A program made the position numbers and the translations under genes. A DNA stretch of 64,000 nt, taken from Bacteroidetes bacterium GWC2_46_850. Lineage in GTDB: Bacteria > Bacteroidota > Bacteroidia > Bacteroidales > Dysgonomonadaceae. The notes beneath the pieces are model-generated. The model had not been told where the DNA came from, made no database searches, and saw only the letters and a program-made list of their open reading frames with translations. Shown piece by piece: positions 1-64,000 of this stretch (position 1 is its first letter; each line of letters starts with the position of its first letter). The stretch is taken from the NCBI GenBank assembly GCA_001768325.1, contig MENQ01000004.1, positions 14,058 to 78,057 of the forward strand, in the 5' to 3' direction.

Positions 1-201
1 TTCTAAACGATTAGCAAATGTAACGTAATTGTCAAACTTGTTACGAAAGAAAACAGTTACAAACTCTTTATGAATGACTTCAGACGTAATGATTTCTCCT
101 TTCATTAACGCTGAGTCAAAAGCCAAACTACTGACACTTTTTTTTAAAAGAAATGCACTTATAAGAGCATTTGTGTCAAATATAATCCTCTTCCTCTTCA
201 T
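1..201 (-). CDS. PIN-domain toxin (VapC / TIGR00305-like), 3' end cut by window edge
   Basis: This ORF is absent from the supplied track because it runs open to the window edge. A minus-strand ATG at 201..199 gives MKRKRIIFDTNALISAFLLKKSVSSLAFDSALMKGEIITSEVIHKEFVTVFFRNKFDNYVTFANRLE... The IFDTNALIS N-terminus matches the first acidic motif of PIN nucleases. The start overlaps the upstream small ORF by 26 nt, as is usual in type II TA pairs. Confidence 0.6.
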   Translation of the reverse strand, partial: MKRKRIIFDTNALISAFLLKKSVSSLAFDSALMKGEIITSEVIHKEFVTVFFRNKFDNYVTFANRLE

Positions 202-424
202 TGAGAATTTGATTAAGGATCTCTTCTGTAAGTCCATTTTTAGAGGCTTCGTCTCTAACTTGATCAACTGTTTTTTTAAATTCTGCCAGTTGTACCTCCT
301 TCAATCTTCTTTTTAGTTGAAAATTAATTTCCTTCTCAACTTGCAATTTAAAGTCGGGGGGAGAGTTTCGCCAAGCCTTAGCCGTATTGCCGTCCACTTC
401 TAAAACAATTCGTTCGTTGCTCAT
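176..424 (-). CDS. small antitoxin-like protein upstream of the PIN toxin
   Basis: 82-aa ORF from ATG 424 (MSNERIVLEVDGNTAKAW...EEEDYI) with an acidic C-terminus, overlapping the PIN ORF. The track start at 457 is a TTG lying inside the predicted promoter box, so I prefer ATG 424. I recognise no specific family. Confidence 0.5.
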   Translation of the reverse strand: MSNERIVLEVDGNTAKAWRNSPPDFKLQVEKEINFQLKRRLKEVQLAEFKKTVDQVRDEASKNGLTEEILNQILNEEEEDYI

Positions 425-454
425 TTTTAAATAGTTAATTGATGTGTGTTGAGA

Positions 455-462
455 CAAAAATA
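455..462 (-). promoter_or_regulatory. Bacteroidota -7 promoter box TAnnTTTG (TATTTTTG) for the TA pair
   Basis: Exact match to TAnnTTTG on the minus strand, 31 nt upstream of ATG 424, in a very AT-rich spacer. Confidence 0.45.
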
Positions 463-587
463 CATAAAAGATTTTTATAAAGTATATATTACAACAATTT
501 TTTTCTATTTGAGTTTATATTATCATTATCGATATATATAATGCCAAAAGGAAATCTCTGAAGAAAAGGTTTTTCAGGAAAATTTGC

Positions 588-595
588 TATTTTTG
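588..595 (+). promoter_or_regulatory. -7 promoter box TATTTTTG upstream of hutU
   Basis: Exact TAnnTTTG match 55 nt upstream of ATG 650. Confidence 0.4.
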
Positions 596-649
596 TTAAC
601 CGTATCCTCCGGATAGCGGATTATCTTTTATGGTTCAAAAAAATGCTGT

Positions 650-2635
650 ATGCAGATAACCTTAGACAATCAGTTACCCTCCTTTCCATCCTTTCAGGAG
701 GGCATCCGCCGTGCCCCGGACCGAGGATTCCGGCTCACGGAAACACAGACAATGACCGCTTTAAAAAATGCATTGCGTTATATTTCCACAGAGTTACATG
801 GGGCACTGGTACCGGAGTTTCTGAATGAGCTGAAAACGCGTGGCCGCATCTACGGATACCGCTATCGCCCAGAAGGGGATTTGCGGGCAAAACCCATCGA
901 TGCATACAAAGGAAGATGCGTGGAGGGAAAAGCTTTTCAGGTAATGATCGACAACAATCTCTCCTTCGACATCGCCCTCTATCCCTATGAACTGGTTACC
1001 TACGGCGAGACAGGACAGGTATGTCAGAACTGGATGCAGTACCGGCTTATTAAAAAATACCTGGAGGTGATGACACAGGAGCAGACGCTGGTGGTGGAGA
1101 GTGGCCACCCGCTGGGATTGTTCAGATCAAAACCCGATGCACCGCGGGTAATCATCACCAACTCGATGATGGTGGGGATGTTCGACAACCAGGCCGACTG
1201 GGAGATCGCCGCGCAGATGGGCGTGGCCAACTACGGACAGATGACTGCCGGCGGATGGATGTACATCGGCCCCCAGGGAATCGTGCACGGCACTTTTAAT
1301 ACGCTGCTGAATGCAGGGCGACTGAAGCTGGATATTCCGCATGACCGGGACCTCAGGGGGCACCTCTTTGTCTCGTCGGGACTGGGGGGCATGAGCGGTG
1401 CACAGCCCAAGGCAGCCGATATTGCCGGTGCGGTATCGGTGATTGCCGAGGTGGATCTCTCCCGCATTGAAACGCGGCGACAGCAGGGGTGGGTGCAGCG
1501 TGTCACGGCGGACAAACAGCAGGCATTCAACTGGGCACAGGAAGCTATGCAGGGTAGGGAACCTTTATCGGTGGCTTATCATGGAAACATCGTGGATCTG
1601 CTGGAGTATGCCTCAGAGAAGGATATTCATATAGAATTGCTGAGCGACCAGACTTCCTGTCATGAACCTTATACCGGGGGCTATTGTCCCGCCGACATCT
1701 CTTTTGAAGAACGTACACGCCTGCTGCACGAAGACCGGAATACCTTCCGTGAGAAGGTGGACGAATCGCTGCGGCGTCATTACCGGGTAATCAGGAAACT
1801 AACCGACCGGGGAACTTACTTTTTCGATTATGGAAACTCCTTTATGAAAGCAATTTACGATGCCGGCGTGAAGGAAATCTCGAGAAACGGGATCGACGAG
1901 AAAGAGGGTTTTATCTGGCCTTCCTACGTGGAAGATATCATGGGGCCGGAGCTGTTCGACTATGGCTACGGACCCTTCCGCTGGGTATGCCTGAGTGGGA
2001 AGCATGAGGACCTGATGAAGACCGACCGGGCAGCGATGGAATGTATCGACCCCAATAAGTGCGGACAGGATCGCGACAACTGGATCTGGATCCGCGATGC
2101 GGAACAGCACAACCTGGTGGTGGGCACCCAGGCGCGCATCCTCTACCAGGATGCGGAGGGAAGGCTCAGAATTGCACTGCGCTTCAACGAGATGGTGCGC
2201 CAAGGTGACATTGGCCCGGTGATGCTGGGACGTGATCACCACGATGTGAGCGGTACCGACTCCCCCTTTCGGGAAACAGCCAATATAAAGGATGGCAGCA
2301 ATGTAATGGCCGACATGGCGGTGCAGTGCTTTGCCGGCAACACGGCACGCGGCATGAGCCTGGTGGCCATTCACAATGGCGGTGGTGTGGGGATTGGAAA
2401 AGCCATCAACGGCGGCTTTGGCATGGTGTGTGATGGCAGCACCCGGGTGGATGAGATCCTCCGCTCAGCCATGACATGGGACGTGATGGGTGGCGTGGCA
2501 CGGCGAGCCTGGGCGCGCAATCCCAATGCAATCACTACGGTAAAGGAATTTAACACGATGCATGCAGACAGCTATCAAATCACTGAACCTTATCCGGTTG
2601 ATGAAGAAATGATCAGAAAGCACGTGCTTCCATAG
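650..2635 (+). CDS. hutU: urocanate hydratase (urocanase)
   Basis: 661 aa, the long Bacteroidota-type urocanase. It carries the GLGGMSGAQPKA NAD-binding region and the conserved ...NGGGVGIG... C-terminal core. It sits in a hut gene context. Confidence 0.95.
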   Translation: MQITLDNQLPSFPSFQEGIRRAPDRGFRLTETQTMTALKNALRYISTELHGALVPEFLNELKTRGRIYGYRYRPEGDLRAKPIDAYKGRCVEGKAFQVMIDNNLSFDIALYPYELVTYGETGQVCQNWMQYRLIKKYLEVMTQEQTLVVESGHPLGLFRSKPDAPRVIITNSMMVGMFDNQADWEIAAQMGVANYGQMTAGGWMYIGPQGIVHGTFNTLLNAGRLKLDIPHDRDLRGHLFVSSGLGGMSGAQPKAADIAGAVSVIAEVDLSRIETRRQQGWVQRVTADKQQAFNWAQEAMQGREPLSVAYHGNIVDLLEYASEKDIHIELLSDQTSCHEPYTGGYCPADISFEERTRLLHEDRNTFREKVDESLRRHYRVIRKLTDRGTYFFDYGNSFMKAIYDAGVKEISRNGIDEKEGFIWPSYVEDIMGPELFDYGYGPFRWVCLSGKHEDLMKTDRAAMECIDPNKCGQDRDNWIWIRDAEQHNLVVGTQARILYQDAEGRLRIALRFNEMVRQGDIGPVMLGRDHHDVSGTDSPFRETANIKDGSNVMADMAVQCFAGNTARGMSLVAIHNGGGVGIGKAINGGFGMVCDGSTRVDEILRSAMTWDVMGGVARRAWARNPNAITTVKEFNTMHADSYQITEPYPVDEEMIRKHVLP

Positions 2636-2689
2636 AAGCGTTCGATCTATCTTTTGTACACGAATTGAAGAATATTTATGAAATTTCAC

Positions 2690-2697
2690 TACTTTTG
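2690..2697 (+). promoter_or_regulatory. -7 promoter box TACTTTTG upstream of the formimidoyltransferase gene
   Basis: Exact TAnnTTTG match 23 nt upstream of ATG 2720, in the 84-nt hutU/ftcD spacer. It may be an internal promoter. Confidence 0.35.
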
Positions 2698-2719
2698 AAG
2701 TGATAGAATTTAATCGTTT

Positions 2720-3616
2720 ATGAACAAAATCATGGAATGTGTCCCCAACTTCAGCGAGGGACGCGACAGAGCAAAAGTTGAGAAAATAGCGGATGCCTTT
2801 CGGGGGAGAGAAGGAGTGAAGCTGCTGGATTACAGCAGTGATGCCGACCACAACCGTTCGGTGATTACCGTGGTGGGGGAACCGGAATCGCTGAAAAGAG
2901 CAGTGATCGATGCCATTGGTATTGCGGTGGAACTGATCGACCTCACACAGCACAAAGGCCAGCACCCCCGCATGGGATCCGTGGATGTGGTACCCTTCAT
3001 TCCAATTAAAAATGTGACGATGGAGGAGGCGATCACGCTCTCGAAAGAGGTGGCAGAAATGGCTGCAGAAAAGTATCAACTGCCGGTGTTCCTCTATGAG
3101 AAATCGGCCACGGCACCGCATCGTGAGAACCTGTCCTCGGTACGAAAAGGGGAGTTTGAGGGGCTGACAGAAAAGATGAAGCTGCCGGAGTGGCGGTCCG
3201 ACTACGGACCGTTAACACCTCATCCCACTGCCGGAGCAGTGGCCGTGGGTACACGCATGCCGCTGATCGCCTACAACGTGAACCTCGGTACCGATAACCG
3301 AGAGATCGCCGATGCCATCGCAAAAAAAGTACGGCATATTGGTGGGGGATTGCGTTACTGCAAAGCGATGGGGGTGACATTGCGTGAGCGTGGAATCACC
3401 CAGGTATCGATGAACCTGACCGACTATACCCACACAGCCATATACCGGGCTCATGAGATGGTACGTATGGAAGCGCAACGATACGGTGTACCCGTGGTGG
3501 GGGGCGAGGTGATTGGGCTGGTGCCCATGGCGGCACTGGTCGATTCGGCTGCTTATTACCTGGGACTTGAAAACTTCTCGATCAGCCAGGTGCTCGAAGC
3601 AAAACTGATGGAGTAG
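2720..3616 (+). CDS. glutamate formimidoyltransferase (FTCD N-terminal-type, stand-alone)
   Basis: 298 aa starting MECVPNFSEGRD, the hallmark N-terminus of formiminotransferases. hut context. Confidence 0.9.
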   Translation: MNKIMECVPNFSEGRDRAKVEKIADAFRGREGVKLLDYSSDADHNRSVITVVGEPESLKRAVIDAIGIAVELIDLTQHKGQHPRMGSVDVVPFIPIKNVTMEEAITLSKEVAEMAAEKYQLPVFLYEKSATAPHRENLSSVRKGEFEGLTEKMKLPEWRSDYGPLTPHPTAGAVAVGTRMPLIAYNVNLGTDNREIADAIAKKVRHIGGGLRYCKAMGVTLRERGITQVSMNLTDYTHTAIYRAHEMVRMEAQRYGVPVVGGEVIGLVPMAALVDSAAYYLGLENFSISQVLEAKLME

Positions 3617-3621
3617 ATGAG

Positions 3622-4203
3622 ATGAACTGGATTGAAGCGATTGCCGCGTTACTGGGTATACTCAGCGTATGGTACGCCCGCAAGGAGAACATCCTGGTCT
3701 TCCCGTTTGGTATTGCCAGCGTGGCCATCTACATCTACATCTGCTTTGCGGCACGTCTGTATGCCAATGCCGGCATCAATGCGGTCTACCTGATATCGAA
3801 CATCTTTGGATGGTATATGTGGGCGCGGAGCAGTGACGACAATGGCAAACTGCAGATCAGCAGGAACAGCCGCTTGCAGAACATCCTTTCCTGGGTTGCG
3901 GTGGTGGTGATCTATATCGCTGTGTTTTTCCTGTTGCGCCGGGTGAATAGCGGCGACAATGCCTACCTGCAATCCTGGTTGCCCTGGATCGATGCGTTCA
4001 ACACGTCCTTCTTCCTGGTAGCCACCATCCTCATGGCGATAAAAAAATTGGAGAACTGGCAGTTCTGGATCATCGGCAACATCATCTCCATACCAATCTA
4101 TGCTTCGCAGGGACTTTACTTTACAAGCATTCAGTATTCCGTTTTCCTGGTACTGGCCATCCTGGGCTGGAAGGAATGGAAAGCCAAAGTAAATAATTTA
4201 TGA
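3622..4203 (+). CDS. pnuC: PnuC-family (nicotinamide riboside transporter-like) membrane protein
   Basis: 193 aa with multiple transmembrane segments. It has the N-terminal ...WYARKENILVFPFGI... pattern and the W/Y-rich loops (GWYMW, GWKEW) typical of PnuC. The start is 5 nt after the upstream stop, and the stop overlaps the hutI ATG (ATGA). Confidence 0.8.
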   Translation: MNWIEAIAALLGILSVWYARKENILVFPFGIASVAIYIYICFAARLYANAGINAVYLISNIFGWYMWARSSDDNGKLQISRNSRLQNILSWVAVVVIYIAVFFLLRRVNSGDNAYLQSWLPWIDAFNTSFFLVATILMAIKKLENWQFWIIGNIISIPIYASQGLYFTSIQYSVFLVLAILGWKEWKAKVNNL

Positions 4204-5438
4204 GCAACCTGATCATCCATAACGCGGCACAGGTAGTGACCTGCAGCGGCTTCGCCGGAAAGCGTGGAAAAGAGATGTCCGATCTGCAGGTCATAGAAAA
4301 TGGAACGGTGATCGTGACAGATGGTCTTATCTCGCACATGCTGAAACAGGATGAACCTATTCCGGTCAAGAAGCAGAATTACAGAATTATCGATGCTACA
4401 GGTAAGACACTTTTGCCGGGCTTTGTGGATCCCCATACCCATTTTGTCTTTGGCGGATACCGGGAGGTGGAGTTCTCCTGGCGGATGCGCGGCGACAGCT
4501 ATATGGAGATCATGCAAAGGGGTGGAGGGATTGTCAGCACAACAAAATCCACCCGTGATGCGACAGAAGAGGAGCTGATGGCATCGAGCAGGCAACGCCT
4601 TGATGCGATGCTCCGGCTGGGCATCACCACCGTGGAGGGAAAGAGTGGATACGGACTGGACAAGGAGACCGAGTTGAAGCAGCTGTGTGTCATGCGGCGA
4701 CTGAATGAAAGTCACCCGGTGGATATCGTTCCCACCTACATGGGAGCACATGCTCTCCCACCGGAGTGGAAGGGCAGGGAAGAGGCATTTATCGATTTCC
4801 AGATTGAAGAGATGTTTCCCCTGGTCGCACAACAAAAGCTGGCCGAAGCGGTGGATATCTTCTGCGAGGAAGGCGTGTTCACAATAGCGCAGTCGCGCCG
4901 CTACTTGCAGGCAGCCCGTGAACAGGGTTTTCAGCTTAAAATGCATGCCGATGAGATCGTGCCACTGGGCGGTGCCGAGCTGGCAGCAGAACTGCACTGT
5001 CTCTCGGCGGACCACCTCCTGCAGGCCTCCGACGAAGGAATTCGTGCCCTGGCAGCATCGGAGACGGTGGCTACGCTACTGCCGCTGACGGCCTTCTCCT
5101 TGCGGGAAGAGTATGCCCGCGCACGGGAGATGATCGACGCGGGATGCATCGTGGCGCTGGCTACCGACCTGAATCCGGGCAGCTCATTCACCGCTTCGGT
5201 ACCACTGCTCTTTGCCCTGGCATGCATCTATATGCAGATGTCGCCGGAGGAGGCAGTGACTGCAATGACCATCAACAGTGCCGCAGCGCTGGGTCGTGCC
5301 GACCGTATCGGGAGCATCGACATTGGCAAGCAGGGCGACCTGATCCTGCTGCAGTTCCCCTCCTACAAGTTTCTGCCCTACCACGTGGGGATGAATATTG
5401 TGGAATGTGTGATTAAAAAGGGGAAAATCGTCAGTTGA
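4200..5438 (+). CDS. hutI: imidazolonepropionase
   Basis: 412 aa amidohydrolase fold with the PGFVDPHTHFVFGG metal-binding motif, in hut context. Confidence 0.95.
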   Translation: MSNLIIHNAAQVVTCSGFAGKRGKEMSDLQVIENGTVIVTDGLISHMLKQDEPIPVKKQNYRIIDATGKTLLPGFVDPHTHFVFGGYREVEFSWRMRGDSYMEIMQRGGGIVSTTKSTRDATEEELMASSRQRLDAMLRLGITTVEGKSGYGLDKETELKQLCVMRRLNESHPVDIVPTYMGAHALPPEWKGREEAFIDFQIEEMFPLVAQQKLAEAVDIFCEEGVFTIAQSRRYLQAAREQGFQLKMHADEIVPLGGAELAAELHCLSADHLLQASDEGIRALAASETVATLLPLTAFSLREEYARAREMIDAGCIVALATDLNPGSSFTASVPLLFALACIYMQMSPEEAVTAMTINSAAALGRADRIGSIDIGKQGDLILLQFPSYKFLPYHVGMNIVECVIKKGKIVS

Positions 5439-5511
5439 TGTGATGATTGATTAATGTGCAGATTTACAGATAAAATGATTGATTTACTAATTTGGTACAG
5501 CTGACCGCTAT

Positions 5512-5567
5512 GTCCCAAACCGCTGAATGTATAATAATTGCTCCTAAAAAGCTGATCGCTGAACGCT
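5512..5567 (-). repeat. intergenic repeat family, copy E (diverged, inverted relative to flanking genes)
   Basis: The reverse complement reads AGCGTTCAGCGATCAGCTTTTTAGGAGCAATTATTATACATTCAGCGGTTTGGGAC. It shares TTCAG-GATCAGCTTT at the head with copy A, and 13/13 nt of CAGCGGTTTGGGA at the tail. Confidence 0.5.
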
Positions 5568-5580
5568 AAAAATTTAAATA

Positions 5581-6207
5581 ATGAAACTACAAGACCTGAC
5601 CCTCAAACAATTTCTTGAAAAGACCGCTGCAAACGAAGCGTTACCTGGCGGTGGCAGCAGTGCCGCACTGAGTGCCGCCCTTGCTACGGCACTCACCGAG
5701 ATGGTGGCCGGCCTGACCATCGGAAAGAAAAAATATGTTGCCGTAGAAGAGCGAATGAAACAGATAGCCGCTGAGATGTCCGCCAACAGGGTTCATCTGG
5801 TGAACGACATTGACCGTGACGCGGATGCATACCGGTTGGTGATGGACGCGTACCGGATGCCGAAAGAAACGGAAGCAGAGATCGCCTTGCGCGAAGAAAA
5901 GATTGAGGAAGCCACAAAAATCGCTTCCCTGGTACCGATGGAAGTGGCGGAACGGACATACAGTCTGCTCGATACCATGAGTGAAGTACTGGAGACCGGA
6001 AACCGGAACGCGGTGACCGACGGCCTGGTCGGCCTGATGATCTGCCGCACCGCCATCATGGGGGCACTGCTCAATGTGCGTACCAACCTGGGAGGCATCC
6101 GCGACAAGGCGTTTGTTGTTGAAATGAGTGCAAAATGCGACACAATGGAAAAGGATACACTTGAAAAGGAGAGGCACGCAATACAATGGGTGAAGACAAT
6201 TCTTTGA
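5581..6207 (+). CDS. formimidoyltetrahydrofolate cyclodeaminase (FTCD C-terminal-type, stand-alone)
   Basis: 208 aa with the N-terminal ...FLEKTAANEALPGGGSSAALSAALATAL... motif typical of the cyclodeaminase/cyclohydrolase family. hut context. Confidence 0.85.
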   Translation: MKLQDLTLKQFLEKTAANEALPGGGSSAALSAALATALTEMVAGLTIGKKKYVAVEERMKQIAAEMSANRVHLVNDIDRDADAYRLVMDAYRMPKETEAEIALREEKIEEATKIASLVPMEVAERTYSLLDTMSEVLETGNRNAVTDGLVGLMICRTAIMGALLNVRTNLGGIRDKAFVVEMSAKCDTMEKDTLEKERHAIQWVKTIL

Positions 6208-6287
6208 ATGAAACAGATGCAATGCATGAAAAGGACGAAATAATCATTTTCACACTAGAGCATGATTAAATAAATAATTTTAATCGT

Positions 6288-7787
6288 ATGAAAAACATAT
6301 ACTATATCGGTCAGCGTGACCTGACCATCGATGATCTGGAGTGGATCATCAACGAGAACATCAGGGTGGAGTTGTCACCCGAAGCCAGGGAGCGGATTCA
6401 AAAGTGCCGCGACTACCTGGACCGGAAGATGGAAACACAGCAGGAACCTATCTACGGTATCACTACAGGCTTTGGATCGCTCTGCGAACGACCGGTCTCC
6501 ATTGAAGATCTGAGCACCTTGCAGGAGAACCTGGTGAAGTCACACGCCTGCAGCGTGGGTGAGGAGGTGGCGCCGCTCATCGTCAAGCTGATGTTCCTGC
6601 TCAAGGCCCATGCCCTCTCGCTGGGCTACAGCGGCGTGCAGGTGGCCACCGTACAGCGGATGCTCGACCTGTTCAACAACGACATCCTGCCTATCGTTTA
6701 CGACAAGGGGTCGCTGGGTGCCTCGGGCGACCTGGCACCGCTGGCCAATCTCTTCCTGCCGCTGATTGGGGTGGGGGACGTGTTTTACAAAGGCCAGAAA
6801 CGGGATATCGGCGACGTGCTGGATGAGTTTGGCTGGAAACCTATCCGGTTGAAAAGCAAGGAGGGGCTTGCCCTGCTCAACGGTACCCAGTTCATGTCGG
6901 CACATGGTGTCTTTGCCATCATGAAGGGCCAACGTCTCTCAAAGCGGGCCGACCTGATTGCGGCGCTTTCACTCGATGCCTACGACGGCCACCTGGAGCC
7001 ATTCGACGAACGGCTCCACCTGATCCGTCCCCACGCGGGACAGTTGGAGACAAGCCGGAATATCCGCAGTATCCTGGAAGGGAGCGAGCTGATATCCCGC
7101 AAGAAAGAGCATCTGCAGGATCCTTATTCCTTTCGTTGTGTGCCGCAGGTGCATGGCGCCACCAAAGATGCCATCGGCTATGTGCGGCAGGTGGTGGTAA
7201 CCGAGATCAACTCGGTGACCGACAACCCTACCATCTTTCCAGATGATGACGTGATCATCTCAGGGGGAAACTTCCACGGGCAGCCCCTGGCCATCGCCTT
7301 CGACTTCCTGGCTATCGCTCTGGCAGAGCTGGGTAATATCTCGGAACGACGCACGGCGCAGCTGATCCTCGGCAAGCGGGGTCTGCCGGAGTTTCTGGTG
7401 GCCAACCCCGGCCTCAACTCGGGCTTCATGATTCCACAGTATGTGGCAGCCTCGGTGGTGAGCCAGAACAAGATGTACTGCTACGCTGCCAGCAGCGACT
7501 CCATCGTCTCCTCCAACGGGCAGGAAGATCATGTGAGCATGGGCGCCACGTCGGCCATCAAGCTGATTAAGGTGATGGACAACCTCGATACCATTCTCTC
7601 CATTGAGCTGATGAACGGCGTGCAGGCACTCGAATTTCGTCGCCCCCTGCGCTCATCGCCCTTGATCGAAAAGGTGGTGAAAAAATATCGCAAAGAGGTT
7701 CCGTTTATCGATGAGGACATCGTCATGTATAAGGAGATCCGTAAAACGGTGGCATTTCTGAACAGACTGCATGCGGATGTAGACTGA
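6288..7787 (+). CDS. hutH: histidine ammonia-lyase
   Basis: 499 aa containing GSLGASGDLAPLA, which holds the Ala-Ser-Gly triad that forms the MIO cofactor. Confidence 0.95.
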   Translation: MKNIYYIGQRDLTIDDLEWIINENIRVELSPEARERIQKCRDYLDRKMETQQEPIYGITTGFGSLCERPVSIEDLSTLQENLVKSHACSVGEEVAPLIVKLMFLLKAHALSLGYSGVQVATVQRMLDLFNNDILPIVYDKGSLGASGDLAPLANLFLPLIGVGDVFYKGQKRDIGDVLDEFGWKPIRLKSKEGLALLNGTQFMSAHGVFAIMKGQRLSKRADLIAALSLDAYDGHLEPFDERLHLIRPHAGQLETSRNIRSILEGSELISRKKEHLQDPYSFRCVPQVHGATKDAIGYVRQVVVTEINSVTDNPTIFPDDDVIISGGNFHGQPLAIAFDFLAIALAELGNISERRTAQLILGKRGLPEFLVANPGLNSGFMIPQYVAASVVSQNKMYCYAASSDSIVSSNGQEDHVSMGATSAIKLIKVMDNLDTILSIELMNGVQALEFRRPLRSSPLIEKVVKKYRKEVPFIDEDIVMYKEIRKTVAFLNRLHADVD

Positions 7788-7834
7788 CATCTGATAAAAT
7801 GGAATTATTTTCCAAATAAATGGTGCAGATTGTT

Positions 7835-7842
7835 TATCTTTG
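7835..7842 (+). promoter_or_regulatory. -7 promoter box TATCTTTG upstream of the MFS gene
   Basis: Exact TAnnTTTG match 40 nt upstream of ATG 7882. Confidence 0.45.
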
Positions 7843-7881
7843 CAAATCTGAAATAAATCAATAACAGTTAAATATATTCTC

Positions 7882-9264
7882 ATGACAGAAGCAATAAGGA
7901 AATCGTTGCGGGACTCTCCGGCAGCGCGTTGGACTGCATTGTTCATTGTTTCGTTTACAATGATGTGCGGCTATTTTTTAACCGATATCATGGCGCCGCT
8001 GGCAGGATTACTGGAAGGCCAGCTAGGGTGGTCGCGTGCTGAATATGGCACATTCACAAGCTCTTACGGTTGGTTTAATGTTTTCCTGCTGATGCTGATC
8101 TTCGGCGGGATCATCCTCGACAAGCTGGGTGTGCGCATCACCGGGGTAGGTGCAGCCGCTGTGATGGTAGTCGGTGCCGCAATAAAGTACTGGGCCGTCT
8201 CTGATGGAGCATTGCGGGGACAGACACTTTTCGGTCTTGATGCGCAGGTATTCTGGGCCAGCATCGGCTTTGCTACTTTTGCCGTGGGTGTGGAGGTTGC
8301 CGGCATCACAGTCTCAAAGATTATCGTCAAATGGTTCAAAGGCAAGGAACTTGCTACTGCCATGGGTATGCAGGTCGCCATGGCCAGGATAGGTACTGCG
8401 CTGGCGTTGGGCTTTTCTGTCCCAATAGCCAAAGCAATGGGTGTGATCGATGTCTCCCGTCCGCTGTTGATCGCGCTGATAGGTCTCTGTATTGGCCTGA
8501 TCGCTTTCTTTGTCTATGTGGTAATGGACAGGAAACTCGATGCTTCTGAAGCTGCCATCACAGTGGAGGAGAAGAATCCGGAAGATGAATTCAAACTGTC
8601 GGATATCGGCAAGATCCTGGGTAACAGGGGCTGGTGGTATATTGCCATTCTATGTGTACTCTTCTACTCGGCTGTGTTTCCCTTTTTGAAATATGCTACG
8701 GACCTGATGGTGAATAAATTCGGTGTGAAAGAAGACCTCGCCGGTTTAATACCGATGTTGTTGCCGTTTGGAAATATTCTGCTGACACCCTTTTTCGGAG
8801 GTATTTACGACAAAAAAGGAAAAGGGGCAACCATCATGATCATCGGTGCCATCCTTTTAATTATCGTACACGCGCTTTTTTCTGTGCCGGTTTTTCATAG
8901 CTGGATCTTTGCGATGGTACTCGTCGTATTCCTGGGTATTGCCTTCTCGTTGGTGCCTTCGGCTATGTGGCCTTCAGTGCCCAAGATTGTACCGGAGAAG
9001 CGACTGGGAACTGCCTACTCGCTGATCTTCTGGGTACAGAACTGGGGACTTATGGGTGTGCCTCTGCTGATTGGCTGGGTGTTGGAGAAGTACTGCGTTA
9101 CGGGACAAACGGTGCGCGACGGGCTGACCGTCAACACCTACGATTACACCCTGCCGATGTTGATCTTTACAAGCTTCGGCGTGCTGGCTCTGATTTTTGC
9201 ATTCCTGCTGAAAGCGGAGGACAAAAGAAAAGGATACGGGTTGGAATTGCCGAATATACAGTAA
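7882..9264 (+). CDS. MFS transporter (substrate unknown; adjacent to hut operon)
   Basis: 460 aa with about 12 hydrophobic segments and a central charged loop (DRKLDASEAAITVEEKNPEDEFK), the typical MFS architecture. Confidence 0.8.
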   Translation: MTEAIRKSLRDSPAARWTALFIVSFTMMCGYFLTDIMAPLAGLLEGQLGWSRAEYGTFTSSYGWFNVFLLMLIFGGIILDKLGVRITGVGAAAVMVVGAAIKYWAVSDGALRGQTLFGLDAQVFWASIGFATFAVGVEVAGITVSKIIVKWFKGKELATAMGMQVAMARIGTALALGFSVPIAKAMGVIDVSRPLLIALIGLCIGLIAFFVYVVMDRKLDASEAAITVEEKNPEDEFKLSDIGKILGNRGWWYIAILCVLFYSAVFPFLKYATDLMVNKFGVKEDLAGLIPMLLPFGNILLTPFFGGIYDKKGKGATIMIIGAILLIIVHALFSVPVFHSWIFAMVLVVFLGIAFSLVPSAMWPSVPKIVPEKRLGTAYSLIFWVQNWGLMGVPLLIGWVLEKYCVTGQTVRDGLTVNTYDYTLPMLIFTSFGVLALIFAFLLKAEDKRKGYGLELPNIQ

Positions 9265-9270
9265 TCAGGT

Positions 9271-9330
9271 GGATTCAGGAATCAGCTTTCAGCTTGGGTA
9301 GTGAAAGGTTATTTGACAGCGGTTTGGGAG
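9271..9330 (+). repeat. intergenic repeat family, copy A
   Basis: GGATTCAGGAATCAGCTTTCAGCTTGGGTAGTGAAAGGTTATTTGACAGCGGTTTGGGAG. It fills almost the whole 67-nt spacer between the convergent MFS and VIT genes and starts 6 nt after the MFS stop. Confidence 0.75.
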
Positions 9331-9331
9331 A

Positions 9332-10045
9332 TTATACATTTACACCAAAAAGATAGCCCACAAGAGCAGATAATCCCATTGCCACGGTACCCCATATCAC
9401 AATCCGGAACACACCCTTCATGATCTGAGAACCTCCTGTTTTGGCAGATACCGCTCCCAGTACGGCAAGCGCTACAATTGTAAAGGCGTACAGAGAGTAA
9501 ACCATATTGGATATAGGGGTAAACAATACAACCAATAGAGGCAGTATTCCTCCTACGAGAAAAGAGGCACAGGAAGCCAGGGCAGCCTGAACAGGATTGG
9601 CCTGGCTCATTTCGTTGATGCCCAGTTCGTCTCTCACATGAGCGCTCAGCGCATCTTTTTCCGTCAATTCTTTGGCAACCAACATGGCTGTTTCTTTTTG
9701 TAGGCCGCGGCGCTCATATATTTCCGATAAAATCTTCAATTCTACATCGGGCATAGCTTCTAATTCCTGCCTCTCTCTTTCGATATCCGATTTTTCGATA
9801 TCCGTTTGTGAACTGACTGATACATACTCACCGGCAGCCATTGAAATTGCACCGGCAACCAAACCGGCGACAGTCGCCAGTAAGATAGGAGCTCTTTCTG
9901 AATTTGCAGCTGCCACACCAATGGCAAGACTTGAAATTGAAATTATTCCGTCATTTGCACCTAACACTGAAGCCCTAAGCCAGTTACTGCGACCTATGAA
10001 ATGGTTGTCTAAATAGTTGTCAATGGTAATTGATTTACTTCTCAT
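9332..10045 (-). CDS. VIT1/CCC1-family iron/manganese transporter
   Basis: 237 aa with NWLRASVLGANDGIISISSLAIGVAAA, an acidic central helix region and C-terminal transmembrane helices. Confidence 0.85.
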   Translation of the reverse strand: MRSKSITIDNYLDNHFIGRSNWLRASVLGANDGIISISSLAIGVAAANSERAPILLATVAGLVAGAISMAAGEYVSVSSQTDIEKSDIERERQELEAMPDVELKILSEIYERRGLQKETAMLVAKELTEKDALSAHVRDELGINEMSQANPVQAALASCASFLVGGILPLLVVLFTPISNMVYSLYAFTIVALAVLGAVSAKTGGSQIMKGVFRIVIWGTVAMGLSALVGYLFGVNV

Positions 10046-10096
10046 TGTCTATTATTTTCTTTTAATATTTTAATTGTCAGTATTCTAATCTTTTTT

Positions 10097-10753
10097 TTAT
10101 AACGGAATCAGGTATGCCGCGTAGATATGGCATGCCAATCCCAGCAGTACGAAGATATGAAAAATGGCATGGACAAACTCCCGCCTGGCTGTAGCATAGA
10201 TTACAGCACCGGCAATATAGAAAACTCCGCCTGCAATCAGCCAGATTACCGTATCCATGGTATCCTGTGCCCGAGCAACCCCAATCAATGGCTTAAAGGC
10301 GATCAGCACAATCAGTCCCATCAGAACATATGAGGAAGTCTTCAGATGGCTGTTTCGCTTCAGTGGGCGGAAGCTGATGATGATTCCGACGAGTGCGATG
10401 AACCAGACCAGCATAAAAATAAACCACCCCCAGAAAGGAATATCGCGTAACAGGATGAGCGTGAAGGGAGAATAGCTGGCTGCAATGAGCAGGTAGATGC
10501 TTGCGTGGTCGAAATGGCGTAGCTTTGACTTAAGCATTGGCTCCTGCACATAATGATAGACTGTGGATGAGCTCATGCATGCGATCATCCCGAAACCAAA
10601 AAGAGCATACCCCAGCAGGGCAGTGTCGTTGTCCGTCGCCAACGCACGGCTTAGCAGCAGCACCGTCGCTGCTACGCTCATCAGCGCGCCAAAACCGTGA
10701 GTCAGGTAGTTGATGCGCTCCTCACGCGATGTATAGAATTTATTTTTTGACAT
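10097..10753 (-). CDS. hemolysin III / PAQR-family membrane protein
   Basis: 218 aa with 7 transmembrane segments, an N-terminal SREERINYLTHGFG motif and C-terminal HxxxH-like histidines (HAIFHIFV). Its start codon overlaps the stop of the upstream anti-sigma gene (TAATG). Confidence 0.85.
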   Translation of the reverse strand: MSKNKFYTSREERINYLTHGFGALMSVAATVLLLSRALATDNDTALLGYALFGFGMIACMSSSTVYHYVQEPMLKSKLRHFDHASIYLLIAASYSPFTLILLRDIPFWGWFIFMLVWFIALVGIIISFRPLKRNSHLKTSSYVLMGLIVLIAFKPLIGVARAQDTMDTVIWLIAGGVFYIAGAVIYATARREFVHAIFHIFVLLGLACHIYAAYLIPL

Positions 10754-11919
10754 TACAATTCAATTTTCAACGTTACTTTCCGGTTTCCTTCCGACCATGG
10801 CGGCGAACCGAGTAGCAACCTTTTGATTTCAGTCTCCATTGCAGGACAGGAGTTCTCTTTAATTTGCACATTTAGCGGATGTCCATCGCTGTCAATGAAA
10901 AACGTTACAATAAATGATACAGGTTGTTCTTTGCAGATTTTTTCATCATAATTTTCCCTGAAATAACCGATAAATTCTTCTTTGTCGAAAACAGCTCGGT
11001 TTGTATTTGTTGTCGTGGAATCAACATTTTCGTGGGAACCTGTTTTCTCAGTAGAACCTATTCCTGTAACGGAACCCACTACGCTGCTCTTTTTCTGAGT
11101 TCCGAAACCCACAACAATCACTTCATTCAGTGCCATATCATCGGATTTCAGTGTAATATCACCCATATTTTCCTTCACCGGAATTTCCTGCGGTTTCATT
11201 CCAATAAATGAAGCCAACAGCGTAGAATCTGCATTGGCAGGGATATTTAAGTTGAATTTACCGTCCATATCAGACACTGTACCCAGATTGCTGTTCCTCA
11301 ATTGAATAGTGGCTCCGATAATCGGTTCACCTGTCTCGTCCACCACACGTCCGCTCGCCAGCAATGCCATGTCTGTCTCCTTCAAACCTTCGGGAATCGA
11401 TTTCTCTGTCACATTCTGCGATACTGCTGCCATCTGTACTTTCTCGTTCACGATGATCTGCATGACCGTATCGTCCGAAACGATCCTTTCTTTCCTGGCG
11501 GCCGACGGAAGAACAACGGGAGGCTGTTGTACGGGATTCTTCTCCACGACACCCGGATCTTTTGGTGCGGCAGTAGGAGTAACCTCTTTCACCTGTGGAT
11601 TATTTCCGGTTGTTGCAACCACAATTTCCTCTTTCGCTCCGGGGGAAAGCAGCAAAAGGGGAATCCCGACAAGAAGTATCAACACCGCTGCGGCACCCCA
11701 TATCCAGAGAGATTTGTGAATCCGTTTTTGGTTTGGCTGAACACTTTTTTCCAGCTTTTCAATGACAGAAGAGTGATCACCCTCCACCGAATCATAACCA
11801 TCGATGGCGTCACGCAGGAAAGGATCGTCCATCGTCTGACGTTCCAGTCGGTTGGCTTTCTTTCCGTGTCTTTGTCCCTGTATATACTCTTTCAAGCTTT
11901 CCTCTTCTGTCCTGTTCAT
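10753..11919 (-). CDS. putative ECF anti-sigma factor: cytoplasmic N-domain, 1 TM, SusC-type N-terminal-extension-like domain, TonB-box-like strand, TonB-C-like domain
   Basis: 388 aa. Its ATG overlaps the sigma factor stop (ATGA). It has an N-terminal DDPFLRDAIDGY motif and one transmembrane segment (LWIWGAAAVLILLVGIPLLLL). Residues ~188-262 (GRVVDETGEPIIGATIQLRNSNLGTVSDMDGKF...) resemble the carboxypeptidase-regulatory-like domain. NEVIVVGFGTQKK follows. The C-terminal ~75 aa (FIGYF...VSFIVTFFIDSDGHPLNVQI...PPWSEG...) show a TonB C-terminal-like pattern. Confidence 0.6.
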   Translation of the reverse strand: MNRTEEESLKEYIQGQRHGKKANRLERQTMDDPFLRDAIDGYDSVEGDHSSVIEKLEKSVQPNQKRIHKSLWIWGAAAVLILLVGIPLLLLSPGAKEEIVVATTGNNPQVKEVTPTAAPKDPGVVEKNPVQQPPVVLPSAARKERIVSDDTVMQIIVNEKVQMAAVSQNVTEKSIPEGLKETDMALLASGRVVDETGEPIIGATIQLRNSNLGTVSDMDGKFNLNIPANADSTLLASFIGMKPQEIPVKENMGDITLKSDDMALNEVIVVGFGTQKKSSVVGSVTGIGSTEKTGSHENVDSTTTNTNRAVFDKEEFIGYFRENYDEKICKEQPVSFIVTFFIDSDGHPLNVQIKENSCPAMETEIKRLLLGSPPWSEGNRKVTLKIEL

Positions 11920-12533
11920 TGCTTCGGTGCATATACGTGATGTAATTCGTCCCGGTCAGGTAGAGTTTTCAATATCCGGCTGACACAATTTTTCAAATTC
12001 CTTTTCCCGTTCTGAATGTAACTTTTTACTTTTGCAAGTGTGAACCCCGTCAAAGAAACAATGTCAGCGTATGATTTATCCTGATAGTAAAAATACTCGA
12101 TACTTTTCCGTTGTTCCACACTCAGCTCATTCATACAAACGATCAATGCCGATGCCTCTTCTTCGTTAGATTGACCGCTATCCAATAGAGTAAAAAAACT
12201 GCCGTTTTCCATAATATCCTCTCCACATAAAACAAAGAAAGTCTTGTTTTCTTTTTTTATACGCTGCAGGCAATGGTTTTTGGCAACGGTATAGAGCCAT
12301 GTATGAAAATTTTGTATCTCGTATTGTTTTATCTTTTGCGAAACTTCTTCGAACAAATCCATTACTGCATCTTCTGCATCAGCCCTGTTGGCAAGGTATT
12401 TCAGACACAATCCGTATACCATTGGAATATAGCGCCGGTATAACTCGCCGAAGAAGACCATCTGTTTTTCCTTTTTACAAAGTTCAAACAATGCGTTATC
12501 CGATAATTTTGATATGTCGGGTTTGTTAATCAA
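11916..12533 (-). CDS. RNA polymerase ECF-type sigma-70 factor
   Basis: 205 aa with region 2 (FGELYRRYIPMVYGLCLKYL...DAEDAVMDLF...HTWLYTVAKN) and region 4 (LSVEQRKSIEYFYYQDKSYADIVSLTGFTLAKVKSYIQNGKRNLK). The most upstream start is a TTG, so the exact start is uncertain. Confidence 0.85.
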   Translation of the reverse strand: MINKPDISKLSDNALFELCKKEKQMVFFGELYRRYIPMVYGLCLKYLANRADAEDAVMDLFEEVSQKIKQYEIQNFHTWLYTVAKNHCLQRIKKENKTFFVLCGEDIMENGSFFTLLDSGQSNEEEASALIVCMNELSVEQRKSIEYFYYQDKSYADIVSLTGFTLAKVKSYIQNGKRNLKNCVSRILKTLPDRDELHHVYAPKQ

Positions 12534-12656
12534 TCTGTTGCGCGAATATACTGGTAATCTCGTCTTACAAAATTAAAAAATTATTCGTTTGCTTATGGAA
12601 TTTGGGTTGTTTTTGTATCTATCATACAAAACATCATAATATAAAAAATAAATCGT

Positions 12657-14501
12657 ATGAAAACAACAATGCAAAGAGTCAGTCTATTTTTGATTACGAT
12701 GCTGCTGACAGTATCCGTTTATGGACAGCAGATTGAAGTGAGCGGAAAGGTATTTAATGAAGAGAAGCAGCCGATCATCGGTGCGACCATCATGAATAAA
12801 GTTACCCGCGACGGAACAGTCAGCGATATAGACGGAAAATTTCGTATCAAAACGAAGATTGGAGATACACTGGTCTTTATGTTTATCGGATATATGGCCC
12901 GTGAAATCGAAGTGAACAAAGCACAGCTTGATGTCTATATGAAGCCCGACCTTCGGTTGATGGAGGAGGTCACAGTGGTGGCCTTTGGAAATCAGAAACG
13001 GGCAAATGTCGTGGGTGCCGCCACTCAACGGGTAATCACAGTAAATGATTGGTCACACAGGCTGCCAATGCAACCTCAAAATTCAGAGGAGTACGAACCA
13101 TTCAGAGAAAATCGTTTTTTTTCAGTAAATAAAAATCCATTGTCCACCTTTTCGCTGGATGTGGATGCGGCGTCTTACGGTAACATTCGCCGGATGATTA
13201 ACCAGGGACAAATGCCAGAAAAAGATGCTGTGCGGGTGGAGGAGATGATCAATTATTTTAACTACGATTATCCACAGCCGAAGGATGGTCAACCGGTAAG
13301 TATCGTAGCCGAAACCGCCGGATGCCCCTGGAACCGGAATACACAGCTGGTACGCATTGGCATAAAGACAAAGGAGATCCCTTCGGAAATGCTTCCGGCA
13401 GGAAATTTTGTTTTCCTGATTGATGTGTCCGGGTCAATGATGGATGCCAATAAGCTCCCTTTGGTTAAAGCATCTATGAAGCTCCTGGTGAACAACCTGC
13501 GACCGAAAGACCGTGTGGCAATCGTCACCTATGCCGGTGCAGCGGGTGAAGTATTGCCTTCGACAAGCGGCGCCGACAAGCAAAAGATAACGGAAGCGCT
13601 GGATAATCTCCAGGCCGGAGGTACCACTGCGGGTGGTGCCGGCATCCAGCTGGCCTATAAAATAGCTGAAAAGAACCTGGTGAAAGGAGGCAATAACCGG
13701 GTGATTCTTTGTACTGATGGCGATTTTAATGTGGGTGTTTCCTCAACCGAAGGACTCGAGTCGTTGATTGAGCAAAAGCGTCAGTCGGGCATTTACTTGA
13801 CTGTGCTGGGTTATGGAATGGGAAATTACAAGGACAACAAACTACAGACGCTCGCACAAAAGGGCAATGGGAATCATGCCTATATCGATAACCTGCAGGA
13901 AGCCAATAAAGTGTTGGTTAACGAGTTTGGCAGTACGATGGCTGTCGTGGCCAAGGATGTAAAGCTCCAGGTGGAGTTCAATCCAATTTTTGTGAATGCC
14001 TACCGTTTGATTGGCTATGAATCGCGATTGCTGGAAGATGAAGATTTCAACGACGACACCAAGGATGCTGGTGAGCTTGGACCCGGACATACCGTTACGG
14101 CGCTTTATGAAATTGTTCCAGTGGGAGTTGATATTCCTGTTGGAAAAGTGGATCCATTGAAATATCAGCAACAGAAAACCGAACGTTTACCGTCCAAATT
14201 CAGCAATACCAAAGAGTTGTTAACCGTGAAGCTGCGCTATAAAAAGCCAGGTGAAGACATAAGCAGGAAGCTCGAGGTGCCCGTGCCTGCTTCGAAAACG
14301 AATCGGATGGCATCACCTGACTTCAATTTTGTGATGGCTGTCGCCATGTTCGGGCAGTTGCTGCGTGATTCAGATTATAAAGGAGACGGCACTTACAAGG
14401 ATGTGGTCGAGCTGGCCCTTAAGGGACTGGATAACGATCCCCATGGTTACCGACGCGAATTTATCCGTTTGGTGGAAGCGGTTCAACAACTGGAGATGTG
14501 A
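12657..14501 (+). CDS. secreted von Willebrand factor type A protein (YfbK-like) with SusC-type N-terminal module
   Basis: 614 aa with a signal peptide (LLTVSVYG/QQ). Residues ~26-120 form a CarboxypepD_reg-like domain followed by EEVTVVAFGNQKR. Next comes the vWA N-terminal region (PLSTFSLDVDAASYGN). The MIDAS motif is present (FLIDVSGSM ... GGTTAGGAG ... CTDGDFNVG). The C-terminus is DUF3520-like. Confidence 0.85.
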   Translation: MKTTMQRVSLFLITMLLTVSVYGQQIEVSGKVFNEEKQPIIGATIMNKVTRDGTVSDIDGKFRIKTKIGDTLVFMFIGYMAREIEVNKAQLDVYMKPDLRLMEEVTVVAFGNQKRANVVGAATQRVITVNDWSHRLPMQPQNSEEYEPFRENRFFSVNKNPLSTFSLDVDAASYGNIRRMINQGQMPEKDAVRVEEMINYFNYDYPQPKDGQPVSIVAETAGCPWNRNTQLVRIGIKTKEIPSEMLPAGNFVFLIDVSGSMMDANKLPLVKASMKLLVNNLRPKDRVAIVTYAGAAGEVLPSTSGADKQKITEALDNLQAGGTTAGGAGIQLAYKIAEKNLVKGGNNRVILCTDGDFNVGVSSTEGLESLIEQKRQSGIYLTVLGYGMGNYKDNKLQTLAQKGNGNHAYIDNLQEANKVLVNEFGSTMAVVAKDVKLQVEFNPIFVNAYRLIGYESRLLEDEDFNDDTKDAGELGPGHTVTALYEIVPVGVDIPVGKVDPLKYQQQKTERLPSKFSNTKELLTVKLRYKKPGEDISRKLEVPVPASKTNRMASPDFNFVMAVAMFGQLLRDSDYKGDGTYKDVVELALKGLDNDPHGYRREFIRLVEAVQQLEM

Positions 14502-14555
14502 TCGTTCAATTCCCGTAATAAATGTTTTAGCAGATAAATATTAAAACAGATTGAC

Positions 14556-16043
14556 ATGAGAGGTGATGTAATGTGGTACAGGATTATACTGGTCAAGCTT
14601 TTGTTACTGACAGTCCTGCATATTACCGGCATAAAAGCACAGCAAACAGAGCACAGGGTGACAGGTACGGTGATGGACCAGTCGGGTGAGACGTTTCCGG
14701 GTACGACGGTTATTGTGAAAGGAACTGTACAGGGGACCGTGACTGATATGGATGGAAGGTACGTTATTGCCGTACCAAAAGATGCTATTCTTCAATTTTC
14801 TTTCGTTGGCATGGAGAACCGGGAAATTGCAGTTGAGGGCCGCCAGAGGATCGACGTGGTGATGGAAGACAACATTTCAGAAGGAATAATGCCTGCGAAA
14901 CCGATCCTGTTGACTCCGAAGCAGCGCGAGAAGGCAGAGGCCGACAACAGGTTTTCGTTTAACGTTTTCTTGGAAATCTCAAGGTTGCAAGGACCCAATG
15001 CATTTTTTTCTCCTATAAGTCTTAATATGGCTCTCGGGACTCTCTACAACGGTTCTTCGGGTGATACCCGTACAGAAATGAACCAGATTTGGGGTATCAC
15101 TAACTTTTCAGAATCCGAACTTAACGACTATTATCGAACCATAAACCGGAGATTATTGGAAGCAGATCGGTTCACGGATATTGCTATCGCCAATTCCATC
15201 TGGTATCGTAGTGATTTTTCAATCAAAGAAGCGTTTAAAGAAACCAGTAAGAGATATTTTGATACGGATATAAAAGCGCTCGATTTCAATGATTCCAATG
15301 CGGCCAATGTTATCAACAAATGGTGCCTTGATAAAACAAATGGCAAGATCAATCATATTGCTGCCACTCCGATGCCAGGAGATATGATGATGTATCTGGC
15401 AAATGCCATCTATTTCAAGAGTAAATGGCAGATGGAGAAAAGGTTCAGGAAAGAGCAAACAAAACCGGACGATTTTATTCAGTCCGACGGCAAAACATTG
15501 AGGGTGGAGATGATGGAACAAACCACCTCCCTGCCTTATTATAGCGACTCATATCTTCAATGTGTTGAATTACCATATGGGAACGGAGCGTACAGCATGA
15601 TGGCAGTTCTTCCACCCGACAATGAAAATATCAGTCAACTGATTGAATACCTGAGTAGTGCTCATTGGGAGCGTATTGTCAATCAGATGAAGAGTGAACG
15701 AGTATGGTTGAAATTACCCCGTTTAAGGATAGAATGCAATATACCTTTCAATCAGCCATTGAAAAATGTGGGGATGCAAAAAATTTTCAGCGGAGGTTTC
15801 GCACATCTTTCAGATGATGCTTTCAATGTCTCCAATATTAGACAGAAAGCATTTATAGAAGTGAATGAAGAGGGTACAGAGGTTGCCGCTGTTACATCCA
15901 TGATGATAGTGGGTTACGGAGTTATGAAGACATCGAATGAACCCGTCCACTTTTTTGCCAATCGCCCGTTTATGCTGCTGATCAGGGAGAAAAGTACAGG
16001 GGTAATACTCTTTATTGGCAGAATTGATGATCCCCGCAGTTAA
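14556..16043 (+). CDS. secreted serpin with N-terminal CarboxypepD_reg-like domain
   Basis: 495 aa with a signal peptide (ITGIKA/QQ). Residues ~34-104 read VTGTVMDQSGETFPGTTVIVKGTVQGTVTDMDGRY... The serpin core carries the canonical hinge and reactive-centre loop, FIEVNEEGTEVAAVTS...PVHFFANRPFMLLIRE. Confidence 0.85.
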   Translation: MRGDVMWYRIILVKLLLLTVLHITGIKAQQTEHRVTGTVMDQSGETFPGTTVIVKGTVQGTVTDMDGRYVIAVPKDAILQFSFVGMENREIAVEGRQRIDVVMEDNISEGIMPAKPILLTPKQREKAEADNRFSFNVFLEISRLQGPNAFFSPISLNMALGTLYNGSSGDTRTEMNQIWGITNFSESELNDYYRTINRRLLEADRFTDIAIANSIWYRSDFSIKEAFKETSKRYFDTDIKALDFNDSNAANVINKWCLDKTNGKINHIAATPMPGDMMMYLANAIYFKSKWQMEKRFRKEQTKPDDFIQSDGKTLRVEMMEQTTSLPYYSDSYLQCVELPYGNGAYSMMAVLPPDNENISQLIEYLSSAHWERIVNQMKSERVWLKLPRLRIECNIPFNQPLKNVGMQKIFSGGFAHLSDDAFNVSNIRQKAFIEVNEEGTEVAAVTSMMIVGYGVMKTSNEPVHFFANRPFMLLIREKSTGVILFIGRIDDPRS

Positions 16044-16297
16044 ATTATATATTTAAAAGTTGTATCGACTTACCCGTGGTGCATGCACTCATTGATGGGA
16101 GAACTGTCAAAACGTCAGCGTGGGTGGTTTGGCAAAGATTTTGACGATATCCTGGTGTAAATCTGCGATTCATGGATGGTTGAGTAAGAAAGAACAGAGG
16201 AGCACTAACTTTATGGCTTGTTTCTTTGTTCATGTGAAAAGATCATTGATGGAATGAATTCAGATTCCAATTATAAAGATATTAAAAAAGGAAAAAT

Positions 16298-18886
16298 ATG
16301 AATTTCAATAACTTTACCATCAAGGCGCAGGAAGCGGTACAGAAGGCCATTGAGATTGCGCAGGGAAATAAGCAGCAGATGATTGAGCCGGCTCACCTGT
16401 TGAAAGGGGTGATGCAGGTGGGCGAGAACGTGACCAGCTTCCTGTTTCAGAAGCTGGGTGTAAATGCATCGAATCTGGAAAAGGTGGTCGACGGCGAAAT
16501 CGAATCCTATCCACGTGTGTCGGGCGGTGAACCTATGCTGAGCAGGGAGACCAATGCCGTTTTCCAAAAAGCAACGGATCTTACCGGTAAGATGGGCGAT
16601 CAGTTTGTCTCCATCGAACATCTGCTGTTGGCCCTGGTGCAGGAGAACAACAATGCTTCCCGCATGATGCGCGATGCCGGTATCACACCGGCTGAGCTGC
16701 AAAAGGCCATCGATGAACTGCGAAAAGGGGAGAAGGTGACCAGTCAGACGGCGGAAGATACCTACCAGGCACTGGGCAAGTACGCTGTAAATCTGATTGA
16801 GCGTGCCCGCAGCGGCAAACTGGATCCGGTCATCGGTCGCGACGAGGAGATACGCCGCGTATTGCAGATACTGAGCCGGCGCACGAAAAACAACCCGATC
16901 CTGATCGGAGAACCGGGAACCGGTAAGACCGCCATCGCCGAAGGACTGGCACACCGCATCGTGCGGGGTGACGTGCCGGAGAACCTGCGCAGCAAACAGC
17001 TTTTTTCACTCGACATGGGTGCGCTGATTGCCGGAGCCAAATACAAAGGTGAATTTGAGGAACGACTGAAATCGGTGGTCAACGAAGTGGTAAAGGCGGA
17101 GGGAGAGATCATCCTCTTCATCGACGAGATTCATACGCTGGTGGGCGCCGGCAAGAGCGAGGGTGCAATGGATGCTGCCAACATCCTGAAACCAGCCCTG
17201 GCAAGGGGTGAACTGCGTGCCATCGGGGCGACCACACTCGATGAATACCAGAAGTATTTTGAAAAGGATAAAGCGCTGGAAAGACGATTTCAGATGGTGA
17301 TGGTGGAGGAACCCAATGAGTCGGACAGCATCTCCATCCTGCGTGGACTGAAAGAACGGTACGAGAATCACCACAAGGTGCGCATCATGGATGAGGCGAT
17401 CATCGCGGCGGTGCAGCTGTCGCATCGATACATCACTGATCGGTTTCTGCCCGATAAGGCCATCGACCTGATGGATGAGGCTGCTGCCAAGTTGCGTATG
17501 GAGGTAGACTCTGTTCCGGAGGAGCTGGATGAGATCATGCGGCGCGTGAAGCAGCTTGAGATTGAGCGGGAGGCCATAAAACGTGAGAATGACCAGCCGA
17601 AAGTGGAGCTGCTGACCCGTCAGATTGAGGACCTGAAAGCGGAGGAGGCCGACTACAAGGCAAAGTGGCAATCGGAGAAGGAGTTGATCAACCAGATTCA
17701 GCAAAATAAAATAGAGATAGAGGACGCGAAGTTCGAAGCGGACCGGGCCGAACGGGAGGGCGACTACGGAAAGGTGGCCGAACTACGTTACGGCAGGATC
17801 AAAGAGATGGAGAACACGATTGAGGCGCTGCAGAAGGAGTTGCATGTGCGTCAGGGTACCCGCGCCATGATCAAGGAGGAGGTGGATGCTGAGGATATTG
17901 CCGATGTGGTGTCACGCTGGACTGGTATTCCTGTGAGCAAGATGCTCCAGAGCGAGCGGCAGAAGTTGCTTCATCTGGAGGAGGAACTGCACAAGCGCGT
18001 AGTCGGACAGGATGAGGCCATCACGGCAGTCTCCGACGCGGTGAGGCGCAACCGGGCGGGATTGAGTGACCCGAAGCGGCCGATTGGTTCTTTTATCTTT
18101 CTGGGTACCACGGGTGTCGGAAAGACCGAACTGGCCAAAGCCCTTGCGGAGTACCTGTTTGATGATGAAAATATGATGACCCGCATCGACATGAGCGAGT
18201 ATCAGGAAAAGTTCAGTGCCACCCGACTGATTGGCGCCCCTCCGGGATATGTGGGGTACGATGAGGGAGGTCAGCTTACAGAGGCAATACGGCGCAAACC
18301 CTATTCGGTGGTACTGTTCGACGAGATTGAAAAAGCACATCCCGATGTGTTCAACATCCTGCTGCAGGTGCTGGACGACGGAAGGCTGACCGATAACAAG
18401 GGAAGGGTGGTGAACTTCAAGAATACAATCATCATCATGACCTCAAACCTGGGATCGAACATGATTCGGGAGAACTTTGAAAAAATTACACCCACGAACA
18501 GGGAAGAAATCATTGAGAAAACGAAGAACCTGGTGATGGATATGTTGAAAAAGACGATCCGCCCTGAGTTTCTGAACCGGATAGACGACATCATCATGTT
18601 TTCTCCGCTGAAAGAATCGGAGATTGAACAGATCGTCCGCATACAACTTGAGGGTGTACGGAAGATGCTGGCTGAAAACGGCATCGAACTGCAATTTACG
18701 GAAGAAGCATTGAAGAGCATTTCGGTGGCAGGTTTTGATCCCGAGTTTGGGGCTCGTCCCGTGAAGCGGGTTATTCAGAATAAGGTGCTGAACCAGTTGT
18801 CGAAAGATCTGCTCGGAGGTACGCTCGATAAAACAAGACCGATCTCCATCGATGCGATCGACGACACCATCTTCTTTCGCAACTGA
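16298..18886 (+). CDS. clpB: ATP-dependent chaperone ClpB
   Basis: 862 aa with two AAA+ modules ([15 protein letters not shown] and [15 protein letters not shown]), a long coiled-coil middle domain and a Clp N-domain. Confidence 0.97.
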
Positions 18887-18900
18887 CCGTTGCCCACCAA

Positions 18901-18960
18901 CTTCGGAACCGCTGCCCTTGGCAACATTCCATTACCGGAGCTGACTCCTGACTCCTGACC
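18901..18960 (-). repeat. intergenic repeat family, copy D
   Basis: The reverse complement reads GGTCAGGAGTCAGGAGTCAGCTCCGGTAATGGAATGTTGCCAAGGGCAGCGGTTCCGAAG. It lies in the 80-nt spacer between convergent clpB and trkH, is oriented with trkH, and starts 6 nt after the trkH stop. Confidence 0.7.
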
Positions 18961-18966
18961 TCTTCT

Positions 18967-20433
18967 TCACCTCTTCCAGAAGCTGGGGACGAAGAGTGAA
19001 AGGATGGTGAACACCTCGAGGCGGCCGACCAGCATGAGGAAGCAAAGATAATATTTGGCGAAGACTGAAGCCGACTCATAGGTGCCGCTGGGGCCATAGG
19101 ATCCCAATCCGAAGCCGTAGCTGCTGATGGAGGAGATGGAAACGCCGATGGACTCGTCGAAAGACATGCCGGTGAAGCTTAGCACCACCGCACTGAAAGC
19201 AGCCAGTGAAAGATAGAGAAAGACGAATGCCAGAATCTTCGAAGAGGTGTTGTCGCTGATGACCTTGCCATTCATCTTCACGCGGTAGAGTGCATTGGGA
19301 TGTACCTGCTTTTTAAATACCAGCAGCGTATTCTTTGTGAGTACTACCAGACGCGATACTTTCATTCCTCCCGAAGTGGAACCTTCACAACCACAAAAGA
19401 GGATCATCGCCAGAAACAGAAGCCAATAAACCTCTCCCCACATCTGATAGTCTGCTGTGGCATATCCGGTGGTGGTGACTGCTGCCACCACCTGAAAAAG
19501 TGCCATACGGAAAGTATATTCCACATCGTTCATCTTCCCGGAAGAGAGCAGCATTGCCGAGATACCGAGTGTAAAAATCAGGATGATGGAGACGTACCAG
19601 CGGAACTCTTCCTCCTGGAAGGTTCTGAGGCGAAAACGGGTGAAGAAAGTGTAAAGCAGCATAAAGTTGGTTCCGCCGAAAAACATAAGCGCCGTTATCA
19701 CATACTCAGTGTACGCTGAATCAAAATAGGAAATGCTGGCCTGTTTGGTGGAGAAGCCTCCCGTAGAAATAGCAGAGAGCGTGTGACAGGCTGCATCAAA
19801 TGCATCCATGGGACCTGCCCAGAGAAAGAAAAAACCGACAATGGTCAGTGCGATATAGGTCAGTGCCATGTTTGCGGTGATCACGCTGATGCGTGGACGC
19901 ACCATATCTTCTGATATACCTGTAGCCTCGGCATCGAAGAATTGTCCCGAATTCCCTCCAAATACAGGCACAAACGACATGACAAAGATGATGATGCCAA
20001 TGCCGCCGATCCACTGTGTAAAGCTACGCCAGAAATGGAGGGACCGGGGAAAAGCTTCGATGTTGAGCAAGGTGGAGCTGCCTGTGGTGGTAAAACCGCA
20101 GATGGATTCGAAAAAGGCATTGGTGAATGAGGGGATGGCGCCGCTGAGCAGGAAGGGGAGCGTTCCGTAGAGTGCCATCATGATCCACGCGGTAGTAACG
20201 GTGAGATAAACTTCCCGTTTGGTGATATGCCCCGACGTGGCTTCATTTCTCCTTCCCAGAAACAGGAATAATGCCCCGGAGATAAATGTAATGACGCCCG
20301 AAAGATAAATGCCTCGAACGGCATGTTCATGAAAATATTCACCCACCAATGCAGAAAATAACATAAAGATCGCTTCAATCAGCAGCAGAATTCCAATGCT
20401 GCTCAGTACAATCCGATAGTTAAATTTCCGCAT
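18967..20433 (-). CDS. trkH: TrkH-family potassium uptake membrane subunit
   Basis: 488 aa polytopic protein with repeated selectivity-filter-like segments (TTTGSS, ISTGGFS, TTTGYAT, STSGGMK). It lies downstream of trkA. Confidence 0.9.
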   Translation of the reverse strand: MRKFNYRIVLSSIGILLLIEAIFMLFSALVGEYFHEHAVRGIYLSGVITFISGALFLFLGRRNEATSGHITKREVYLTVTTAWIMMALYGTLPFLLSGAIPSFTNAFFESICGFTTTGSSTLLNIEAFPRSLHFWRSFTQWIGGIGIIIFVMSFVPVFGGNSGQFFDAEATGISEDMVRPRISVITANMALTYIALTIVGFFFLWAGPMDAFDAACHTLSAISTGGFSTKQASISYFDSAYTEYVITALMFFGGTNFMLLYTFFTRFRLRTFQEEEFRWYVSIILIFTLGISAMLLSSGKMNDVEYTFRMALFQVVAAVTTTGYATADYQMWGEVYWLLFLAMILFCGCEGSTSGGMKVSRLVVLTKNTLLVFKKQVHPNALYRVKMNGKVISDNTSSKILAFVFLYLSLAAFSAVVLSFTGMSFDESIGVSISSISSYGFGLGSYGPSGTYESASVFAKYYLCFLMLVGRLEVFTILSLFVPSFWKR

Positions 20434-20495
20434 GTTTCATCCCTTTATGCCACGGCTATTAAATGGCTGTTATACGATGAGGTGACGCTTTTCTG

Positions 20496-21833
20496 TCAAT
20501 TAAACATTTTCTCGATGCTTTTCAGTGATTTATTCAGGAAGAAAACCACCACCTGGTCATAGGGCTCAATCAGCGTGTCACCGTCGATGAGCATCGGCTC
20601 TCCGTTTCTGATGAGTGCTCCGAAAGTAATATCCGGCGGCAGGTCGAGGTTCTTGATCAATTTCTTGGTGACCCGCGAGTTGGGTTTGGCAATGACCTCT
20701 CCCACGTTGGCGTCGGCAAAGGTGAGACTCTTGATGTTGGAGGCGTCTGCCTTCAGCAGCAGTTCATATATTTTGCTGGCTGAGATCAGTTTTTTGTTGA
20801 TGACGGTACCAATATCGAAGCGTTCTGCCATCGATATATAGTCGATATTTTCCACTTCGGCCACTGTTTTCTTTACACCGTAGCGCTTGGCCATCATACA
20901 TCCCAGAATGTTGGCTTCAGAATTATCGGTCAGTGCCAGAAAGGCATCGGCATCGGCGATCCCTTCCCGTACGAGAAACTCGGCATTGCGCCCATCTTCC
21001 ACAAAAATGGTCACATTGGGTGGCACCAACTCAACCAGTTTTTCTGCACGCTCCCTGTCTTGTTCGATGATCTTGACGTTGATACTTTGGGGAAGCTGTT
21101 GGATCGTGCGCATGGTGATGCGACTGCCTCCCATGATGATGATGCGTTTGGTTTCAAACGATTTTTTTCCGAGTAACTCCGGCAATACCTGTACATGCTT
21201 GCGCATTGTTGTGAAGTAAAGGATGTCGTTTGCCAGCACCTGATCGCTACCTTTGGGTATTAGCGTATGTGTATCCCTTTTGATGGCCACCAGGTGAAAC
21301 TGTTTGTTCTCCTGCGTTAACTCGTGCAGATATTTGTTGACGATGGGGGCGTTTTCCCGCACTTTGGCGCCGACAAGGATCACAGTTCCGTTACAAAGCT
21401 CCCACCAAAAACGGGTCCAGGGCGTTTTAAGCGCCATCGCGATCTCGCGGGCAGCGCTCAGCTCGGGATAGATCATGGAATGAATACCCAGCTTCTCAAA
21501 AAAATCCGTATTTTTGGGTAGCAAGTATTCATAGTTATCGATGCGGGCGAGCGTTTTCTTTGCACCCAGATTGGTCGCGAGCATGCAGGATGTGATGTTT
21601 CTGGATTCCTCCGGTGTTACACCGATGTATAGGTCGGTATTGCTTACTCCTGCTTCGGTCAGATCCTTCAGGGAAGTACAGTTTCCAATATAAGTGAGAA
21701 TATCGGTGTTATCGCGCGTGATGGCCAGTCGTTCCCTGTCGCCATCCATGAGCGTTATCTCGTGATCTTCCTGTCCCAGAAGTTTAGCGAGGTGTGTTCC
21801 AACGGCGCCGGCACCGGCAATTAAAATCTTCAT
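20496..21833 (-). CDS. trkA: Trk system NAD-binding subunit TrkA
   Basis: 445 aa with two RCK/Rossmann halves (MKILIAGAGAVGTHLA and RIIIMGGSRITMRT). Confidence 0.9.
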   Translation of the reverse strand: MKILIAGAGAVGTHLAKLLGQEDHEITLMDGDRERLAITRDNTDILTYIGNCTSLKDLTEAGVSNTDLYIGVTPEESRNITSCMLATNLGAKKTLARIDNYEYLLPKNTDFFEKLGIHSMIYPELSAAREIAMALKTPWTRFWWELCNGTVILVGAKVRENAPIVNKYLHELTQENKQFHLVAIKRDTHTLIPKGSDQVLANDILYFTTMRKHVQVLPELLGKKSFETKRIIIMGGSRITMRTIQQLPQSINVKIIEQDRERAEKLVELVPPNVTIFVEDGRNAEFLVREGIADADAFLALTDNSEANILGCMMAKRYGVKKTVAEVENIDYISMAERFDIGTVINKKLISASKIYELLLKADASNIKSLTFADANVGEVIAKPNSRVTKKLIKNLDLPPDITFGALIRNGEPMLIDGDTLIEPYDQVVVFFLNKSLKSIEKMFN

Positions 21834-21861
21834 CGAAGTGGATATTGGTTATTTCTTTCTG

Positions 21862-23823
21862 TTAACGGTTGTGTATGAGTTCTATGGGATTGACGGGGTC
21901 GGGTGTAGATTCAGCATCGGTTTGATCGTTTCTGATGGAATGATACTGTTTGACAATTTGACGCAGGATACCCTCTTCGTCGATTTCGGCTATCTGTTGC
22001 AACTCCTTGATTGATCCGTGGGTGATAAATTCATCCGGAATGCCGATGCGATGTACCTGAACGTCTGTGAAATGATTCTCTCCCAGAAACTCAAGGACAG
22101 CACTCCCCAGTCCCCCCTTGATCACGCCATTCTCAACCGTGATGATCTGTTTGAATTTTGTGGCTACTTTCCTGAGCAAATCCTCATCTATCGGCTTCAG
22201 AAAAACCATGTCGTAATGAGCGACACTGATTCCCATTTTCTCTGCCTCTGCAATGGCTTTTGCTGCATTGTTGCCAATGGCGCCGATGCTGAGCAGGGCC
22301 ATATCTTTTCCCTTTTTCAGTTTTCTGCCTTTACCAATGGTAAGGAGATGGGGTTCGTTTTTCCATTCGCTTAGTTCTCCCTGTCCACGGGGATATCGGA
22401 TAACAAAGGGACCCTCGTTCCCATAGGCGGCGGTGAACATCAGGTTGCGCAACTCATGCTCATTAAAAGGTGCGGAAATCACCAGATTGGGGATTGGTCG
22501 CAGGTAGGCCAGGTCGAATACACCATGGTGCGTGGGTCCGTCGGGACCTACCAGTCCTGCCCTGTCGAGGCACATGATTACCTTCGACTTTTGAAGTGCC
22601 ACATCATGAATCACCTGGTCATAGGCACGCTGCATAAAGGAAGAATATATATTACAAAAGGGAATGAGTCCCTCTTTTGCCATGCCGGCGGAGAAGGTGA
22701 CAGCATGTGCTTCGGCAATACCCACATCGAACGCCCTGTTGGGAAATGCTTCCATCATGTAGGTCATGGAACAGCCCGTAGGCATGGCCGGTGTGACGCC
22801 CACTATTTTGTCGTTTTGTCCGGCCATCTCCACCAGGGTATGTCCGAACACATCCTGGTAGGGTAACGGTTGATTCTTCTGATCTTTCAGGATTCGCTCG
22901 CCGGTATCTTTGTTGAATAAACCCGGAGCATGCCAGATGGTGGCAGATTTTTCTGCCGGTTTATATCCTTTGCCCTTTACGGTTTTGATGTGGAGCAACC
23001 GGGGTCCCTCCATGTTCCTGATGTTGCGGAGGATACGGATCAATCCCGGCAGATCGTGGCCGTCTACCGGACCAAAATAACGGATGTTGAACCCCTCAAA
23101 GAGATTTTGTTCCTTGGTGATGAGTGCTTTCATGCTGTTGTTAAAACGAAGCACGATATTTTTCTCTTCTTCCGTAATCAGGTTACGCCGTTTGAAACCC
23201 TGATAAAGGGAATTCCGAAAACGGTTGTACTTGAAAGATGTAGTCAGCTTCACCAGATAATCCTGCATGCCTCCCACGTTGTTGTCGATGGACATGTTGT
23301 TGTCGTTCAGGATGATGAGTAGGTTGTTGGGCTGTGAACATGCGTTGTTGAGCCCTTCATAGGCCAATCCACCTGTCATGGACCCGTCGCCGATGACTGC
23401 CACCACATGACGATCTTTCTCTTGGTTGATTGTGGCTGCCACAGCCATGCCCAGCGCTGCAGAGATGGAGGTGGAGGCGTGGCCCGCAATAAAAGTGTCA
23501 TATTCACTCTCGGCGGGATTGGTGAATCCAGAAAGACCGCCCAGCTTGCGGTTGGTGGGAAAACGATCGCGTCGCCCCGTGAGTATCTTGTGGCTGTATG
23601 CCTGATGCCCTACGTCCCACACGATGCGGTCGTAAGGAGTATTGTAAAGATAATGCAGCGCCACAGTCAACTCCACCGTCCCCAGGCTTGAACCAAAATG
23701 TCCGGGGTTGTGGGAGAGCTGCTCAATGATAAATTCTCGTAGTTCGTCACACACGGCCTCAAGCTGCTCGATGCTGAGCTTCTTCAGGTCGTCTGGACTA
23801 TTAATCTCTTGTAAATATTGCAT
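21862..23823 (-). CDS. dxs: 1-deoxy-D-xylulose-5-phosphate synthase
   Basis: 653 aa with the [14 protein letters not shown] motif, the ThDP motif [16 protein letters not shown] and a transketolase-like C-terminus. Confidence 0.95.
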
Positions 23824-23876
23824 ATTGAACCCCCTTGTCCATGTATAACGACAGCGGTGTAAAATAGTTTATCCCA

Positions 23877-26075
23877 TTAATTCGCCATGTCGGAGAAAAA
23901 CTTGATGCGCACCATCCTGATTTCGGTATCGGTATAGTCGGAAAGCTCTTCCTGCGCCTTTTCCAGATCGTCGGTTTCGGTTTCCTTGAAGTAGGAGTAA
24001 ATGTCTTGTATCACATCCTGATCCATCACTTCATTGAGGAAATAATCGATGTTGATCTTTGTACCCGAATAAACAATGGCTTCAACCTCCGACAGCATTT
24101 CATTGAAATCGATGCCTTTCGATTCAGCCAGATCGTCGAGTGCCACTTTGCGGTCAATGGCCTGTACAATGGAAACCTTGAGCTTCGATTTGTTGGCGAC
24201 AGTCTTCACGCGCAGATCCTCCGGGCGGGTGATGTCGTTCTCCTCTACATGCTTCTTGATCAGTTCCACGAATTCTTTGCCGTACCGCTTTGCTTTACCT
24301 GCTCCCACACCGGGGATATTCTGCAGTTCATCCAGCGTGATGGGGTAGGAAGTAGCCATTGCCTCAAGCGAGGAGGGCTGAAAAATAACGTAGGGAGGAA
24401 CATTCAATTTTTTTGAGATCTTTTTCCGGAGATCTTTCATCATGGAGAAGAGCACCGGATCTGCTGCGCCACCACTTCCGGCAGATGCAATAACATCTGA
24501 ATCATCACTTTCCAAATCGGACATATCGTCTTCATCTTCATCATCTTTGGTGACTTTGAATGAGACGGGATTTTTTAAAAATTCTTTTCCTTTCTTGGTA
24601 ATTTTGAGGATGCCGTAATTCTCGATGTCCTTTCTCAGGTAGTTGTCGAGTAAAGCCTGACGTATAAGGGCTTCCCAGGTGCTTGCTTCTTCATCAGCAC
24701 CCGACCCAAACTCTTCCAGTTTGTTGTGTCCGTATGTTTCTATATCGGATGACTCTTTTCCGACGAGGAAATCGACCAGGTAATCGGCTTTTTGTTTTTC
24801 TTTTAAAGCAATAATTGCTTCTAACAGAGTAATGAGTAATTCTTTCGCTTCCACTTTTTTCTTTGGATTTAAACAATTATCACAGTGTGCACAGTTCGGT
24901 TCGTGGTAATCTTCACCGAAATAGTGCAACAATACTTTTCTGCGGCATACAGATGTCTCTGCATATGCAGCTGTCTCCAGCAACAGCTGTTTGCCTATTT
25001 CCTGTTCGGATACGGGTTTACCCTGCATGAAACGTTCCAGTTTCTGCAGGTCCTTCTCGGAGTAGAAGGCAATGCATCGGCCTTCTCCTCCGTCGCGGCC
25101 GGCGCGGCCTGTTTCCTGATAGTATCCTTCCAGGCTTTTGGGTATATCGTAATGAATGACGTATCGTACATCGGGTTTGTCGATTCCCATCCCGAAAGCG
25201 ATGGTGGCGACAATCACATCTGCTTTCTCCATCAGGAAGGCGTCCTGGTTGTTGCTCCGGTTGGCGGCATCCATGCCGGCGTGGTATGGTAACGCCCTGA
25301 TGTTATTGGCTTGCAGTATTTCGGCAAAGTCATCCACCTTCTTGCGGCTCAGACAGTAGACGATGCCTGATTTGCGTCCCTGCGAGAGGATGAATCTGAT
25401 GATCTCGCGATCGATCTGGTCTGTTTTATTTTTAACCTCGTAATGAAGATTGGGTCGATTGAAGGATGATTTGTATACAACCGCCTCGTTCATGCCGAGA
25501 TTTTTCTGTATATCGTGTTGTACCTTGGGCGTGGCTGTAGCAGTCAGTGCGATGATGGGGCGCGGGCAGATCTCCGAGATAATGGGTCTGATGCGACGAT
25601 ATTCCGGTCGGAAATCGTGACCCCATTCAGAAATACAATGAGCCTCGTCAACCGCGTAGAACGAGATTTTAATGTTGCGCAGAAACTCGATATTTTCCTG
25701 TTTTGTGAGTGATTCGGGAGCCACATACAGCATTTTCGTCTTCGCTGAAACCACATCTTTCTTTACCTCCTCGATCTCCTGCTTGCTGAGTGATGAGTTG
25801 AGAAAGTGGGCGATACCATCTTCTTCGCTGTAATTGCGCATGGCATCCACCTGGTTCTTCATCAGTGCGATTAACGGAGAGATGATGATGGCAGTACCCT
25901 CCGACAGTAGGGCGGGAAGCTGATAACAGAGTGATTTCCCGCCGCCGGTGGGCATCAGTACAAAAGTATCCTTTCCGGATAAGATACTTTGCATAATGGC
26001 TTCCTGATTGCCTTTAAACGTATCGAATCCGAAATATTTCTTTAACCCTTTGTATAGATGATCTTGTTCTTTCAT
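23877..26075 (-). CDS. recQ: ATP-dependent DNA helicase RecQ
   Basis: Motifs seen: MPTGGGKSLCYQLPA, DEAH box (AVDEAHCISEWGHDFRPEY), Zn-binding CRRKVLLHYFGE...C..CDNC, and an HRDC-like C-terminus. The track start at 26096 is a TTG, so I prefer ATG 26075 (MKEQDHLYKGLKKYFG). Confidence 0.93.
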   Translation of the reverse strand: MKEQDHLYKGLKKYFGFDTFKGNQEAIMQSILSGKDTFVLMPTGGGKSLCYQLPALLSEGTAIIISPLIALMKNQVDAMRNYSEEDGIAHFLNSSLSKQEIEEVKKDVVSAKTKMLYVAPESLTKQENIEFLRNIKISFYAVDEAHCISEWGHDFRPEYRRIRPIISEICPRPIIALTATATPKVQHDIQKNLGMNEAVVYKSSFNRPNLHYEVKNKTDQIDREIIRFILSQGRKSGIVYCLSRKKVDDFAEILQANNIRALPYHAGMDAANRSNNQDAFLMEKADVIVATIAFGMGIDKPDVRYVIHYDIPKSLEGYYQETGRAGRDGGEGRCIAFYSEKDLQKLERFMQGKPVSEQEIGKQLLLETAAYAETSVCRRKVLLHYFGEDYHEPNCAHCDNCLNPKKKVEAKELLITLLEAIIALKEKQKADYLVDFLVGKESSDIETYGHNKLEEFGSGADEEASTWEALIRQALLDNYLRKDIENYGILKITKKGKEFLKNPVSFKVTKDDEDEDDMSDLESDDSDVIASAGSGGAADPVLFSMMKDLRKKISKKLNVPPYVIFQPSSLEAMATSYPITLDELQNIPGVGAGKAKRYGKEFVELIKKHVEENDITRPEDLRVKTVANKSKLKVSIVQAIDRKVALDDLAESKGIDFNEMLSEVEAIVYSGTKINIDYFLNEVMDQDVIQDIYSYFKETETDDLEKAQEELSDYTDTEIRMVRIKFFSDMAN

Positions 26076-26348
26076 TCTGCAAATGCCCCGCGGCAAAAGT
26101 CGTCACCGAAAGGCTGACACAAAATTAGAAAAGTATTTCATATTTCCAAGCATAAAACCACGTTTGTAAATGTGTCGCCCGCACCTTCCCGGTAATAAAT
26201 TCCCCAAACCCTGTAACCGGGCAGATAAATTTACATCCAAGATAGCTGATTAATATTATCCTTGCAAATAAATTTGTAGAAAGTCCGTTTTTTTTTCTCT
26301 GAAAAATCGTATTAAAAAAACGCAGGGTATACATGCGTTTTCAATAAA

Positions 26349-26376
26349 CCGCCGGACGATTTTCAGTGACCGGCGG
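26349..26376 (-). terminator. GC-rich hairpin downstream of clpX (CCGCCGG-N14-CCGGCGG) flanked by A/T runs
   Basis: Perfect 7-bp GC stem. On the minus strand it is followed by TTTATTG, and on the plus strand by ATTTTTTTA. It sits 24 nt after the clpX stop. Confidence 0.5.
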
Positions 26377-26399
26377 ATTTTTTTATGGCAGAGCGGAAA

Positions 26400-27641
26400 T
26401 CAGGCTACCCGCAAGTGGTGAAGATCAGAATTTTCCAATTGATGTGTAGCGTACTCACGCGTCACATGCAATTTCTTCTTCTCTTCGGAGGGGAGCGTGA
26501 ACATGGCATCGATCATGATGGCTTCCACAATGGAACGTAATCCACGTGCTCCCAGCTTGAATTCAATGGCTTTATCCACGATATATTCATAGGTTCCCTG
26601 ATCGAACGTGAGTGTCACGCCATCCATTTCAAACAACTTCTGATATTGTTTGACGATGGAGTTCTTCGGTTCTGTCAGTATGCGCAACAAAGCATCCCTG
26701 TCCAGTGGCTCCAGGTAGGTGAGGATGGGAAGTCGACCGATGATCTCCGGAATCAGTCCGAACGATTTCAGGTCGAGGGGAGTGATATATTTCAACAGGT
26801 TACTCCGGTCGATGTTGGCCTTATCGCTGCTGGCTGCATATCCCACCACACGCGTGTTGAGGCGTTGTGCTATTTTTTTCTCAATGCCGTCGAATGCACC
26901 GCCGCAGATAAACAAAATGTTCTTGGTGTTGACGGCGATCATGCGTTGTTCGGGATGCTTGCGACCACCCTGGGGTGGCACGTTGACCACTGAACCTTCC
27001 AGCAGTTTTAGCAAACCCTGTTGCACACCCTCGCCACTTACGTCGCGGGTGATTGAGGGATTGTCGCTCTTGCGGGCTATCTTGTCGATCTCATCGATAA
27101 ATACGATGCCTCTTTCGGCCGCATTCACGTCGTAGTCGGCAACCTGCAGCAACCGGGTGAGGATGCTTTCAATATCTTCTCCCACGTACCCTGCCTCGGT
27201 GAGCACGGTGGCGTCCACAATGGTGAAGGGAACATGCAACATCTTGGCAATGGTACGGGCCAGCAACGTTTTACCGGTGCCTGTGGAGCCCACCATGATG
27301 ATGTTCGATTTCTCTATTTCAACCTCATCTTTTACTGTTTTCTGCAGAATACGTTTATAGTGATTGTAGACCGAGACCGATAAGAAACGTTTGGCATTGT
27401 CCTGCTTGATCACATACTGATCCAGAAATTCCTTGATTTGTGCCGGCTTGGGCAACGTTGCAAGGGAAATACCGGGATCTGTCTTGGAGTTGCTTTTGAA
27501 GGTGTCATTCACGATTTCGTGAGCCTGTTCGGCACACATGTCGCAGATATAACCGGTCATGCCCGATATCAACAGGTTGACTTCCTGTTCACTTCTTCCG
27601 CAAAAACTGCAGTGATTGCTACTATTCGCTTTTTTTGCCAT
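26400..27641 (-). CDS. clpX: ATP-dependent Clp protease ATP-binding subunit ClpX
   Basis: 413 aa with the N-terminal zinc ribbon CSFCGR...CDMC and the Walker A motif [15 protein letters not shown]. Confidence 0.97.
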
Positions 27642-27653
27642 CCTCTGTTGATT

Positions 27654-28328
27654 TTATCCCTTTCTGGTCAAGACATCATCCACCATCCCGTATTCTTTGG
27701 CTTCGGATGCAGTCATCCAGAAGTCGCGGTCTGAGTCGCGTGCCACCTCTTCAATGGGCTTACCCGAATGTTTGGAAATGATGGTGTATAGTTCCTGTTT
27801 TATCTTGGCGATCTCGCGGGCGGTTATCTCAATATCGGAAGCTTGCCCCTGTACACCGCCCAGCGGCTGATGTATCATCACGCGGGAGTGGGTGAGGGCG
27901 TAACGTTTCTTTTCGGAACCTGCAACCAGCAGGACGGCTGCCATGGAGGCGGCAATGCCGGTACAGATGGTGGATACGTTGCTTGAGATGAACTGCATTG
28001 TATCGTATATGCCCAGTCCTGCATATACTGATCCTCCGGGGGAGTTGATGTAGATGGAGATATCCTTGCCGGGATCAGCTGAGTCGAGATAAAGCAGCTG
28101 TGCCTGAATGACGTTGGCCGCATAGTCATCGATGGCGGTACCGAGGAAGATGATGCGGTCCATCATCAACCTTGAAAAAACATCCATTTGGGCCACGTTG
28201 AGCTGACGTTCCTCGATGATCGTCGGAGAGATATAGCCTCCCTGACTGGTGATGTTCATGTAACTATCAAGCCTGCCGCCGCTCATACCCAGATGCTTTA
28301 CCGCATATTTTCTAAAATCGTCTTTCAT
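27654..28328 (-). CDS. clpP: ATP-dependent Clp protease proteolytic subunit ClpP
   Basis: 224 aa with catalytic-triad context (GIAASMAAVLL ... MIHQPLGG). Confidence 0.97.
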   Translation of the reverse strand: MKDDFRKYAVKHLGMSGGRLDSYMNITSQGGYISPTIIEERQLNVAQMDVFSRLMMDRIIFLGTAIDDYAANVIQAQLLYLDSADPGKDISIYINSPGGSVYAGLGIYDTMQFISSNVSTICTGIAASMAAVLLVAGSEKKRYALTHSRVMIHQPLGGVQGQASDIEITAREIAKIKQELYTIISKHSGKPIEEVARDSDRDFWMTASEAKEYGMVDDVLTRKG

Positions 28329-28507
28329 ACGATGATAATTTAATCAATTGTTGTTTCTTTATTTGTCAAAAGAGGTTATTGCAAATAAAGTGCCAAGATT
28401 ACACGCAGGCATTGATGCTGCAGAATTAATTCATAAAACAAAATTATAACGAATTGTTGAATTACAAAATAAAATCCTGAAAAACAGTCTTTTTTTGCCT
28501 GAACAGA

Positions 28508-29944
28508 TTACTCTGCCGTTTCCTCGTTTTCTTCGGAAATTTCTTCATGTGTATGATCTTCAGCATGTTCCCCATGTAGATGGGAATGCTCATGCATCAT
28601 TTCATTGAAATCTTTCGATGAGATTTCTTTTTCTGTCACCGTGACATTTTCTTTCAGCCAGCTGATGATCTTATCCTCGGTTGCTCTTTCATACAGATTC
28701 TGGATTGTTTCTTCCTTCTCGAGCAGGCTTTTTGTGTAGTTCTGCAACACATCAGCCGGCAGGTTGGTCATTCCATACTGGGCAAATTGTGCTTTGGCTA
28801 CTTCGGTAGCCAGCGCTTCAATGTCCTGGAATTCAACCTTGATCTCATTCTCTTCCACAATCTTCTGTTTGGCAATATGGAACTTGAGATCCTCCAGAAT
28901 GGCCGGATAATCTTCCTCCACCTGCTCGGCCGTTTTCTTGTCGTTCGATTCGAGCAGCCAACGTTTCAAAAACGCGTCGGGGAACTGTACATCTTTCATT
29001 TTCTCTACGATGATATCCTTTGCTTCGTGGATAAAAAGATGATCGGTGTTGGGTTTAAACTGATTGCTGAGCTCTGTTGCTACCCTGGCGCGAAACTCCT
29101 CTTCGGTGGTGACCACTCCTTCACCCAGGACACGGTCGAACAGTTCCTGGTTCAGTTCCGCTTCCTGATAACGGGTCACCTCTGCGATGTCGAAACGGAA
29201 ATCGGCATTCATCTCTTTTACGTGCTCTTTGGTTGTCTGCAACAAGGAAGCAACCTCGGCTTCGTTGTTATCGTAAGCACGCATCGGGTTGAAAACCACA
29301 CTGTCACCCACCCTGGCTCCGATGAAGCGAGTCTTCACTGCTTCTTCCTTCACGTAGGATGGCATCAGGATGGCATTTTCAATCACTTGCCCATTTTCTT
29401 TCTCCTGGTCACCTTCCATCTCGGTGAGTGTTCCCTTGATCAGGTCGGTATCTTTTGTCTCTTCCTCAATGGAGGCATAGGTGCCATAATTTTGTTTGTA
29501 GGCATCCATCTGTTTTTCCAGAAGATCTTCCTCCAGCCTTACCTGATAATAGGTCAGTTCGGTATTTTTATCGATTGGCAGGTCAAACTCAGGTGTAAGT
29601 GCCACGTCGAAATAAAATGTAAGAATCTCATCCTTGTCGAGATCAACCCGTTTCTCTTCGCTGTCGTCGGAAATGGGTTCGCCCAGGATTTTCAGTTTGT
29701 TCTCCCGAATGAAACTGGTCAGCTCGTCTGTGACAATCTTGTTGACCTCGTCAACCAGCACTGCTTTGCCATACATCCGCTGAATAACGCTTTTGGGTAC
29801 TTTTCCCTGGCGAAAACCAGGGATATTGGCTTTCTGTCGGAATTGATTCAATGACTTATCTACCTTTTCCTGATAATCTGCTTTCTCCAGTTCGATGACG
29901 ATGGTTCCGTTGACATCGTCTTTTTTATTCAGTGTTGACTTCAT
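28508..29944 (-). CDS. tig: trigger factor, with unusual His/Glu-rich C-terminal tail
   Basis: 478 aa with the ribosome-binding signature GFRQGKVP near the N-terminus. It sits upstream of clpP-clpX, the classical arrangement. Confidence 0.9.
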   Translation of the reverse strand: MKSTLNKKDDVNGTIVIELEKADYQEKVDKSLNQFRQKANIPGFRQGKVPKSVIQRMYGKAVLVDEVNKIVTDELTSFIRENKLKILGEPISDDSEEKRVDLDKDEILTFYFDVALTPEFDLPIDKNTELTYYQVRLEEDLLEKQMDAYKQNYGTYASIEEETKDTDLIKGTLTEMEGDQEKENGQVIENAILMPSYVKEEAVKTRFIGARVGDSVVFNPMRAYDNNEAEVASLLQTTKEHVKEMNADFRFDIAEVTRYQEAELNQELFDRVLGEGVVTTEEEFRARVATELSNQFKPNTDHLFIHEAKDIIVEKMKDVQFPDAFLKRWLLESNDKKTAEQVEEDYPAILEDLKFHIAKQKIVEENEIKVEFQDIEALATEVAKAQFAQYGMTNLPADVLQNYTKSLLEKEETIQNLYERATEDKIISWLKENVTVTEKEISSKDFNEMMHEHSHLHGEHAEDHTHEEISEENEETAE

Positions 29945-30162
29945 TTAGAATGCGTGATTTGTTTTTGTGGAAAGTCGGTTAATTTCAACCGATTGAATTA
30001 TTTTTTTTAAATAAGAGTGCAAAATTAGTGTTATTCTTTTAATTTGCAAAAAATATTTTCCTGGCTTTAGGAAATCGCGAGATTCCGGCAGGATTGTTCA
30101 TCCTTTTATATTTTTCCGTTTTTTTCACGCCGGTAATCTGTTTTATTTGATGGTGAAAACCC

Positions 30163-30170
30163 TATCTTTG
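30163..30170 (+). promoter_or_regulatory. -7 promoter box TATCTTTG upstream of the CPBP protease gene
   Basis: Exact TAnnTTTG match located inside the 5' end of the track ORF (start 30147). This argues for the ATG at 30189 as the real start. Confidence 0.45.
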
Positions 30171-30188
30171 CACTTCAAAACTGAAGAA

Positions 30189-31097
30189 ATGCAACCAATA
30201 TTCAGATCAGCTTCACCCGGATTCCGGATTGCTTTCCTTTTTTTACTGCTGTTTGTCGGTGTAATCGTGGCCGCTATACTCACCCGGCTGCTGTTGCTGA
30301 TTCCCGAAGTGGGTGACGCAGGAGAAGTCGTGTCAATATATGTGGGCTCCATCATGCAATCGGTTTTCGCAATCGGACTGCCGGCATACCTGGCAGTTGC
30401 TCTCACTGCGGACCGGCCAACACATTATCTGAAAATAAATAAAAACAGGAAGCTGGGACAAAAAATTGTCTTTGCCATACTGATATTTTGTGTCTCCTAT
30501 CCGTTTGCCTCCTTCCTGGCCCGATGGAACAGCGCCATGGAACTGCCCGAGCTGATGCGTGGCATTGAAGAGGTCATGCGCTCCATGGAGGATACCGCCA
30601 TGGAGACAACAGAGTTGCTGCTTTCCGGAAGTACAATCGGCTCTTTGGCATTAAACCTTTTTATCGTTGCAGCCATGGCAGCCATTTCTGAAGAGTTGTT
30701 TTTCAGGGGTGCCCTGCAACAGTTCCTGATGGAGAAATACCGGAACGGTCATGCTGCAGTATGGATCACGGCACTATTATTCAGTGTCGTGCATTTTCAG
30801 TTTTACGGATTCTTGCCGAGGCTGGTGCTGGGCGCGCTGCTGGGATACCTGTTCCTCTACACGAGAAACCTCTGGGTGCCCGTGATCTTTCACTTTGTAA
30901 ACAATGCCACCGTGATCCTGTTACGCTTTTTCTGGGGCGAAACCGAGTGGTTCAGCCGTGTGGAAGAGATGCCGGTTACCTTTTCTTATCTCACTGCTGC
31001 AATCGTGAGTGCACTGATTACCCTGCTTCTGTTTCGGATCTACCTGAAGAAAGATCCGAAACCTGTCACAATGAATAATATAACAGACTCATATTAA
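30189..31097 (+). CDS. CPBP-family (CAAX/Abi) intramembrane glutamic metalloprotease
   Basis: Polytopic protein with the family motifs EELFFRG and FSVVH...HFVNN. The start is moved to ATG 30189 (MQPIFRS...) because of the promoter box. Confidence 0.8.
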   Translation: MQPIFRSASPGFRIAFLFLLLFVGVIVAAILTRLLLLIPEVGDAGEVVSIYVGSIMQSVFAIGLPAYLAVALTADRPTHYLKINKNRKLGQKIVFAILIFCVSYPFASFLARWNSAMELPELMRGIEEVMRSMEDTAMETTELLLSGSTIGSLALNLFIVAAMAAISEELFFRGALQQFLMEKYRNGHAAVWITALLFSVVHFQFYGFLPRLVLGALLGYLFLYTRNLWVPVIFHFVNNATVILLRFFWGETEWFSRVEEMPVTFSYLTAAIVSALITLLLFRIYLKKDPKPVTMNNITDSY

Positions 31098-31673
31098 ATG
31101 ATACAGATACAGAATACACTTATTTCCGACGATATATTCGAAGAGCAGTTTATTTGCGACCTTTGTAAATGCAAGGGACAATGCTGTGTGGAGGGAGAAT
31201 CGGGAGCCCCCATTACCCGGGAGGAGTTTGAACAGATAAATGAGATTTTACCCCAAATACGGAAAGATCTTTCGACCAAAGCATTGGAGGTGATCGATCG
31301 GCAGGGGATCGCCTATACCGACACCGATGGGGAACTGGTCACCTCCATCATCGATGGCAGAGAGTGTGTTTTTGCCAGCTTCGATGCCGACGGTGTATGT
31401 AAATGCACCATAGACAGCGCTTTTCGGGAAGGACGCATCTCTGTTCAGAAACCAATTTCGTGCCATCTCTATCCGATCAGGCTGCATGAATATGCAGATT
31501 TTACGGCCGTGAACTACCACCGCTGGTCGGTCTGCCGGCCTGCTCAGAAACTAGGCCGCAAAGAAGGGTTGCCTCTTTACCGGTTTTTAAGGGAGCCGTT
31601 GATCCGAAAATTCGGTGAAGCGTGGTACCAGGAAATGTGCGAAGCAGCGGCGTTGCTCAAAGAAAAAAAGTGA
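31098..31673 (+). CDS. DUF3109-family Cys-rich protein
   Basis: 191 aa with an N-terminal FICDLCKCKGQCCVEGESGAP cysteine cluster plus later C..C/CH residues, as I recall for Bacteroides DUF3109 proteins. The ATG directly abuts the upstream stop. Confidence 0.7.
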   Translation: MIQIQNTLISDDIFEEQFICDLCKCKGQCCVEGESGAPITREEFEQINEILPQIRKDLSTKALEVIDRQGIAYTDTDGELVTSIIDGRECVFASFDADGVCKCTIDSAFREGRISVQKPISCHLYPIRLHEYADFTAVNYHRWSVCRPAQKLGRKEGLPLYRFLREPLIRKFGEAWYQEMCEAAALLKEKK

Positions 31674-31722
31674 GGTATTGATATTTTTATTACAATAGCT
31701 TCGGGATTTAAAATCTTTATTC

Positions 31723-31730
31723 TATTTTTG
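31723..31730 (+). promoter_or_regulatory. -7 promoter box TATTTTTG upstream of the TetR gene
   Basis: Exact TAnnTTTG match 19 nt upstream of the GTG at 31749. It overlaps the left arm of the palindrome listed next. Confidence 0.45.
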
Positions 31731-31755
31731 CACATATATAAATAAAATGTGCAAA
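31727..31755 (+). promoter_or_regulatory. perfect 9-bp inverted repeat TTTGCACAT-N11-ATGTGCAAA (candidate TetR operator)
   Basis: Arms lie at 31727..31735 and 31747..31755. The repeat overlaps both the -7 box and the start codon of the TetR gene. Confidence 0.55.
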
Positions 31756-32351
31756 ACAAAGTGACTTCAGCCATTTCAAAGACAAAAAATAATTTAATTG
31801 ACGTAGCCCGGCAGCTTTTCGCTAAAAAAGGTGTCGAGAATACGACGATGAACGATATTGCCGAAGCGTCCCAGCGGGGTAGACGTACCCTGTACACCTA
31901 TTTTAGCAGTAAAAATGAGATTTATAAAGCCGTTATCGAGTCGGAACTCAATGTGCTGTATGGTAGGCTGGAGGAGGTTACCCATCGCGATATTCCTGCA
32001 GACGAGAAACTTATCCTGCTTGCTTTTACCCGTTTAAATGCCATCAAGGAGGTGGTTACGCGCAACGGTACCCTCCGGGCCGATTTTTTCAGGGATATCT
32101 GGAAAGTGGAAAATGTACGTAAAGAGTTCGACAAGAAAGAGATACACTATCTGGAGACCATTATCCGGGATGGGTGCGACAAGGGAATCTTTCGGCTCAA
32201 GGATATCAGACAAACAGCCGAAATATTGCATTATGCATTCAAGGGGCTCGAGGTACCCACCATCCGTGGTGCAATGAAACTAGACTACAATAAAAAGGAA
32301 GACCGGGAGATTATTTCTGGTATTTTGTTCAAAGGGTTGTATGCGAAATAG
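31749..32351 (+). CDS. TetR/AcrR-family transcriptional regulator
   Basis: 200 aa with an N-terminal HTH (LIDVARQLFAKKGVENTTMNDIAEASQRGRRTLYTYF). The start is a GTG at 31749 or 31761 and is uncertain. Confidence 0.85.
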   Translation: MQNKVTSAISKTKNNLIDVARQLFAKKGVENTTMNDIAEASQRGRRTLYTYFSSKNEIYKAVIESELNVLYGRLEEVTHRDIPADEKLILLAFTRLNAIKEVVTRNGTLRADFFRDIWKVENVRKEFDKKEIHYLETIIRDGCDKGIFRLKDIRQTAEILHYAFKGLEVPTIRGAMKLDYNKKEDREIISGILFKGLYAK

Positions 32352-32413
32352 GATTCAGGTGTCAGCTATCAGCTTTGGTAGTGGAAGGTTGTGATATAGA
32401 GCGGTTACTAGGA
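32351..32413 (+). repeat. intergenic repeat family, copy B
   Basis: GGATTCAGGTGTCAGCTATCAGCTTTGGTAGTGGAAGGTTGTGATATAGAGCGGTTACTAGGA. Its first G is the last base of the TetR TAG stop codon. Confidence 0.75.
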
Positions 32414-32461
32414 TAAAAATTGGAGATAAGTTGAAATTATTATAGTATTAAAAATAATTGT

Positions 32462-33208
32462 ATGAAGTTATTAGAAGGAAAAACAGCGCTGATTACCGGT
32501 GCTGCCCGCGGGATTGGTAAGGCCATTGCTATGAAATTTGCAACGGAAGGTGCAAACATCGCATTCACCGATCTGGTGATCGATGAGACCGGTGAAGCAA
32601 CCGAGCATGAAATAGCCTCCCTGGGCGTGAAGTGTAAAGGTTATGCCTCCAATGCAGCCAATTTTGAAGAAACACACAAAGTGGTGGATCAGATCATGCA
32701 GGATTTCGGACGCATCGATATTCTGATTAACAATGCCGGCATCACCAAGGACGGTCTGATGATGCGGATGAGTGAACAGCAATGGGATGCGGTTATCAAC
32801 GTGAACCTGAAGTCGGCATTCAATTTTGTACATGCCGTAACGCCCGTGATGATGCGTCAGAAATCGGGTAGCATCGTAAACATGAGTTCCGTTGTGGGTG
32901 TATCGGGAAATGCCGGACAGGCAAATTACGCTGCATCCAAAGCCGGTATGATCGGACTGGCCAAATCGGTGGCCAAAGAGTTGGGATCGAGGGGTATTCG
33001 TGCCAATGCCATTGCTCCCGGTTTCATCATTACCGAGATGACCGGACAGCTGTCTGAAGAAGTGCGCAACGAGTGGGCCAAACAGATACCACTGCGCCGC
33101 GGTGGGACACCCGAAGATGTTGCGAATGTGGCGCTTTTTCTCGCTTCAGACCTGTCTTCGTATGTAAGTGGTCAGGTGATCAACGTCTGTGGCGGGATGA
33201 ATACCTGA
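32462..33208 (+). CDS. fabG: 3-oxoacyl-[acyl-carrier-protein] reductase
   Basis: 248 aa SDR with TGAARGIGKAIA, NNAG and YAASKAG motifs. Confidence 0.9.
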   Translation: MKLLEGKTALITGAARGIGKAIAMKFATEGANIAFTDLVIDETGEATEHEIASLGVKCKGYASNAANFEETHKVVDQIMQDFGRIDILINNAGITKDGLMMRMSEQQWDAVINVNLKSAFNFVHAVTPVMMRQKSGSIVNMSSVVGVSGNAGQANYAASKAGMIGLAKSVAKELGSRGIRANAIAPGFIITEMTGQLSEEVRNEWAKQIPLRRGGTPEDVANVALFLASDLSSYVSGQVINVCGGMNT

Positions 33209-33233
33209 TTCTGAAATATAAAAATAATGATCG

Positions 33234-33270
33234 GAGGCACACAGGAAATCCTATGTGCCTCTGAACTTTT
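33234..33270 (+). terminator. hairpin terminator after fabG
   Basis: GAGGCACACAGG-AAAT-CCTATGTGCCTC forms a 12-bp stem with one mismatch, followed by TGAACTTTTG. Confidence 0.55.
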
Positions 33271-33291
33271 GAAAGCATCTTGACCAATCAT

Positions 33292-33969
33292 ATGAAAGTC
33301 TTATACGAAGACAACCATCTTATCATCATCAACAAGGCGGCCGGAGAAATCGTGCAGGGCGATAAAACGGGCGACGAACCATTGTCGGACAAGGTAAAAG
33401 CCTATCTGAAGGAGAAGTATCACAAGCCGGGTAATGTCTTTTGCGGTGTGACGCACCGGCTCGACCGACCCACGAGCGGGGCGGTGATGTTTGCGAAAAC
33501 CAGCAAGGCGCTCACGCGGCTCAACGATATGTTTCGGAACGGAGAGGTGAAAAAAACATATTGGGCCATTGTGAAAAAAAGACCAGCTATGGAGGAAGAT
33601 ACATTGACCCATTACCTGATTAAGAACGAGAAGACCAACAAGTCGGTAGCTTACGACGTCGAAAAACCACATACCAGGCGGGCGGTGCTTCACTACCGGC
33701 TGATCGCCGCCTCACAGAACTATTACCTGTTAGAAATTGACCTGGAGACGGGGAGGCATCATCAGATACGCTGTCAGCTGGCTAAAATTGGTTCTCCACT
33801 CAAGGGTGATCTCAAATACGGTGCCGAACGGTCGAATCCCGATGGCAGCATCAGCCTGCATGCGCATACAATATCCTTTGTTCATCCCGTATCGAAGGAG
33901 AATATATCCGTCATTGCTCCAATTCCTGAAGATCCCTTGTGGAATGCCTTTTCGCAAATAAATCAGTGA
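33292..33969 (+). CDS. RluA-family pseudouridine synthase
   Basis: Contains the HRLDRPTSG catalytic motif and an N-terminal MKVLYEDNHLIIINKAAG. The track start at 33280 is a TTG, so I prefer ATG 33292. Confidence 0.85.
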   Translation: MKVLYEDNHLIIINKAAGEIVQGDKTGDEPLSDKVKAYLKEKYHKPGNVFCGVTHRLDRPTSGAVMFAKTSKALTRLNDMFRNGEVKKTYWAIVKKRPAMEEDTLTHYLIKNEKTNKSVAYDVEKPHTRRAVLHYRLIAASQNYYLLEIDLETGRHHQIRCQLAKIGSPLKGDLKYGAERSNPDGSISLHAHTISFVHPVSKENISVIAPIPEDPLWNAFSQINQ

Positions 33970-34026
33970 GACCGGCAATTTGACTCTTTTTCATTTCCTC
34001 CGTAACTGTAAAAATCCTATATTTGT

Positions 34027-34034
34027 GAGATAAA
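34027..34034 (+). promoter_or_regulatory. -7 promoter box TATATTTG upstream of the nucleotidyltransferase gene
   Basis: Exact TAnnTTTG match 24 nt upstream of ATG 34058. Confidence 0.45.
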
Positions 34035-34057
34035 AGTAAAATCAATAAACACAAAGA

Positions 34058-34960
34058 ATGAAACCTACATTATTTGTACTGGCTGCAGGGATGGGAAGCC
34101 GTTATGGCGGATTGAAACAACTTGATGGCCTGGGTCCTGCCGGAGAGACCATCATGGATTATTCCATTTTTGACGCCGTGAACGCCGGATTCGGCAAGCT
34201 GGTTTTCGTAATTAGAAAATCATTTGAAGCTGACTTCCGCGAAAAAATCGTCAGCAAATATGAGAAAAAAATACCGGTCGAACTGGTATTCCAGGAACTC
34301 GACAATCTGCCCGAGGGATTTACGCCACACCCCGAGAGGGTAAAGCCGTGGGGCACCAATCACGCGGTGATGATGGGAAAAGAGGTGATTCACGAACCGT
34401 TTGCAGTGATTAATGCCGACGACTTCTACGGAAGAGAAAGTTTTAGCGTGCTGGCCGACTTCCTTTCGGGTCTCGGCGACAGTGAGAACAGGTATTGCAT
34501 GGTGGGCTACCGTGTGGGAAATACCCTCTCTGAAAGCGGCACCGTGGCGCGTGGTGTCTGTGAGACCGACGCGGAAGGTAACCTCACTGGCGTGGTGGAA
34601 CGGACGCAGGTGATGCGTGTCGATGGCAAAGTGTCATATAAGGATGAAAACAACCAATGGGTCGCTATCGGGGATCATACTCCCGTGTCAATGAACATGT
34701 GGGGTTTCACTCCCGACTATTTCCGCTATTCGGATGATTATTTTGTACAGTTCCTGAAGGAGAATGCTGAAAATATCAAGGCAGAGTACTTTATTCCTTT
34801 GCTGGTGAATCACCTCACCGTGAACGGCCAGGTGACCGTGAAGGTGCTCGACACCCCCTCGAAATGGTTTGGCGTGACTTATGCCGAAGATCGTCCCGAT
34901 GTGGTGGCCAAACTGAAAGAGCTTGCTGAAAGGGGTGACTACCCCTCCCCGTTGTGGTAA
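34058..34960 (+). CDS. sugar-phosphate nucleotidyltransferase-family protein
   Basis: 300 aa with the N-terminal LAAGMGSRYGGLKQL signature of NTP_transferase enzymes. Substrate unknown. Confidence 0.7.
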   Translation: MKPTLFVLAAGMGSRYGGLKQLDGLGPAGETIMDYSIFDAVNAGFGKLVFVIRKSFEADFREKIVSKYEKKIPVELVFQELDNLPEGFTPHPERVKPWGTNHAVMMGKEVIHEPFAVINADDFYGRESFSVLADFLSGLGDSENRYCMVGYRVGNTLSESGTVARGVCETDAEGNLTGVVERTQVMRVDGKVSYKDENNQWVAIGDHTPVSMNMWGFTPDYFRYSDDYFVQFLKENAENIKAEYFIPLLVNHLTVNGQVTVKVLDTPSKWFGVTYAEDRPDVVAKLKELAERGDYPSPLW

Positions 34961-34997
34961 TATCGCCCGGGAGACGTTCACGTAAATATGTTACCCT

Positions 34998-36320
34998 ATG
35001 TGGATAGATATCATTATTGTTTTCCTGCTGATCCTGCTAAACGGGTTCTTTGCCCTGTCGGAGATTGCGATCGTCTCGGCAAAGAAAAACAAACTGGAGC
35101 GGGAGCGAAAACAGGGAAAGAAGGGGGCCCGGCGTGCACTCAGATTGCAGGCCGACCCCGACAACTTCCTGTCGTCCGTACAGGTGGGAATCACGCTGAT
35201 TGGTATCATCAACGGAGCATTCGGTGGACAGGCCTTTGCCGCCTATCTGGTTCCTTTCTTCAACCAGTTTACGGCTACGGCACCTTTTGCGGAAGCTATC
35301 TCCATGGTGATCGTAGTCTTCCTGATTACCTATGTCTCCATTGTAATCGGTGAACTGGTACCCAAGACTATTGCACTCAACAACGGGGAAAAAATGGCCA
35401 TCGCCGTCGCACCGGCCATACATGTGGTGAGCATCATCTTTTACCCCTTTGTGAAGCTTCTTGCTGTTTCCACCAGCTTTATCACCCGGTTGATCGGCCT
35501 GAAACCAAGGAATGAGGTGATCTCGGAAATGGAGCTGCGTGCCATGTTGAAAACAGCTTCACACGAAGGAATCATCGATGTGGAAGAAAACATCATCCAC
35601 GAACAGGTATTCTACTTCTCCGATAAAAGAGCCATTCACCTGATGACCCACCGCACCGACGTGGAGTGGGTGGACATCAGCAAAAGCAGGGAGGAGATCA
35701 TCCATGACTTGCTCCGGACAAAACACAGCAAGATTCTTGCCTGCCGGAAGAAAATAGATGAATTTACCGGCATCATCTCCATGCGGGATTTTCTGTTGCG
35801 TTTAAATACCGGTGAACCCTTTGAGATTGAAGACCTCATCATGGAGCCGATCATCGTGCCCAACACACTACGTGCACAAAAGGTGCTGGAAAACTTCAAA
35901 AACAACCACAAGTTTGTGGCTGTGGTTGTGGATGAGTATGGCAGCATCGATGGCATCATCACCATGCACGACATTTTCGAGAATCTGGTTGGCACAATAC
36001 CCGAAGAGACAGGTGACGCCTCGGCCGAACCGCTTCTGTATATGCGCGACGATCATTCGGCGCTGGTGAGCGGAGAAGCACCCATTGAGATATTGACTCA
36101 GCTGGATGAAGATTTCATCGTTGACTTCGACAAGATCGATTATTCCACCGTAGCGGGTTTCGTTTTTGCTTGCATCAATAAGATTCCTTATGTAGGAGAT
36201 CAGTTTGATTACGACAAGCTTCATTTTGAAATTGTGGATATCGATGGAAATAAAATTGATAAATTATTAGTAACAAAGAAAATAAAAGATGTTGATGAAA
36301 TAACAGGTAAGTTTGAATAA
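34998..36320 (+). CDS. CNNM/CorC-family protein (DUF21 + CBS pair + CorC_HlyC)
   Basis: 440 aa with an N-terminal 4-TM DUF21 domain (LNGFFALSEIAIVSA), a CBS pair and the C-terminal transporter-associated domain. Confidence 0.85.
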   Translation: MWIDIIIVFLLILLNGFFALSEIAIVSAKKNKLERERKQGKKGARRALRLQADPDNFLSSVQVGITLIGIINGAFGGQAFAAYLVPFFNQFTATAPFAEAISMVIVVFLITYVSIVIGELVPKTIALNNGEKMAIAVAPAIHVVSIIFYPFVKLLAVSTSFITRLIGLKPRNEVISEMELRAMLKTASHEGIIDVEENIIHEQVFYFSDKRAIHLMTHRTDVEWVDISKSREEIIHDLLRTKHSKILACRKKIDEFTGIISMRDFLLRLNTGEPFEIEDLIMEPIIVPNTLRAQKVLENFKNNHKFVAVVVDEYGSIDGIITMHDIFENLVGTIPEETGDASAEPLLYMRDDHSALVSGEAPIEILTQLDEDFIVDFDKIDYSTVAGFVFACINKIPYVGDQFDYDKLHFEIVDIDGNKIDKLLVTKKIKDVDEITGKFE

Positions 36321-36457
36321 ATGAATAACCACGGAATTTATGTTTTATAACACAACTTTTTTTTGGGTTATTTGTAAAATCTGTGTTAATTTTACACGAA
36401 TTTTATTCAAAGATCAATCTTCATCAATATCTTATTTTTTAAAACCAAGAAAATTAC

Positions 36458-37531
36458 ATGAACAAATTGTATAGCAAGTCCGGTTTGCTGGTTGAAGCTT
36501 TTGAAAAAATCGTCGATGGCAAGCAAACCGGATTATACACACTAACAAACAAATCGGGTTGCGAAGTGACCATCACCAATTACGGAGCGAAGATTGTTTC
36601 GCTCATGGTACCCGACAAAAAAGGTGTTTTCACCGACGTGGTGCTGGGTCATCCTTCAATCGATGAATACCTTACATCCCAAGAACCCTATTTCGGGGCA
36701 GTATGCGGCCGCACAGCAAACAGAATTGCAGGAGGCCGTTTTTCATTGGAAGGAAAAGAATATCCATTGGCCGTGAACAACGGTCCCAACTCACTTCATG
36801 GAGGCATAAAAGGGTACAATGCCGTGGTATGGGACGTAAAACAGATCACCCCCAACAGTATTGAACTCTTTTATCTGTCGCCCGACGGCGAGGAAGGTTT
36901 TCCCGGCAACCTATCGGTGACGATTATTTATTCGCTTACCGAGGATAATTCCCTTGAGATCTGCTACAGGGCTACCACTGATAAGACAACCATCCTGAAC
37001 CTGACCAATCATTCCTATTTCAACCTGTCGGGACAGGGTGATGCATCTATCGGTGACCACCTGCTGGTTCTCAATGCGGACTACTATCTCCCTACCGATG
37101 ATACGGCTATACCGTACGGCGAGGCTGCACCGGTGAAAGGGACACCGATGGATTTTGCCGAGCCGCATGCCATAGGAGAACGGATCGATGATGATTCTGA
37201 ACAATTGGTATTCGGAAACGGATATGATCATACCTTCATTTTAAACAAGAATAGGGAGGATGAATATGCCTACGCCGGTATCTGTGAATCTCCCAAAACA
37301 GGAATCAAAATGGAAATATATACAACGGAACCGGGTGTGCAGGTTTATACCGGCAATTGGATGACCGGTAATTTTGCCGCAAAACAGGGCAGGCATTATC
37401 CCCGGCGATCGGCCGTCTGCTTCGAAACACAGCACTACCCAGATAGTATCCATCAACCTGATTACCCTTCGGTGATCCTACGCCCGGATGAAGTTTTCAA
37501 CTCAAGAACAATCTACAAATTCTCAGTATAG
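36458..37531 (+). CDS. galM: aldose 1-epimerase (galactose mutarotase)
   Basis: 357 aa with NSLHGG, the catalytic-His region HSYFNL and the C-terminal CFETQHYPDS. Confidence 0.9.
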   Translation: MNKLYSKSGLLVEAFEKIVDGKQTGLYTLTNKSGCEVTITNYGAKIVSLMVPDKKGVFTDVVLGHPSIDEYLTSQEPYFGAVCGRTANRIAGGRFSLEGKEYPLAVNNGPNSLHGGIKGYNAVVWDVKQITPNSIELFYLSPDGEEGFPGNLSVTIIYSLTEDNSLEICYRATTDKTTILNLTNHSYFNLSGQGDASIGDHLLVLNADYYLPTDDTAIPYGEAAPVKGTPMDFAEPHAIGERIDDDSEQLVFGNGYDHTFILNKNREDEYAYAGICESPKTGIKMEIYTTEPGVQVYTGNWMTGNFAAKQGRHYPRRSAVCFETQHYPDSIHQPDYPSVILRPDEVFNSRTIYKFSV

Positions 37532-37587
37532 CACGGAAATGTTTTTATATATCATATTAAATTAACATACTAATAAATTTAAAAAGA

Positions 37588-38937
37588 ATGAATACGATTA
37601 CTGATCAGAAAAAGAATCGATTAGTGCCGATCATTATGATGATTGCACTTTTTGGTATGATCTCATTTGTGACCAACCTGGCAGCACCAATGGGACAAGT
37701 ATTAAAAGAACAATTCGGAGCTTCCAATTTTCAGGGATTGCTGGGTAATGCGGCGAACTTCATCGCTTACGCTGTCATGGGAATACCCGGTGGTATCTTA
37801 TTGCAGCGTGTGGGGTATAAAAAGACGGCGCTGATTGCTATTGCCGTCGGGTTCGTAGGTGTCTTCATTCAATATCTGTCAGGACATGCCGATCAGAGCA
37901 TGGCATTTGGCGTTTATCTGCTCGGTGCTTTCGTTGCCGGTTTCTCCATGTGTCTGTTGAATATCGTGGTAAATCCCATGCTGAACACATTAGGCGGGGG
38001 TGGTAACAAGGGAAATCAGCTTATTCAGGTGGGTGGCTCCTTTAACTCGGTGATGGCCACCTTCACACCTGCCTTCGTGGGTATTCTGATTGGTGAAGCC
38101 ACCAAGGCCAATATCAAGGATGTCTTCCCCGTGATGTACATCGCCATGGGCGTATTTGCAGTGGTATTCTTCGTGTTGCTTGCCGTGAACATTCCGGAAC
38201 CCTATATCACAAAAAACAAAGAGTCATTGAAACAACTCATGACGGGTGCACTTAAGTTCAGACATTTTGTGCTGGGTGCCATCGCTATCTTCGTCTATGT
38301 AGGCGTGGAAGTGGGTACTCCTGGTGTGATGATTTACTGGCTCTCCGATCATCCTGAAGTAGGTAAGACAATAGCTGGCGTTGTGGCCGGTACATACTGG
38401 CTCCTTATGCTGGCAGGGCGACTCATTGGCGCCTCCATCGGCAGCAAGGTTTCCAGTAAAGCGATGCTTACTGTTACCTCTTTTGTGGGAATGGTACTGA
38501 TCTTACTGGCTATCTTTTCTCCCACATCGACCATGGTCTCGCTGCCTGTACTGGAGCGTAGTGCCGGCGCACTCTCCTTCGGGTTGGCCGAGGTACCCAT
38601 CAACGCGATGTATATCGTACTGGTTGGTCTCTGCACCTCGATCATGTGGGGCGGTATCTTCAACCTGGCTGTAGAAGGGCTGGGTAAATACACGGCAGCC
38701 GCTTCCGGTATATTTATGGTACTTGTCTCCGGTGGTGGAATCCTTCCTGCCATCCAGGGTGGAGTGGCTGATGCTGCCGGCTATTTGTCCAGTTACTGGG
38801 TTGTTTTTATCTGTCTGGGTTACCTCTTCTTTTATGCTGTGATCGGTTCCAGGAATGTGAACCGTAACATCTCCGTAGAAGATGTCGATGATGTGCCCCT
38901 GGAAACAGCGCCTCAGAGCATGCCCGTCGAAGATTAA
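37588..38937 (+). CDS. sugar MFS transporter (GluP/FucP glucose-galactose family)
   Basis: 449 aa with 12 transmembrane segments, located between galM and galK. The FucP/GluP-like N-terminus reads FVTNLAAPMG. Confidence 0.85.
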   Translation: MNTITDQKKNRLVPIIMMIALFGMISFVTNLAAPMGQVLKEQFGASNFQGLLGNAANFIAYAVMGIPGGILLQRVGYKKTALIAIAVGFVGVFIQYLSGHADQSMAFGVYLLGAFVAGFSMCLLNIVVNPMLNTLGGGGNKGNQLIQVGGSFNSVMATFTPAFVGILIGEATKANIKDVFPVMYIAMGVFAVVFFVLLAVNIPEPYITKNKESLKQLMTGALKFRHFVLGAIAIFVYVGVEVGTPGVMIYWLSDHPEVGKTIAGVVAGTYWLLMLAGRLIGASIGSKVSSKAMLTVTSFVGMVLILLAIFSPTSTMVSLPVLERSAGALSFGLAEVPINAMYIVLVGLCTSIMWGGIFNLAVEGLGKYTAAASGIFMVLVSGGGILPAIQGGVADAAGYLSSYWVVFICLGYLFFYAVIGSRNVNRNISVEDVDDVPLETAPQSMPVED

Positions 38938-38955
38938 TCTATAAATACATGTGCT

Positions 38956-40104
38956 ATGACCAAAAACGAAATAATATCGATCTTTCAAAAGAAATTTGGG
39001 AGTGACACCCCTGCGGTGTACAGCTCCCCTGGCAGGGTCAACCTGATCGGGGAGCACACCGATTATAATGGCAGCTTTGTATTTCCCGGTGCCATCGACA
39101 AAGGAATGACCGCGGCCATCCGTTTCAACGGAACTGACAAGGTGAGAGCCTACGCAATCGATCTGGATGAAAGCTCCGAGTTCGGACTCAATGAAGCCGA
39201 TCTTCCGAAGGAAGGATGGGCCAAATATATATTCGGTGTCTGCCGCGAGATCATCAAAAGAGGCGGTAGCGTGAAAGGATTCGATACCGTCTTTACGGGT
39301 GATGTGCCCCTGGGAGCGGGAATGTCTTCCTCTGCGGCGCTCGAAAGCACGTTTGCCTTTGCGCTGAACGACCTGCTGAATCTGGGCATCGACAAGTTTG
39401 AACTGGCCCGCATCGGACAAAGCACGGAACATAACTACGTGGGTGTAAAGTGCGGCATCATGGATCAGTTTGCATCCATCTTCGGAAAGAAGGGCCACCT
39501 GATCCGTCTCGACACCAAATCGATGGAATATGCCTATTTCCCTTTCGATCCCAAAGGTTACAAGCTGGTGCTGCTCGACACGGTGGTGAAGCATGAACTG
39601 GCCTCCTCTGCCTACAACAAACGTCGTGAATCGTGTGAACATGCTGCGCGCACCATTGCTAAACGTCATCCCGAAGTGGAATTTCTGCGGGATGCCTCGC
39701 TGGAGATGCTCGACGAGGTGAAGGGTGAGATATCCCAAGAGGATTATATGCGTGCGAAGTATGTGATCGAGGAAACCCAACGGGTAAGAGACGTGAGCGA
39801 TGCCCTGGAGCGTGGAGATTACGAAACAGTGGGTGAGAAGATGTATGAAACACACCACGGTATGAGCAAACTTTACGAGGTGAGCTGCGAAGAGCTGGAT
39901 TTCCTCAACGATGTGGCCCGTGCACATGGTGTGACCGGCTCACGCGTGATGGGTGGAGGCTTTGGCGGATGTACCATCAACCTGGTGAAGGATGATCTTT
40001 ACGACTCGTTTATCCGGGATGCCAAGGCACAGTTCAGCGCCAAATACGGCCATGAGCCGAAGGTGTATGACGTGGTCATCAGCGACGGAGCACGCAGGCT
40101 CTGA
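38956..40104 (+). CDS. galK: galactokinase
   Basis: 382 aa with the galactokinase signature GRVNLIGEHTDYNG and the GHMP motif PLGAGMSSSAALE. Confidence 0.95.
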   Translation: MTKNEIISIFQKKFGSDTPAVYSSPGRVNLIGEHTDYNGSFVFPGAIDKGMTAAIRFNGTDKVRAYAIDLDESSEFGLNEADLPKEGWAKYIFGVCREIIKRGGSVKGFDTVFTGDVPLGAGMSSSAALESTFAFALNDLLNLGIDKFELARIGQSTEHNYVGVKCGIMDQFASIFGKKGHLIRLDTKSMEYAYFPFDPKGYKLVLLDTVVKHELASSAYNKRRESCEHAARTIAKRHPEVEFLRDASLEMLDEVKGEISQEDYMRAKYVIEETQRVRDVSDALERGDYETVGEKMYETHHGMSKLYEVSCEELDFLNDVARAHGVTGSRVMGGGFGGCTINLVKDDLYDSFIRDAKAQFSAKYGHEPKVYDVVISDGARRL

Positions 40105-40127
40105 TTGCGGTCACCGCACAGCAAGTT

Positions 40128-40177
40128 GGAAGCAGGATAACTTATGATGCCTGCTTCCGACTTTAAATCTTTTTTTA
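40128..40177 (+). terminator. hairpin terminator after galK
   Basis: GGAAGCAGG-N13-CCTGCTTCC is a perfect 9-bp stem, followed by GACTTTAAATCTTTTTTTA. It overlaps the first 15 codons of the track ORF that starts at 40144. Confidence 0.55.
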
Positions 40178-40191
40178 TACCTTCTATTGCT

Positions 40192-40884
40192 ATGTCTGAC
40201 ATTTTTTACCAAAACAATGTTCACTTTTTGATTGCGGTAGATTGCATCATCTTTGGATTTCATAACAAAGAACTGCATCTGCTGCTTACACGCCGACCGG
40301 TAGAACCGCTGAAAAACGAATGGTCCCTCATGGGTGGATTCATGGAAGAGAATGAAAGTCTCAACCAGGCTGCAGAGAAAGTGCTTTATCGCTATACCCG
40401 GCAGAAAGGTATTTACATGGAACAGGTGGGAGCTTACGGAGAGATGAACAGGGATAGTGGTGGCAGGGTTATTTCTGTGGCATTTTATGCCTTGGTGCAG
40501 ATGGAGAAGTTCAATACCTCACAGGCTCAGGATTTTGATGCCCGCTGGATCAACATCAACGAGCTGCCTGAGTTGGTCTTCGACCACAACCGGATGGTCG
40601 CCGATGCACTCATGCTGTTGCAGTATAAAGTATCGAGGGAACCGGTCATCTTTCATTTTTTCGATGGAAAGTTTACGCTTCCCGCCCTGCAGGACCTTTA
40701 TGAGACGATATACCAGATGCCGCTCGACAAACGGAATTTCCGCAAGAAGCTGGCCACAATGAACATCCTGGACAGGCTAGGGGTGAAAGATAAGGAGAGT
40801 TCGAAGCGGGGAGCTTTCTACTATTCATTTAATCCGAAGAAATACGAGGAATACCTGGAGACAGGCAAACGCTTCTCTCTCTGA
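40192..40884 (+). CDS. NrtR-like regulator: degenerate Nudix domain + C-terminal winged-helix domain
   Basis: Starts MSDIFYQNNVHFLIAVDCIIFGF. The Nudix-box region GGFMEENESLNQAAEKVLYRYTRQKG lacks the REx2EE catalytic glutamates. The C-terminal ~90 aa (LQDLYETIYQMPLDKRNFRKKL) resemble NrtR DNA-binding domains. I chose the start downstream of the galK terminator. Confidence 0.7.
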   Translation: MSDIFYQNNVHFLIAVDCIIFGFHNKELHLLLTRRPVEPLKNEWSLMGGFMEENESLNQAAEKVLYRYTRQKGIYMEQVGAYGEMNRDSGGRVISVAFYALVQMEKFNTSQAQDFDARWININELPELVFDHNRMVADALMLLQYKVSREPVIFHFFDGKFTLPALQDLYETIYQMPLDKRNFRKKLATMNILDRLGVKDKESSKRGAFYYSFNPKKYEEYLETGKRFSL

Positions 40885-40942
40885 GATGGAAGTCGGTTGG
40901 TAATCCTACTTCCGCTCCATGATGTCGGTCGGCTGCCGCTGC

Positions 40943-41650
40943 TTATTTTTTGAGATAATAATTTACGGTGGTCACCACCCGCACATTTTTGATGTAGGGA
41001 GTATTTGCATCCCGGTCGGTGATGGTGAACTGTCCCTGCGACGCATTGCGGATTTTACCCAGCTTACTGCCCGAGTCCATGGCAAATTTTTCGGCCGCCT
41101 CACGGGCATTCTTTGTCGCATCTTCGATCATGGCCGGCTTGATGTTGTTTAACCCGGTGAATTCATAGAGTGTGTTATACCGATAGTCGCCACCTGTAAT
41201 GGCTACTCCCTGTTTCAACAATTCTGTCTGTTCTGAAATCAGTTTGCGTATTTTGTCCACATCGGAGGAGGTAACTGTAATGACCGACGTGGCATTGTAC
41301 CGATACTGAATGGCCTGATTCGTGTATCGTTCTGCCTCCATATCAATGATCTCGGGAGGGGCAACACTGATTTCTTCGCGGTTGATGCCATTCGACTGTA
41401 AAAAATCGATGATGGTTCTGTTTTTAGTCTGAATGTTGGTGTAGAGCGTTGTCAAATCATTTCCAAGATCTTTATACATCAACGGCCAAATCACCTTATC
41501 GGCTGGTACCTCCATCTCGGCAAGTCCCTTCACGGTTACCAGACGGTCACGATTGGTAAAGTTGTTGAAGGCAGTGCTCAGTATGATACCTGTCACCACC
41601 AAACCTGCGGCAAGGATGGCCGCTTCCATAATCCGGTTTTTTATATTCAT
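40943..41650 (-). CDS. SIMPL-domain (DUF541/YggE-like) protein
   Basis: 235 aa with an N-terminal membrane anchor and the SIMPL-like pattern (...VTVKGLAEMEVPADK ... ARE AAEKFA ... LGKI ...). Confidence 0.8.
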   Translation of the reverse strand: MNIKNRIMEAAILAAGLVVTGIILSTAFNNFTNRDRLVTVKGLAEMEVPADKVIWPLMYKDLGNDLTTLYTNIQTKNRTIIDFLQSNGINREEISVAPPEIIDMEAERYTNQAIQYRYNATSVITVTSSDVDKIRKLISEQTELLKQGVAITGGDYRYNTLYEFTGLNNIKPAMIEDATKNAREAAEKFAMDSGSKLGKIRNASQGQFTITDRDANTPYIKNVRVVTTVNYYLKK

Positions 41651-41678
41651 ATCATCCTTCTTTTGTTGTTTATTCCGT

Positions 41679-41686
41679 CAAAGTTA
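41679..41686 (-). promoter_or_regulatory. -7 promoter box TAACTTTG upstream of the SIMPL gene
   Basis: Exact TAnnTTTG match on the minus strand, 29 nt upstream of ATG 41650. Confidence 0.4.
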
Positions 41687-41717
41687 AGAACTTTTGAGCT
41701 ATCTGCATTATTTGCGG

Positions 41718-43163
41718 TCATTCGTTTCTCATTTCAGACAATAGATCGTCTATCCTGATCGTGGCAAATGTGGTAACCACATCACCAACGGCGTAAGGTA
41801 GCACCAGTGTACGGTTTACTACCAGGGCTCCGCAGGTGTAAATCACATTGGGTACATAACCTGAGCTCTCTTCTTTTGAAGGGGTGAGCAAAGGCTCTTT
41901 CAATCGCCCGATCACCTCCAGGGGATTTTCTTTATCAAGCAGTATGGCACCGAGAGAGTAGGTGCGTACCGGTCCCACACCGTGCGTAATTACCAGCCAT
42001 CCCTCATCAATTTCAATTGGAGAACCGCAATTCCCTATCTGAATCAGTTCCCAATCGTAGGTTGGTTTCAACAGTGGTTGGTATTCATACCAGAAATAGA
42101 GATTGTCTGATTTCATGATGTAAAGCGACTCATTATCCTGACGTCCCAACATCATGTAACTTCCATTGATTTTACGCGGAAAAAGTGCCATACCCTTATT
42201 GCTTGCACCGGGACCATTCAGAGTAGCTATCTTGAAGGATTTAAAATCTGATGTCTCAAGGAACTCAGGCATGATGGTCTTTCCGTTGTAGGCAGTGAAT
42301 GTTGCATAGTAAACCACACGCTGATCGTCATGTACGAACTGCACAAAACGAGCGTCTTCCAATCCGTTGCTTTGTGAGGGGGAAGCAGGGTAAATAGCCC
42401 GCTCGGTAAGATCGTCGGTCGTGAAGTCAAGCGAAAAGTTGGAGAGTGCCAGTGAACGAATGTTGTTCATGGATACTTCCAGCTCTTCGGTGCTCACGGT
42501 AGTATTTTCCTTGAAAGTACGATTGATCGCTTTGGTTAGTTCCACATAGGAGAACTCATCGGGCATGTTATTAAACAATTCCCTGTTGAGATTGGTGAGG
42601 ATGCCCAACTCGTGAGCCTTCTTTACCATAAGTTCTTTTTCGTAATGATGCTCAAACCGCTCCGGTTCATATACCACAGGAGAGTTTTCGGCTACCGATA
42701 TATTAAGGTCGGCATCGATCTCACCCTCCATGAAAGTGATGGAGGATATATGTCCCTCACCAACAGCCCGCAAGCTGATGATAAAACGGAGTACACCTTC
42801 CTTATCCTGCACGGGATGGGGTATGATGGAGGGATTGAATAGGGCTGTGGATTCAAGTGCATACTGCTGCGTAAAGAAAGCGCCGATGAATCTTTTGTCA
42901 TCATTGGTGAGTTCTATGTTGGAAGGAATACGATGCTCAACATGACCGAAGTGTCGGAGAAAGATACGCTGAATGACCTCCGGCGATACTTCAATCCGCT
43001 CGCATGCACTCTGAAGGATTTGTTTTCTCTTCTTTTTGGGGATCGCAAAAGCCCGGAACAGAATATGTTCTACCTGATATTTGCTTGCCGGTATAAAGGG
43101 ACGTACCAGCGTGCGCCTCGAGGAGGGCACGATCTGGATGGAATGTCTTTGCATTTCTATCAT
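41718..43163 (-). CDS. GH130-like (DUF377 beta-propeller) glycosidase/phosphorylase with ~240-aa unknown N-terminal domain
   Basis: 481 aa. The C-terminal part carries GH130-like motifs (NGLEDARFVQF, YYATFTAYNG, ...NKGMALFPRK..., ...VPNVIYTCG...). There is no signal peptide. The ATG overlaps the stop of the upstream GT gene (ATGA). Confidence 0.7.
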   Translation of the reverse strand: MIEMQRHSIQIVPSSRRTLVRPFIPASKYQVEHILFRAFAIPKKKRKQILQSACERIEVSPEVIQRIFLRHFGHVEHRIPSNIELTNDDKRFIGAFFTQQYALESTALFNPSIIPHPVQDKEGVLRFIISLRAVGEGHISSITFMEGEIDADLNISVAENSPVVYEPERFEHHYEKELMVKKAHELGILTNLNRELFNNMPDEFSYVELTKAINRTFKENTTVSTEELEVSMNNIRSLALSNFSLDFTTDDLTERAIYPASPSQSNGLEDARFVQFVHDDQRVVYYATFTAYNGKTIMPEFLETSDFKSFKIATLNGPGASNKGMALFPRKINGSYMMLGRQDNESLYIMKSDNLYFWYEYQPLLKPTYDWELIQIGNCGSPIEIDEGWLVITHGVGPVRTYSLGAILLDKENPLEVIGRLKEPLLTPSKEESSGYVPNVIYTCGALVVNRTLVLPYAVGDVVTTFATIRIDDLLSEMRNE

Positions 43164-45391
43164 GACAGTATATTATTTTTATTTCGTATATAGAATGAAA
43201 TATTTAACAGAGAGAGAAGCCATGAGAGGGTCGACTCGGCACCCTGGTTCAGGTTCACCCCATCTTTGTGAAGCCCATCGCGGCAACCTCCCGTTGAGAA
43301 GTCGTACAGGGGTCGTGCAGAGTCGTTATCGCCAGTGAACCAATAGAAAGCTTTCAATGCATAATTGCCATAGGTACCATCCTTTGTGAATCCTTCGGCT
43401 TCCAGGCAAGCATCAATCATGCCATTGGCTTCCAGTGGCTGTTGATCGAATTGTGTCTTTTCCTGTGGGGTGAACCACCCCATATTACCGACGGGCGAGA
43501 AGATACCATGATGGAACTGATGGGCAATAAGCCAGTTCAAAATCTTCAATCCCCGCTGAACCCATGCGTCGTTGTTTAAAAACATGCCTGCCTGGATCAT
43601 TGCCTGGGGAATGCGGCTGTTGGCATAGCTTACCTTTTCATCAAACCATTGCCAATCACTGTCTATATTTTGTTCAAAGAGATCGTATAGTTTTCCGGCA
43701 CAATACTTCACCTTTTCAATCACCTCATGTGATTCGTATGTTTTGGCATAATAGACCAATCCCATGACAGCATATGCCAGTGCACGGGGATGGGTCAGAT
43801 CATCCAGCGAGGGAAGCATCTTTTCAAACAGGTGATTGGCATGATGTTGAAAATTGGCTACATGGGTGTTGGAGACGGTATATCCCAAAGCCCAGGCTGC
43901 TCTGCCCGTTGTATCCTCCGACCCCTCCTCATCAAGCCATTCCCGCTGATAGTTCATGAAGTTTCTGAATTTTCCGTTTGCGGGATTGTATGCATGATCA
44001 ATAAAGGATAGGTAGATCCCCGTAAGCCGGTTCACTTCGTCCATATCCTGTACCTCATTTTCCAGTATCACGGAAAGCAGCAGCGCGCGGGTGTTGTCGT
44101 CGGTACAGTAACCATGGTTGCGGTCGGGTACATTGTATTTGGCATGCTGCAGCATGCCGGTATAGTCGGTCATCCCCCTGAGGTGATCCAGCTTGAGCGG
44201 AGGAAGGATGAAATTGGGTTCAATCACCTCTGCCGTCGTCTTGAAGCTCTCTGACCTGTCTTCCGCAATAAGGAAATCGGCCAGCTCATAATACTGCCTG
44301 CTGATGAGCGGCCAGTAACATGTTCTGGCCAGGTCGAAAGCATTTTGGGAGATGGCGCTACATTTTTCCTCATCGTCAAGCAGTTCATTGATCAAATCCC
44401 CCAGTTGTGATGAGTTCATGAAGTCGAATAACAGACCACGGTTGTCGGCAAGCATTTCCCGGGCGTACCAGAAAGGGGTGGAGATAATTGGTTTTGCTGC
44501 ACCCATGGTATAAATCAGTGTGCCGGAAGAAATCTGTTTTTCTCCCAGATAAGGGATCACATAGATATCGCACAATGCCAGGAAGCTGAAAAGCTCCTCA
44601 TTGGAAACAAAACGATTGATGAATATGACATTTTTTTCCAGCTTCAGCTTATTGATCAGCCTGATAAGGCTGAGCCGATAATCTTCACCTTCCTGTTTCA
44701 TTACGTGAGGATGGGTAGCCCCCAACACGACATATACCGTGTCGGGGTGTTTTTTTACTACTTCGGGTAACGCATTGATAACTACTTCGATTGATTTGTT
44801 CCGGGAGAGGAGGCCGAAAGTGAGTAGGATCTTCTTGTTTTCCACGCCCAGTTTTTTTCTGAGTCCTGAGACATTGATGGGTGCAATCTGATGTACGCCA
44901 TGATGAATGTGAACACATTGTTCATCCGGTAAGCCATACACGTCACAGAGCAACTCAATACCCTTTTGGGAAATGGAGACAAGTTTGCGGGAGAAGCGTG
45001 CAATTTCAGTCACTACTCTGCGTTGGTTTTTGGTAGGATTATCGATTACTGTATGAAATGTGGTGAGAACGGGCATGCGCAAACGCATTAACAGCTGGAT
45101 GATGTACATACCGTCGTCTCCTCCGAAAATGCCAAACTCATGCTGCAGAATCACTGCATCAAAATCATTGGTATTCAGGAACTGAGCTGCGTGGATGTAG
45201 GAGGGTATCACATTTTGTTCAATCTCAAAAACAACCTCTTCGGGATAATCGTACCGGATCAGTCCGTCATTCATCGCCACCACAGCAGTTGATACACCAA
45301 TATCTTTAAATCCGTCATTCAGATCCTTTGTAAATGTGGCAATACCACACTGACGGGGAGGATAGTTTCCGATAATAGCAATTTTATTCAT
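43160..45391 (-). CDS. GT4-family glycosyltransferase fused to a ~370-aa C-terminal domain of unknown function
   Basis: 743 aa. The N-terminal half is GT-B/GT4-like (IAIIGNYPPRQCGIATFTKDL ... VYVVLGATHP ... EKQISSGTLIYTMGAAKPIISTP). The C-terminal half (DDNTRALLL, GRAAWALGY, W-rich repeats) suggests an alpha/alpha-toroid, but I did not recognise it securely. No signal peptide. Confidence 0.75.
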   Translation of the reverse strand: MNKIAIIGNYPPRQCGIATFTKDLNDGFKDIGVSTAVVAMNDGLIRYDYPEEVVFEIEQNVIPSYIHAAQFLNTNDFDAVILQHEFGIFGGDDGMYIIQLLMRLRMPVLTTFHTVIDNPTKNQRRVVTEIARFSRKLVSISQKGIELLCDVYGLPDEQCVHIHHGVHQIAPINVSGLRKKLGVENKKILLTFGLLSRNKSIEVVINALPEVVKKHPDTVYVVLGATHPHVMKQEGEDYRLSLIRLINKLKLEKNVIFINRFVSNEELFSFLALCDIYVIPYLGEKQISSGTLIYTMGAAKPIISTPFWYAREMLADNRGLLFDFMNSSQLGDLINELLDDEEKCSAISQNAFDLARTCYWPLISRQYYELADFLIAEDRSESFKTTAEVIEPNFILPPLKLDHLRGMTDYTGMLQHAKYNVPDRNHGYCTDDNTRALLLSVILENEVQDMDEVNRLTGIYLSFIDHAYNPANGKFRNFMNYQREWLDEEGSEDTTGRAAWALGYTVSNTHVANFQHHANHLFEKMLPSLDDLTHPRALAYAVMGLVYYAKTYESHEVIEKVKYCAGKLYDLFEQNIDSDWQWFDEKVSYANSRIPQAMIQAGMFLNNDAWVQRGLKILNWLIAHQFHHGIFSPVGNMGWFTPQEKTQFDQQPLEANGMIDACLEAEGFTKDGTYGNYALKAFYWFTGDNDSARPLYDFSTGGCRDGLHKDGVNLNQGAESTLSWLLSLLNISFYIRNKNNILS

Positions 45392-45562
45392 ACATTGATA
45401 GAATTTTATGTTTCACTGCGCATAAATGTTTATCATAATACTTCTTAAACAGATTAAACCAATTTAGTTTCGTTAAAAATGTAAAAATGACAGATAAAAA
45501 TCCTTTTAACATCCAGATTATTGATTTTTGTGTGATGTGTATCGCAGTTTCATTTTTTTTCC

Positions 45563-45570
45563 TATCTTTG
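45563..45570 (+). promoter_or_regulatory. -7 promoter box TATCTTTG upstream of carA
   Basis: Exact TAnnTTTG match 48 nt upstream of ATG 45618. Confidence 0.45.
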
Positions 45571-45617
45571 TGCCCTAATATCATACGATATCAACTCATC
45601 AAACCAATAGTGGCACT

Positions 45618-46703
45618 ATGCACAGATACAAACCGGTGCGGTTGATCCTTGAAAACGGGACGGTTTTTCACGGACAATCGTTTGGAGCCGAAAAGGCAAC
45701 ATCGGGAGAGGTCGTTTTCAGTACAGCAATGGTCGGTTATCCCGAAAGTCTGACAGACCCCTCCTACGAAGGACAGATTTTAACACTCACATATCCCATC
45801 ATCGGAAATTACGGAGTTCCCGCACAAAGCGAAACAGACGGAATTTCCGATTTTTTTGAGTCCGCACGGATCCATGCCGCCGGCCTCATCGTACAGGATT
45901 ATTGCGACGATTACTCACACTGGAATGCGCAGGAGAGTCTGAGCGACTGGCTGCGACAGAACGGAGTCCCCGGCATCTCCGGCATTGATACCCGACAGCT
46001 CACAAAGGTATTGCGGGAAAAAGGATCCATGCTGGGAAAGATTGTCTTTGAGGAAGAGGATGAAATTGATTTTTACGATCCGGAAAGCGAAAACCTGGTT
46101 GCAAGGGTAAGTTGCAAAGAGCCGGTAGAGTATGGATATGGGGATAAGAAAGTAGTACTGATCGATTGTGGTGCGAAGTTGAATATCGTACGCGAGCTGA
46201 TCAAACGAAATATACATCTGGTCAGGGTGCCCTGGGATTATGATTTTTCAGGGATCGATTACGACGGGCTCTTTATCTCCAATGGACCGGGAAATCCCGG
46301 CTACTGTGAAGTCACCGTGGAGCATATCCGGGAGGCGATGCAGCGGAATAAACCGATCTTTGGCATCTGTATGGGAAACCAGTTGCTGGCCAAGGCAGCA
46401 GGGGCAAACACCTACAAGCTGAAATACGGACACCGCAGCCACAATCAGCCCGTGCGAAGAGTAGGAGGCAGCTCATGCTTTATTACTTCGCAAAATCACG
46501 GTTATGCGGTGGATGAATCACTCCTGGGTGACGAATGGGAACCCTGGTTTATCAATATGAACGACGGCACCAATGAAGGAATCCGGCACAAAACAAAACC
46601 GTTTTTTTCGGTACAGTTTCACCCGGAGGCAACGGGTGGACCGACCGATACACGGTTTTTCTTTGATGAATTTGTGAAGTCAGTAATCAGTAATCAATCG
46701 TAG
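45618..46703 (+). CDS. carA: carbamoyl-phosphate synthase small (glutaminase) subunit
   Basis: 361 aa. The class-I amidotransferase nucleophile is in GICMGNQLL, and the His-Glu pair is in FSVQFHPEA. Confidence 0.95.
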   Translation: MHRYKPVRLILENGTVFHGQSFGAEKATSGEVVFSTAMVGYPESLTDPSYEGQILTLTYPIIGNYGVPAQSETDGISDFFESARIHAAGLIVQDYCDDYSHWNAQESLSDWLRQNGVPGISGIDTRQLTKVLREKGSMLGKIVFEEEDEIDFYDPESENLVARVSCKEPVEYGYGDKKVVLIDCGAKLNIVRELIKRNIHLVRVPWDYDFSGIDYDGLFISNGPGNPGYCEVTVEHIREAMQRNKPIFGICMGNQLLAKAAGANTYKLKYGHRSHNQPVRRVGGSSCFITSQNHGYAVDESLLGDEWEPWFINMNDGTNEGIRHKTKPFFSVQFHPEATGGPTDTRFFFDEFVKSVISNQS

Positions 46704-46712
46704 TAGAATAAT

Positions 46713-49700
46713 ATGACAGATCAAATAACAGGAATAAAAAACAGAGAGCCAAATAGCATGCCGAACGTCAGGAAGGTACTTCTTTTGGGATCAGGTGCTC
46801 TCAAGATCGGCGAGGCTGGAGAGTTCGATTATTCCGGTTCTCAGGCATTGAAAGCACTGCGCGAGGAGGGAGCAGAGACGATCCTGATCAACCCGAATAT
46901 CGCCACGGTGCAAACCTCCGAAGGGGTAGCCGATAAAATATACTTTCTGCCGGTCACTCCCTATTTCGTGGAGAAGGTGATTGCCCGTGAACGGCCCGAC
47001 GGCATCATGCTCGCCTTTGGCGGACAGACGGCATTAAACTGTGGGGTTGCTCTTTATCAGTCGGGTGTGTTTGAAAAATATAACCTGCAGGTGTTGGGAA
47101 CACCCGTGCAGGCGATCATGGATACCGAAGACCGGGAGCTGTTTGTGAAGAAACTCGATCAGATCGACGTAAAGACCATCCAAAGCTTTGCCGTCTCTAC
47201 CCTTGACGATGCGTTACAGGCTGCCGGCAGGTTGGGTTACCCCATCATCGTGCGGGCTGCCTATGCACTGGGCGGACTCGGGTCGGGTTTCTGTAACGAT
47301 GAATCGGAGCTGCAAACGCTCGCAGGTAAGGCTTTTAACTACTCAGACCAGCTGTTGATTGAAAAGTCGTTGAAAGGTTGGAAGGAGATTGAATATGAGG
47401 TGGTGCGTGACCGGTACGACAACTGTATCACGGTCTGTAACATGGAAAACTTCGATCCGCTGGGTATCCATACCGGAGAGAGCATTGTGGTGGCTCCCTC
47501 GCAGACGCTCACCAACTCGGAATATCACAAGCTGCGAGAGCTGGCCATTCAGATTGTCCGTCACATCGGTATCGTGGGTGAGTGTAACGTACAGTATGCT
47601 TTTGACCCGGAGTCGGAAGATTACCGCGTGATAGAGGTGAATGCCCGCCTGAGCCGTTCTTCGGCACTGGCTTCCAAGGCAACCGGATATCCATTGGCCT
47701 TTGTCGCGGCCAAACTCGGATTGGGATACGGACTCTTCGACCTGAAAAATTCGGTTACAAAATCGACCAGCGCCTTCTTTGAGCCGGCGCTCGACTATAT
47801 CGTGGTGAAGATACCCCGATGGGATCTGGGTAAGTTCAGCGGCGTCTCCAAAGAGATCGGTTCCAGCATGAAGTCGGTCGGTGAGATCATGGCCATCGGC
47901 CGCACCTTTGAAGAGGCCATCCAAAAAGGGCTTCGCATGATCGGACTGGGCATGCATGGCTTCGTGGAGAACAAGGAACTTATCATCGATGACATCGACA
48001 AAGCACTCAGGGAGCCGACAGATCAGCGCATTTTCGTAATCAGCAAGGCTTTCCGCAAAGGATATACGGTGGATCAGATTCATGAACTGACAAAGATAGA
48101 CCGCTGGTTTCTTCATAAACTCTACCGGATTGTGCTGACCGCCGAAACACTGGAAGGATACACACCTTCTTCGTTAGATTTTGAAAAAAACGGGAATAGC
48201 GGTTTTGACGAAATACTGAAGAGAGCCAAGCAACAGGGTTTCTCTGATTTTCAGATTGCCAGGGCCCTCTGGAAAGATCAGGTAGACGATGCGGCACCGG
48301 CAATCATTCGCACTTACAGAAAGAAAAGGGGGATACGGCCGGTGGTAAAACAGATCGACACGCTGGCAGCAGAATATCCCGCACAGACAAACTATCTTTA
48401 TCTCACCTATAACGGGTCGGAGAACGACGTGCAGTACCTGGGCGACCACCGCTCGGTGATCGTACTGGGGTCGGGAGCTTACCGCATCGGCTCGTCGGTG
48501 GAGTTCGACTGGTGTTCGGTAAATGCACTGAACACGGTTCGCAAAGAAGGATATCGTTCGGTAATGATCAACTACAACCCGGAGACGGTGTCGACTGATT
48601 ATGATATGTGCGACCGGCTCTACTTCGATGAGCTGACGTACGAGCGGGTGATGGACATCATTGAACTGGAGAACCCGCATGGCGTAATTGTCTCCGTGGG
48701 GGGGCAGATACCCAACAACCTGGCTGTGAGGTTGGATGAGTCTGGAGTAAATATACTGGGGACATCTGCCAAAAGCATTGATAATGCCGAGGACCGGCAT
48801 AAGTTTTCCTCCATGCTTGACAGGCTGGGAATAGACCAGCCGAGATGGAGGGAGCTGACCACACTCGGTGAAATTCATCATTTCGCCAATGAGGTGGGTT
48901 TTCCGCTACTGGTAAGACCTTCCTACGTGCTCTCCGGAGCAGCAATGAACGTCTGTTCAAACAATAGTGAACTGGAACGTTTCCTGACTCTTGCCACCGA
49001 GGTTTCAAGCAGGTATCCGGTGGTCGTCTCCGAATTTATTGAAGAATCAAAGGAAATTGAGATGGATGCCGTCGCACAGAACGGAGAGCTGGTGGCATAT
49101 GCCATATCGGAGCATGTGGAATTCGCGGGAGTACACTCCGGCGATGCCACCATTCTGTTTCCTGCTCAGAAAATTTATGTGCAGACCGCCCGCAGAATTA
49201 AGCAGATCACACGGCAGATCGCCAAAGCATTGAATATTACAGGTCCGTTCAACATTCAGTTCCTGGCAAAAGACAATGACATCAAGGTGATAGAATGTAA
49301 CCTGAGAGCATCGAGATCATTTCCATTCGTGTCTAAAATACTGAAAATAAATTTTATAGAGCTCGCAGCAAAAGTGATGCTTGAAGTTCCGGTTGAAAAA
49401 CCTGAAAAATCGGCGTTCGAGCTCGACTATGTGGGAATAAAAGCATCGCAGTTTTCCTTCACCAGGCTGCAGAAGGCCGATCCGGTGCTGGGCGTGGATA
49501 TGGCTTCTACCGGTGAGGTGGGTGCCATTGGGAACCATTTCGACGATGCTTTACTCACGTCGATGCTGGCAGTGGGCTATCGCGTCCCCGAAAAAAACAT
49601 CATGATATCCTCCGGCGGAACGAAATCGAAGGTAGACCTGCTCGATCCGTGCCGGCTTTTGCAGAAAAACGGATATGCATTGTATGCCACTGGCGGGACA

Positions 49701-49997
49701 CAAAAGTTTCTGGAAGAAAACGGCGTGAACAGTACCTTTGTGGCATGGCCCGATGATGAGCATGCCACGCTGAAGGTAAACGACATGATTGCAGAAAGAA
49801 AATTCGACCTGATTATCAACATCCCGAAGAATCTGACAGAGCGGGAGCTGACCAACGGTTACCGGATTCGTCGTGGTGCCATCGATTACAACATCCCGCT
49901 CATCACCAATGCCCGGTTGGCAAGCGCTTTCATCAAAGCCTTCTGCAGGATCACACGCGATGACATAGAGATTAAACATTGGGAAGAATATAATTAA
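46713..49997 (+). CDS. carB: carbamoyl-phosphate synthase large subunit, paralog 1
   Basis: 1094 aa with two ATP-grasp halves, an oligomerisation domain and an MGS-like allosteric domain. It has a 15-aa N-terminal extension relative to paralog 2. The alternative start ATG 46758 (MPNVRKVLLLGSG) may be the real one. Confidence 0.93.
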   Translation: MTDQITGIKNREPNSMPNVRKVLLLGSGALKIGEAGEFDYSGSQALKALREEGAETILINPNIATVQTSEGVADKIYFLPVTPYFVEKVIARERPDGIMLAFGGQTALNCGVALYQSGVFEKYNLQVLGTPVQAIMDTEDRELFVKKLDQIDVKTIQSFAVSTLDDALQAAGRLGYPIIVRAAYALGGLGSGFCNDESELQTLAGKAFNYSDQLLIEKSLKGWKEIEYEVVRDRYDNCITVCNMENFDPLGIHTGESIVVAPSQTLTNSEYHKLRELAIQIVRHIGIVGECNVQYAFDPESEDYRVIEVNARLSRSSALASKATGYPLAFVAAKLGLGYGLFDLKNSVTKSTSAFFEPALDYIVVKIPRWDLGKFSGVSKEIGSSMKSVGEIMAIGRTFEEAIQKGLRMIGLGMHGFVENKELIIDDIDKALREPTDQRIFVISKAFRKGYTVDQIHELTKIDRWFLHKLYRIVLTAETLEGYTPSSLDFEKNGNSGFDEILKRAKQQGFSDFQIARALWKDQVDDAAPAIIRTYRKKRGIRPVVKQIDTLAAEYPAQTNYLYLTYNGSENDVQYLGDHRSVIVLGSGAYRIGSSVEFDWCSVNALNTVRKEGYRSVMINYNPETVSTDYDMCDRLYFDELTYERVMDIIELENPHGVIVSVGGQIPNNLAVRLDESGVNILGTSAKSIDNAEDRHKFSSMLDRLGIDQPRWRELTTLGEIHHFANEVGFPLLVRPSYVLSGAAMNVCSNNSELERFLTLATEVSSRYPVVVSEFIEESKEIEMDAVAQNGELVAYAISEHVEFAGVHSGDATILFPAQKIYVQTARRIKQITRQIAKALNITGPFNIQFLAKDNDIKVIECNLRASRSFPFVSKILKINFIELAAKVMLEVPVEKPEKSAFELDYVGIKASQFSFTRLQKADPVLGVDMASTGEVGAIGNHFDDALLTSMLAVGYRVPEKNIMISSGGTKSKVDLLDPCRLLQKNGYALYATGGTQKFLEENGVNSTFVAWPDDEHATLKVNDMIAERKFDLIINIPKNLTERELTNGYRIRRGAIDYNIPLITNARLASAFIKAFCRITRDDIEIKHWEEYN

Positions 49998-50000
49998 TGA

Positions 50001-50060
50001 GGAGTCAGGAATCAGCTGTGAGCTTCGGTAGTAAAAAGTTGTCACCGGCAGCCATTAGCA
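50001..50060 (+). repeat. intergenic repeat family, copy C
   Basis: GGAGTCAGGAATCAGCTGTGAGCTTCGGTAGTAAAAAGTTGTCACCGGCAGCCATTAGCA. It starts 3 nt after the carB paralog 1 stop. Confidence 0.75.
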
Positions 50061-50064
50061 AGTA

Positions 50065-50104
50065 ATTGGCATATTAGCATATTATCACATCAACAAATCA
50101 ATAA
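50065..50104 (+). repeat. five tandem degenerate octamers directly abutting the carB paralog 2 start codon
   Basis: ATTGGCAT ATTAGCAT ATTATCAC ATCAACAA ATCAATAA, where the last A is the A of ATG 50104. A further ATTAGCA sits at 50054..50060. Confidence 0.6.
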
Positions 50105-53100
50105 TGGATCAGTCAATCAAGAAAGTTATTTTACTGGGTTCCGGCGCCCTGAAGATCGGACAGGCGGGAGAATTTGATTATTCCGGTTCACAAGCGCTGA
50201 AAGCAATGCGGGAAGAGGGAATAGAAACCGTACTCATCAACCCGAATATTGCTACGATACAAACATCGGAGGGGGTGGCCGACAAGGTTTATTTCCTACC
50301 GATCACGCCGTACTTCGTGGAAAAGGTGATTCAAAAAGAAAAACCGGATGGTATCCTGCTCGCCTTTGGCGGTCAGACAGCGCTGAACTGCGGAACAGAA
50401 CTGTACCAAAGCGGCACGCTGGAGAAGTATGGCGTAAAGGTACTGGGGACTTCTGTGGAAGCCATCATGATCACGGAGGACCGTGACCTGTTCGTGAAGA
50501 AACTGAATGAGATTGATGCAAAGACGCCGCAATCTCATGCGGTAGAATCGCTGGAAGACGCATTGGTTGCGGCTCGCGAGATAGGTTTTCCCATCATGGT
50601 ACGCTCTGCCTACGCACTGGGGGGACAAGGTTCGGGCATCTGTGAAAATGAGACTGAATTCATTGAACTCTGCAAAAGTGCCCTCTCCTTTTCAAGCCAG
50701 ATCCTGGTGGAGGAGAGCCTCAAGGGATGGAAGGAGATTGAGTTTGAGGTGATCCGCGACAAAAACGACCACTGCTTCACGGTGGTGCCGATGGAGAACT
50801 TCGATCCGCTGGGCATTCATACAGGCGAGAGCATCGTGGTGGCACCCATCATCACGCTCACAAAAGAGCAGATATCCCTGCTGGAGGATATCGCCGGAAA
50901 GGTTGTTCGCCACATAGGCATCGTGGGTGAGTGTAACATACAATATGCCTTCAATGCAGCAACCAACGACTACCGGATCATCGAGATCAATGCCCGTCTG
51001 AGTCGTTCCTCGGCACTGGCCTCCAAGGCATCGGGCTATCCGCTCGCCTTCGTGGCTACCAAGCTGGCGTTGGGTTATACCCTCGACCAGATCGGTGAAC
51101 TGGGAACGCCCAACTCGGCCTATATAGCACCTGTGGTGGACTACATGATTGTAAAGATACCGCGTTGGGATCTGAATAAATTCTATGGCGTGAGCCACGA
51201 AATCGGCTCCTCCATGAAGTCGGTGGGTGAGATCATGTCAATTGGTCAGTCGTTCGAAGAGATCATTCAGAAAGGTTTGCGCATGATCGGACAGGGAATG
51301 CACGGCTTTGTGGGCAACAGGGAGATCATCTTCGAGCATGTGGAAGAGTCGCTAGCAAAACCGACCGACCTCCGCATCTTCGCCATTGCCGATGCGTTCG
51401 AAAAAGGATACAGCGTGGCTCAGATAGGGGAACTCACAAAAATTGATCCCTGGTTTCTGGGAAAGCTGGAAAATATATACAATTATTCAAAGGTACTCGC
51501 TGATTACAATAAAATAGAAGAGTTACCCGGGGAAGTGCTCAAAGAGGCCAAAAGGCTGGGTTTCTCCGATTTCCAGATCGCACGTTTTGTGGAAGAACCG
51601 GTCGGCACGGTGGAAAATGAGCTGATCAGGGTAAGAAACCACCGGAAAAAGATGGGGATTAGGCCGATAGTACGCCGGATCAACACCGTGGCTTCGGAGC
51701 ATCCCGAAAAAACAAACTACCTCTATTTCACCTACGGATCGGAGAAAGCCTATACGCCACATAAGGAGGACAAAGAGCCGGTTGTTGTGCTGGGATCGGG
51801 TGCCTACCGCATCGGCTCGTCGGTTGAGTTCGACTGGTGTTCGGTAAATGCGGTGCAGACCGCACGCGACCTGGGATACGCCTCGGTGATGATCAACTAC
51901 AATCCCGAAACGGTGTCGACCGACTATGATATGTGCGACCGCCTTTATTTTGACGAACTCACTTTTGAACGGGTGATGGATGTCATCGACATCGAAGAGC
52001 CCAAGGGTGTCATCGTCTCCGTTGGGGGGCAGATACCCAATAATCTGGCAATGAAGCTTCACCGCCAGCAGGTGCCCATACTGGGAACTTCGCCTCTCTC
52101 CATCGACCGCGCCGAAAACAGGCACAAGTTCTCGGCCATGCTCGATGAGCTGGGTATCGACCAGCCACGCTGGACAGAGGCCGGCAGCATTGCGGAGATC
52201 GATGCGTTTATCAATGAAGTGGGCTTCCCCTTGCTGATCCGTCCCTCCTATGTACTCTCCGGCGCTGCCATGAATGTGTGTTACGACCGGGAGCAGATGC
52301 AAGTCTTTCTGAAGATGGCGGTCAACGTGTCGAAGGAATATCCCGTGGTGGTCTCCAGCTTCATGCAGAATGCCAAGGAAATCGAGTTTGATGCAGTGGC
52401 CAGGAATGGGGAAGTGGTGGAATATGCCATCTCCGAACATGTGGAGTTTGCCGGGGTGCACTCAGGCGATGCCACACTGGTATTCCCTGCGCAAAAGATC
52501 TATTTCGAGACCATGCGCCGTGTGAAGAAGATCTCGAAGCAGATTGCCCGCGAGCTGAAAATAAGCGGCCCCTTCAACATTCAGTACCTGGCCAAGAACA
52601 ACGACATCAAGGTGATTGAATGCAACCTGCGGGCATCCCGCTCTTTCCCGTTTGTATCGAAGGTGCTGAAACACAACTTTATTGAGACCGCCACCCGCGT
52701 CATGCTGGATGCACCTTACACAAAGCCGGACAGCTCGGTATTCGACCTGGATTACATCGGAGTAAAAGCATCGCAGTTTTCTTTCTCCCGCCTGCAGAAT
52801 ACCGATCCGGTGCTGGGCGTGGATATGTCATCCACTGGTGAGGTGGGCTGCATTGGTGAAGACTTTTCGGATGCCATCCTCAAGTCGATGCTCTCCGTGG
52901 GATATAAAATACCGAAAAAGGGTATTCTGATCTCTTCGGGAGAGATGAAGTCGAAGGTCGATCTGCTGGAAGCCTGCAAGCTGCTGGGCGAGAAAGGGTA
53001 TGATCTGTATGCCAGTCATGGTACCTGCAGGTTTTTGGAAGACAATGGAATCAAAGCCACCGATGTGAACTGGCCCGATGAGGATGGGAAAAACAACATC

Positions 53101-53316
53101 GGGCAGATGATTGCCGACAAGCAGTTCGACCTGATCATCAACATTCCCAAGGATGTGACACGCAGGGAATTGACCAACGGCTACATCATCCGGCGTGGGG
53201 CAGTTGATTATAACATCCCGCTCATCACCAACGCCCGTCTGGCAAGTGCCTTTATTACTGCCTTCTGCAAACTGGGACTGGAGGATATCGAAATAAAGAG
53301 CTGGAATGAGTATTGA
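50104..53316 (+). CDS. carB: carbamoyl-phosphate synthase large subunit, paralog 2
   Basis: 1070 aa, collinear over its full length with paralog 1 and roughly two-thirds identical by eye. All domains are present. Confidence 0.93.
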   Translation: MDQSIKKVILLGSGALKIGQAGEFDYSGSQALKAMREEGIETVLINPNIATIQTSEGVADKVYFLPITPYFVEKVIQKEKPDGILLAFGGQTALNCGTELYQSGTLEKYGVKVLGTSVEAIMITEDRDLFVKKLNEIDAKTPQSHAVESLEDALVAAREIGFPIMVRSAYALGGQGSGICENETEFIELCKSALSFSSQILVEESLKGWKEIEFEVIRDKNDHCFTVVPMENFDPLGIHTGESIVVAPIITLTKEQISLLEDIAGKVVRHIGIVGECNIQYAFNAATNDYRIIEINARLSRSSALASKASGYPLAFVATKLALGYTLDQIGELGTPNSAYIAPVVDYMIVKIPRWDLNKFYGVSHEIGSSMKSVGEIMSIGQSFEEIIQKGLRMIGQGMHGFVGNREIIFEHVEESLAKPTDLRIFAIADAFEKGYSVAQIGELTKIDPWFLGKLENIYNYSKVLADYNKIEELPGEVLKEAKRLGFSDFQIARFVEEPVGTVENELIRVRNHRKKMGIRPIVRRINTVASEHPEKTNYLYFTYGSEKAYTPHKEDKEPVVVLGSGAYRIGSSVEFDWCSVNAVQTARDLGYASVMINYNPETVSTDYDMCDRLYFDELTFERVMDVIDIEEPKGVIVSVGGQIPNNLAMKLHRQQVPILGTSPLSIDRAENRHKFSAMLDELGIDQPRWTEAGSIAEIDAFINEVGFPLLIRPSYVLSGAAMNVCYDREQMQVFLKMAVNVSKEYPVVVSSFMQNAKEIEFDAVARNGEVVEYAISEHVEFAGVHSGDATLVFPAQKIYFETMRRVKKISKQIARELKISGPFNIQYLAKNNDIKVIECNLRASRSFPFVSKVLKHNFIETATRVMLDAPYTKPDSSVFDLDYIGVKASQFSFSRLQNTDPVLGVDMSSTGEVGCIGEDFSDAILKSMLSVGYKIPKKGILISSGEMKSKVDLLEACKLLGEKGYDLYASHGTCRFLEDNGIKATDVNWPDEDGKNNIGQMIADKQFDLIINIPKDVTRRELTNGYIIRRGAVDYNIPLITNARLASAFITAFCKLGLEDIEIKSWNEY

Positions 53317-53355
53317 TGAATGTACCGATAGCCAATGAACTAATGTGGCAATGAA

Positions 53356-55011
53356 TTATCCCTGGTATTTGAACCGTTTGATGCTTCGTTTGGGCGTTTT
53401 CTCAAACTCTTCGGTGTGGATGCGAAAAGAAGCTATTTTGCTGTATGCAGGTAGTTTGGTGTTTATCTCACCAATGACTTTCCCGAAGAAATCCGTCAGA
53501 TGATCATCGGCAATGCTCTCTGCCTGCAATGCTTCGTAATCGGGGTAAATCAATGCCACAATTTTTTGGTTCTCTTCAATAGCCAGTGACTCACTGACAA
53601 ACGGGGAGCCGTTGATCCTTGCTTCTATGTCTTCGGGGTAAATATTCTGCCCCGAGGCCCCCAGGATCATATTTTTATTCCTTCCCCTGATAAATACGAA
53701 GTTATCCCGGTCGAGGGTGCCCAAATCGCCGGTCTTCAACCAGCCATCCTGGGTGAAGGTCTGCTTTGTGGCCTCCCCGTTCTTGTAATAACCCAGCATC
53801 AGGTTACGCCCTTTGGTCAGTATCTCTCCGACAATGTTTTCTGGGTCTGCAGAATCAATCTTTACCTGCATCCGCTCTACCACTTTCCCGCTGGATCTCA
53901 TTTTATAATCTGTCCAGAAGGAATAGGAGATGAGAGGACCACACTCGGTCATGCCGTAACCCACGGTATAAGGGAATCTGATTTTTCGAAGAAACTTTTC
54001 CACGTCGCCATTTAACGCTGCGCCGCCGATCACCACTTCCACCAGACTTCCACCAAAGAAGTCGATCATCGATTTGCGTACCTTGTTGTATACAATCCTG
54101 TTGAGCAAAGGTATTTTGGTCATTACAGCTGCAGCTCCCCGGCTTATTTTGGGAAAAACGTTCCGGGTGACAATTTTCTCGATGATGAGCGGCACGGCCA
54201 GCACCAGCTTGGGTTGGACACGGGCAAACGCTTCCAGCAATATTTTGGGTGAAGGTGTCTTTCCCAGAAAATGAATGTGACAGCCCATCGAGATGGAATT
54301 GAGTATTTCGAAGGCAAGCCCGTAGGTATGTGCCATGGGAAGCATGCAGACAATATTGTCGCCAGCTTGTATGAATTGGAGGTTGTCGTTGGCAAATTTG
54401 GTGTTCGACCACAAGCTACGGTAGGGTAACATCACCCCTTTGGGGCTGCTGGTGGTACCCGATGTATAGTTAATCACCGCCAGCTCCTCGGGTTTGTCCG
54501 TGCGAAACGAGAGATCATTGACAAAGAATCCGTTTTCATATTTCTTCTCAAAATAGGCCGGAGCAGCGTTGACAAAGGCACCCACTGCATCGGATGCGCT
54601 TTTCATCAGCGTAAGGTCGTCGAGTGAAAACACATGCTCCAACTTGGGTAGGGTGGTGTCATCGATCTGTTTCCATATGCTTTCATCGACAAAGAACATC
54701 TTCGAATCGGAATGATCCACGATAAACTGTACACTCTCCCTGTCAAATTCATGGAGAATGCTTACCGCCACTGCTCCATAGGAAAGTGTGGCAAAGAAAA
54801 CGATTGCCCAGTGGGCGGAGTTCTTTCCGCAGACCGCAATCTTATCGCCCCGTTGTATGTTGGCAGCATGGAAGTAATCGTGCAGCTGGTCTATTTCACG
54901 GGCAAAATCTTTGTAAGAAAAAGTCTTTCCCTCAAAATCGGTCATCGCAGGCGCCAGCCAGTTATTGCGGATGCTCTGTTCAATTAAGCCTAAAAAAGTG
55001 TTCTGGTTCAT
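53356..55011 (-). CDS. AMP-dependent synthetase/ligase (long-chain acyl-CoA synthetase-like)
   Basis: 551 aa with the AMP-binding motif YTSGTTSSPKGV and the later GYGMTE and GWLKTGD motifs. Confidence 0.85.
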   Translation of the reverse strand: MNQNTFLGLIEQSIRNNWLAPAMTDFEGKTFSYKDFAREIDQLHDYFHAANIQRGDKIAVCGKNSAHWAIVFFATLSYGAVAVSILHEFDRESVQFIVDHSDSKMFFVDESIWKQIDDTTLPKLEHVFSLDDLTLMKSASDAVGAFVNAAPAYFEKKYENGFFVNDLSFRTDKPEELAVINYTSGTTSSPKGVMLPYRSLWSNTKFANDNLQFIQAGDNIVCMLPMAHTYGLAFEILNSISMGCHIHFLGKTPSPKILLEAFARVQPKLVLAVPLIIEKIVTRNVFPKISRGAAAVMTKIPLLNRIVYNKVRKSMIDFFGGSLVEVVIGGAALNGDVEKFLRKIRFPYTVGYGMTECGPLISYSFWTDYKMRSSGKVVERMQVKIDSADPENIVGEILTKGRNLMLGYYKNGEATKQTFTQDGWLKTGDLGTLDRDNFVFIRGRNKNMILGASGQNIYPEDIEARINGSPFVSESLAIEENQKIVALIYPDYEALQAESIADDHLTDFFGKVIGEINTKLPAYSKIASFRIHTEEFEKTPKRSIKRFKYQG

Positions 55012-55056
55012 GATGCTATTCTTTCATCCATTATTTTCATTCATTGTAAAAGTAAG

Positions 55057-55064
55057 CAAATTTA
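55057..55064 (-). promoter_or_regulatory. -7 promoter box TAAATTTG upstream of the acyl-CoA ligase gene
   Basis: Exact TAnnTTTG match on the minus strand, 46 nt upstream of ATG 55011. Confidence 0.4.
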
Positions 55065-55233
55065 TGGCTTTCGGTGATCGTTTGTCTATTTTTGATAAAG
55101 TATTTGTATTTTTTAAATCATTCTTGTCTAATTCTGTCGTTAAAATTTCGTTTTAGTTTTTTTTTATCTTACTTTTACGACACTTTTATTTCAATGGAGG
55201 AGAAAATCTAATTAGTCATTTTACAAAGAAAAG

Positions 55234-55716
55234 ATGCAATCATTTCAATATAGCAAACTGCAACTTTATGCATTGTTCATACTGCGCGTGTTCATCGGAT
55301 GGTATTTTTTATACGAAGGATTGGCAAAGCTATTAACTCCCAACTGGTCAGCCTATGGTTATCTGATCGACTCGAAAGGAGTTTTTGCCCCCTTGTTTGT
55401 ACAACTGGCTGGAAATGCCGCACTGCTTGACGTTGTTAACATCATCAATGCGTGGGGGCTTACACTGGTCGGCTTGTCGCTGATTTTGGGATTATTCACC
55501 AAAATAGGATACTTCAGCGCCATCTTTTTTATGCTGATGTTTTATCTTTCTCATCCCCCCCTCTTGCACGCAGAATATATCCTGCCGAGAGAAGGCTCCT
55601 ACCTGTGGATCGATAAAAACCTGATCATGCTGGCGTCAACTGTTGTATTGGTGCTGTTTCCCACTTCCGGAATCATCGGACTTGACAGTTTGCTGGTTCG
55701 CAAAAGAAAATCATAA
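55234..55716 (+). CDS. DoxX-family membrane protein
   Basis: 160 aa with 4 transmembrane segments. The N-terminal ALFILRVFIGWYFLYEGLAKL matches the DoxX pattern. Confidence 0.8.
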   Translation: MQSFQYSKLQLYALFILRVFIGWYFLYEGLAKLLTPNWSAYGYLIDSKGVFAPLFVQLAGNAALLDVVNIINAWGLTLVGLSLILGLFTKIGYFSAIFFMLMFYLSHPPLLHAEYILPREGSYLWIDKNLIMLASTVVLVLFPTSGIIGLDSLLVRKRKS

Positions 55717-55789
55717 TTCAGGCCGACGGTTTGAAGTGTTGCTTACACCTTTCAACCAGAAGACGAAGCATTAAGGATGTTTAATTTTT

Positions 55790-57451
55790 ATGAGCGAAGA
55801 AAAAAACGACATACAGAAAGAAAACGCAGATAAACCGGATAAAAAGGTTTCTCAGGGCCGCCGTGATGCCCTCAAAGCGATGGTAGCGGTACCCGTACTG
55901 GGGGCAATGGCCTATGGTGTATATCAAAAGAAGAAAACGGAGTTTACCAACCGCACTGCGGCTGAAATGTTCCGTTTTAAGGGTGATGTGGCTGCTTATA
56001 CGCCTACCATCTCCGATGCACCGATCCTCCGATTGGGCATTATTGGTTACGGAATAAGGGGTGCACAACTAATGCAGGCACTGGGCTTCGCAACACCCGC
56101 CTACGTGGAAAATCTGAAAGAGCAGGCACGGATTAACTCGGAAAATACCCGCTATCAGGATTTTCTTGAACAGGAAGACCTGCGGATACAGATTACGGGT
56201 GTATGCGACATTTTTGATGTATATGCTGAAAATGCGATCAGTGCCGGATCAAATACCTTTCGTGAAGGGTTGAACGGTAAGTATGGTCCTCAGCCAAAGC
56301 GTTATTTGCATTACCGTGAGTTGCTGGCCGCACCCGATGTGGATGCGGTGGTGATTGCGGCTCCCGATCATTGGCATGGTACCATGGCCATGGATGCCAT
56401 CAGGGCAGGGAAGCATGTATATGTGGAGAAACCGATGACATGGACTGTTCCGGAGACCTATGCACTCCGTACGCTCGTTAAGGAAAATCCGCATCTCGTT
56501 TTTCAGTTGGGGCATCAAAACAGACAGATTGAAGCCTATGAGCGTGCTCGTCAGATTATAGAGAAGGGACTGTTGGGTAAAATAACCCTGATTGAGACCG
56601 GCACCAACCGGAACGATCCCAATGGCGCCTGGGTCTATCCGATCCACGAACAGGCCAGTCCGGAGAATATCGACTGGAAACAGTTTGAGGGAGATCCGGA
56701 GCGCATCAAAGAATATATGGATTACATGACCTCTGCGGGCGTAATGAAATACGTAGGTCCGGAGTCTCGCGATAAATTTAAACTGGAGCGTTTTTTCCGT
56801 TGGCGTTGCTGGTGGGATTATAGCACCGGTCTGAGTGGCGATCTGCTCACGCATGAATATGACGCGATGAACCAGATACTCAACCTGGGTATTCCCTCAT
56901 CGGCCAGTTCCTCCGGTGGTGTTTATTTTTTTAAGGACGGACGTACGGTACCCGATGTGCTGCAAACGGTATTTGAATATAAGGACAAGGATCTGACCAT
57001 GCTTTATTCTGCCACACTAGCCAACCAGTTCAGCCGGAGCAGGAAGATCATGGGGCATGATGCAACCATGGAGGTAGGCAACACGCTCACGGTGACCGTA
57101 GATCCGCGTACCGAACAATACCGCCAGAAAGTTGATCAGGGTATCATCAAACCGGGCGAACCATTTTATACCTACGTGCCGGGGAAAAGTGTAGATGCTG
57201 TTTCCACGGCTACAGAACGTTATTTCGCCGAACGTGGATTGCTTTATTCCTTTATCAGCGGCAAACGTTATAATACCACTTTTCTGCATCTGAAGGAGTG
57301 GATCGACTGCATCCGCAAAGGAAAACAGCCATCGTGCAACATTGACCGGGGCTTTGAGGAGGCCATCTCGGCACACATGGGAACACGGGCATACCTGGAA
57401 GGGAGAACCATGTACTGGGACAAAGACAAAGAAGAAATTACCAGAGAATAA
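55790..57451 (+). CDS. Tat-exported Gfo/Idh/MocA-family oxidoreductase
   Basis: 553 aa with a twin-arginine leader (SQGRRDALKAMVAVPVLGA), a Rossmann start LRLGIIGYGIRG and the EKP motif (HVYVEKPM). Confidence 0.85.
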   Translation: MSEEKNDIQKENADKPDKKVSQGRRDALKAMVAVPVLGAMAYGVYQKKKTEFTNRTAAEMFRFKGDVAAYTPTISDAPILRLGIIGYGIRGAQLMQALGFATPAYVENLKEQARINSENTRYQDFLEQEDLRIQITGVCDIFDVYAENAISAGSNTFREGLNGKYGPQPKRYLHYRELLAAPDVDAVVIAAPDHWHGTMAMDAIRAGKHVYVEKPMTWTVPETYALRTLVKENPHLVFQLGHQNRQIEAYERARQIIEKGLLGKITLIETGTNRNDPNGAWVYPIHEQASPENIDWKQFEGDPERIKEYMDYMTSAGVMKYVGPESRDKFKLERFFRWRCWWDYSTGLSGDLLTHEYDAMNQILNLGIPSSASSSGGVYFFKDGRTVPDVLQTVFEYKDKDLTMLYSATLANQFSRSRKIMGHDATMEVGNTLTVTVDPRTEQYRQKVDQGIIKPGEPFYTYVPGKSVDAVSTATERYFAERGLLYSFISGKRYNTTFLHLKEWIDCIRKGKQPSCNIDRGFEEAISAHMGTRAYLEGRTMYWDKDKEEITRE

Positions 57452-57489
57452 TCATTATTAACTGAGAGTTAACACCTAAAAAATTACTT

Positions 57490-58959
57490 ATGTCATCAAA
57501 AATTTCAAGAAGAAGATTCTTAGAAACCGGGGCTATTGCAGCAGCCGGTCTTACAGTAGTACCTTCATCGGTACTGGGGAAGAGTATGGGCTATACGGCT
57601 CCGAGTGATAAGTTGAATATTGCCGGGGTAGGTGTGGGCGGAATGGGTTTTGCTAACCTGAAAAATCTGGAAAGCCAGAACATTGTCGGGTTGTGCGATG
57701 TGGACTGGAAATACAGCCAACGTGTTTTTGATCATTTTCCCAAAGCTAAGAAATACTACGATTACAGAAAGATGTATGAAGAGTTGGGTAAGAGCATCGA
57801 TGCGGTGGTTGTAGCTACTGCCGACCATACCCACGCACTGATTGCTGCCGAGGCCATGACCATGGGCAAACATGTTTATGTTCAAAAGCCGCTTACACAC
57901 AGCGTGTATGAATCGCGTTTACTCACCAATCTGGCCAAAAAACACAAGGTCGCCACCAGCATGGGCAACCAGGGTTCATCCGGTCCTGGCGTGCGTCAGG
58001 TGATCGACTGGATCAGCGACGGACAGATAGGGGAAGTAACCAAGGTGGAAACATTTACCGACCGGCCCATCTGGCCACAGGGACTGATGACGCCGCAAAA
58101 GGCCGATAAGGTACCCTCTACCCTGAATTGGGATCTTTTCATCGGGCCGGCCAAAAACCGTCCCTTCAACAATATCTATCATCCCTGGAACTGGCGTGGA
58201 TGGTGGGATTTTGGTACAGGTGCCCTCGGTGATATGGCCTGCCACATCCTTCATCCCGTATTCAAGGGGTTGAACCTGGGTTATCCCACAAAGGTGCAGG
58301 GATCATCTACCATGCTGCTGAACGACTGCGCTCCCAACGCCCAGATGGTGAAGTATGTGTTCCCACAGCGTGACAACCTGCCGAGGGTAGGTATGCCCGA
58401 AGTGGAAGTGTACTGGTACGACGGCGGCCTGGTGCCCATGCGTCCTGAAGGTGTGCCGGCCGGCAAAAACCTGAATGATCAGGGTGGCGGCGTAATCTTC
58501 CATGGAACAAAAGACACCCTGATCTGCGGATGTTACGGTGTGAACCCATGGTTGGTATCGGGTCGTAAGCCCAGCTCGCCCAAGACACAGCGTGAAGTGA
58601 CCCTTTCGCACGAAATGGACTGGGTGCGTGCCTGCAAGGAAACACCGTCGAACCGTGTGGAAACAGCTTCTCCTTTCTCCGAAGCAGGGCCATTCAACGA
58701 AATGGTGGTCATGGGCGTTCTCGCCGTGAGACTGCAATCATTGAATCAGGAACTTGAATGGGATGGCGTAAACATGCGCTTCACCAATATTCCTGCTGAT
58801 GCTACCATCAAAACCATCATTGAAGACGGCTTCAAGATCACTGACGGCCATCCTACTTTCAACAAGACCTGGACTGAGCCGGTGAATGCCGTAGAATATG
58901 CAAATGAGCTCATCAAGCACACATACAAAAATGGTTATCAATTACCAGCCATGCCGTAA
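57490..58959 (+). CDS. Tat-exported Gfo/Idh/MocA-family oxidoreductase (second, divergent)
   Basis: 489 aa with a twin-arginine leader (SRRRFLETGAIAAAGL), a Rossmann start LNIAGVGVGGMG and HVYVQKPL. Confidence 0.85.
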   Translation: MSSKISRRRFLETGAIAAAGLTVVPSSVLGKSMGYTAPSDKLNIAGVGVGGMGFANLKNLESQNIVGLCDVDWKYSQRVFDHFPKAKKYYDYRKMYEELGKSIDAVVVATADHTHALIAAEAMTMGKHVYVQKPLTHSVYESRLLTNLAKKHKVATSMGNQGSSGPGVRQVIDWISDGQIGEVTKVETFTDRPIWPQGLMTPQKADKVPSTLNWDLFIGPAKNRPFNNIYHPWNWRGWWDFGTGALGDMACHILHPVFKGLNLGYPTKVQGSSTMLLNDCAPNAQMVKYVFPQRDNLPRVGMPEVEVYWYDGGLVPMRPEGVPAGKNLNDQGGGVIFHGTKDTLICGCYGVNPWLVSGRKPSSPKTQREVTLSHEMDWVRACKETPSNRVETASPFSEAGPFNEMVVMGVLAVRLQSLNQELEWDGVNMRFTNIPADATIKTIIEDGFKITDGHPTFNKTWTEPVNAVEYANELIKHTYKNGYQLPAMP

Positions 58960-58970
58960 TTGAAAGTCTT

Positions 58971-59011
58971 ATAGGGAACAGCGACGGATTAGTGACATCG
59001 TTGTTCCCTAT
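58971..59011 (+). terminator. long hairpin between the second oxidoreductase and the DUF1080 gene
   Basis: ATAGGGAACAGCGA-N13-TCGTTGTTCCCTAT forms a 14-bp stem including one G-T pair. No strong T-run follows (CTTGTAAAAG), so it could be a terminator, attenuator or processing site. Confidence 0.45.
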
Positions 59012-59054
59012 CTTGTAAAAGTCAACCGTCAGTTTAATTAAAAAGAAAATAGTT

Positions 59055-59831
59055 ATGAAAAAAGTGTTTTATTTGTTTAGTTTACTCATTATGTCAGGAA
59101 TGATTTTCTCGTCTTGCACAAACGCCAGCAAACAATCGAAGGCCACCGATGGTGTTGATTCTACCGAAGTGGTTGCAGCCGATGAGGACTGGATCACCCT
59201 TTTTGATGGGACCGATTTTACAGGCTGGCGTGGTTACAATCGTGCCGACATGCCTGCAGCATGGACCATTGAAGATGGCGCCATCAAGATCAACGGTTCG
59301 GGTATGGGTGAAGCCGGAGCAAAAGATGGTGGCGACATCATCTATGATCAGAAGTTCAAGAATTTTGAGCTTACCTTCGAATGGAAAGTATCGGAAGGTG
59401 GCAACAGCGGTGTCTTTTACCTGGCTCAGGAGGTAGAAGGAAAACCCATATATGAATCATCACCCGAATATCAGGTTCTGGACAACGAAAGACATCCCGA
59501 TGCCAAATTAGGAAAGGATGGAAACCGTCAGTCGGCCTCTCTTTATGATTTGGTTCCTGCCGTTCCACAGAATTCAAAACCTGCTGGAGAGTGGAATACC
59601 GGGGGAATCATGGTATACAGGGGAACCGTTATTCACTCCCAGAATGGAGAGAATGTGGTAGAGTATCATCTGTGGACAGACGCCTGGAAAGAAATGGTTG
59701 CCGCAAGCAAATTCAAAGACTGGCCTAACTTCCTGAATGCAGGTGGCGAGAACCAGGAAGGTTTCATCGGCTTGCAGGATCATGGCGATGATGTATGGTA
59801 TAGAAACATCAAAATTAAAATATTGGATTAA
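59055..59831 (+). CDS. DUF1080 (3-keto-disaccharide hydrolase-like, concanavalin-type) lipoprotein
   Basis: 258 aa with a lipobox (MIFSSC). DUF1080 landmarks are present: WITLFDGTDFTGWRGY, NSGVFY, EYQVLDN, GLQDHGDDVWYRNIKIK. Confidence 0.85.
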   Translation: MKKVFYLFSLLIMSGMIFSSCTNASKQSKATDGVDSTEVVAADEDWITLFDGTDFTGWRGYNRADMPAAWTIEDGAIKINGSGMGEAGAKDGGDIIYDQKFKNFELTFEWKVSEGGNSGVFYLAQEVEGKPIYESSPEYQVLDNERHPDAKLGKDGNRQSASLYDLVPAVPQNSKPAGEWNTGGIMVYRGTVIHSQNGENVVEYHLWTDAWKEMVAASKFKDWPNFLNAGGENQEGFIGLQDHGDDVWYRNIKIKILD

Positions 59832-59842
59832 TCATTACCCAC

Positions 59843-59880
59843 AAAGGATATTTCTGCCCAGGGGTGGAAATATCCTTTTA
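59843..59880 (+). terminator. perfect 12-bp hairpin between the DUF1080 and TIM-barrel genes
   Basis: AAAGGATATTTC-N12-GAAATATCCTTT followed by TATAAAAAC, placed 12 nt after the DUF1080 stop. Confidence 0.45.
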
Positions 59881-59894
59881 TAAAAACAGATACA

Positions 59895-60791
59895 ATGAAA
59901 AAACAGTCTATGTTATTCGGTACAGCGCTTCTGTGCAGCTTGGTTATCTTCTCAGGCTGTGTTCAGGGAAAGCAAAAAGATGAAGCTGCGCCTGCAGCAA
60001 AAAAGGACATTTATTTGCAGTTATATTCGGTGCGCGATGATATCAAGGCCGACTATGCCGCTACCATTGCCAAAGTGGCTGAAATAGGTTACACCGGTGT
60101 GGAAGCTGCCGGTTACAACGATGGAAAATTCTATGGTATGGCTCCTGCCGATTTCAAAAAATCGATTGAAGATGCCGGTATGGTCGTATTGTCATCGCAT
60201 GCCGGTAGACCGCTGGCTGAACCTGCTGCCGATACCAACTGGGACGAAACATGGGCATGGTGGGATACTGCCATACAGGCACACAAAGATGCCGGGATGA
60301 AGTATCTGGTGGTTGCCTGGATACCGACGCCAAAGACACTGGCCGACTTGAAGGCCTACTGTGATTACTTCAACCAGATCGGTGAGAAATGCAATGCAGC
60401 AGGCATTCGTTTCGGTTATCACAACCACAACTTCGAGTTTACCGAAGTGGAAGGTGAACTGATGTACGATTACATGCTTAAAAATACCGATCCTGCAAAG
60501 GTATTCTTCCAGATGGATGTGTACTGGGTAGGTGAGGGTGGCAAAAATCCGGTAGACTATTTTAATAATTATCCCGGTCGCTACGAAGTGCTGCATATCA
60601 AAGATGAACTTGAGCTGGGTAAAAGCGGAAAGGTTGATTTTGAAAGTATTTATAATAATGCTGATAAAGCCGGTGCCAGATACATGGTCGTGGAAGTGGA
60701 AAGATACACCGGAACGCCTTTCGAAGGTATAAAGGAAAGCTACGATTATTTGAACAATGCAGCTTTTGTGAAAGAGAGCTATTCCAAATAA
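59895..60791 (+). CDS. xylose-isomerase-like TIM-barrel (sugar phosphate isomerase/epimerase family) lipoprotein
   Basis: 298 aa with a lipobox (VIFSGC). The family pattern is present: ...IGYTGVEAAGY ... FGYHNHNFEF ... LHIKD... Confidence 0.85.
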   Translation: MKKQSMLFGTALLCSLVIFSGCVQGKQKDEAAPAAKKDIYLQLYSVRDDIKADYAATIAKVAEIGYTGVEAAGYNDGKFYGMAPADFKKSIEDAGMVVLSSHAGRPLAEPAADTNWDETWAWWDTAIQAHKDAGMKYLVVAWIPTPKTLADLKAYCDYFNQIGEKCNAAGIRFGYHNHNFEFTEVEGELMYDYMLKNTDPAKVFFQMDVYWVGEGGKNPVDYFNNYPGRYEVLHIKDELELGKSGKVDFESIYNNADKAGARYMVVEVERYTGTPFEGIKESYDYLNNAAFVKESYSK

Positions 60792-60816
60792 CGTTTCACC
60801 TGTTATCGTTACAAAG

Positions 60817-60850
60817 GACCCGGGACAGACTGTTCCGGGTCTTTTGTTTT
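60817..60850 (+). terminator. rho-independent terminator after the TIM-barrel gene
   Basis: GACCCGG-N11-CCGGGTC followed by TTTTGTTTT. Confidence 0.7.
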
Positions 60851-60984
60851 ATGCAGGTTGCTGCAGATGACCCTGTAGCCTTCCATCGACACATTTTTAC
60901 CTTGGCTCAAATGTATGAGTTTGTGACAAAAAACAAGAAAGAAGTGGAAAGAAGTAGAAGGCTTTAACAGCCTCAAACCCGCAT

Positions 60985-61014
60985 GGACAAAAGAAAAGCC
61001 GCTAATTAAGCGGC
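60985..61014 (-). terminator. rho-independent terminator after tRNA-Gln
   Basis: The minus strand reads GCCGCT-TAATT-AGCGGC followed by TTTTCTTTTGTCC, about 20 nt downstream of the tRNA 3' end. Confidence 0.6.
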
Positions 61015-61033
61015 CTTTAAAATTTGACAAAAG

Positions 61034-61104
61034 TTGTCCCACAAGGATTCGAACCTTAACTGGCTGAACCAAAATCAGATGTGCTACCGTTACACCATGG
61101 GACA
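61034..61104 (-). tRNA. tRNA-Gln (anticodon TTG)
   Basis: The minus-strand sequence is TGTCCCATGGTGTAACGGTAGCACATCTGATTTTGGTTCAGCCAGTTAAGGTTCGAATCCTTGTGGGACAA, and it folds as a cloverleaf. Acceptor stem TGTCCCA/TGGGACA. D stem GTGT/GCAC with GG in the loop. Anticodon stem CTGA/TCAG with loop TTTTGGT. T stem TAAGG/CCTTG with loop TTCGAAT. Length is 71 nt and no CCA is encoded. Confidence 0.85.
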
Positions 61105-61131
61105 ATCCTTACTGCTTCGTGAAAAGCAGTG

Positions 61132-61163
61132 CAAAAGTAGTATAATAATTTTAACGTTGCAAA
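61132..61163 (-). promoter_or_regulatory. Bacteroidota promoter for tRNA-Gln (-33 TTTG, 20-nt spacer, -7 TACTTTTG)
   Basis: On the minus strand, TTTG (61163..61160) and TACTTTTG (61139..61132) lie 28 nt upstream of the mature tRNA 5' end. A 7-bp leader hairpin (61111..61130) lies in between. Confidence 0.5.
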
Positions 61164-61206
61164 TTTTTCCCCTTCAATTTGGGTGTGAAAATCAGCTTTA
61201 ACAGCT

Positions 61207-62505
61207 TTATTCTGCAATGAGCAGGAAATAGTTCTTTTTTCCCCGTTGTGCCAGGATATATTTGTTTCCGATCAGATGTGAGTGGTCGATCTGTTCATCA
61301 AATATTTCCAGTTTCTCTTTGTTGATCATCACGCCGCCAGCCTGCACCGTTTTGCGCATCTCACCCTTGGAAGGAAAGACTGCCGCATCGTCGGTCAGCA
61401 GATCCACTGCTTTGATTCCTGCGGCCAGTTTTTCTTTTGAGATGCCAAATTGCGGTACTCCTTCAAATACCTGCAGGAATGTTTCCTCGTCGATGGCATG
61501 CAGTGCCTGTGAGGTGGATTTCCCAAAGAGAATCTCCGAAGCATCCACGGCCATGTTGTAATCTTCCCGTGAGTGAACCATCACTGTAATCTCTTCAGCC
61601 AGTTTTTTCTGTAACGGACGCAGATGGGGAGCCGACTGTTGTTCTGCCACCAGCACCTCAATCTCTTCTTTTGAGAGAGAGGTGAATATCTTGATATATT
61701 TCTCGGCATCGGTGTCGCTCACATTCAACCAGAACTGATAAAACTTATAGGGAGATGTATAACGCCGGTCGAGCCACACGTTGCCGCTCTCGGTCTTTCC
61801 GAATTTGCCGCCATCGGCTTTGGTGATCAGTGGACAGACCAGGGCAAAAGCTTCACCACCTTCCACACGACGTATCAGTTCGGTTCCGGTCGTTATGTTT
61901 CCCCACTGGTCTGATCCTCCCAGTTGCAGGCGGCAACCTTTTTCCCTGTATAGATGCAGAAAATCATAACCCTGCATCAGCTGATAAGAGAACTCGGTGA
62001 ACGACATTCCTTCACTCGATTCACCGCTCAGTCGTTTTTTTACAGAGTCTTTCGCCATCATGTAGTTTACAGTGATGTGCTTCCCGATATCACGGATGAA
62101 GTTCAGAAAGCTGTAATCTTTCATCCAGTCGTAGTTGTTCACCAGGATGGCCTTGTTGGGTATGTCGCTCTCAAAATCGAGAAATTTGGCCAGCTGTATT
62201 TTAATGGCTTCCTGGTTGTGGCGCAATGTCTCTTCATCGAGCAGATTGCGCTCGGCCGATTTCATGGAGGGATCGCCAATCATTCCTGTGGCACCGCCCA
62301 CCAGTGCGACGGGAGTATGTCCGGCACGTTGAAAGTGTTTTAACATCATTACACCCACCAGATGACCGATATGCAAAGAATCGGCAGTGGGGTCTATTCC
62401 CAGATAACCCGCGGTTTGTTCTTTCATTAACTGTTCTTCCGTGCCGGGCATTACATCTTGTATCATGCCGCGCCAACGGAGTTCTTCCACAAAGTTCATC
62501 ATCAT
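61207..62505 (-). CDS. tyrS: tyrosine--tRNA ligase
   Basis: 432 aa with the HIGH motif (SLHIGHLV), the KMSKS variant KFGKT and a C-terminal S4-like domain. Three consecutive ATGs sit at the start. Confidence 0.95.
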
Positions 62506-62535
62506 TTAAGCAGTCAGTTGTTTAAAAAAGTGTCG

Positions 62536-62543
62536 CAAAGATA
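62536..62543 (-). promoter_or_regulatory. -7 promoter box TATCTTTG upstream of tyrS
   Basis: Exact TAnnTTTG match on the minus strand, 31 nt upstream of ATG 62505. Confidence 0.45.
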
Positions 62544-62601
62544 CGAAAAGTAAACGGCATTTCGTTCCGGGCAGGTTGCCAATATCATCAAACTGCCTGC
62601 C

Positions 62602-64000
62602 TCAACCTTTCCTTTTTAACGACAACATCATAAAGAGTGCGAACACATTCATGATCTCGAGACGTCCCAGTAGCATGTTGAAAGAAAGGACATATTTGGC
62701 AGCATCGGGTAAATGGCCGTAGTTAGCCATTGAACTTACTCCGCCAAATCCCGGACCTACATTTCCAATAGTTGCAATGGATGCAGAGAACGCAGTTAAC
62801 AAATCAATACCCATAACGGAAAGTAAGAGTGCAGTTAGCGAGAATGTAAGGATATAGAGAATAATAAAAACCATAATTTGCAACTGTAGGTTTTGATCGA
62901 TCATTTGTTTGTTTATTTTCACAGCGAAGACTCCTTCGGGGTGTAAAATAAGTTTTAATTGTTTCTTTACTGAAATGAAAAATAGATAAATACGGTCAAA
63001 TTTTATTCCTCCGGCAGTAGAACCGACCATTCCGCACTGAATGGAAAAATAGAGAAGCAGAATGATTGAAAATACAGGCCAGTTCGCAGTGTCTACCGTT
63101 GCGTAACCGGTGGTACTTCCCAAAGAGATAACCTGAAAAGCAGCATACCGGAGTGATTCCCAAAATCCGTAAAAATTTTCTCCTGTCAGTTGCAGTGTTA
63201 TTAAAATGATGCCAGTAAGCATCACCAATAAATATAAGCGGGCCGGACGTGAGGAGAAAATATTGTTTTTCTTTCTGGTGATTGTAGCGTAAATCAATCC
63301 GAAATGGATACTGCTGATAAACATAAAAAACATGATAATTATCTCTACCCATATACTATCAAAAGCAGCAATGCTTAAGTTTTTGGTGGAAAATCCAGAG
63401 GTAGCCACCGTGGTGAAAGAATGACAGACAGCATCGAAGAAACTAACTCCCAATAACGTTAACAAGGTTGTTTCTACAATAATCAGGCTGAAATACACAG
63501 TCGCAATGATTCTGATAATCTGTCTTGATCTCGTTAGAAAACTCATTTTTGATAAGTCTGACACCTCTGAGCGGTAAAAGCTCATCATGACTCCCTTTTT
63601 TTCAGGAAGCACCAGCAATACAAATAGAACAATGCCCACGCCCCCAATAAATGAGGTGGAAGAACGCCAGAATAGCAATCCCTTGGGCAGTGCTTCTATA
63701 TCATTTAAAATACTGGCGCCAGTAGTCGTAAAACCTGATACACTTTCAAAAAAAGCATTGGCTATTGTGTCGAATTCTCCTCCCCATATTAAATAAGGAA
63801 GCATGCCTGCGATACAGGTCACAAACCATCCGATCACGCTGATGGCGAGTCCTTCATGAAATTGGACTTCCCCTGTTTTTCCAATAAATAACCGCGGCAG
63901 AATACCTGCTACAGCACATATTATAGTACTGATCGTTAGGGGGATTAAAGATGTTTCGTTGTTAAATAGTGAGATGGCTGCTGAGATAAACAGAAACAGC
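62602..64000 (-). CDS. trkH: second TrkH-family potassium transporter subunit, 5' end beyond window
   Basis: The track ORF begins at an internal GTG (63837), but the frame stays open to the window edge (...LFLFISAAISLFNNETSLIPLTISTIICAVAGILPRLFIGKTGEVQFHEGLAISVIGW...). TrkH filter-like segments are present: TTTGAS, ATSGFST, STTGYAT, STAGGIK. Confidence 0.85.
   Translation of the reverse strand, partial: LFLFISAAISLFNNETSLIPLTISTIICAVAGILPRLFIGKTGEVQFHEGLAISVIGWFVTCIAGMLPYLIWGGEFDTIANAFFESVSGFTTTGASILNDIEALPKGLLFWRSSTSFIGGVGIVLFVLLVLPEKKGVMMSFYRSEVSDLSKMSFLTRSRQIIRIIATVYFSLIIVETTLLTLLGVSFFDAVCHSFTTVATSGFSTKNLSIAAFDSIWVEIIIMFFMFISSIHFGLIYATITRKKNNIFSSRPARLYLLVMLTGIILITLQLTGENFYGFWESLRYAAFQVISLGSTTGYATVDTANWPVFSIILLLYFSIQCGMVGSTAGGIKFDRIYLFFISVKKQLKLILHPEGVFAVKINKQMIDQNLQLQIMVFIILYILTFSLTALLLSVMGIDLLTAFSASIATIGNVGPGFGGVSSMANYGHLPDAAKYVLSFNMLLGRLEIMNVFALFMMLSLKRKG

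Follow-up and report, generated by a model that had tools for sequence, protein, structure and literature searches.

A five-gene Proteiniphilum operon joining a predicted periplasmic glycoside-cleavage pathway to a DoxX-paired dehydrogenase that may couple to quinone

The window analysed here, a 64,000-nucleotide stretch of DNA from a Proteiniphilum species, carries a five-gene operon at about 55087-60850 that encodes, in order, a DoxX protein, a long Gfo/Idh/MocA dehydrogenase, a BT2158-type dehydrogenase, a DUF1080 protein and a TIM-barrel protein (Table 1). As a whole, it is quite likely best explained as a core glycoside-cleavage pathway combined with a membrane module. The initial annotation had described the last four genes as exported open reading frames. 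All four are present and co-directional, and their coordinates and Pfam matches agree with that description, as do those of the DoxX gene that it had placed just upstream. Because DoxX and the 553-aa dehydrogenase form a near-invariant pair, the unit counts five genes, and the operon start should be placed at DoxX and not at the 553-aa gene.

Table 1. Features of the operon in window coordinates. Hairpin z values compare folding energy with that of shuffled sequence.
Feature	Position	Strand	Details
Candidate Bacteroidota -7 promoter box (TATTTTTG)	55087..55094	+	5' of DoxX; consensus match only
Gene 1, DoxX-family membrane protein, 160 aa	55234..55716	+	PF07681; four predicted helices, basic C-terminal tail (KRKS)
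Gene 2, long-form Gfo/Idh/MocA oxidoreductase, 553 aa, DoxX-paired subfamily	55790..57451	+	Pfam PF01408, PF02894
Probable Tat signal-anchor	55859..55924	+	R24 R25, moderately hydrophobic LKAMVAVPVLGAMAYGVY, then QKKK
ApbE-type flavinylation-like motif DAVSTAT	57194..57214	+	residues 469-475; candidate FMN-bearing T475
Gene 3, Tat-exported glycoside 3-dehydrogenase, 489 aa, BT2158/AL3 orthologue	57490..58959	+	NF058561, 8TDF
Intergenic hairpin 1	58971..59011	+	-21.5 kcal/mol, z -3.5; no U tract behind
Gene 4, DUF1080 lipoprotein, 258 aa, BT2157/AL2 orthologue (3-keto-alpha-glucoside 1,2-lyase and 3-keto-2-hydroxyglucal hydratase)	59055..59831	+	
Intergenic hairpin 2	59843..59879	+	-20.4 kcal/mol, z -4.7; then UUUUAU
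Gene 5, xylose-isomerase-like TIM-barrel lipoprotein, 298 aa, BT2156/AL1 orthologue (3-keto-beta-glucoside 1,2-lyase)	59895..60791	+	PF01261
Intrinsic terminator closing the operon	60811..60850	+	17-bp stem, -35.1 kcal/mol, z -7.6, then UCUUUUGUUUU (U tract)

The five genes lie on one strand at spacings of 38-95 nt with a terminator at the 3' end, and the sole + strand match to TANNTTTG from 55094 to 61257 is the box 5' of DoxX. In RNA libraries from four studies, contigs cover all five genes; three runs have contigs across the gene 2/gene 3 junction and one run across the gene 3/gene 4 junction, DNA carry-over being possible in each case. None of these contigs spans the DoxX/gene-2 junction or hairpin 2. 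The two strong hairpins said to divide the cluster both fold better than shuffled sequence, and neither recurs in the genome as a repeat element. Among the relatives compared, hairpin 1 is restricted to the Proteiniphilum clade; one RNA-library contig (X8) ends at 59014, just behind it, and another (X1) reads through. Nearly all relatives have a hairpin at the position of hairpin 2, with unrelated stem sequences, and this element is possibly a leaky terminator or attenuator. The neighbours of the cluster are carB, an acyl-CoA ligase gene, tRNA-Gln, tyrS and trkH. Pfam and family searches of the surroundings found no SusC/SusD pair, glycoside hydrolase or regulator near it, as the initial annotation had stated.

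The gene 3 protein, of the Gfo/Idh/MocA family, scores 902.8 bits against NCBIfam BT_2158_fam (NF058561, glycoside 3-dehydrogenase; cut-off 750). It aligns without gaps to the solved Alistipes AL3 chain 8TDF (821 bits) and has six of six AL3 active-site residues at identical positions (Q161, R192, W195, D248, H252, Y349). The DUF1080 protein matches PF06439 (E 1e-51) and, at about 336 bits, the BT2157/AL2 structures 3OSD, 8TDA and 8RR2; its E86, N117, E138, Q140, Y164, K219, Q241 and H243 correspond to BT2 E103, N134, E164, Q166, Y190, K245, Q273 and H275. The TIM-barrel protein matches the BT2156/AL1 structures 8TCD, 8TCS and 8TCT at 296-305 bits, and its H102, H176, H178, D208, W211, H234 and E267/E269 occupy the alignment positions of the metal and catalytic residues of AL1/BT1. 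Since genes 3-5 are orthologous to the AL/BT enzymes and keep all published catalytic residues, genes 4 and 5 the metal-binding ones as well, the core is identified with the known system: judged by sequence, these genes very probably encode the non-Koshland periplasmic glycoside-cleavage pathway of Bacteroides thetaiotaomicron and Alistipes. The earlier reading of the cluster as a parts list for oxidation-assisted glycoside cleavage is thus borne out.

The AL/BT enzymes act on glycosides in steps of oxidation, elimination and hydration (Nasseri 2024, bioRxiv 10.1101/2024.03.25.586180). Following the published enzyme roles (bioRxiv 10.1101/2024.03.25.586180; PMC8121099), the Tat-exported dehydrogenase, with tightly bound NAD, would oxidise C3 of gluco- or manno-configured glycosides. 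The resulting 3-keto-glycosides would be cut by 1,2-elimination, the beta-linked ones by the TIM-barrel lyase and the alpha-linked ones by the DUF1080 protein. The latter would then hydrate the resulting glucal to 3-keto-glucose, which the reduced dehydrogenase would convert to glucose. The name 3-keto-disaccharide hydrolase, quoted earlier for DUF1080, does not suit the BT2157/AL2-type enzyme, which is a lyase/hydratase. C-glycoside deglycosylation, also given earlier as an example, fits poorly, and it is highly improbable that the cluster serves this or inositol-type catabolism and not O-/S-glycoside cleavage. The proteins do match DgpA (38-44 bits), inositol dehydrogenases (57-75 bits) and IolE (47.6 bits), but weakly, whereas their matches to the AL/BT enzymes are stronger by an order of magnitude (300-900 bits), with the catalytic residues complete. 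Moreover, although AL3/BT3 can oxidise C-glycosides, AL1/BT1 leave the 3-keto-C-glycosides uncleaved (bioRxiv 10.1101/2024.03.25.586180). The Tat motif SRRRFLE (residues 6-12 of the 489-aa protein) and the lipoboxes of the two lipoproteins (FSSC, residues 18-21; FSGC, residues 19-22) uphold the proposal that the chemistry is periplasmic or on the outer membrane. Both lipoproteins lack acidic residues directly behind the lipobox Cys and are therefore likelier to face the periplasm than the cell surface.

The DoxX protein reaches 32.6 bits against Pfam PF07681 (cut-off 23.6). Its partner, the 553-aa protein, has a generic sugar-ring dehydrogenase fold in its AF2 model (pLDDT 84.5) and retains EKP213-215, R274, D351 and H355. 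Two assignments of this protein were rejected: BT2159, as it does not match BT_2159_fam, and a second BT2158, as it belongs to a separate subfamily. GRRDALK, its residues 23-29, is kept in every relative. The anchor segment varies hardly at all among about 78 relatives and is homologous to classical Tat signals of the wider family. The same RR, helix and K/R segment occurs inside 10 of 10 DoxX fusion proteins examined, where a flavinylation motif and then an AKR-like barrel come after it. Both oxidoreductases thus carry the twin-arginine motifs claimed for them, but that of the 553-aa protein is likelier part of an uncleaved Tat signal-anchor than of a cleaved leader; signal cleavage stays possible at an AxA-like AMA within the hydrophobic segment. 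DoxX adjoins the 553-aa homologue in 78 of 78 close loci, directly upstream in every related locus with sequence there (gaps -17 to 73 nt). The two are adjacent in 59 of 66 distant metagenome loci and, counting genomes that are not phylogenetically independent, in at least 50 of 53 Bacteroidales (order-level) genomes. The pattern suggests that DoxX and the dehydrogenase are probably physically paired, with a periplasmic and anchored topology. The dehydrogenase would be inserted by Tat and held beside DoxX by its uncleaved signal helix, facing the periplasm.

This pair might be an independent membrane-bound periplasmic sugar dehydrogenase, with a substrate unrelated to 3-keto-glycoside cleavage, that merely often lies nearby. 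In roughly one in four related loci the pair has no adjoining BT2158-type, DUF1080 or TIM-barrel genes, the same holds for most of the distant metagenome loci, and one congeneric genome has the pair and a BT2158-type gene on separate contigs. Independence is nevertheless quite unlikely: a BT2158-family gene is found in 51 of 53 genomes with the pair compared with 73 of 301 overall (again, genomes that are not phylogenetically independent), and the nearest characterised relatives of the 553-aa dehydrogenase are AL3/BT2158. Here, only 38 hairpin-free nucleotides separate its stop from the BT2158-type start, the junction bridged in three RNA-library runs. BT2159-type genes occur in 5 of the 301 genomes and never alongside the pair. 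Bacteroides-like genomes in the sample lack the pair, and the published pathway is redox-neutral and functional in B. thetaiotaomicron (Nasseri 2024, bioRxiv 10.1101/2024.03.25.586180); the pair is therefore not essential to the chemistry.

A coupling of the membrane module to quinone is conceivable, at somewhat below an even chance. Reducing equivalents would pass between bound NAD(H) and menaquinone, with the effect of priming or re-oxidising an otherwise closed redox cycle, or of feeding glycoside electrons into anaerobic respiration. The fuller picture of a membrane-bound, flavin-tagged periplasmic dehydrogenase that hands electrons to menaquinone is held at the same level. Covalent FMN on the 553-aa protein, which ApbE may attach at T475, is a tentative proposal and a shade less probable. 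DAVSTAT lies in a low-confidence surface loop (model pLDDT <50 at residues 467-470). Its pattern, D-A-[VIL]-[ST]-[SGT]-A-[ST], is kept in the anchored long-form subfamily, with the canonical DAVSGAT in two distant members, whereas relatives bearing classical Tat signals do not have the pattern. Of 80 distant loci, 20 have an ApbE gene no more than 5 kb away, and this genome has one ApbE gene, unlinked to the operon.

Alternatively, DoxX could be a membrane dock only. The 553-aa enzyme would then be a second glycoside 3-dehydrogenase or a 3-keto-sugar reductase that recycles NAD through sugar/keto-sugar pairs as BT2158 does, with neither flavin nor quinone. Gfo/Idh/MocA enzymes such as AL3 and GFOR run on tightly bound NAD(P) alone, and DoxX proteins of this type are not known to have a quinone site. 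The motif here also reads S-T-A-T and departs from the canonical [S/T]-G-A-[S/T]; Gly substitution lowered flavinylation in a model protein. Against this, the motif is kept only in the anchored, DoxX-paired subfamily, ApbE is linked as described, and the canonical motif occurs where DoxX is fused to another NAD(P)-type fold. In thiosulfate:quinone oxidoreductase, moreover, the quinone-reducing subunit is a DoxD/DoxX relative. A dock-only role is rather unlikely, and the suggestion that DoxX could relate to quinone-linked re-oxidation gains support from the comparative data on pairing and ApbE linkage. Our literature search found no paper on a module of DoxX and an anchored dehydrogenase. If quinone coupling is true, an uncharacterised gene pair would link the respiratory quinone pool to oxidation-first cleavage of sugar linkages.

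The reference systems for the core are BT2156-BT2160 and AL1-AL5 (PDB 8TDF/8TDH, 8TDA/8TDE/3OSD, 8TCD/8TCS/8TCT) (Liou 2020; Liu 2021, PMC8121099; Nasseri 2024, bioRxiv 10.1101/2024.03.25.586180). The Proteiniphilum operon shares with them three orthologues in matching gene order (dehydrogenase, DUF1080, TIM barrel), Tat and lipoprotein export signals and all catalytic residues. It differs in its fourth enzyme, which is 553 aa long, anchored and exported with DoxX 5' of it, whereas theirs is the 350-aa cytosolic BT2159/AL4. It also lacks a regulator gene, resembling BT4446-BT4449 in the absence of an adjacent SusR-type regulator, and its TIM-barrel protein carries a lipoprotein signal in place of the ordinary signal peptide of AL1.

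The predicted anchor resembles dual Sec/Tat-inserted and Tat signal-anchored proteins such as actinobacterial Rieske QcrA and Sco3746 (Tooke et al., 2017, PMC5449189), a study that does not mention DoxX proteins. The RR motif abuts a modestly hydrophobic helix, followed by positive charges and a cofactor-containing extracytoplasmic domain, and the fused DoxX relatives show a 4+1 arrangement of helices. The form here is split, with DoxX separate and the anchor at the enzyme N-terminus, and NAD, perhaps joined by FMN, is the predicted cofactor instead of Fe-S, MoCo or haem. Features shared with the ApbE-flavinylated extracytosolic electron-transfer proteins (NqrC/RnfG, fumarate/urocanate reductases, DUF2271, DUF3570) are the seven-residue D-x-x-[S/T]-x-A-[S/T], the predicted extracytosolic location, an adjoining membrane partner and ApbE linkage, the last in a quarter of distant relatives. 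However, the Gfo/Idh/MocA fold is not among the ApbE clients listed in Meheust 2021 (PMC8238504) or in a review (PMC12052999), and the motif Gly is replaced by Ser in most of the subfamily and by Thr in this protein. The combination of a small membrane protein of four helices with a redox partner facing the periplasm also recurs in DoxD/DoxA thiosulfate:quinone oxidoreductase and other DoxX-family proteins (PF07681/PF04173); the partner here is a sugar-type NAD enzyme, and the likeness is at family level only. Periplasmic sugar oxidation is common to this operon, Zymomonas glucose-fructose oxidoreductase (GFOR) and the LacABC/ThuAB glycoside 3-dehydrogenases. GFOR, with its non-dissociable NADP, likewise belongs to the Tat-exported Gfo/Idh/MocA enzymes, but as a soluble protein that regenerates its cofactor by means of a second sugar. 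LacABC/ThuAB deliver electrons from C3 oxidation of glycosides to the respiratory chain, as flavoprotein or cytochrome c systems with no sequence relationship (PMC8121099).

Five same-strand genes lie in the window, flanked on one side by an acyl-CoA ligase gene in divergent orientation and on the other by the pair tRNA-Gln/tyrS. The window belongs to a Proteiniphilum species; its genome comprises 32 contigs and 3.75 Mb, and the best relative is a Proteiniphilum MAG (97% protein identity). The genes encode a DoxX protein, a long Gfo/Idh/MocA dehydrogenase of 553 aa, a second Gfo/Idh/MocA dehydrogenase of 489 aa, a DUF1080 protein and a xylose-isomerase-like TIM-barrel protein, and a 17-bp stem followed by a U tract closes the cluster. 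The last three genes are a new member of a known pathway for glycoside cleavage. The first two form a module that is undescribed as far as literature searches reach, and searches pairing DoxX with Gfo, periplasmic, quinone, Bacteroid-, dehydrogenase or glycoside found nothing relevant. The export signals listed in the initial annotation are all in the sequence: GRRDALK in the first oxidoreductase, SRRRFLE in the second, FSSC in the DUF1080 protein and FSGC in the TIM-barrel protein. A box of the Bacteroidota -7 type (TANNTTTG) 5' of DoxX is the single plus-strand match in 55094-61257 and is a consensus match only. Scans with sigma-70 promoter and simple terminator models, which are unsuited to Bacteroidota, gave about as many matches as shuffled sequence did. 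On the minus strand, a terminator-like hairpin lies 3' of the neighboring tRNA-Gln(TTG) gene, convergent with the operon terminator.

Coordinates of the operon, its signals and related loci (window positions unless a contig or locus is named)
Feature	Position	Strand	Size	Family or content
DoxX	55234-55716	+	160 aa	PF07681
Long Gfo/Idh/MocA dehydrogenase	55790-57451	+	553 aa	PF01408, PF02894
Second Gfo/Idh/MocA dehydrogenase	57490-58959	+	489 aa	PF01408, PF19051
DUF1080 protein	59055-59831	+	258 aa	PF06439
Xylose-isomerase-like TIM barrel	59895-60791	+	298 aa	PF01261
Bacteroidota-type -7 box	55087-55094	+		consensus match
Stem-loop 3' of DoxX	55717-55735		8-bp stem
Hairpin 1	58971-59011	+
DUF1080/TIM-barrel intergenic region	59832-59894
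Hairpin 2	59843-59879	+
Closing stem and U tract	60811-60850		17-bp stem
Terminator-like hairpin 3' of tRNA-Gln	61018-60994	-
tRNA-Gln(TTG)	61033-61104	-
ApbE gene, same genome	C25:121768-122781
Second oxidative sugar cluster, same genome	L097 (G000:C21:82000-100500), ~5187-18476	-		SusC-like, SusD-like, three Gfo/Idh/MocA-type, 450-aa tandem-DUF1080, further DUF1080, DUF6807
Example DoxX fusions (set L087-L096)	L093:910-2421; L087:1017-2639	-		DoxX, RR helix, flavinylation motif, AKR-like barrel

In the known pathway, BT2158 of Bacteroides thetaiotaomicron and AL3 of Alistipes are Tat-exported dehydrogenases that oxidize C3 of glycosides with a non-exchangeable NAD. BT2156/AL1 is a 3-keto-beta-glucoside 1,2-lyase, BT2157/AL2 is both a 3-keto-alpha-glucoside 1,2-lyase and a 3-keto-2-hydroxyglucal hydratase, and the 3-keto-glucose product is thought to re-oxidize the dehydrogenase (bioRxiv 10.1101/2024.03.25.586180; PMC8121099). 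The 489-aa protein scores 902.8 bits on NCBIfam NF058561 (BT_2158_fam; cut-off 750) over positions 1-487 of 487, and it is the sole copy above cut-off in the genome. It aligns without gaps to the AL3 chain 8TDF (821 bits), and all six AL3 substrate and cofactor residues (Q161, R192, W195, D248, H252, and Y349) are found at identical numbers. Its SRRRFLE motif is followed by a hydrophobic region with VLG at the end. The 489-aa protein is a BT2158/AL3 orthologue, predicted to bind NAD tightly and to oxidize glycosides at C3. The DUF1080 protein (175.7 bits on PF06439) matches 3OSD, 8TDA, and 8RR2 at 336 bits. None of the eight conserved BT2157 channel residues is missing: in the alignment E86, N117, E138, Q140, Y164, K219, Q241, and H243 correspond to E103, N134, E164, Q166, Y190, K245, Q273, and H275. 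The TIM-barrel protein matches 8TCD, 8TCS, and 8TCT at 296-305 bits and has an intact His/Asp/His metal site together with the substrate His, the substrate Trp, and the catalytic Glu; the conserved residues in the alignment to AL1/BT2156 are H102, H176/H178, D208/W211, H234, and E267/E269. The initial annotation had read the cluster as the parts list of oxidation-assisted glycoside cleavage, and this is borne out by the orthology to AL3, AL2, and AL1 and by the kept catalytic residues. By orthology, genes 3-5 are shown to encode a predicted periplasmic route of glycoside oxidation, elimination, and hydration.

The substrates expected from these assignments are alpha- and beta-linked glycosides of gluco- or manno-configuration with free 3-OH and 4-OH groups, and thioglucosides, pseudo-glycosides, and disaccharides (trehalose, for example) would fall within this range. 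C-glycoside deglycosylation, which had also been put forward, is unlikely because the TIM-barrel protein matches AL1 and BT2156, and these do not cleave 3-keto-C-glycosides (bioRxiv 10.1101/2024.03.25.586180). The DgpA/DgpB/DgpC C-glycoside deglycosidase system was rejected as an identity for the locus, as the DgpA chains score only 38-44 bits and the TIM-barrel protein is of the AL1/BT2156 kind. As for a linked PUL elsewhere in the genome, a PUL-linked oxidative sugar cluster does exist (locus L097), but it is a paralogue of the window's system and not the same system. One of its oxidoreductases is 32% identical to the BT2158-type protein and another carries PF16490.

The 553-aa dehydrogenase is a different matter. 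Published clusters contain a cytosolic fourth enzyme, BT2159/AL4, from which the window's protein differs. It has no match to NF058563 at an E-value of 0.001, and with 553 aa, an RR motif, and a hydrophobic segment it stands against the ~350 aa and absent export signal of BT2159/AL4. No BT2159-family gene was found in the window's genome. The nearest characterized relatives are AL3 and BT2158, at only 83 bits and ~25% identity over the core. The protein retains the EKP motif, R274, and the Asp/His pair D351/H355, and its AF2 model (pLDDT 84.5) has the general sugar-ring dehydrogenase fold. A Foldseek search with the model returned RgNanOx, levoglucosan dehydrogenase, YjhC, and inositol dehydrogenases at similar scores, with AL3 at rank 41. 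Many sugar-ring enzymes of the Gfo/Idh/MocA superfamily score alike in this search, and the fold indicates no substrate for the 553-aa protein.

The upstream neighbor of the 553-aa protein is a predicted four-helix membrane protein of PF07681 (32.6 bits against a cut-off of 23.6; four hydrophobic stretches). All 78 related genome loci whose sequence extends upstream of the dehydrogenase have a DoxX homologue directly next to it there, and the gap between the two genes ranges from -17 to 73 nt. The dehydrogenase occurs in 53 genomes of an even order-level sample of 301 Bacteroidales; the sampled genomes are related, and these counts overstate independence. In at least 50 of the 53, DoxX shares the contig and is no more than a few hundred bases away; in the remaining three a contig end intervenes or DoxX is on another contig. 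A separate set of 80 distant metagenome loci was gathered with a query from the family that shares only 37% identity with the 553-aa protein, and there DoxX is directly upstream in 59 of the 66 loci with room to see it. The pair also travels with the pathway. A BT2158-family gene is present in 51 of the 53 genomes with the dehydrogenase vs. 73 of the 301 overall. Among these 73 BT2158-positive genomes, 51 have the DoxX-dehydrogenase pair, five have a BT2159-family gene, and none has both. BT2159-family genes above cut-off are limited to those five genomes of the 301, and the well-studied BT2159 arrangement is the minority in this Bacteroidales sample. About three-quarters of the close loci have the BT2158-type and DUF1080 genes immediately beside the pair, in one of two gene orders, and the TIM-barrel gene follows only in the order seen in the window.

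The N-terminus of the 553-aa protein contains RR at 24-25, then the segment LKAMVAVPVLGAMAYGVY (mean Kyte-Doolittle 1.47) and then QKKK. The pattern G-R-R-x-A-L-K / xLATVPVLGAMAYGVY / K/Q-K-K-K is conserved in ~78 relatives down to 62% identity. Members of the wider family have textbook cleavable Tat signals at the same position, Ala-rich and with AxA ends, which argues that the RR motif is genuinely of the Tat type. The conserved hydrophobic segment and the lysines after it point to a retained signal-anchor. In dual Sec/Tat insertion, three features govern hand-over from Sec to Tat: an RR motif ahead of the final helix, low hydrophobicity, and positive charges that follow (Tooke et al.; PMC5449189). 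The 553-aa protein has the sequence features described there for Tat signal-anchors and dual Sec/Tat substrates, with RR immediately ahead of a weakly hydrophobic helix, positive charges behind it and a predicted cofactor-bearing external domain (PMC5449189).

An arrangement in which both halves are one polypeptide was found among the matches to DoxX, which included ORFs of ~500-610 aa. All ten fusions fetched read DoxX, linker, [S/N]-R-R-x-x-L-[K/R], a modestly hydrophobic helix of ~17 residues, K/R, and a domain of ~300 aa. The segment after DoxX is recognizably the N-terminus of the window's dehydrogenase (tblastn match), and the layout matches that of the dual Sec/Tat-inserted membrane proteins of Tooke et al. 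(PMC5449189). The window appears to carry a split version of this fusion architecture. The C-terminal domain of the fusions has no sequence match in Pfam, NCBIfam, or the PDB, and its ESM Atlas matches are all to unnamed clusters. Its modeled TIM-barrel fold is closest to aldo-keto reductases (AKRs; TM ~0.65 on the target, ~14% identity), and an AKR-like domain is a lead from this fold search alone. AKRs are a second class of NAD(P)-type oxidoreductase. More than 6,600 proteins make up the fusion family, labeled just "DoxX family," and the neighbors of three fusion genes (URO-D-like, AKR, and GH27) suggest no common pathway. The DoxX C-terminus is a basic tail, and from this and the positive-inside rule we infer that the tail and the RR motif are cytoplasmic and that the enzyme domain faces the periplasm.

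The fusions share a further feature. Just after the anchor helix, all ten have D-x-x-[S/T]-[G/S]-A-[S/T]. The published flavinylation motif is D-x-x-[S/T]-G-A-[S/T], and in a model protein flavinylation drops when this Gly is replaced, though it is not lost altogether (PMC12052999). In the window's dehydrogenase the sequence is DAVSTAT (469-475), which the model places in a loop of low confidence. It is DA[VIL][ST]SAT in the close relatives, most relatives having Ser at the Gly position, and the canonical DAVSGAT in two distant members. In a set of 150 cluster representatives the motif is found almost only in long forms with the anchor-type N-terminus and is absent from forms of 420-480 aa with classical Tat signals. 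A single ApbE gene is present in the genome, away from the operon. Of the 80 distant loci, 20 have an ApbE homologue no more than 5 kb away, usually just upstream of DoxX, which is far above the ~0.5% that we estimate for a gene of one or two copies. Covalent FMN at the terminal Thr (T475) of this candidate site in the 553-aa protein is uncertain, since Thr stands at the Gly position. The flavinylation papers examined mention neither DoxX nor Gfo/Idh/MocA proteins.

Both intergenic hairpins reported initially are real when set against shuffled sequence (hairpin 1, -21.5 kcal/mol, z -3.5; hairpin 2, -20.4 kcal/mol, z -4.7), and neither belongs to a repeat family in the window's genome. A hairpin between the DUF1080 and TIM-barrel genes is kept in nearly all relatives (loci L007-L078), among them Proteiniphilum, Paludibacter, and Dysgonomonas. 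Clades share the structure but not the sequence of the stem, which is unrelated from one to the next, and a short run of U often lies 3' of it, so hairpin 2 is consistent with a structural element under selection, for instance a leaky terminator. Hairpin 1, 3' of the BT2158-type gene, is limited to the Proteiniphilum clade. That the hairpins set the stoichiometry of the components is plausible. All five genes are covered by RNA-library contigs from four studies (at least 99% identity in the best runs), which record presence and not levels, strand, or ends, may include DNA carry-over, and carry no evidence in their gaps. Three runs have contigs across the junction of genes 2 and 3, and one run has a contig across that of genes 3 and 4 with hairpin 1 inside it; none of the contigs listed spans the DoxX/gene-2 junction or hairpin 2. 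One contig stops at 59014, the foot of hairpin 1. Another, whose loose end resembles an adapter (TTCCGATCT), begins at 55201, 33 nt 5' of the DoxX start codon, and this single contig may mark either a fragment or a transcript 5' end. A short stem-loop sits just 3' of the DoxX stop codon, within the 73 nt that separate DoxX from the dehydrogenase gene; many relatives have only 2-15 nt here, or the two genes overlap.

A mechanism can be proposed for the module. Genes 1 and 2 would build a membrane-bound periplasmic dehydrogenase, in which hydride would pass from sugar to bound NAD, to a covalently tethered FMN and to menaquinone at DoxX, or in the reverse direction. Such a module could provide the first 3-keto-sugar oxidant. 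It could also rescue the enzyme stuck with NADH when 3-keto-glucose isomerizes, the event that leaves the NADH form and limits the rate in vitro (bioRxiv 10.1101/2024.03.25.586180), and it could drain glycoside electrons into fumarate respiration. Stated in full, this would be a new type of respiratory dehydrogenase: a Tat-anchored periplasmic Gfo/Idh/MocA protein, the first flavinylated member of its superfamily, whose non-exchangeable NAD(H) is re-oxidized via an ApbE-attached FMN and a DoxX quinone site. It would be the missing component that re-oxidizes or primes the alternative glycosidase pathway in most Bacteroidales and would link glycoside cleavage to menaquinone/fumarate respiration. 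We regard this full reading as tentative and, on balance, somewhat doubtful.

The oxidation-elimination-hydration route was recently recognized, has broad specificity, and breaks not only glycosides but also thioglycosides and drugs, acarbose among them. How the tightly bound periplasmic NAD is re-oxidized in vivo was left by its authors as a question, and rates in vitro rise more than 100-fold only with an artificial 3-keto-sugar oxidant (bioRxiv 10.1101/2024.03.25.586180). Were the pair to connect this route with the quinone pool via a covalent flavin, that question would be answered, ApbE would gain a new class of client, and a large set of "DoxX family" proteins would gain a function. If there is no such coupling, the locus only adds one more example of a known pathway, from a bacterium of anaerobic digesters. 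New here are the counts of co-occurrence with BT2158 and mutual exclusion with BT2159, the limitation of the motif to the anchored subfamily, the ApbE linkage test, the conserved hairpin position, and the RNA-contig bridges. B. thetaiotaomicron runs the pathway with BT2159 instead, and the DoxX-dehydrogenase module is therefore not indispensable. Because 51 of 73 BT2158-type genomes have the pair and only five have BT2159, the model organisms may show the minority arrangement of this pathway.
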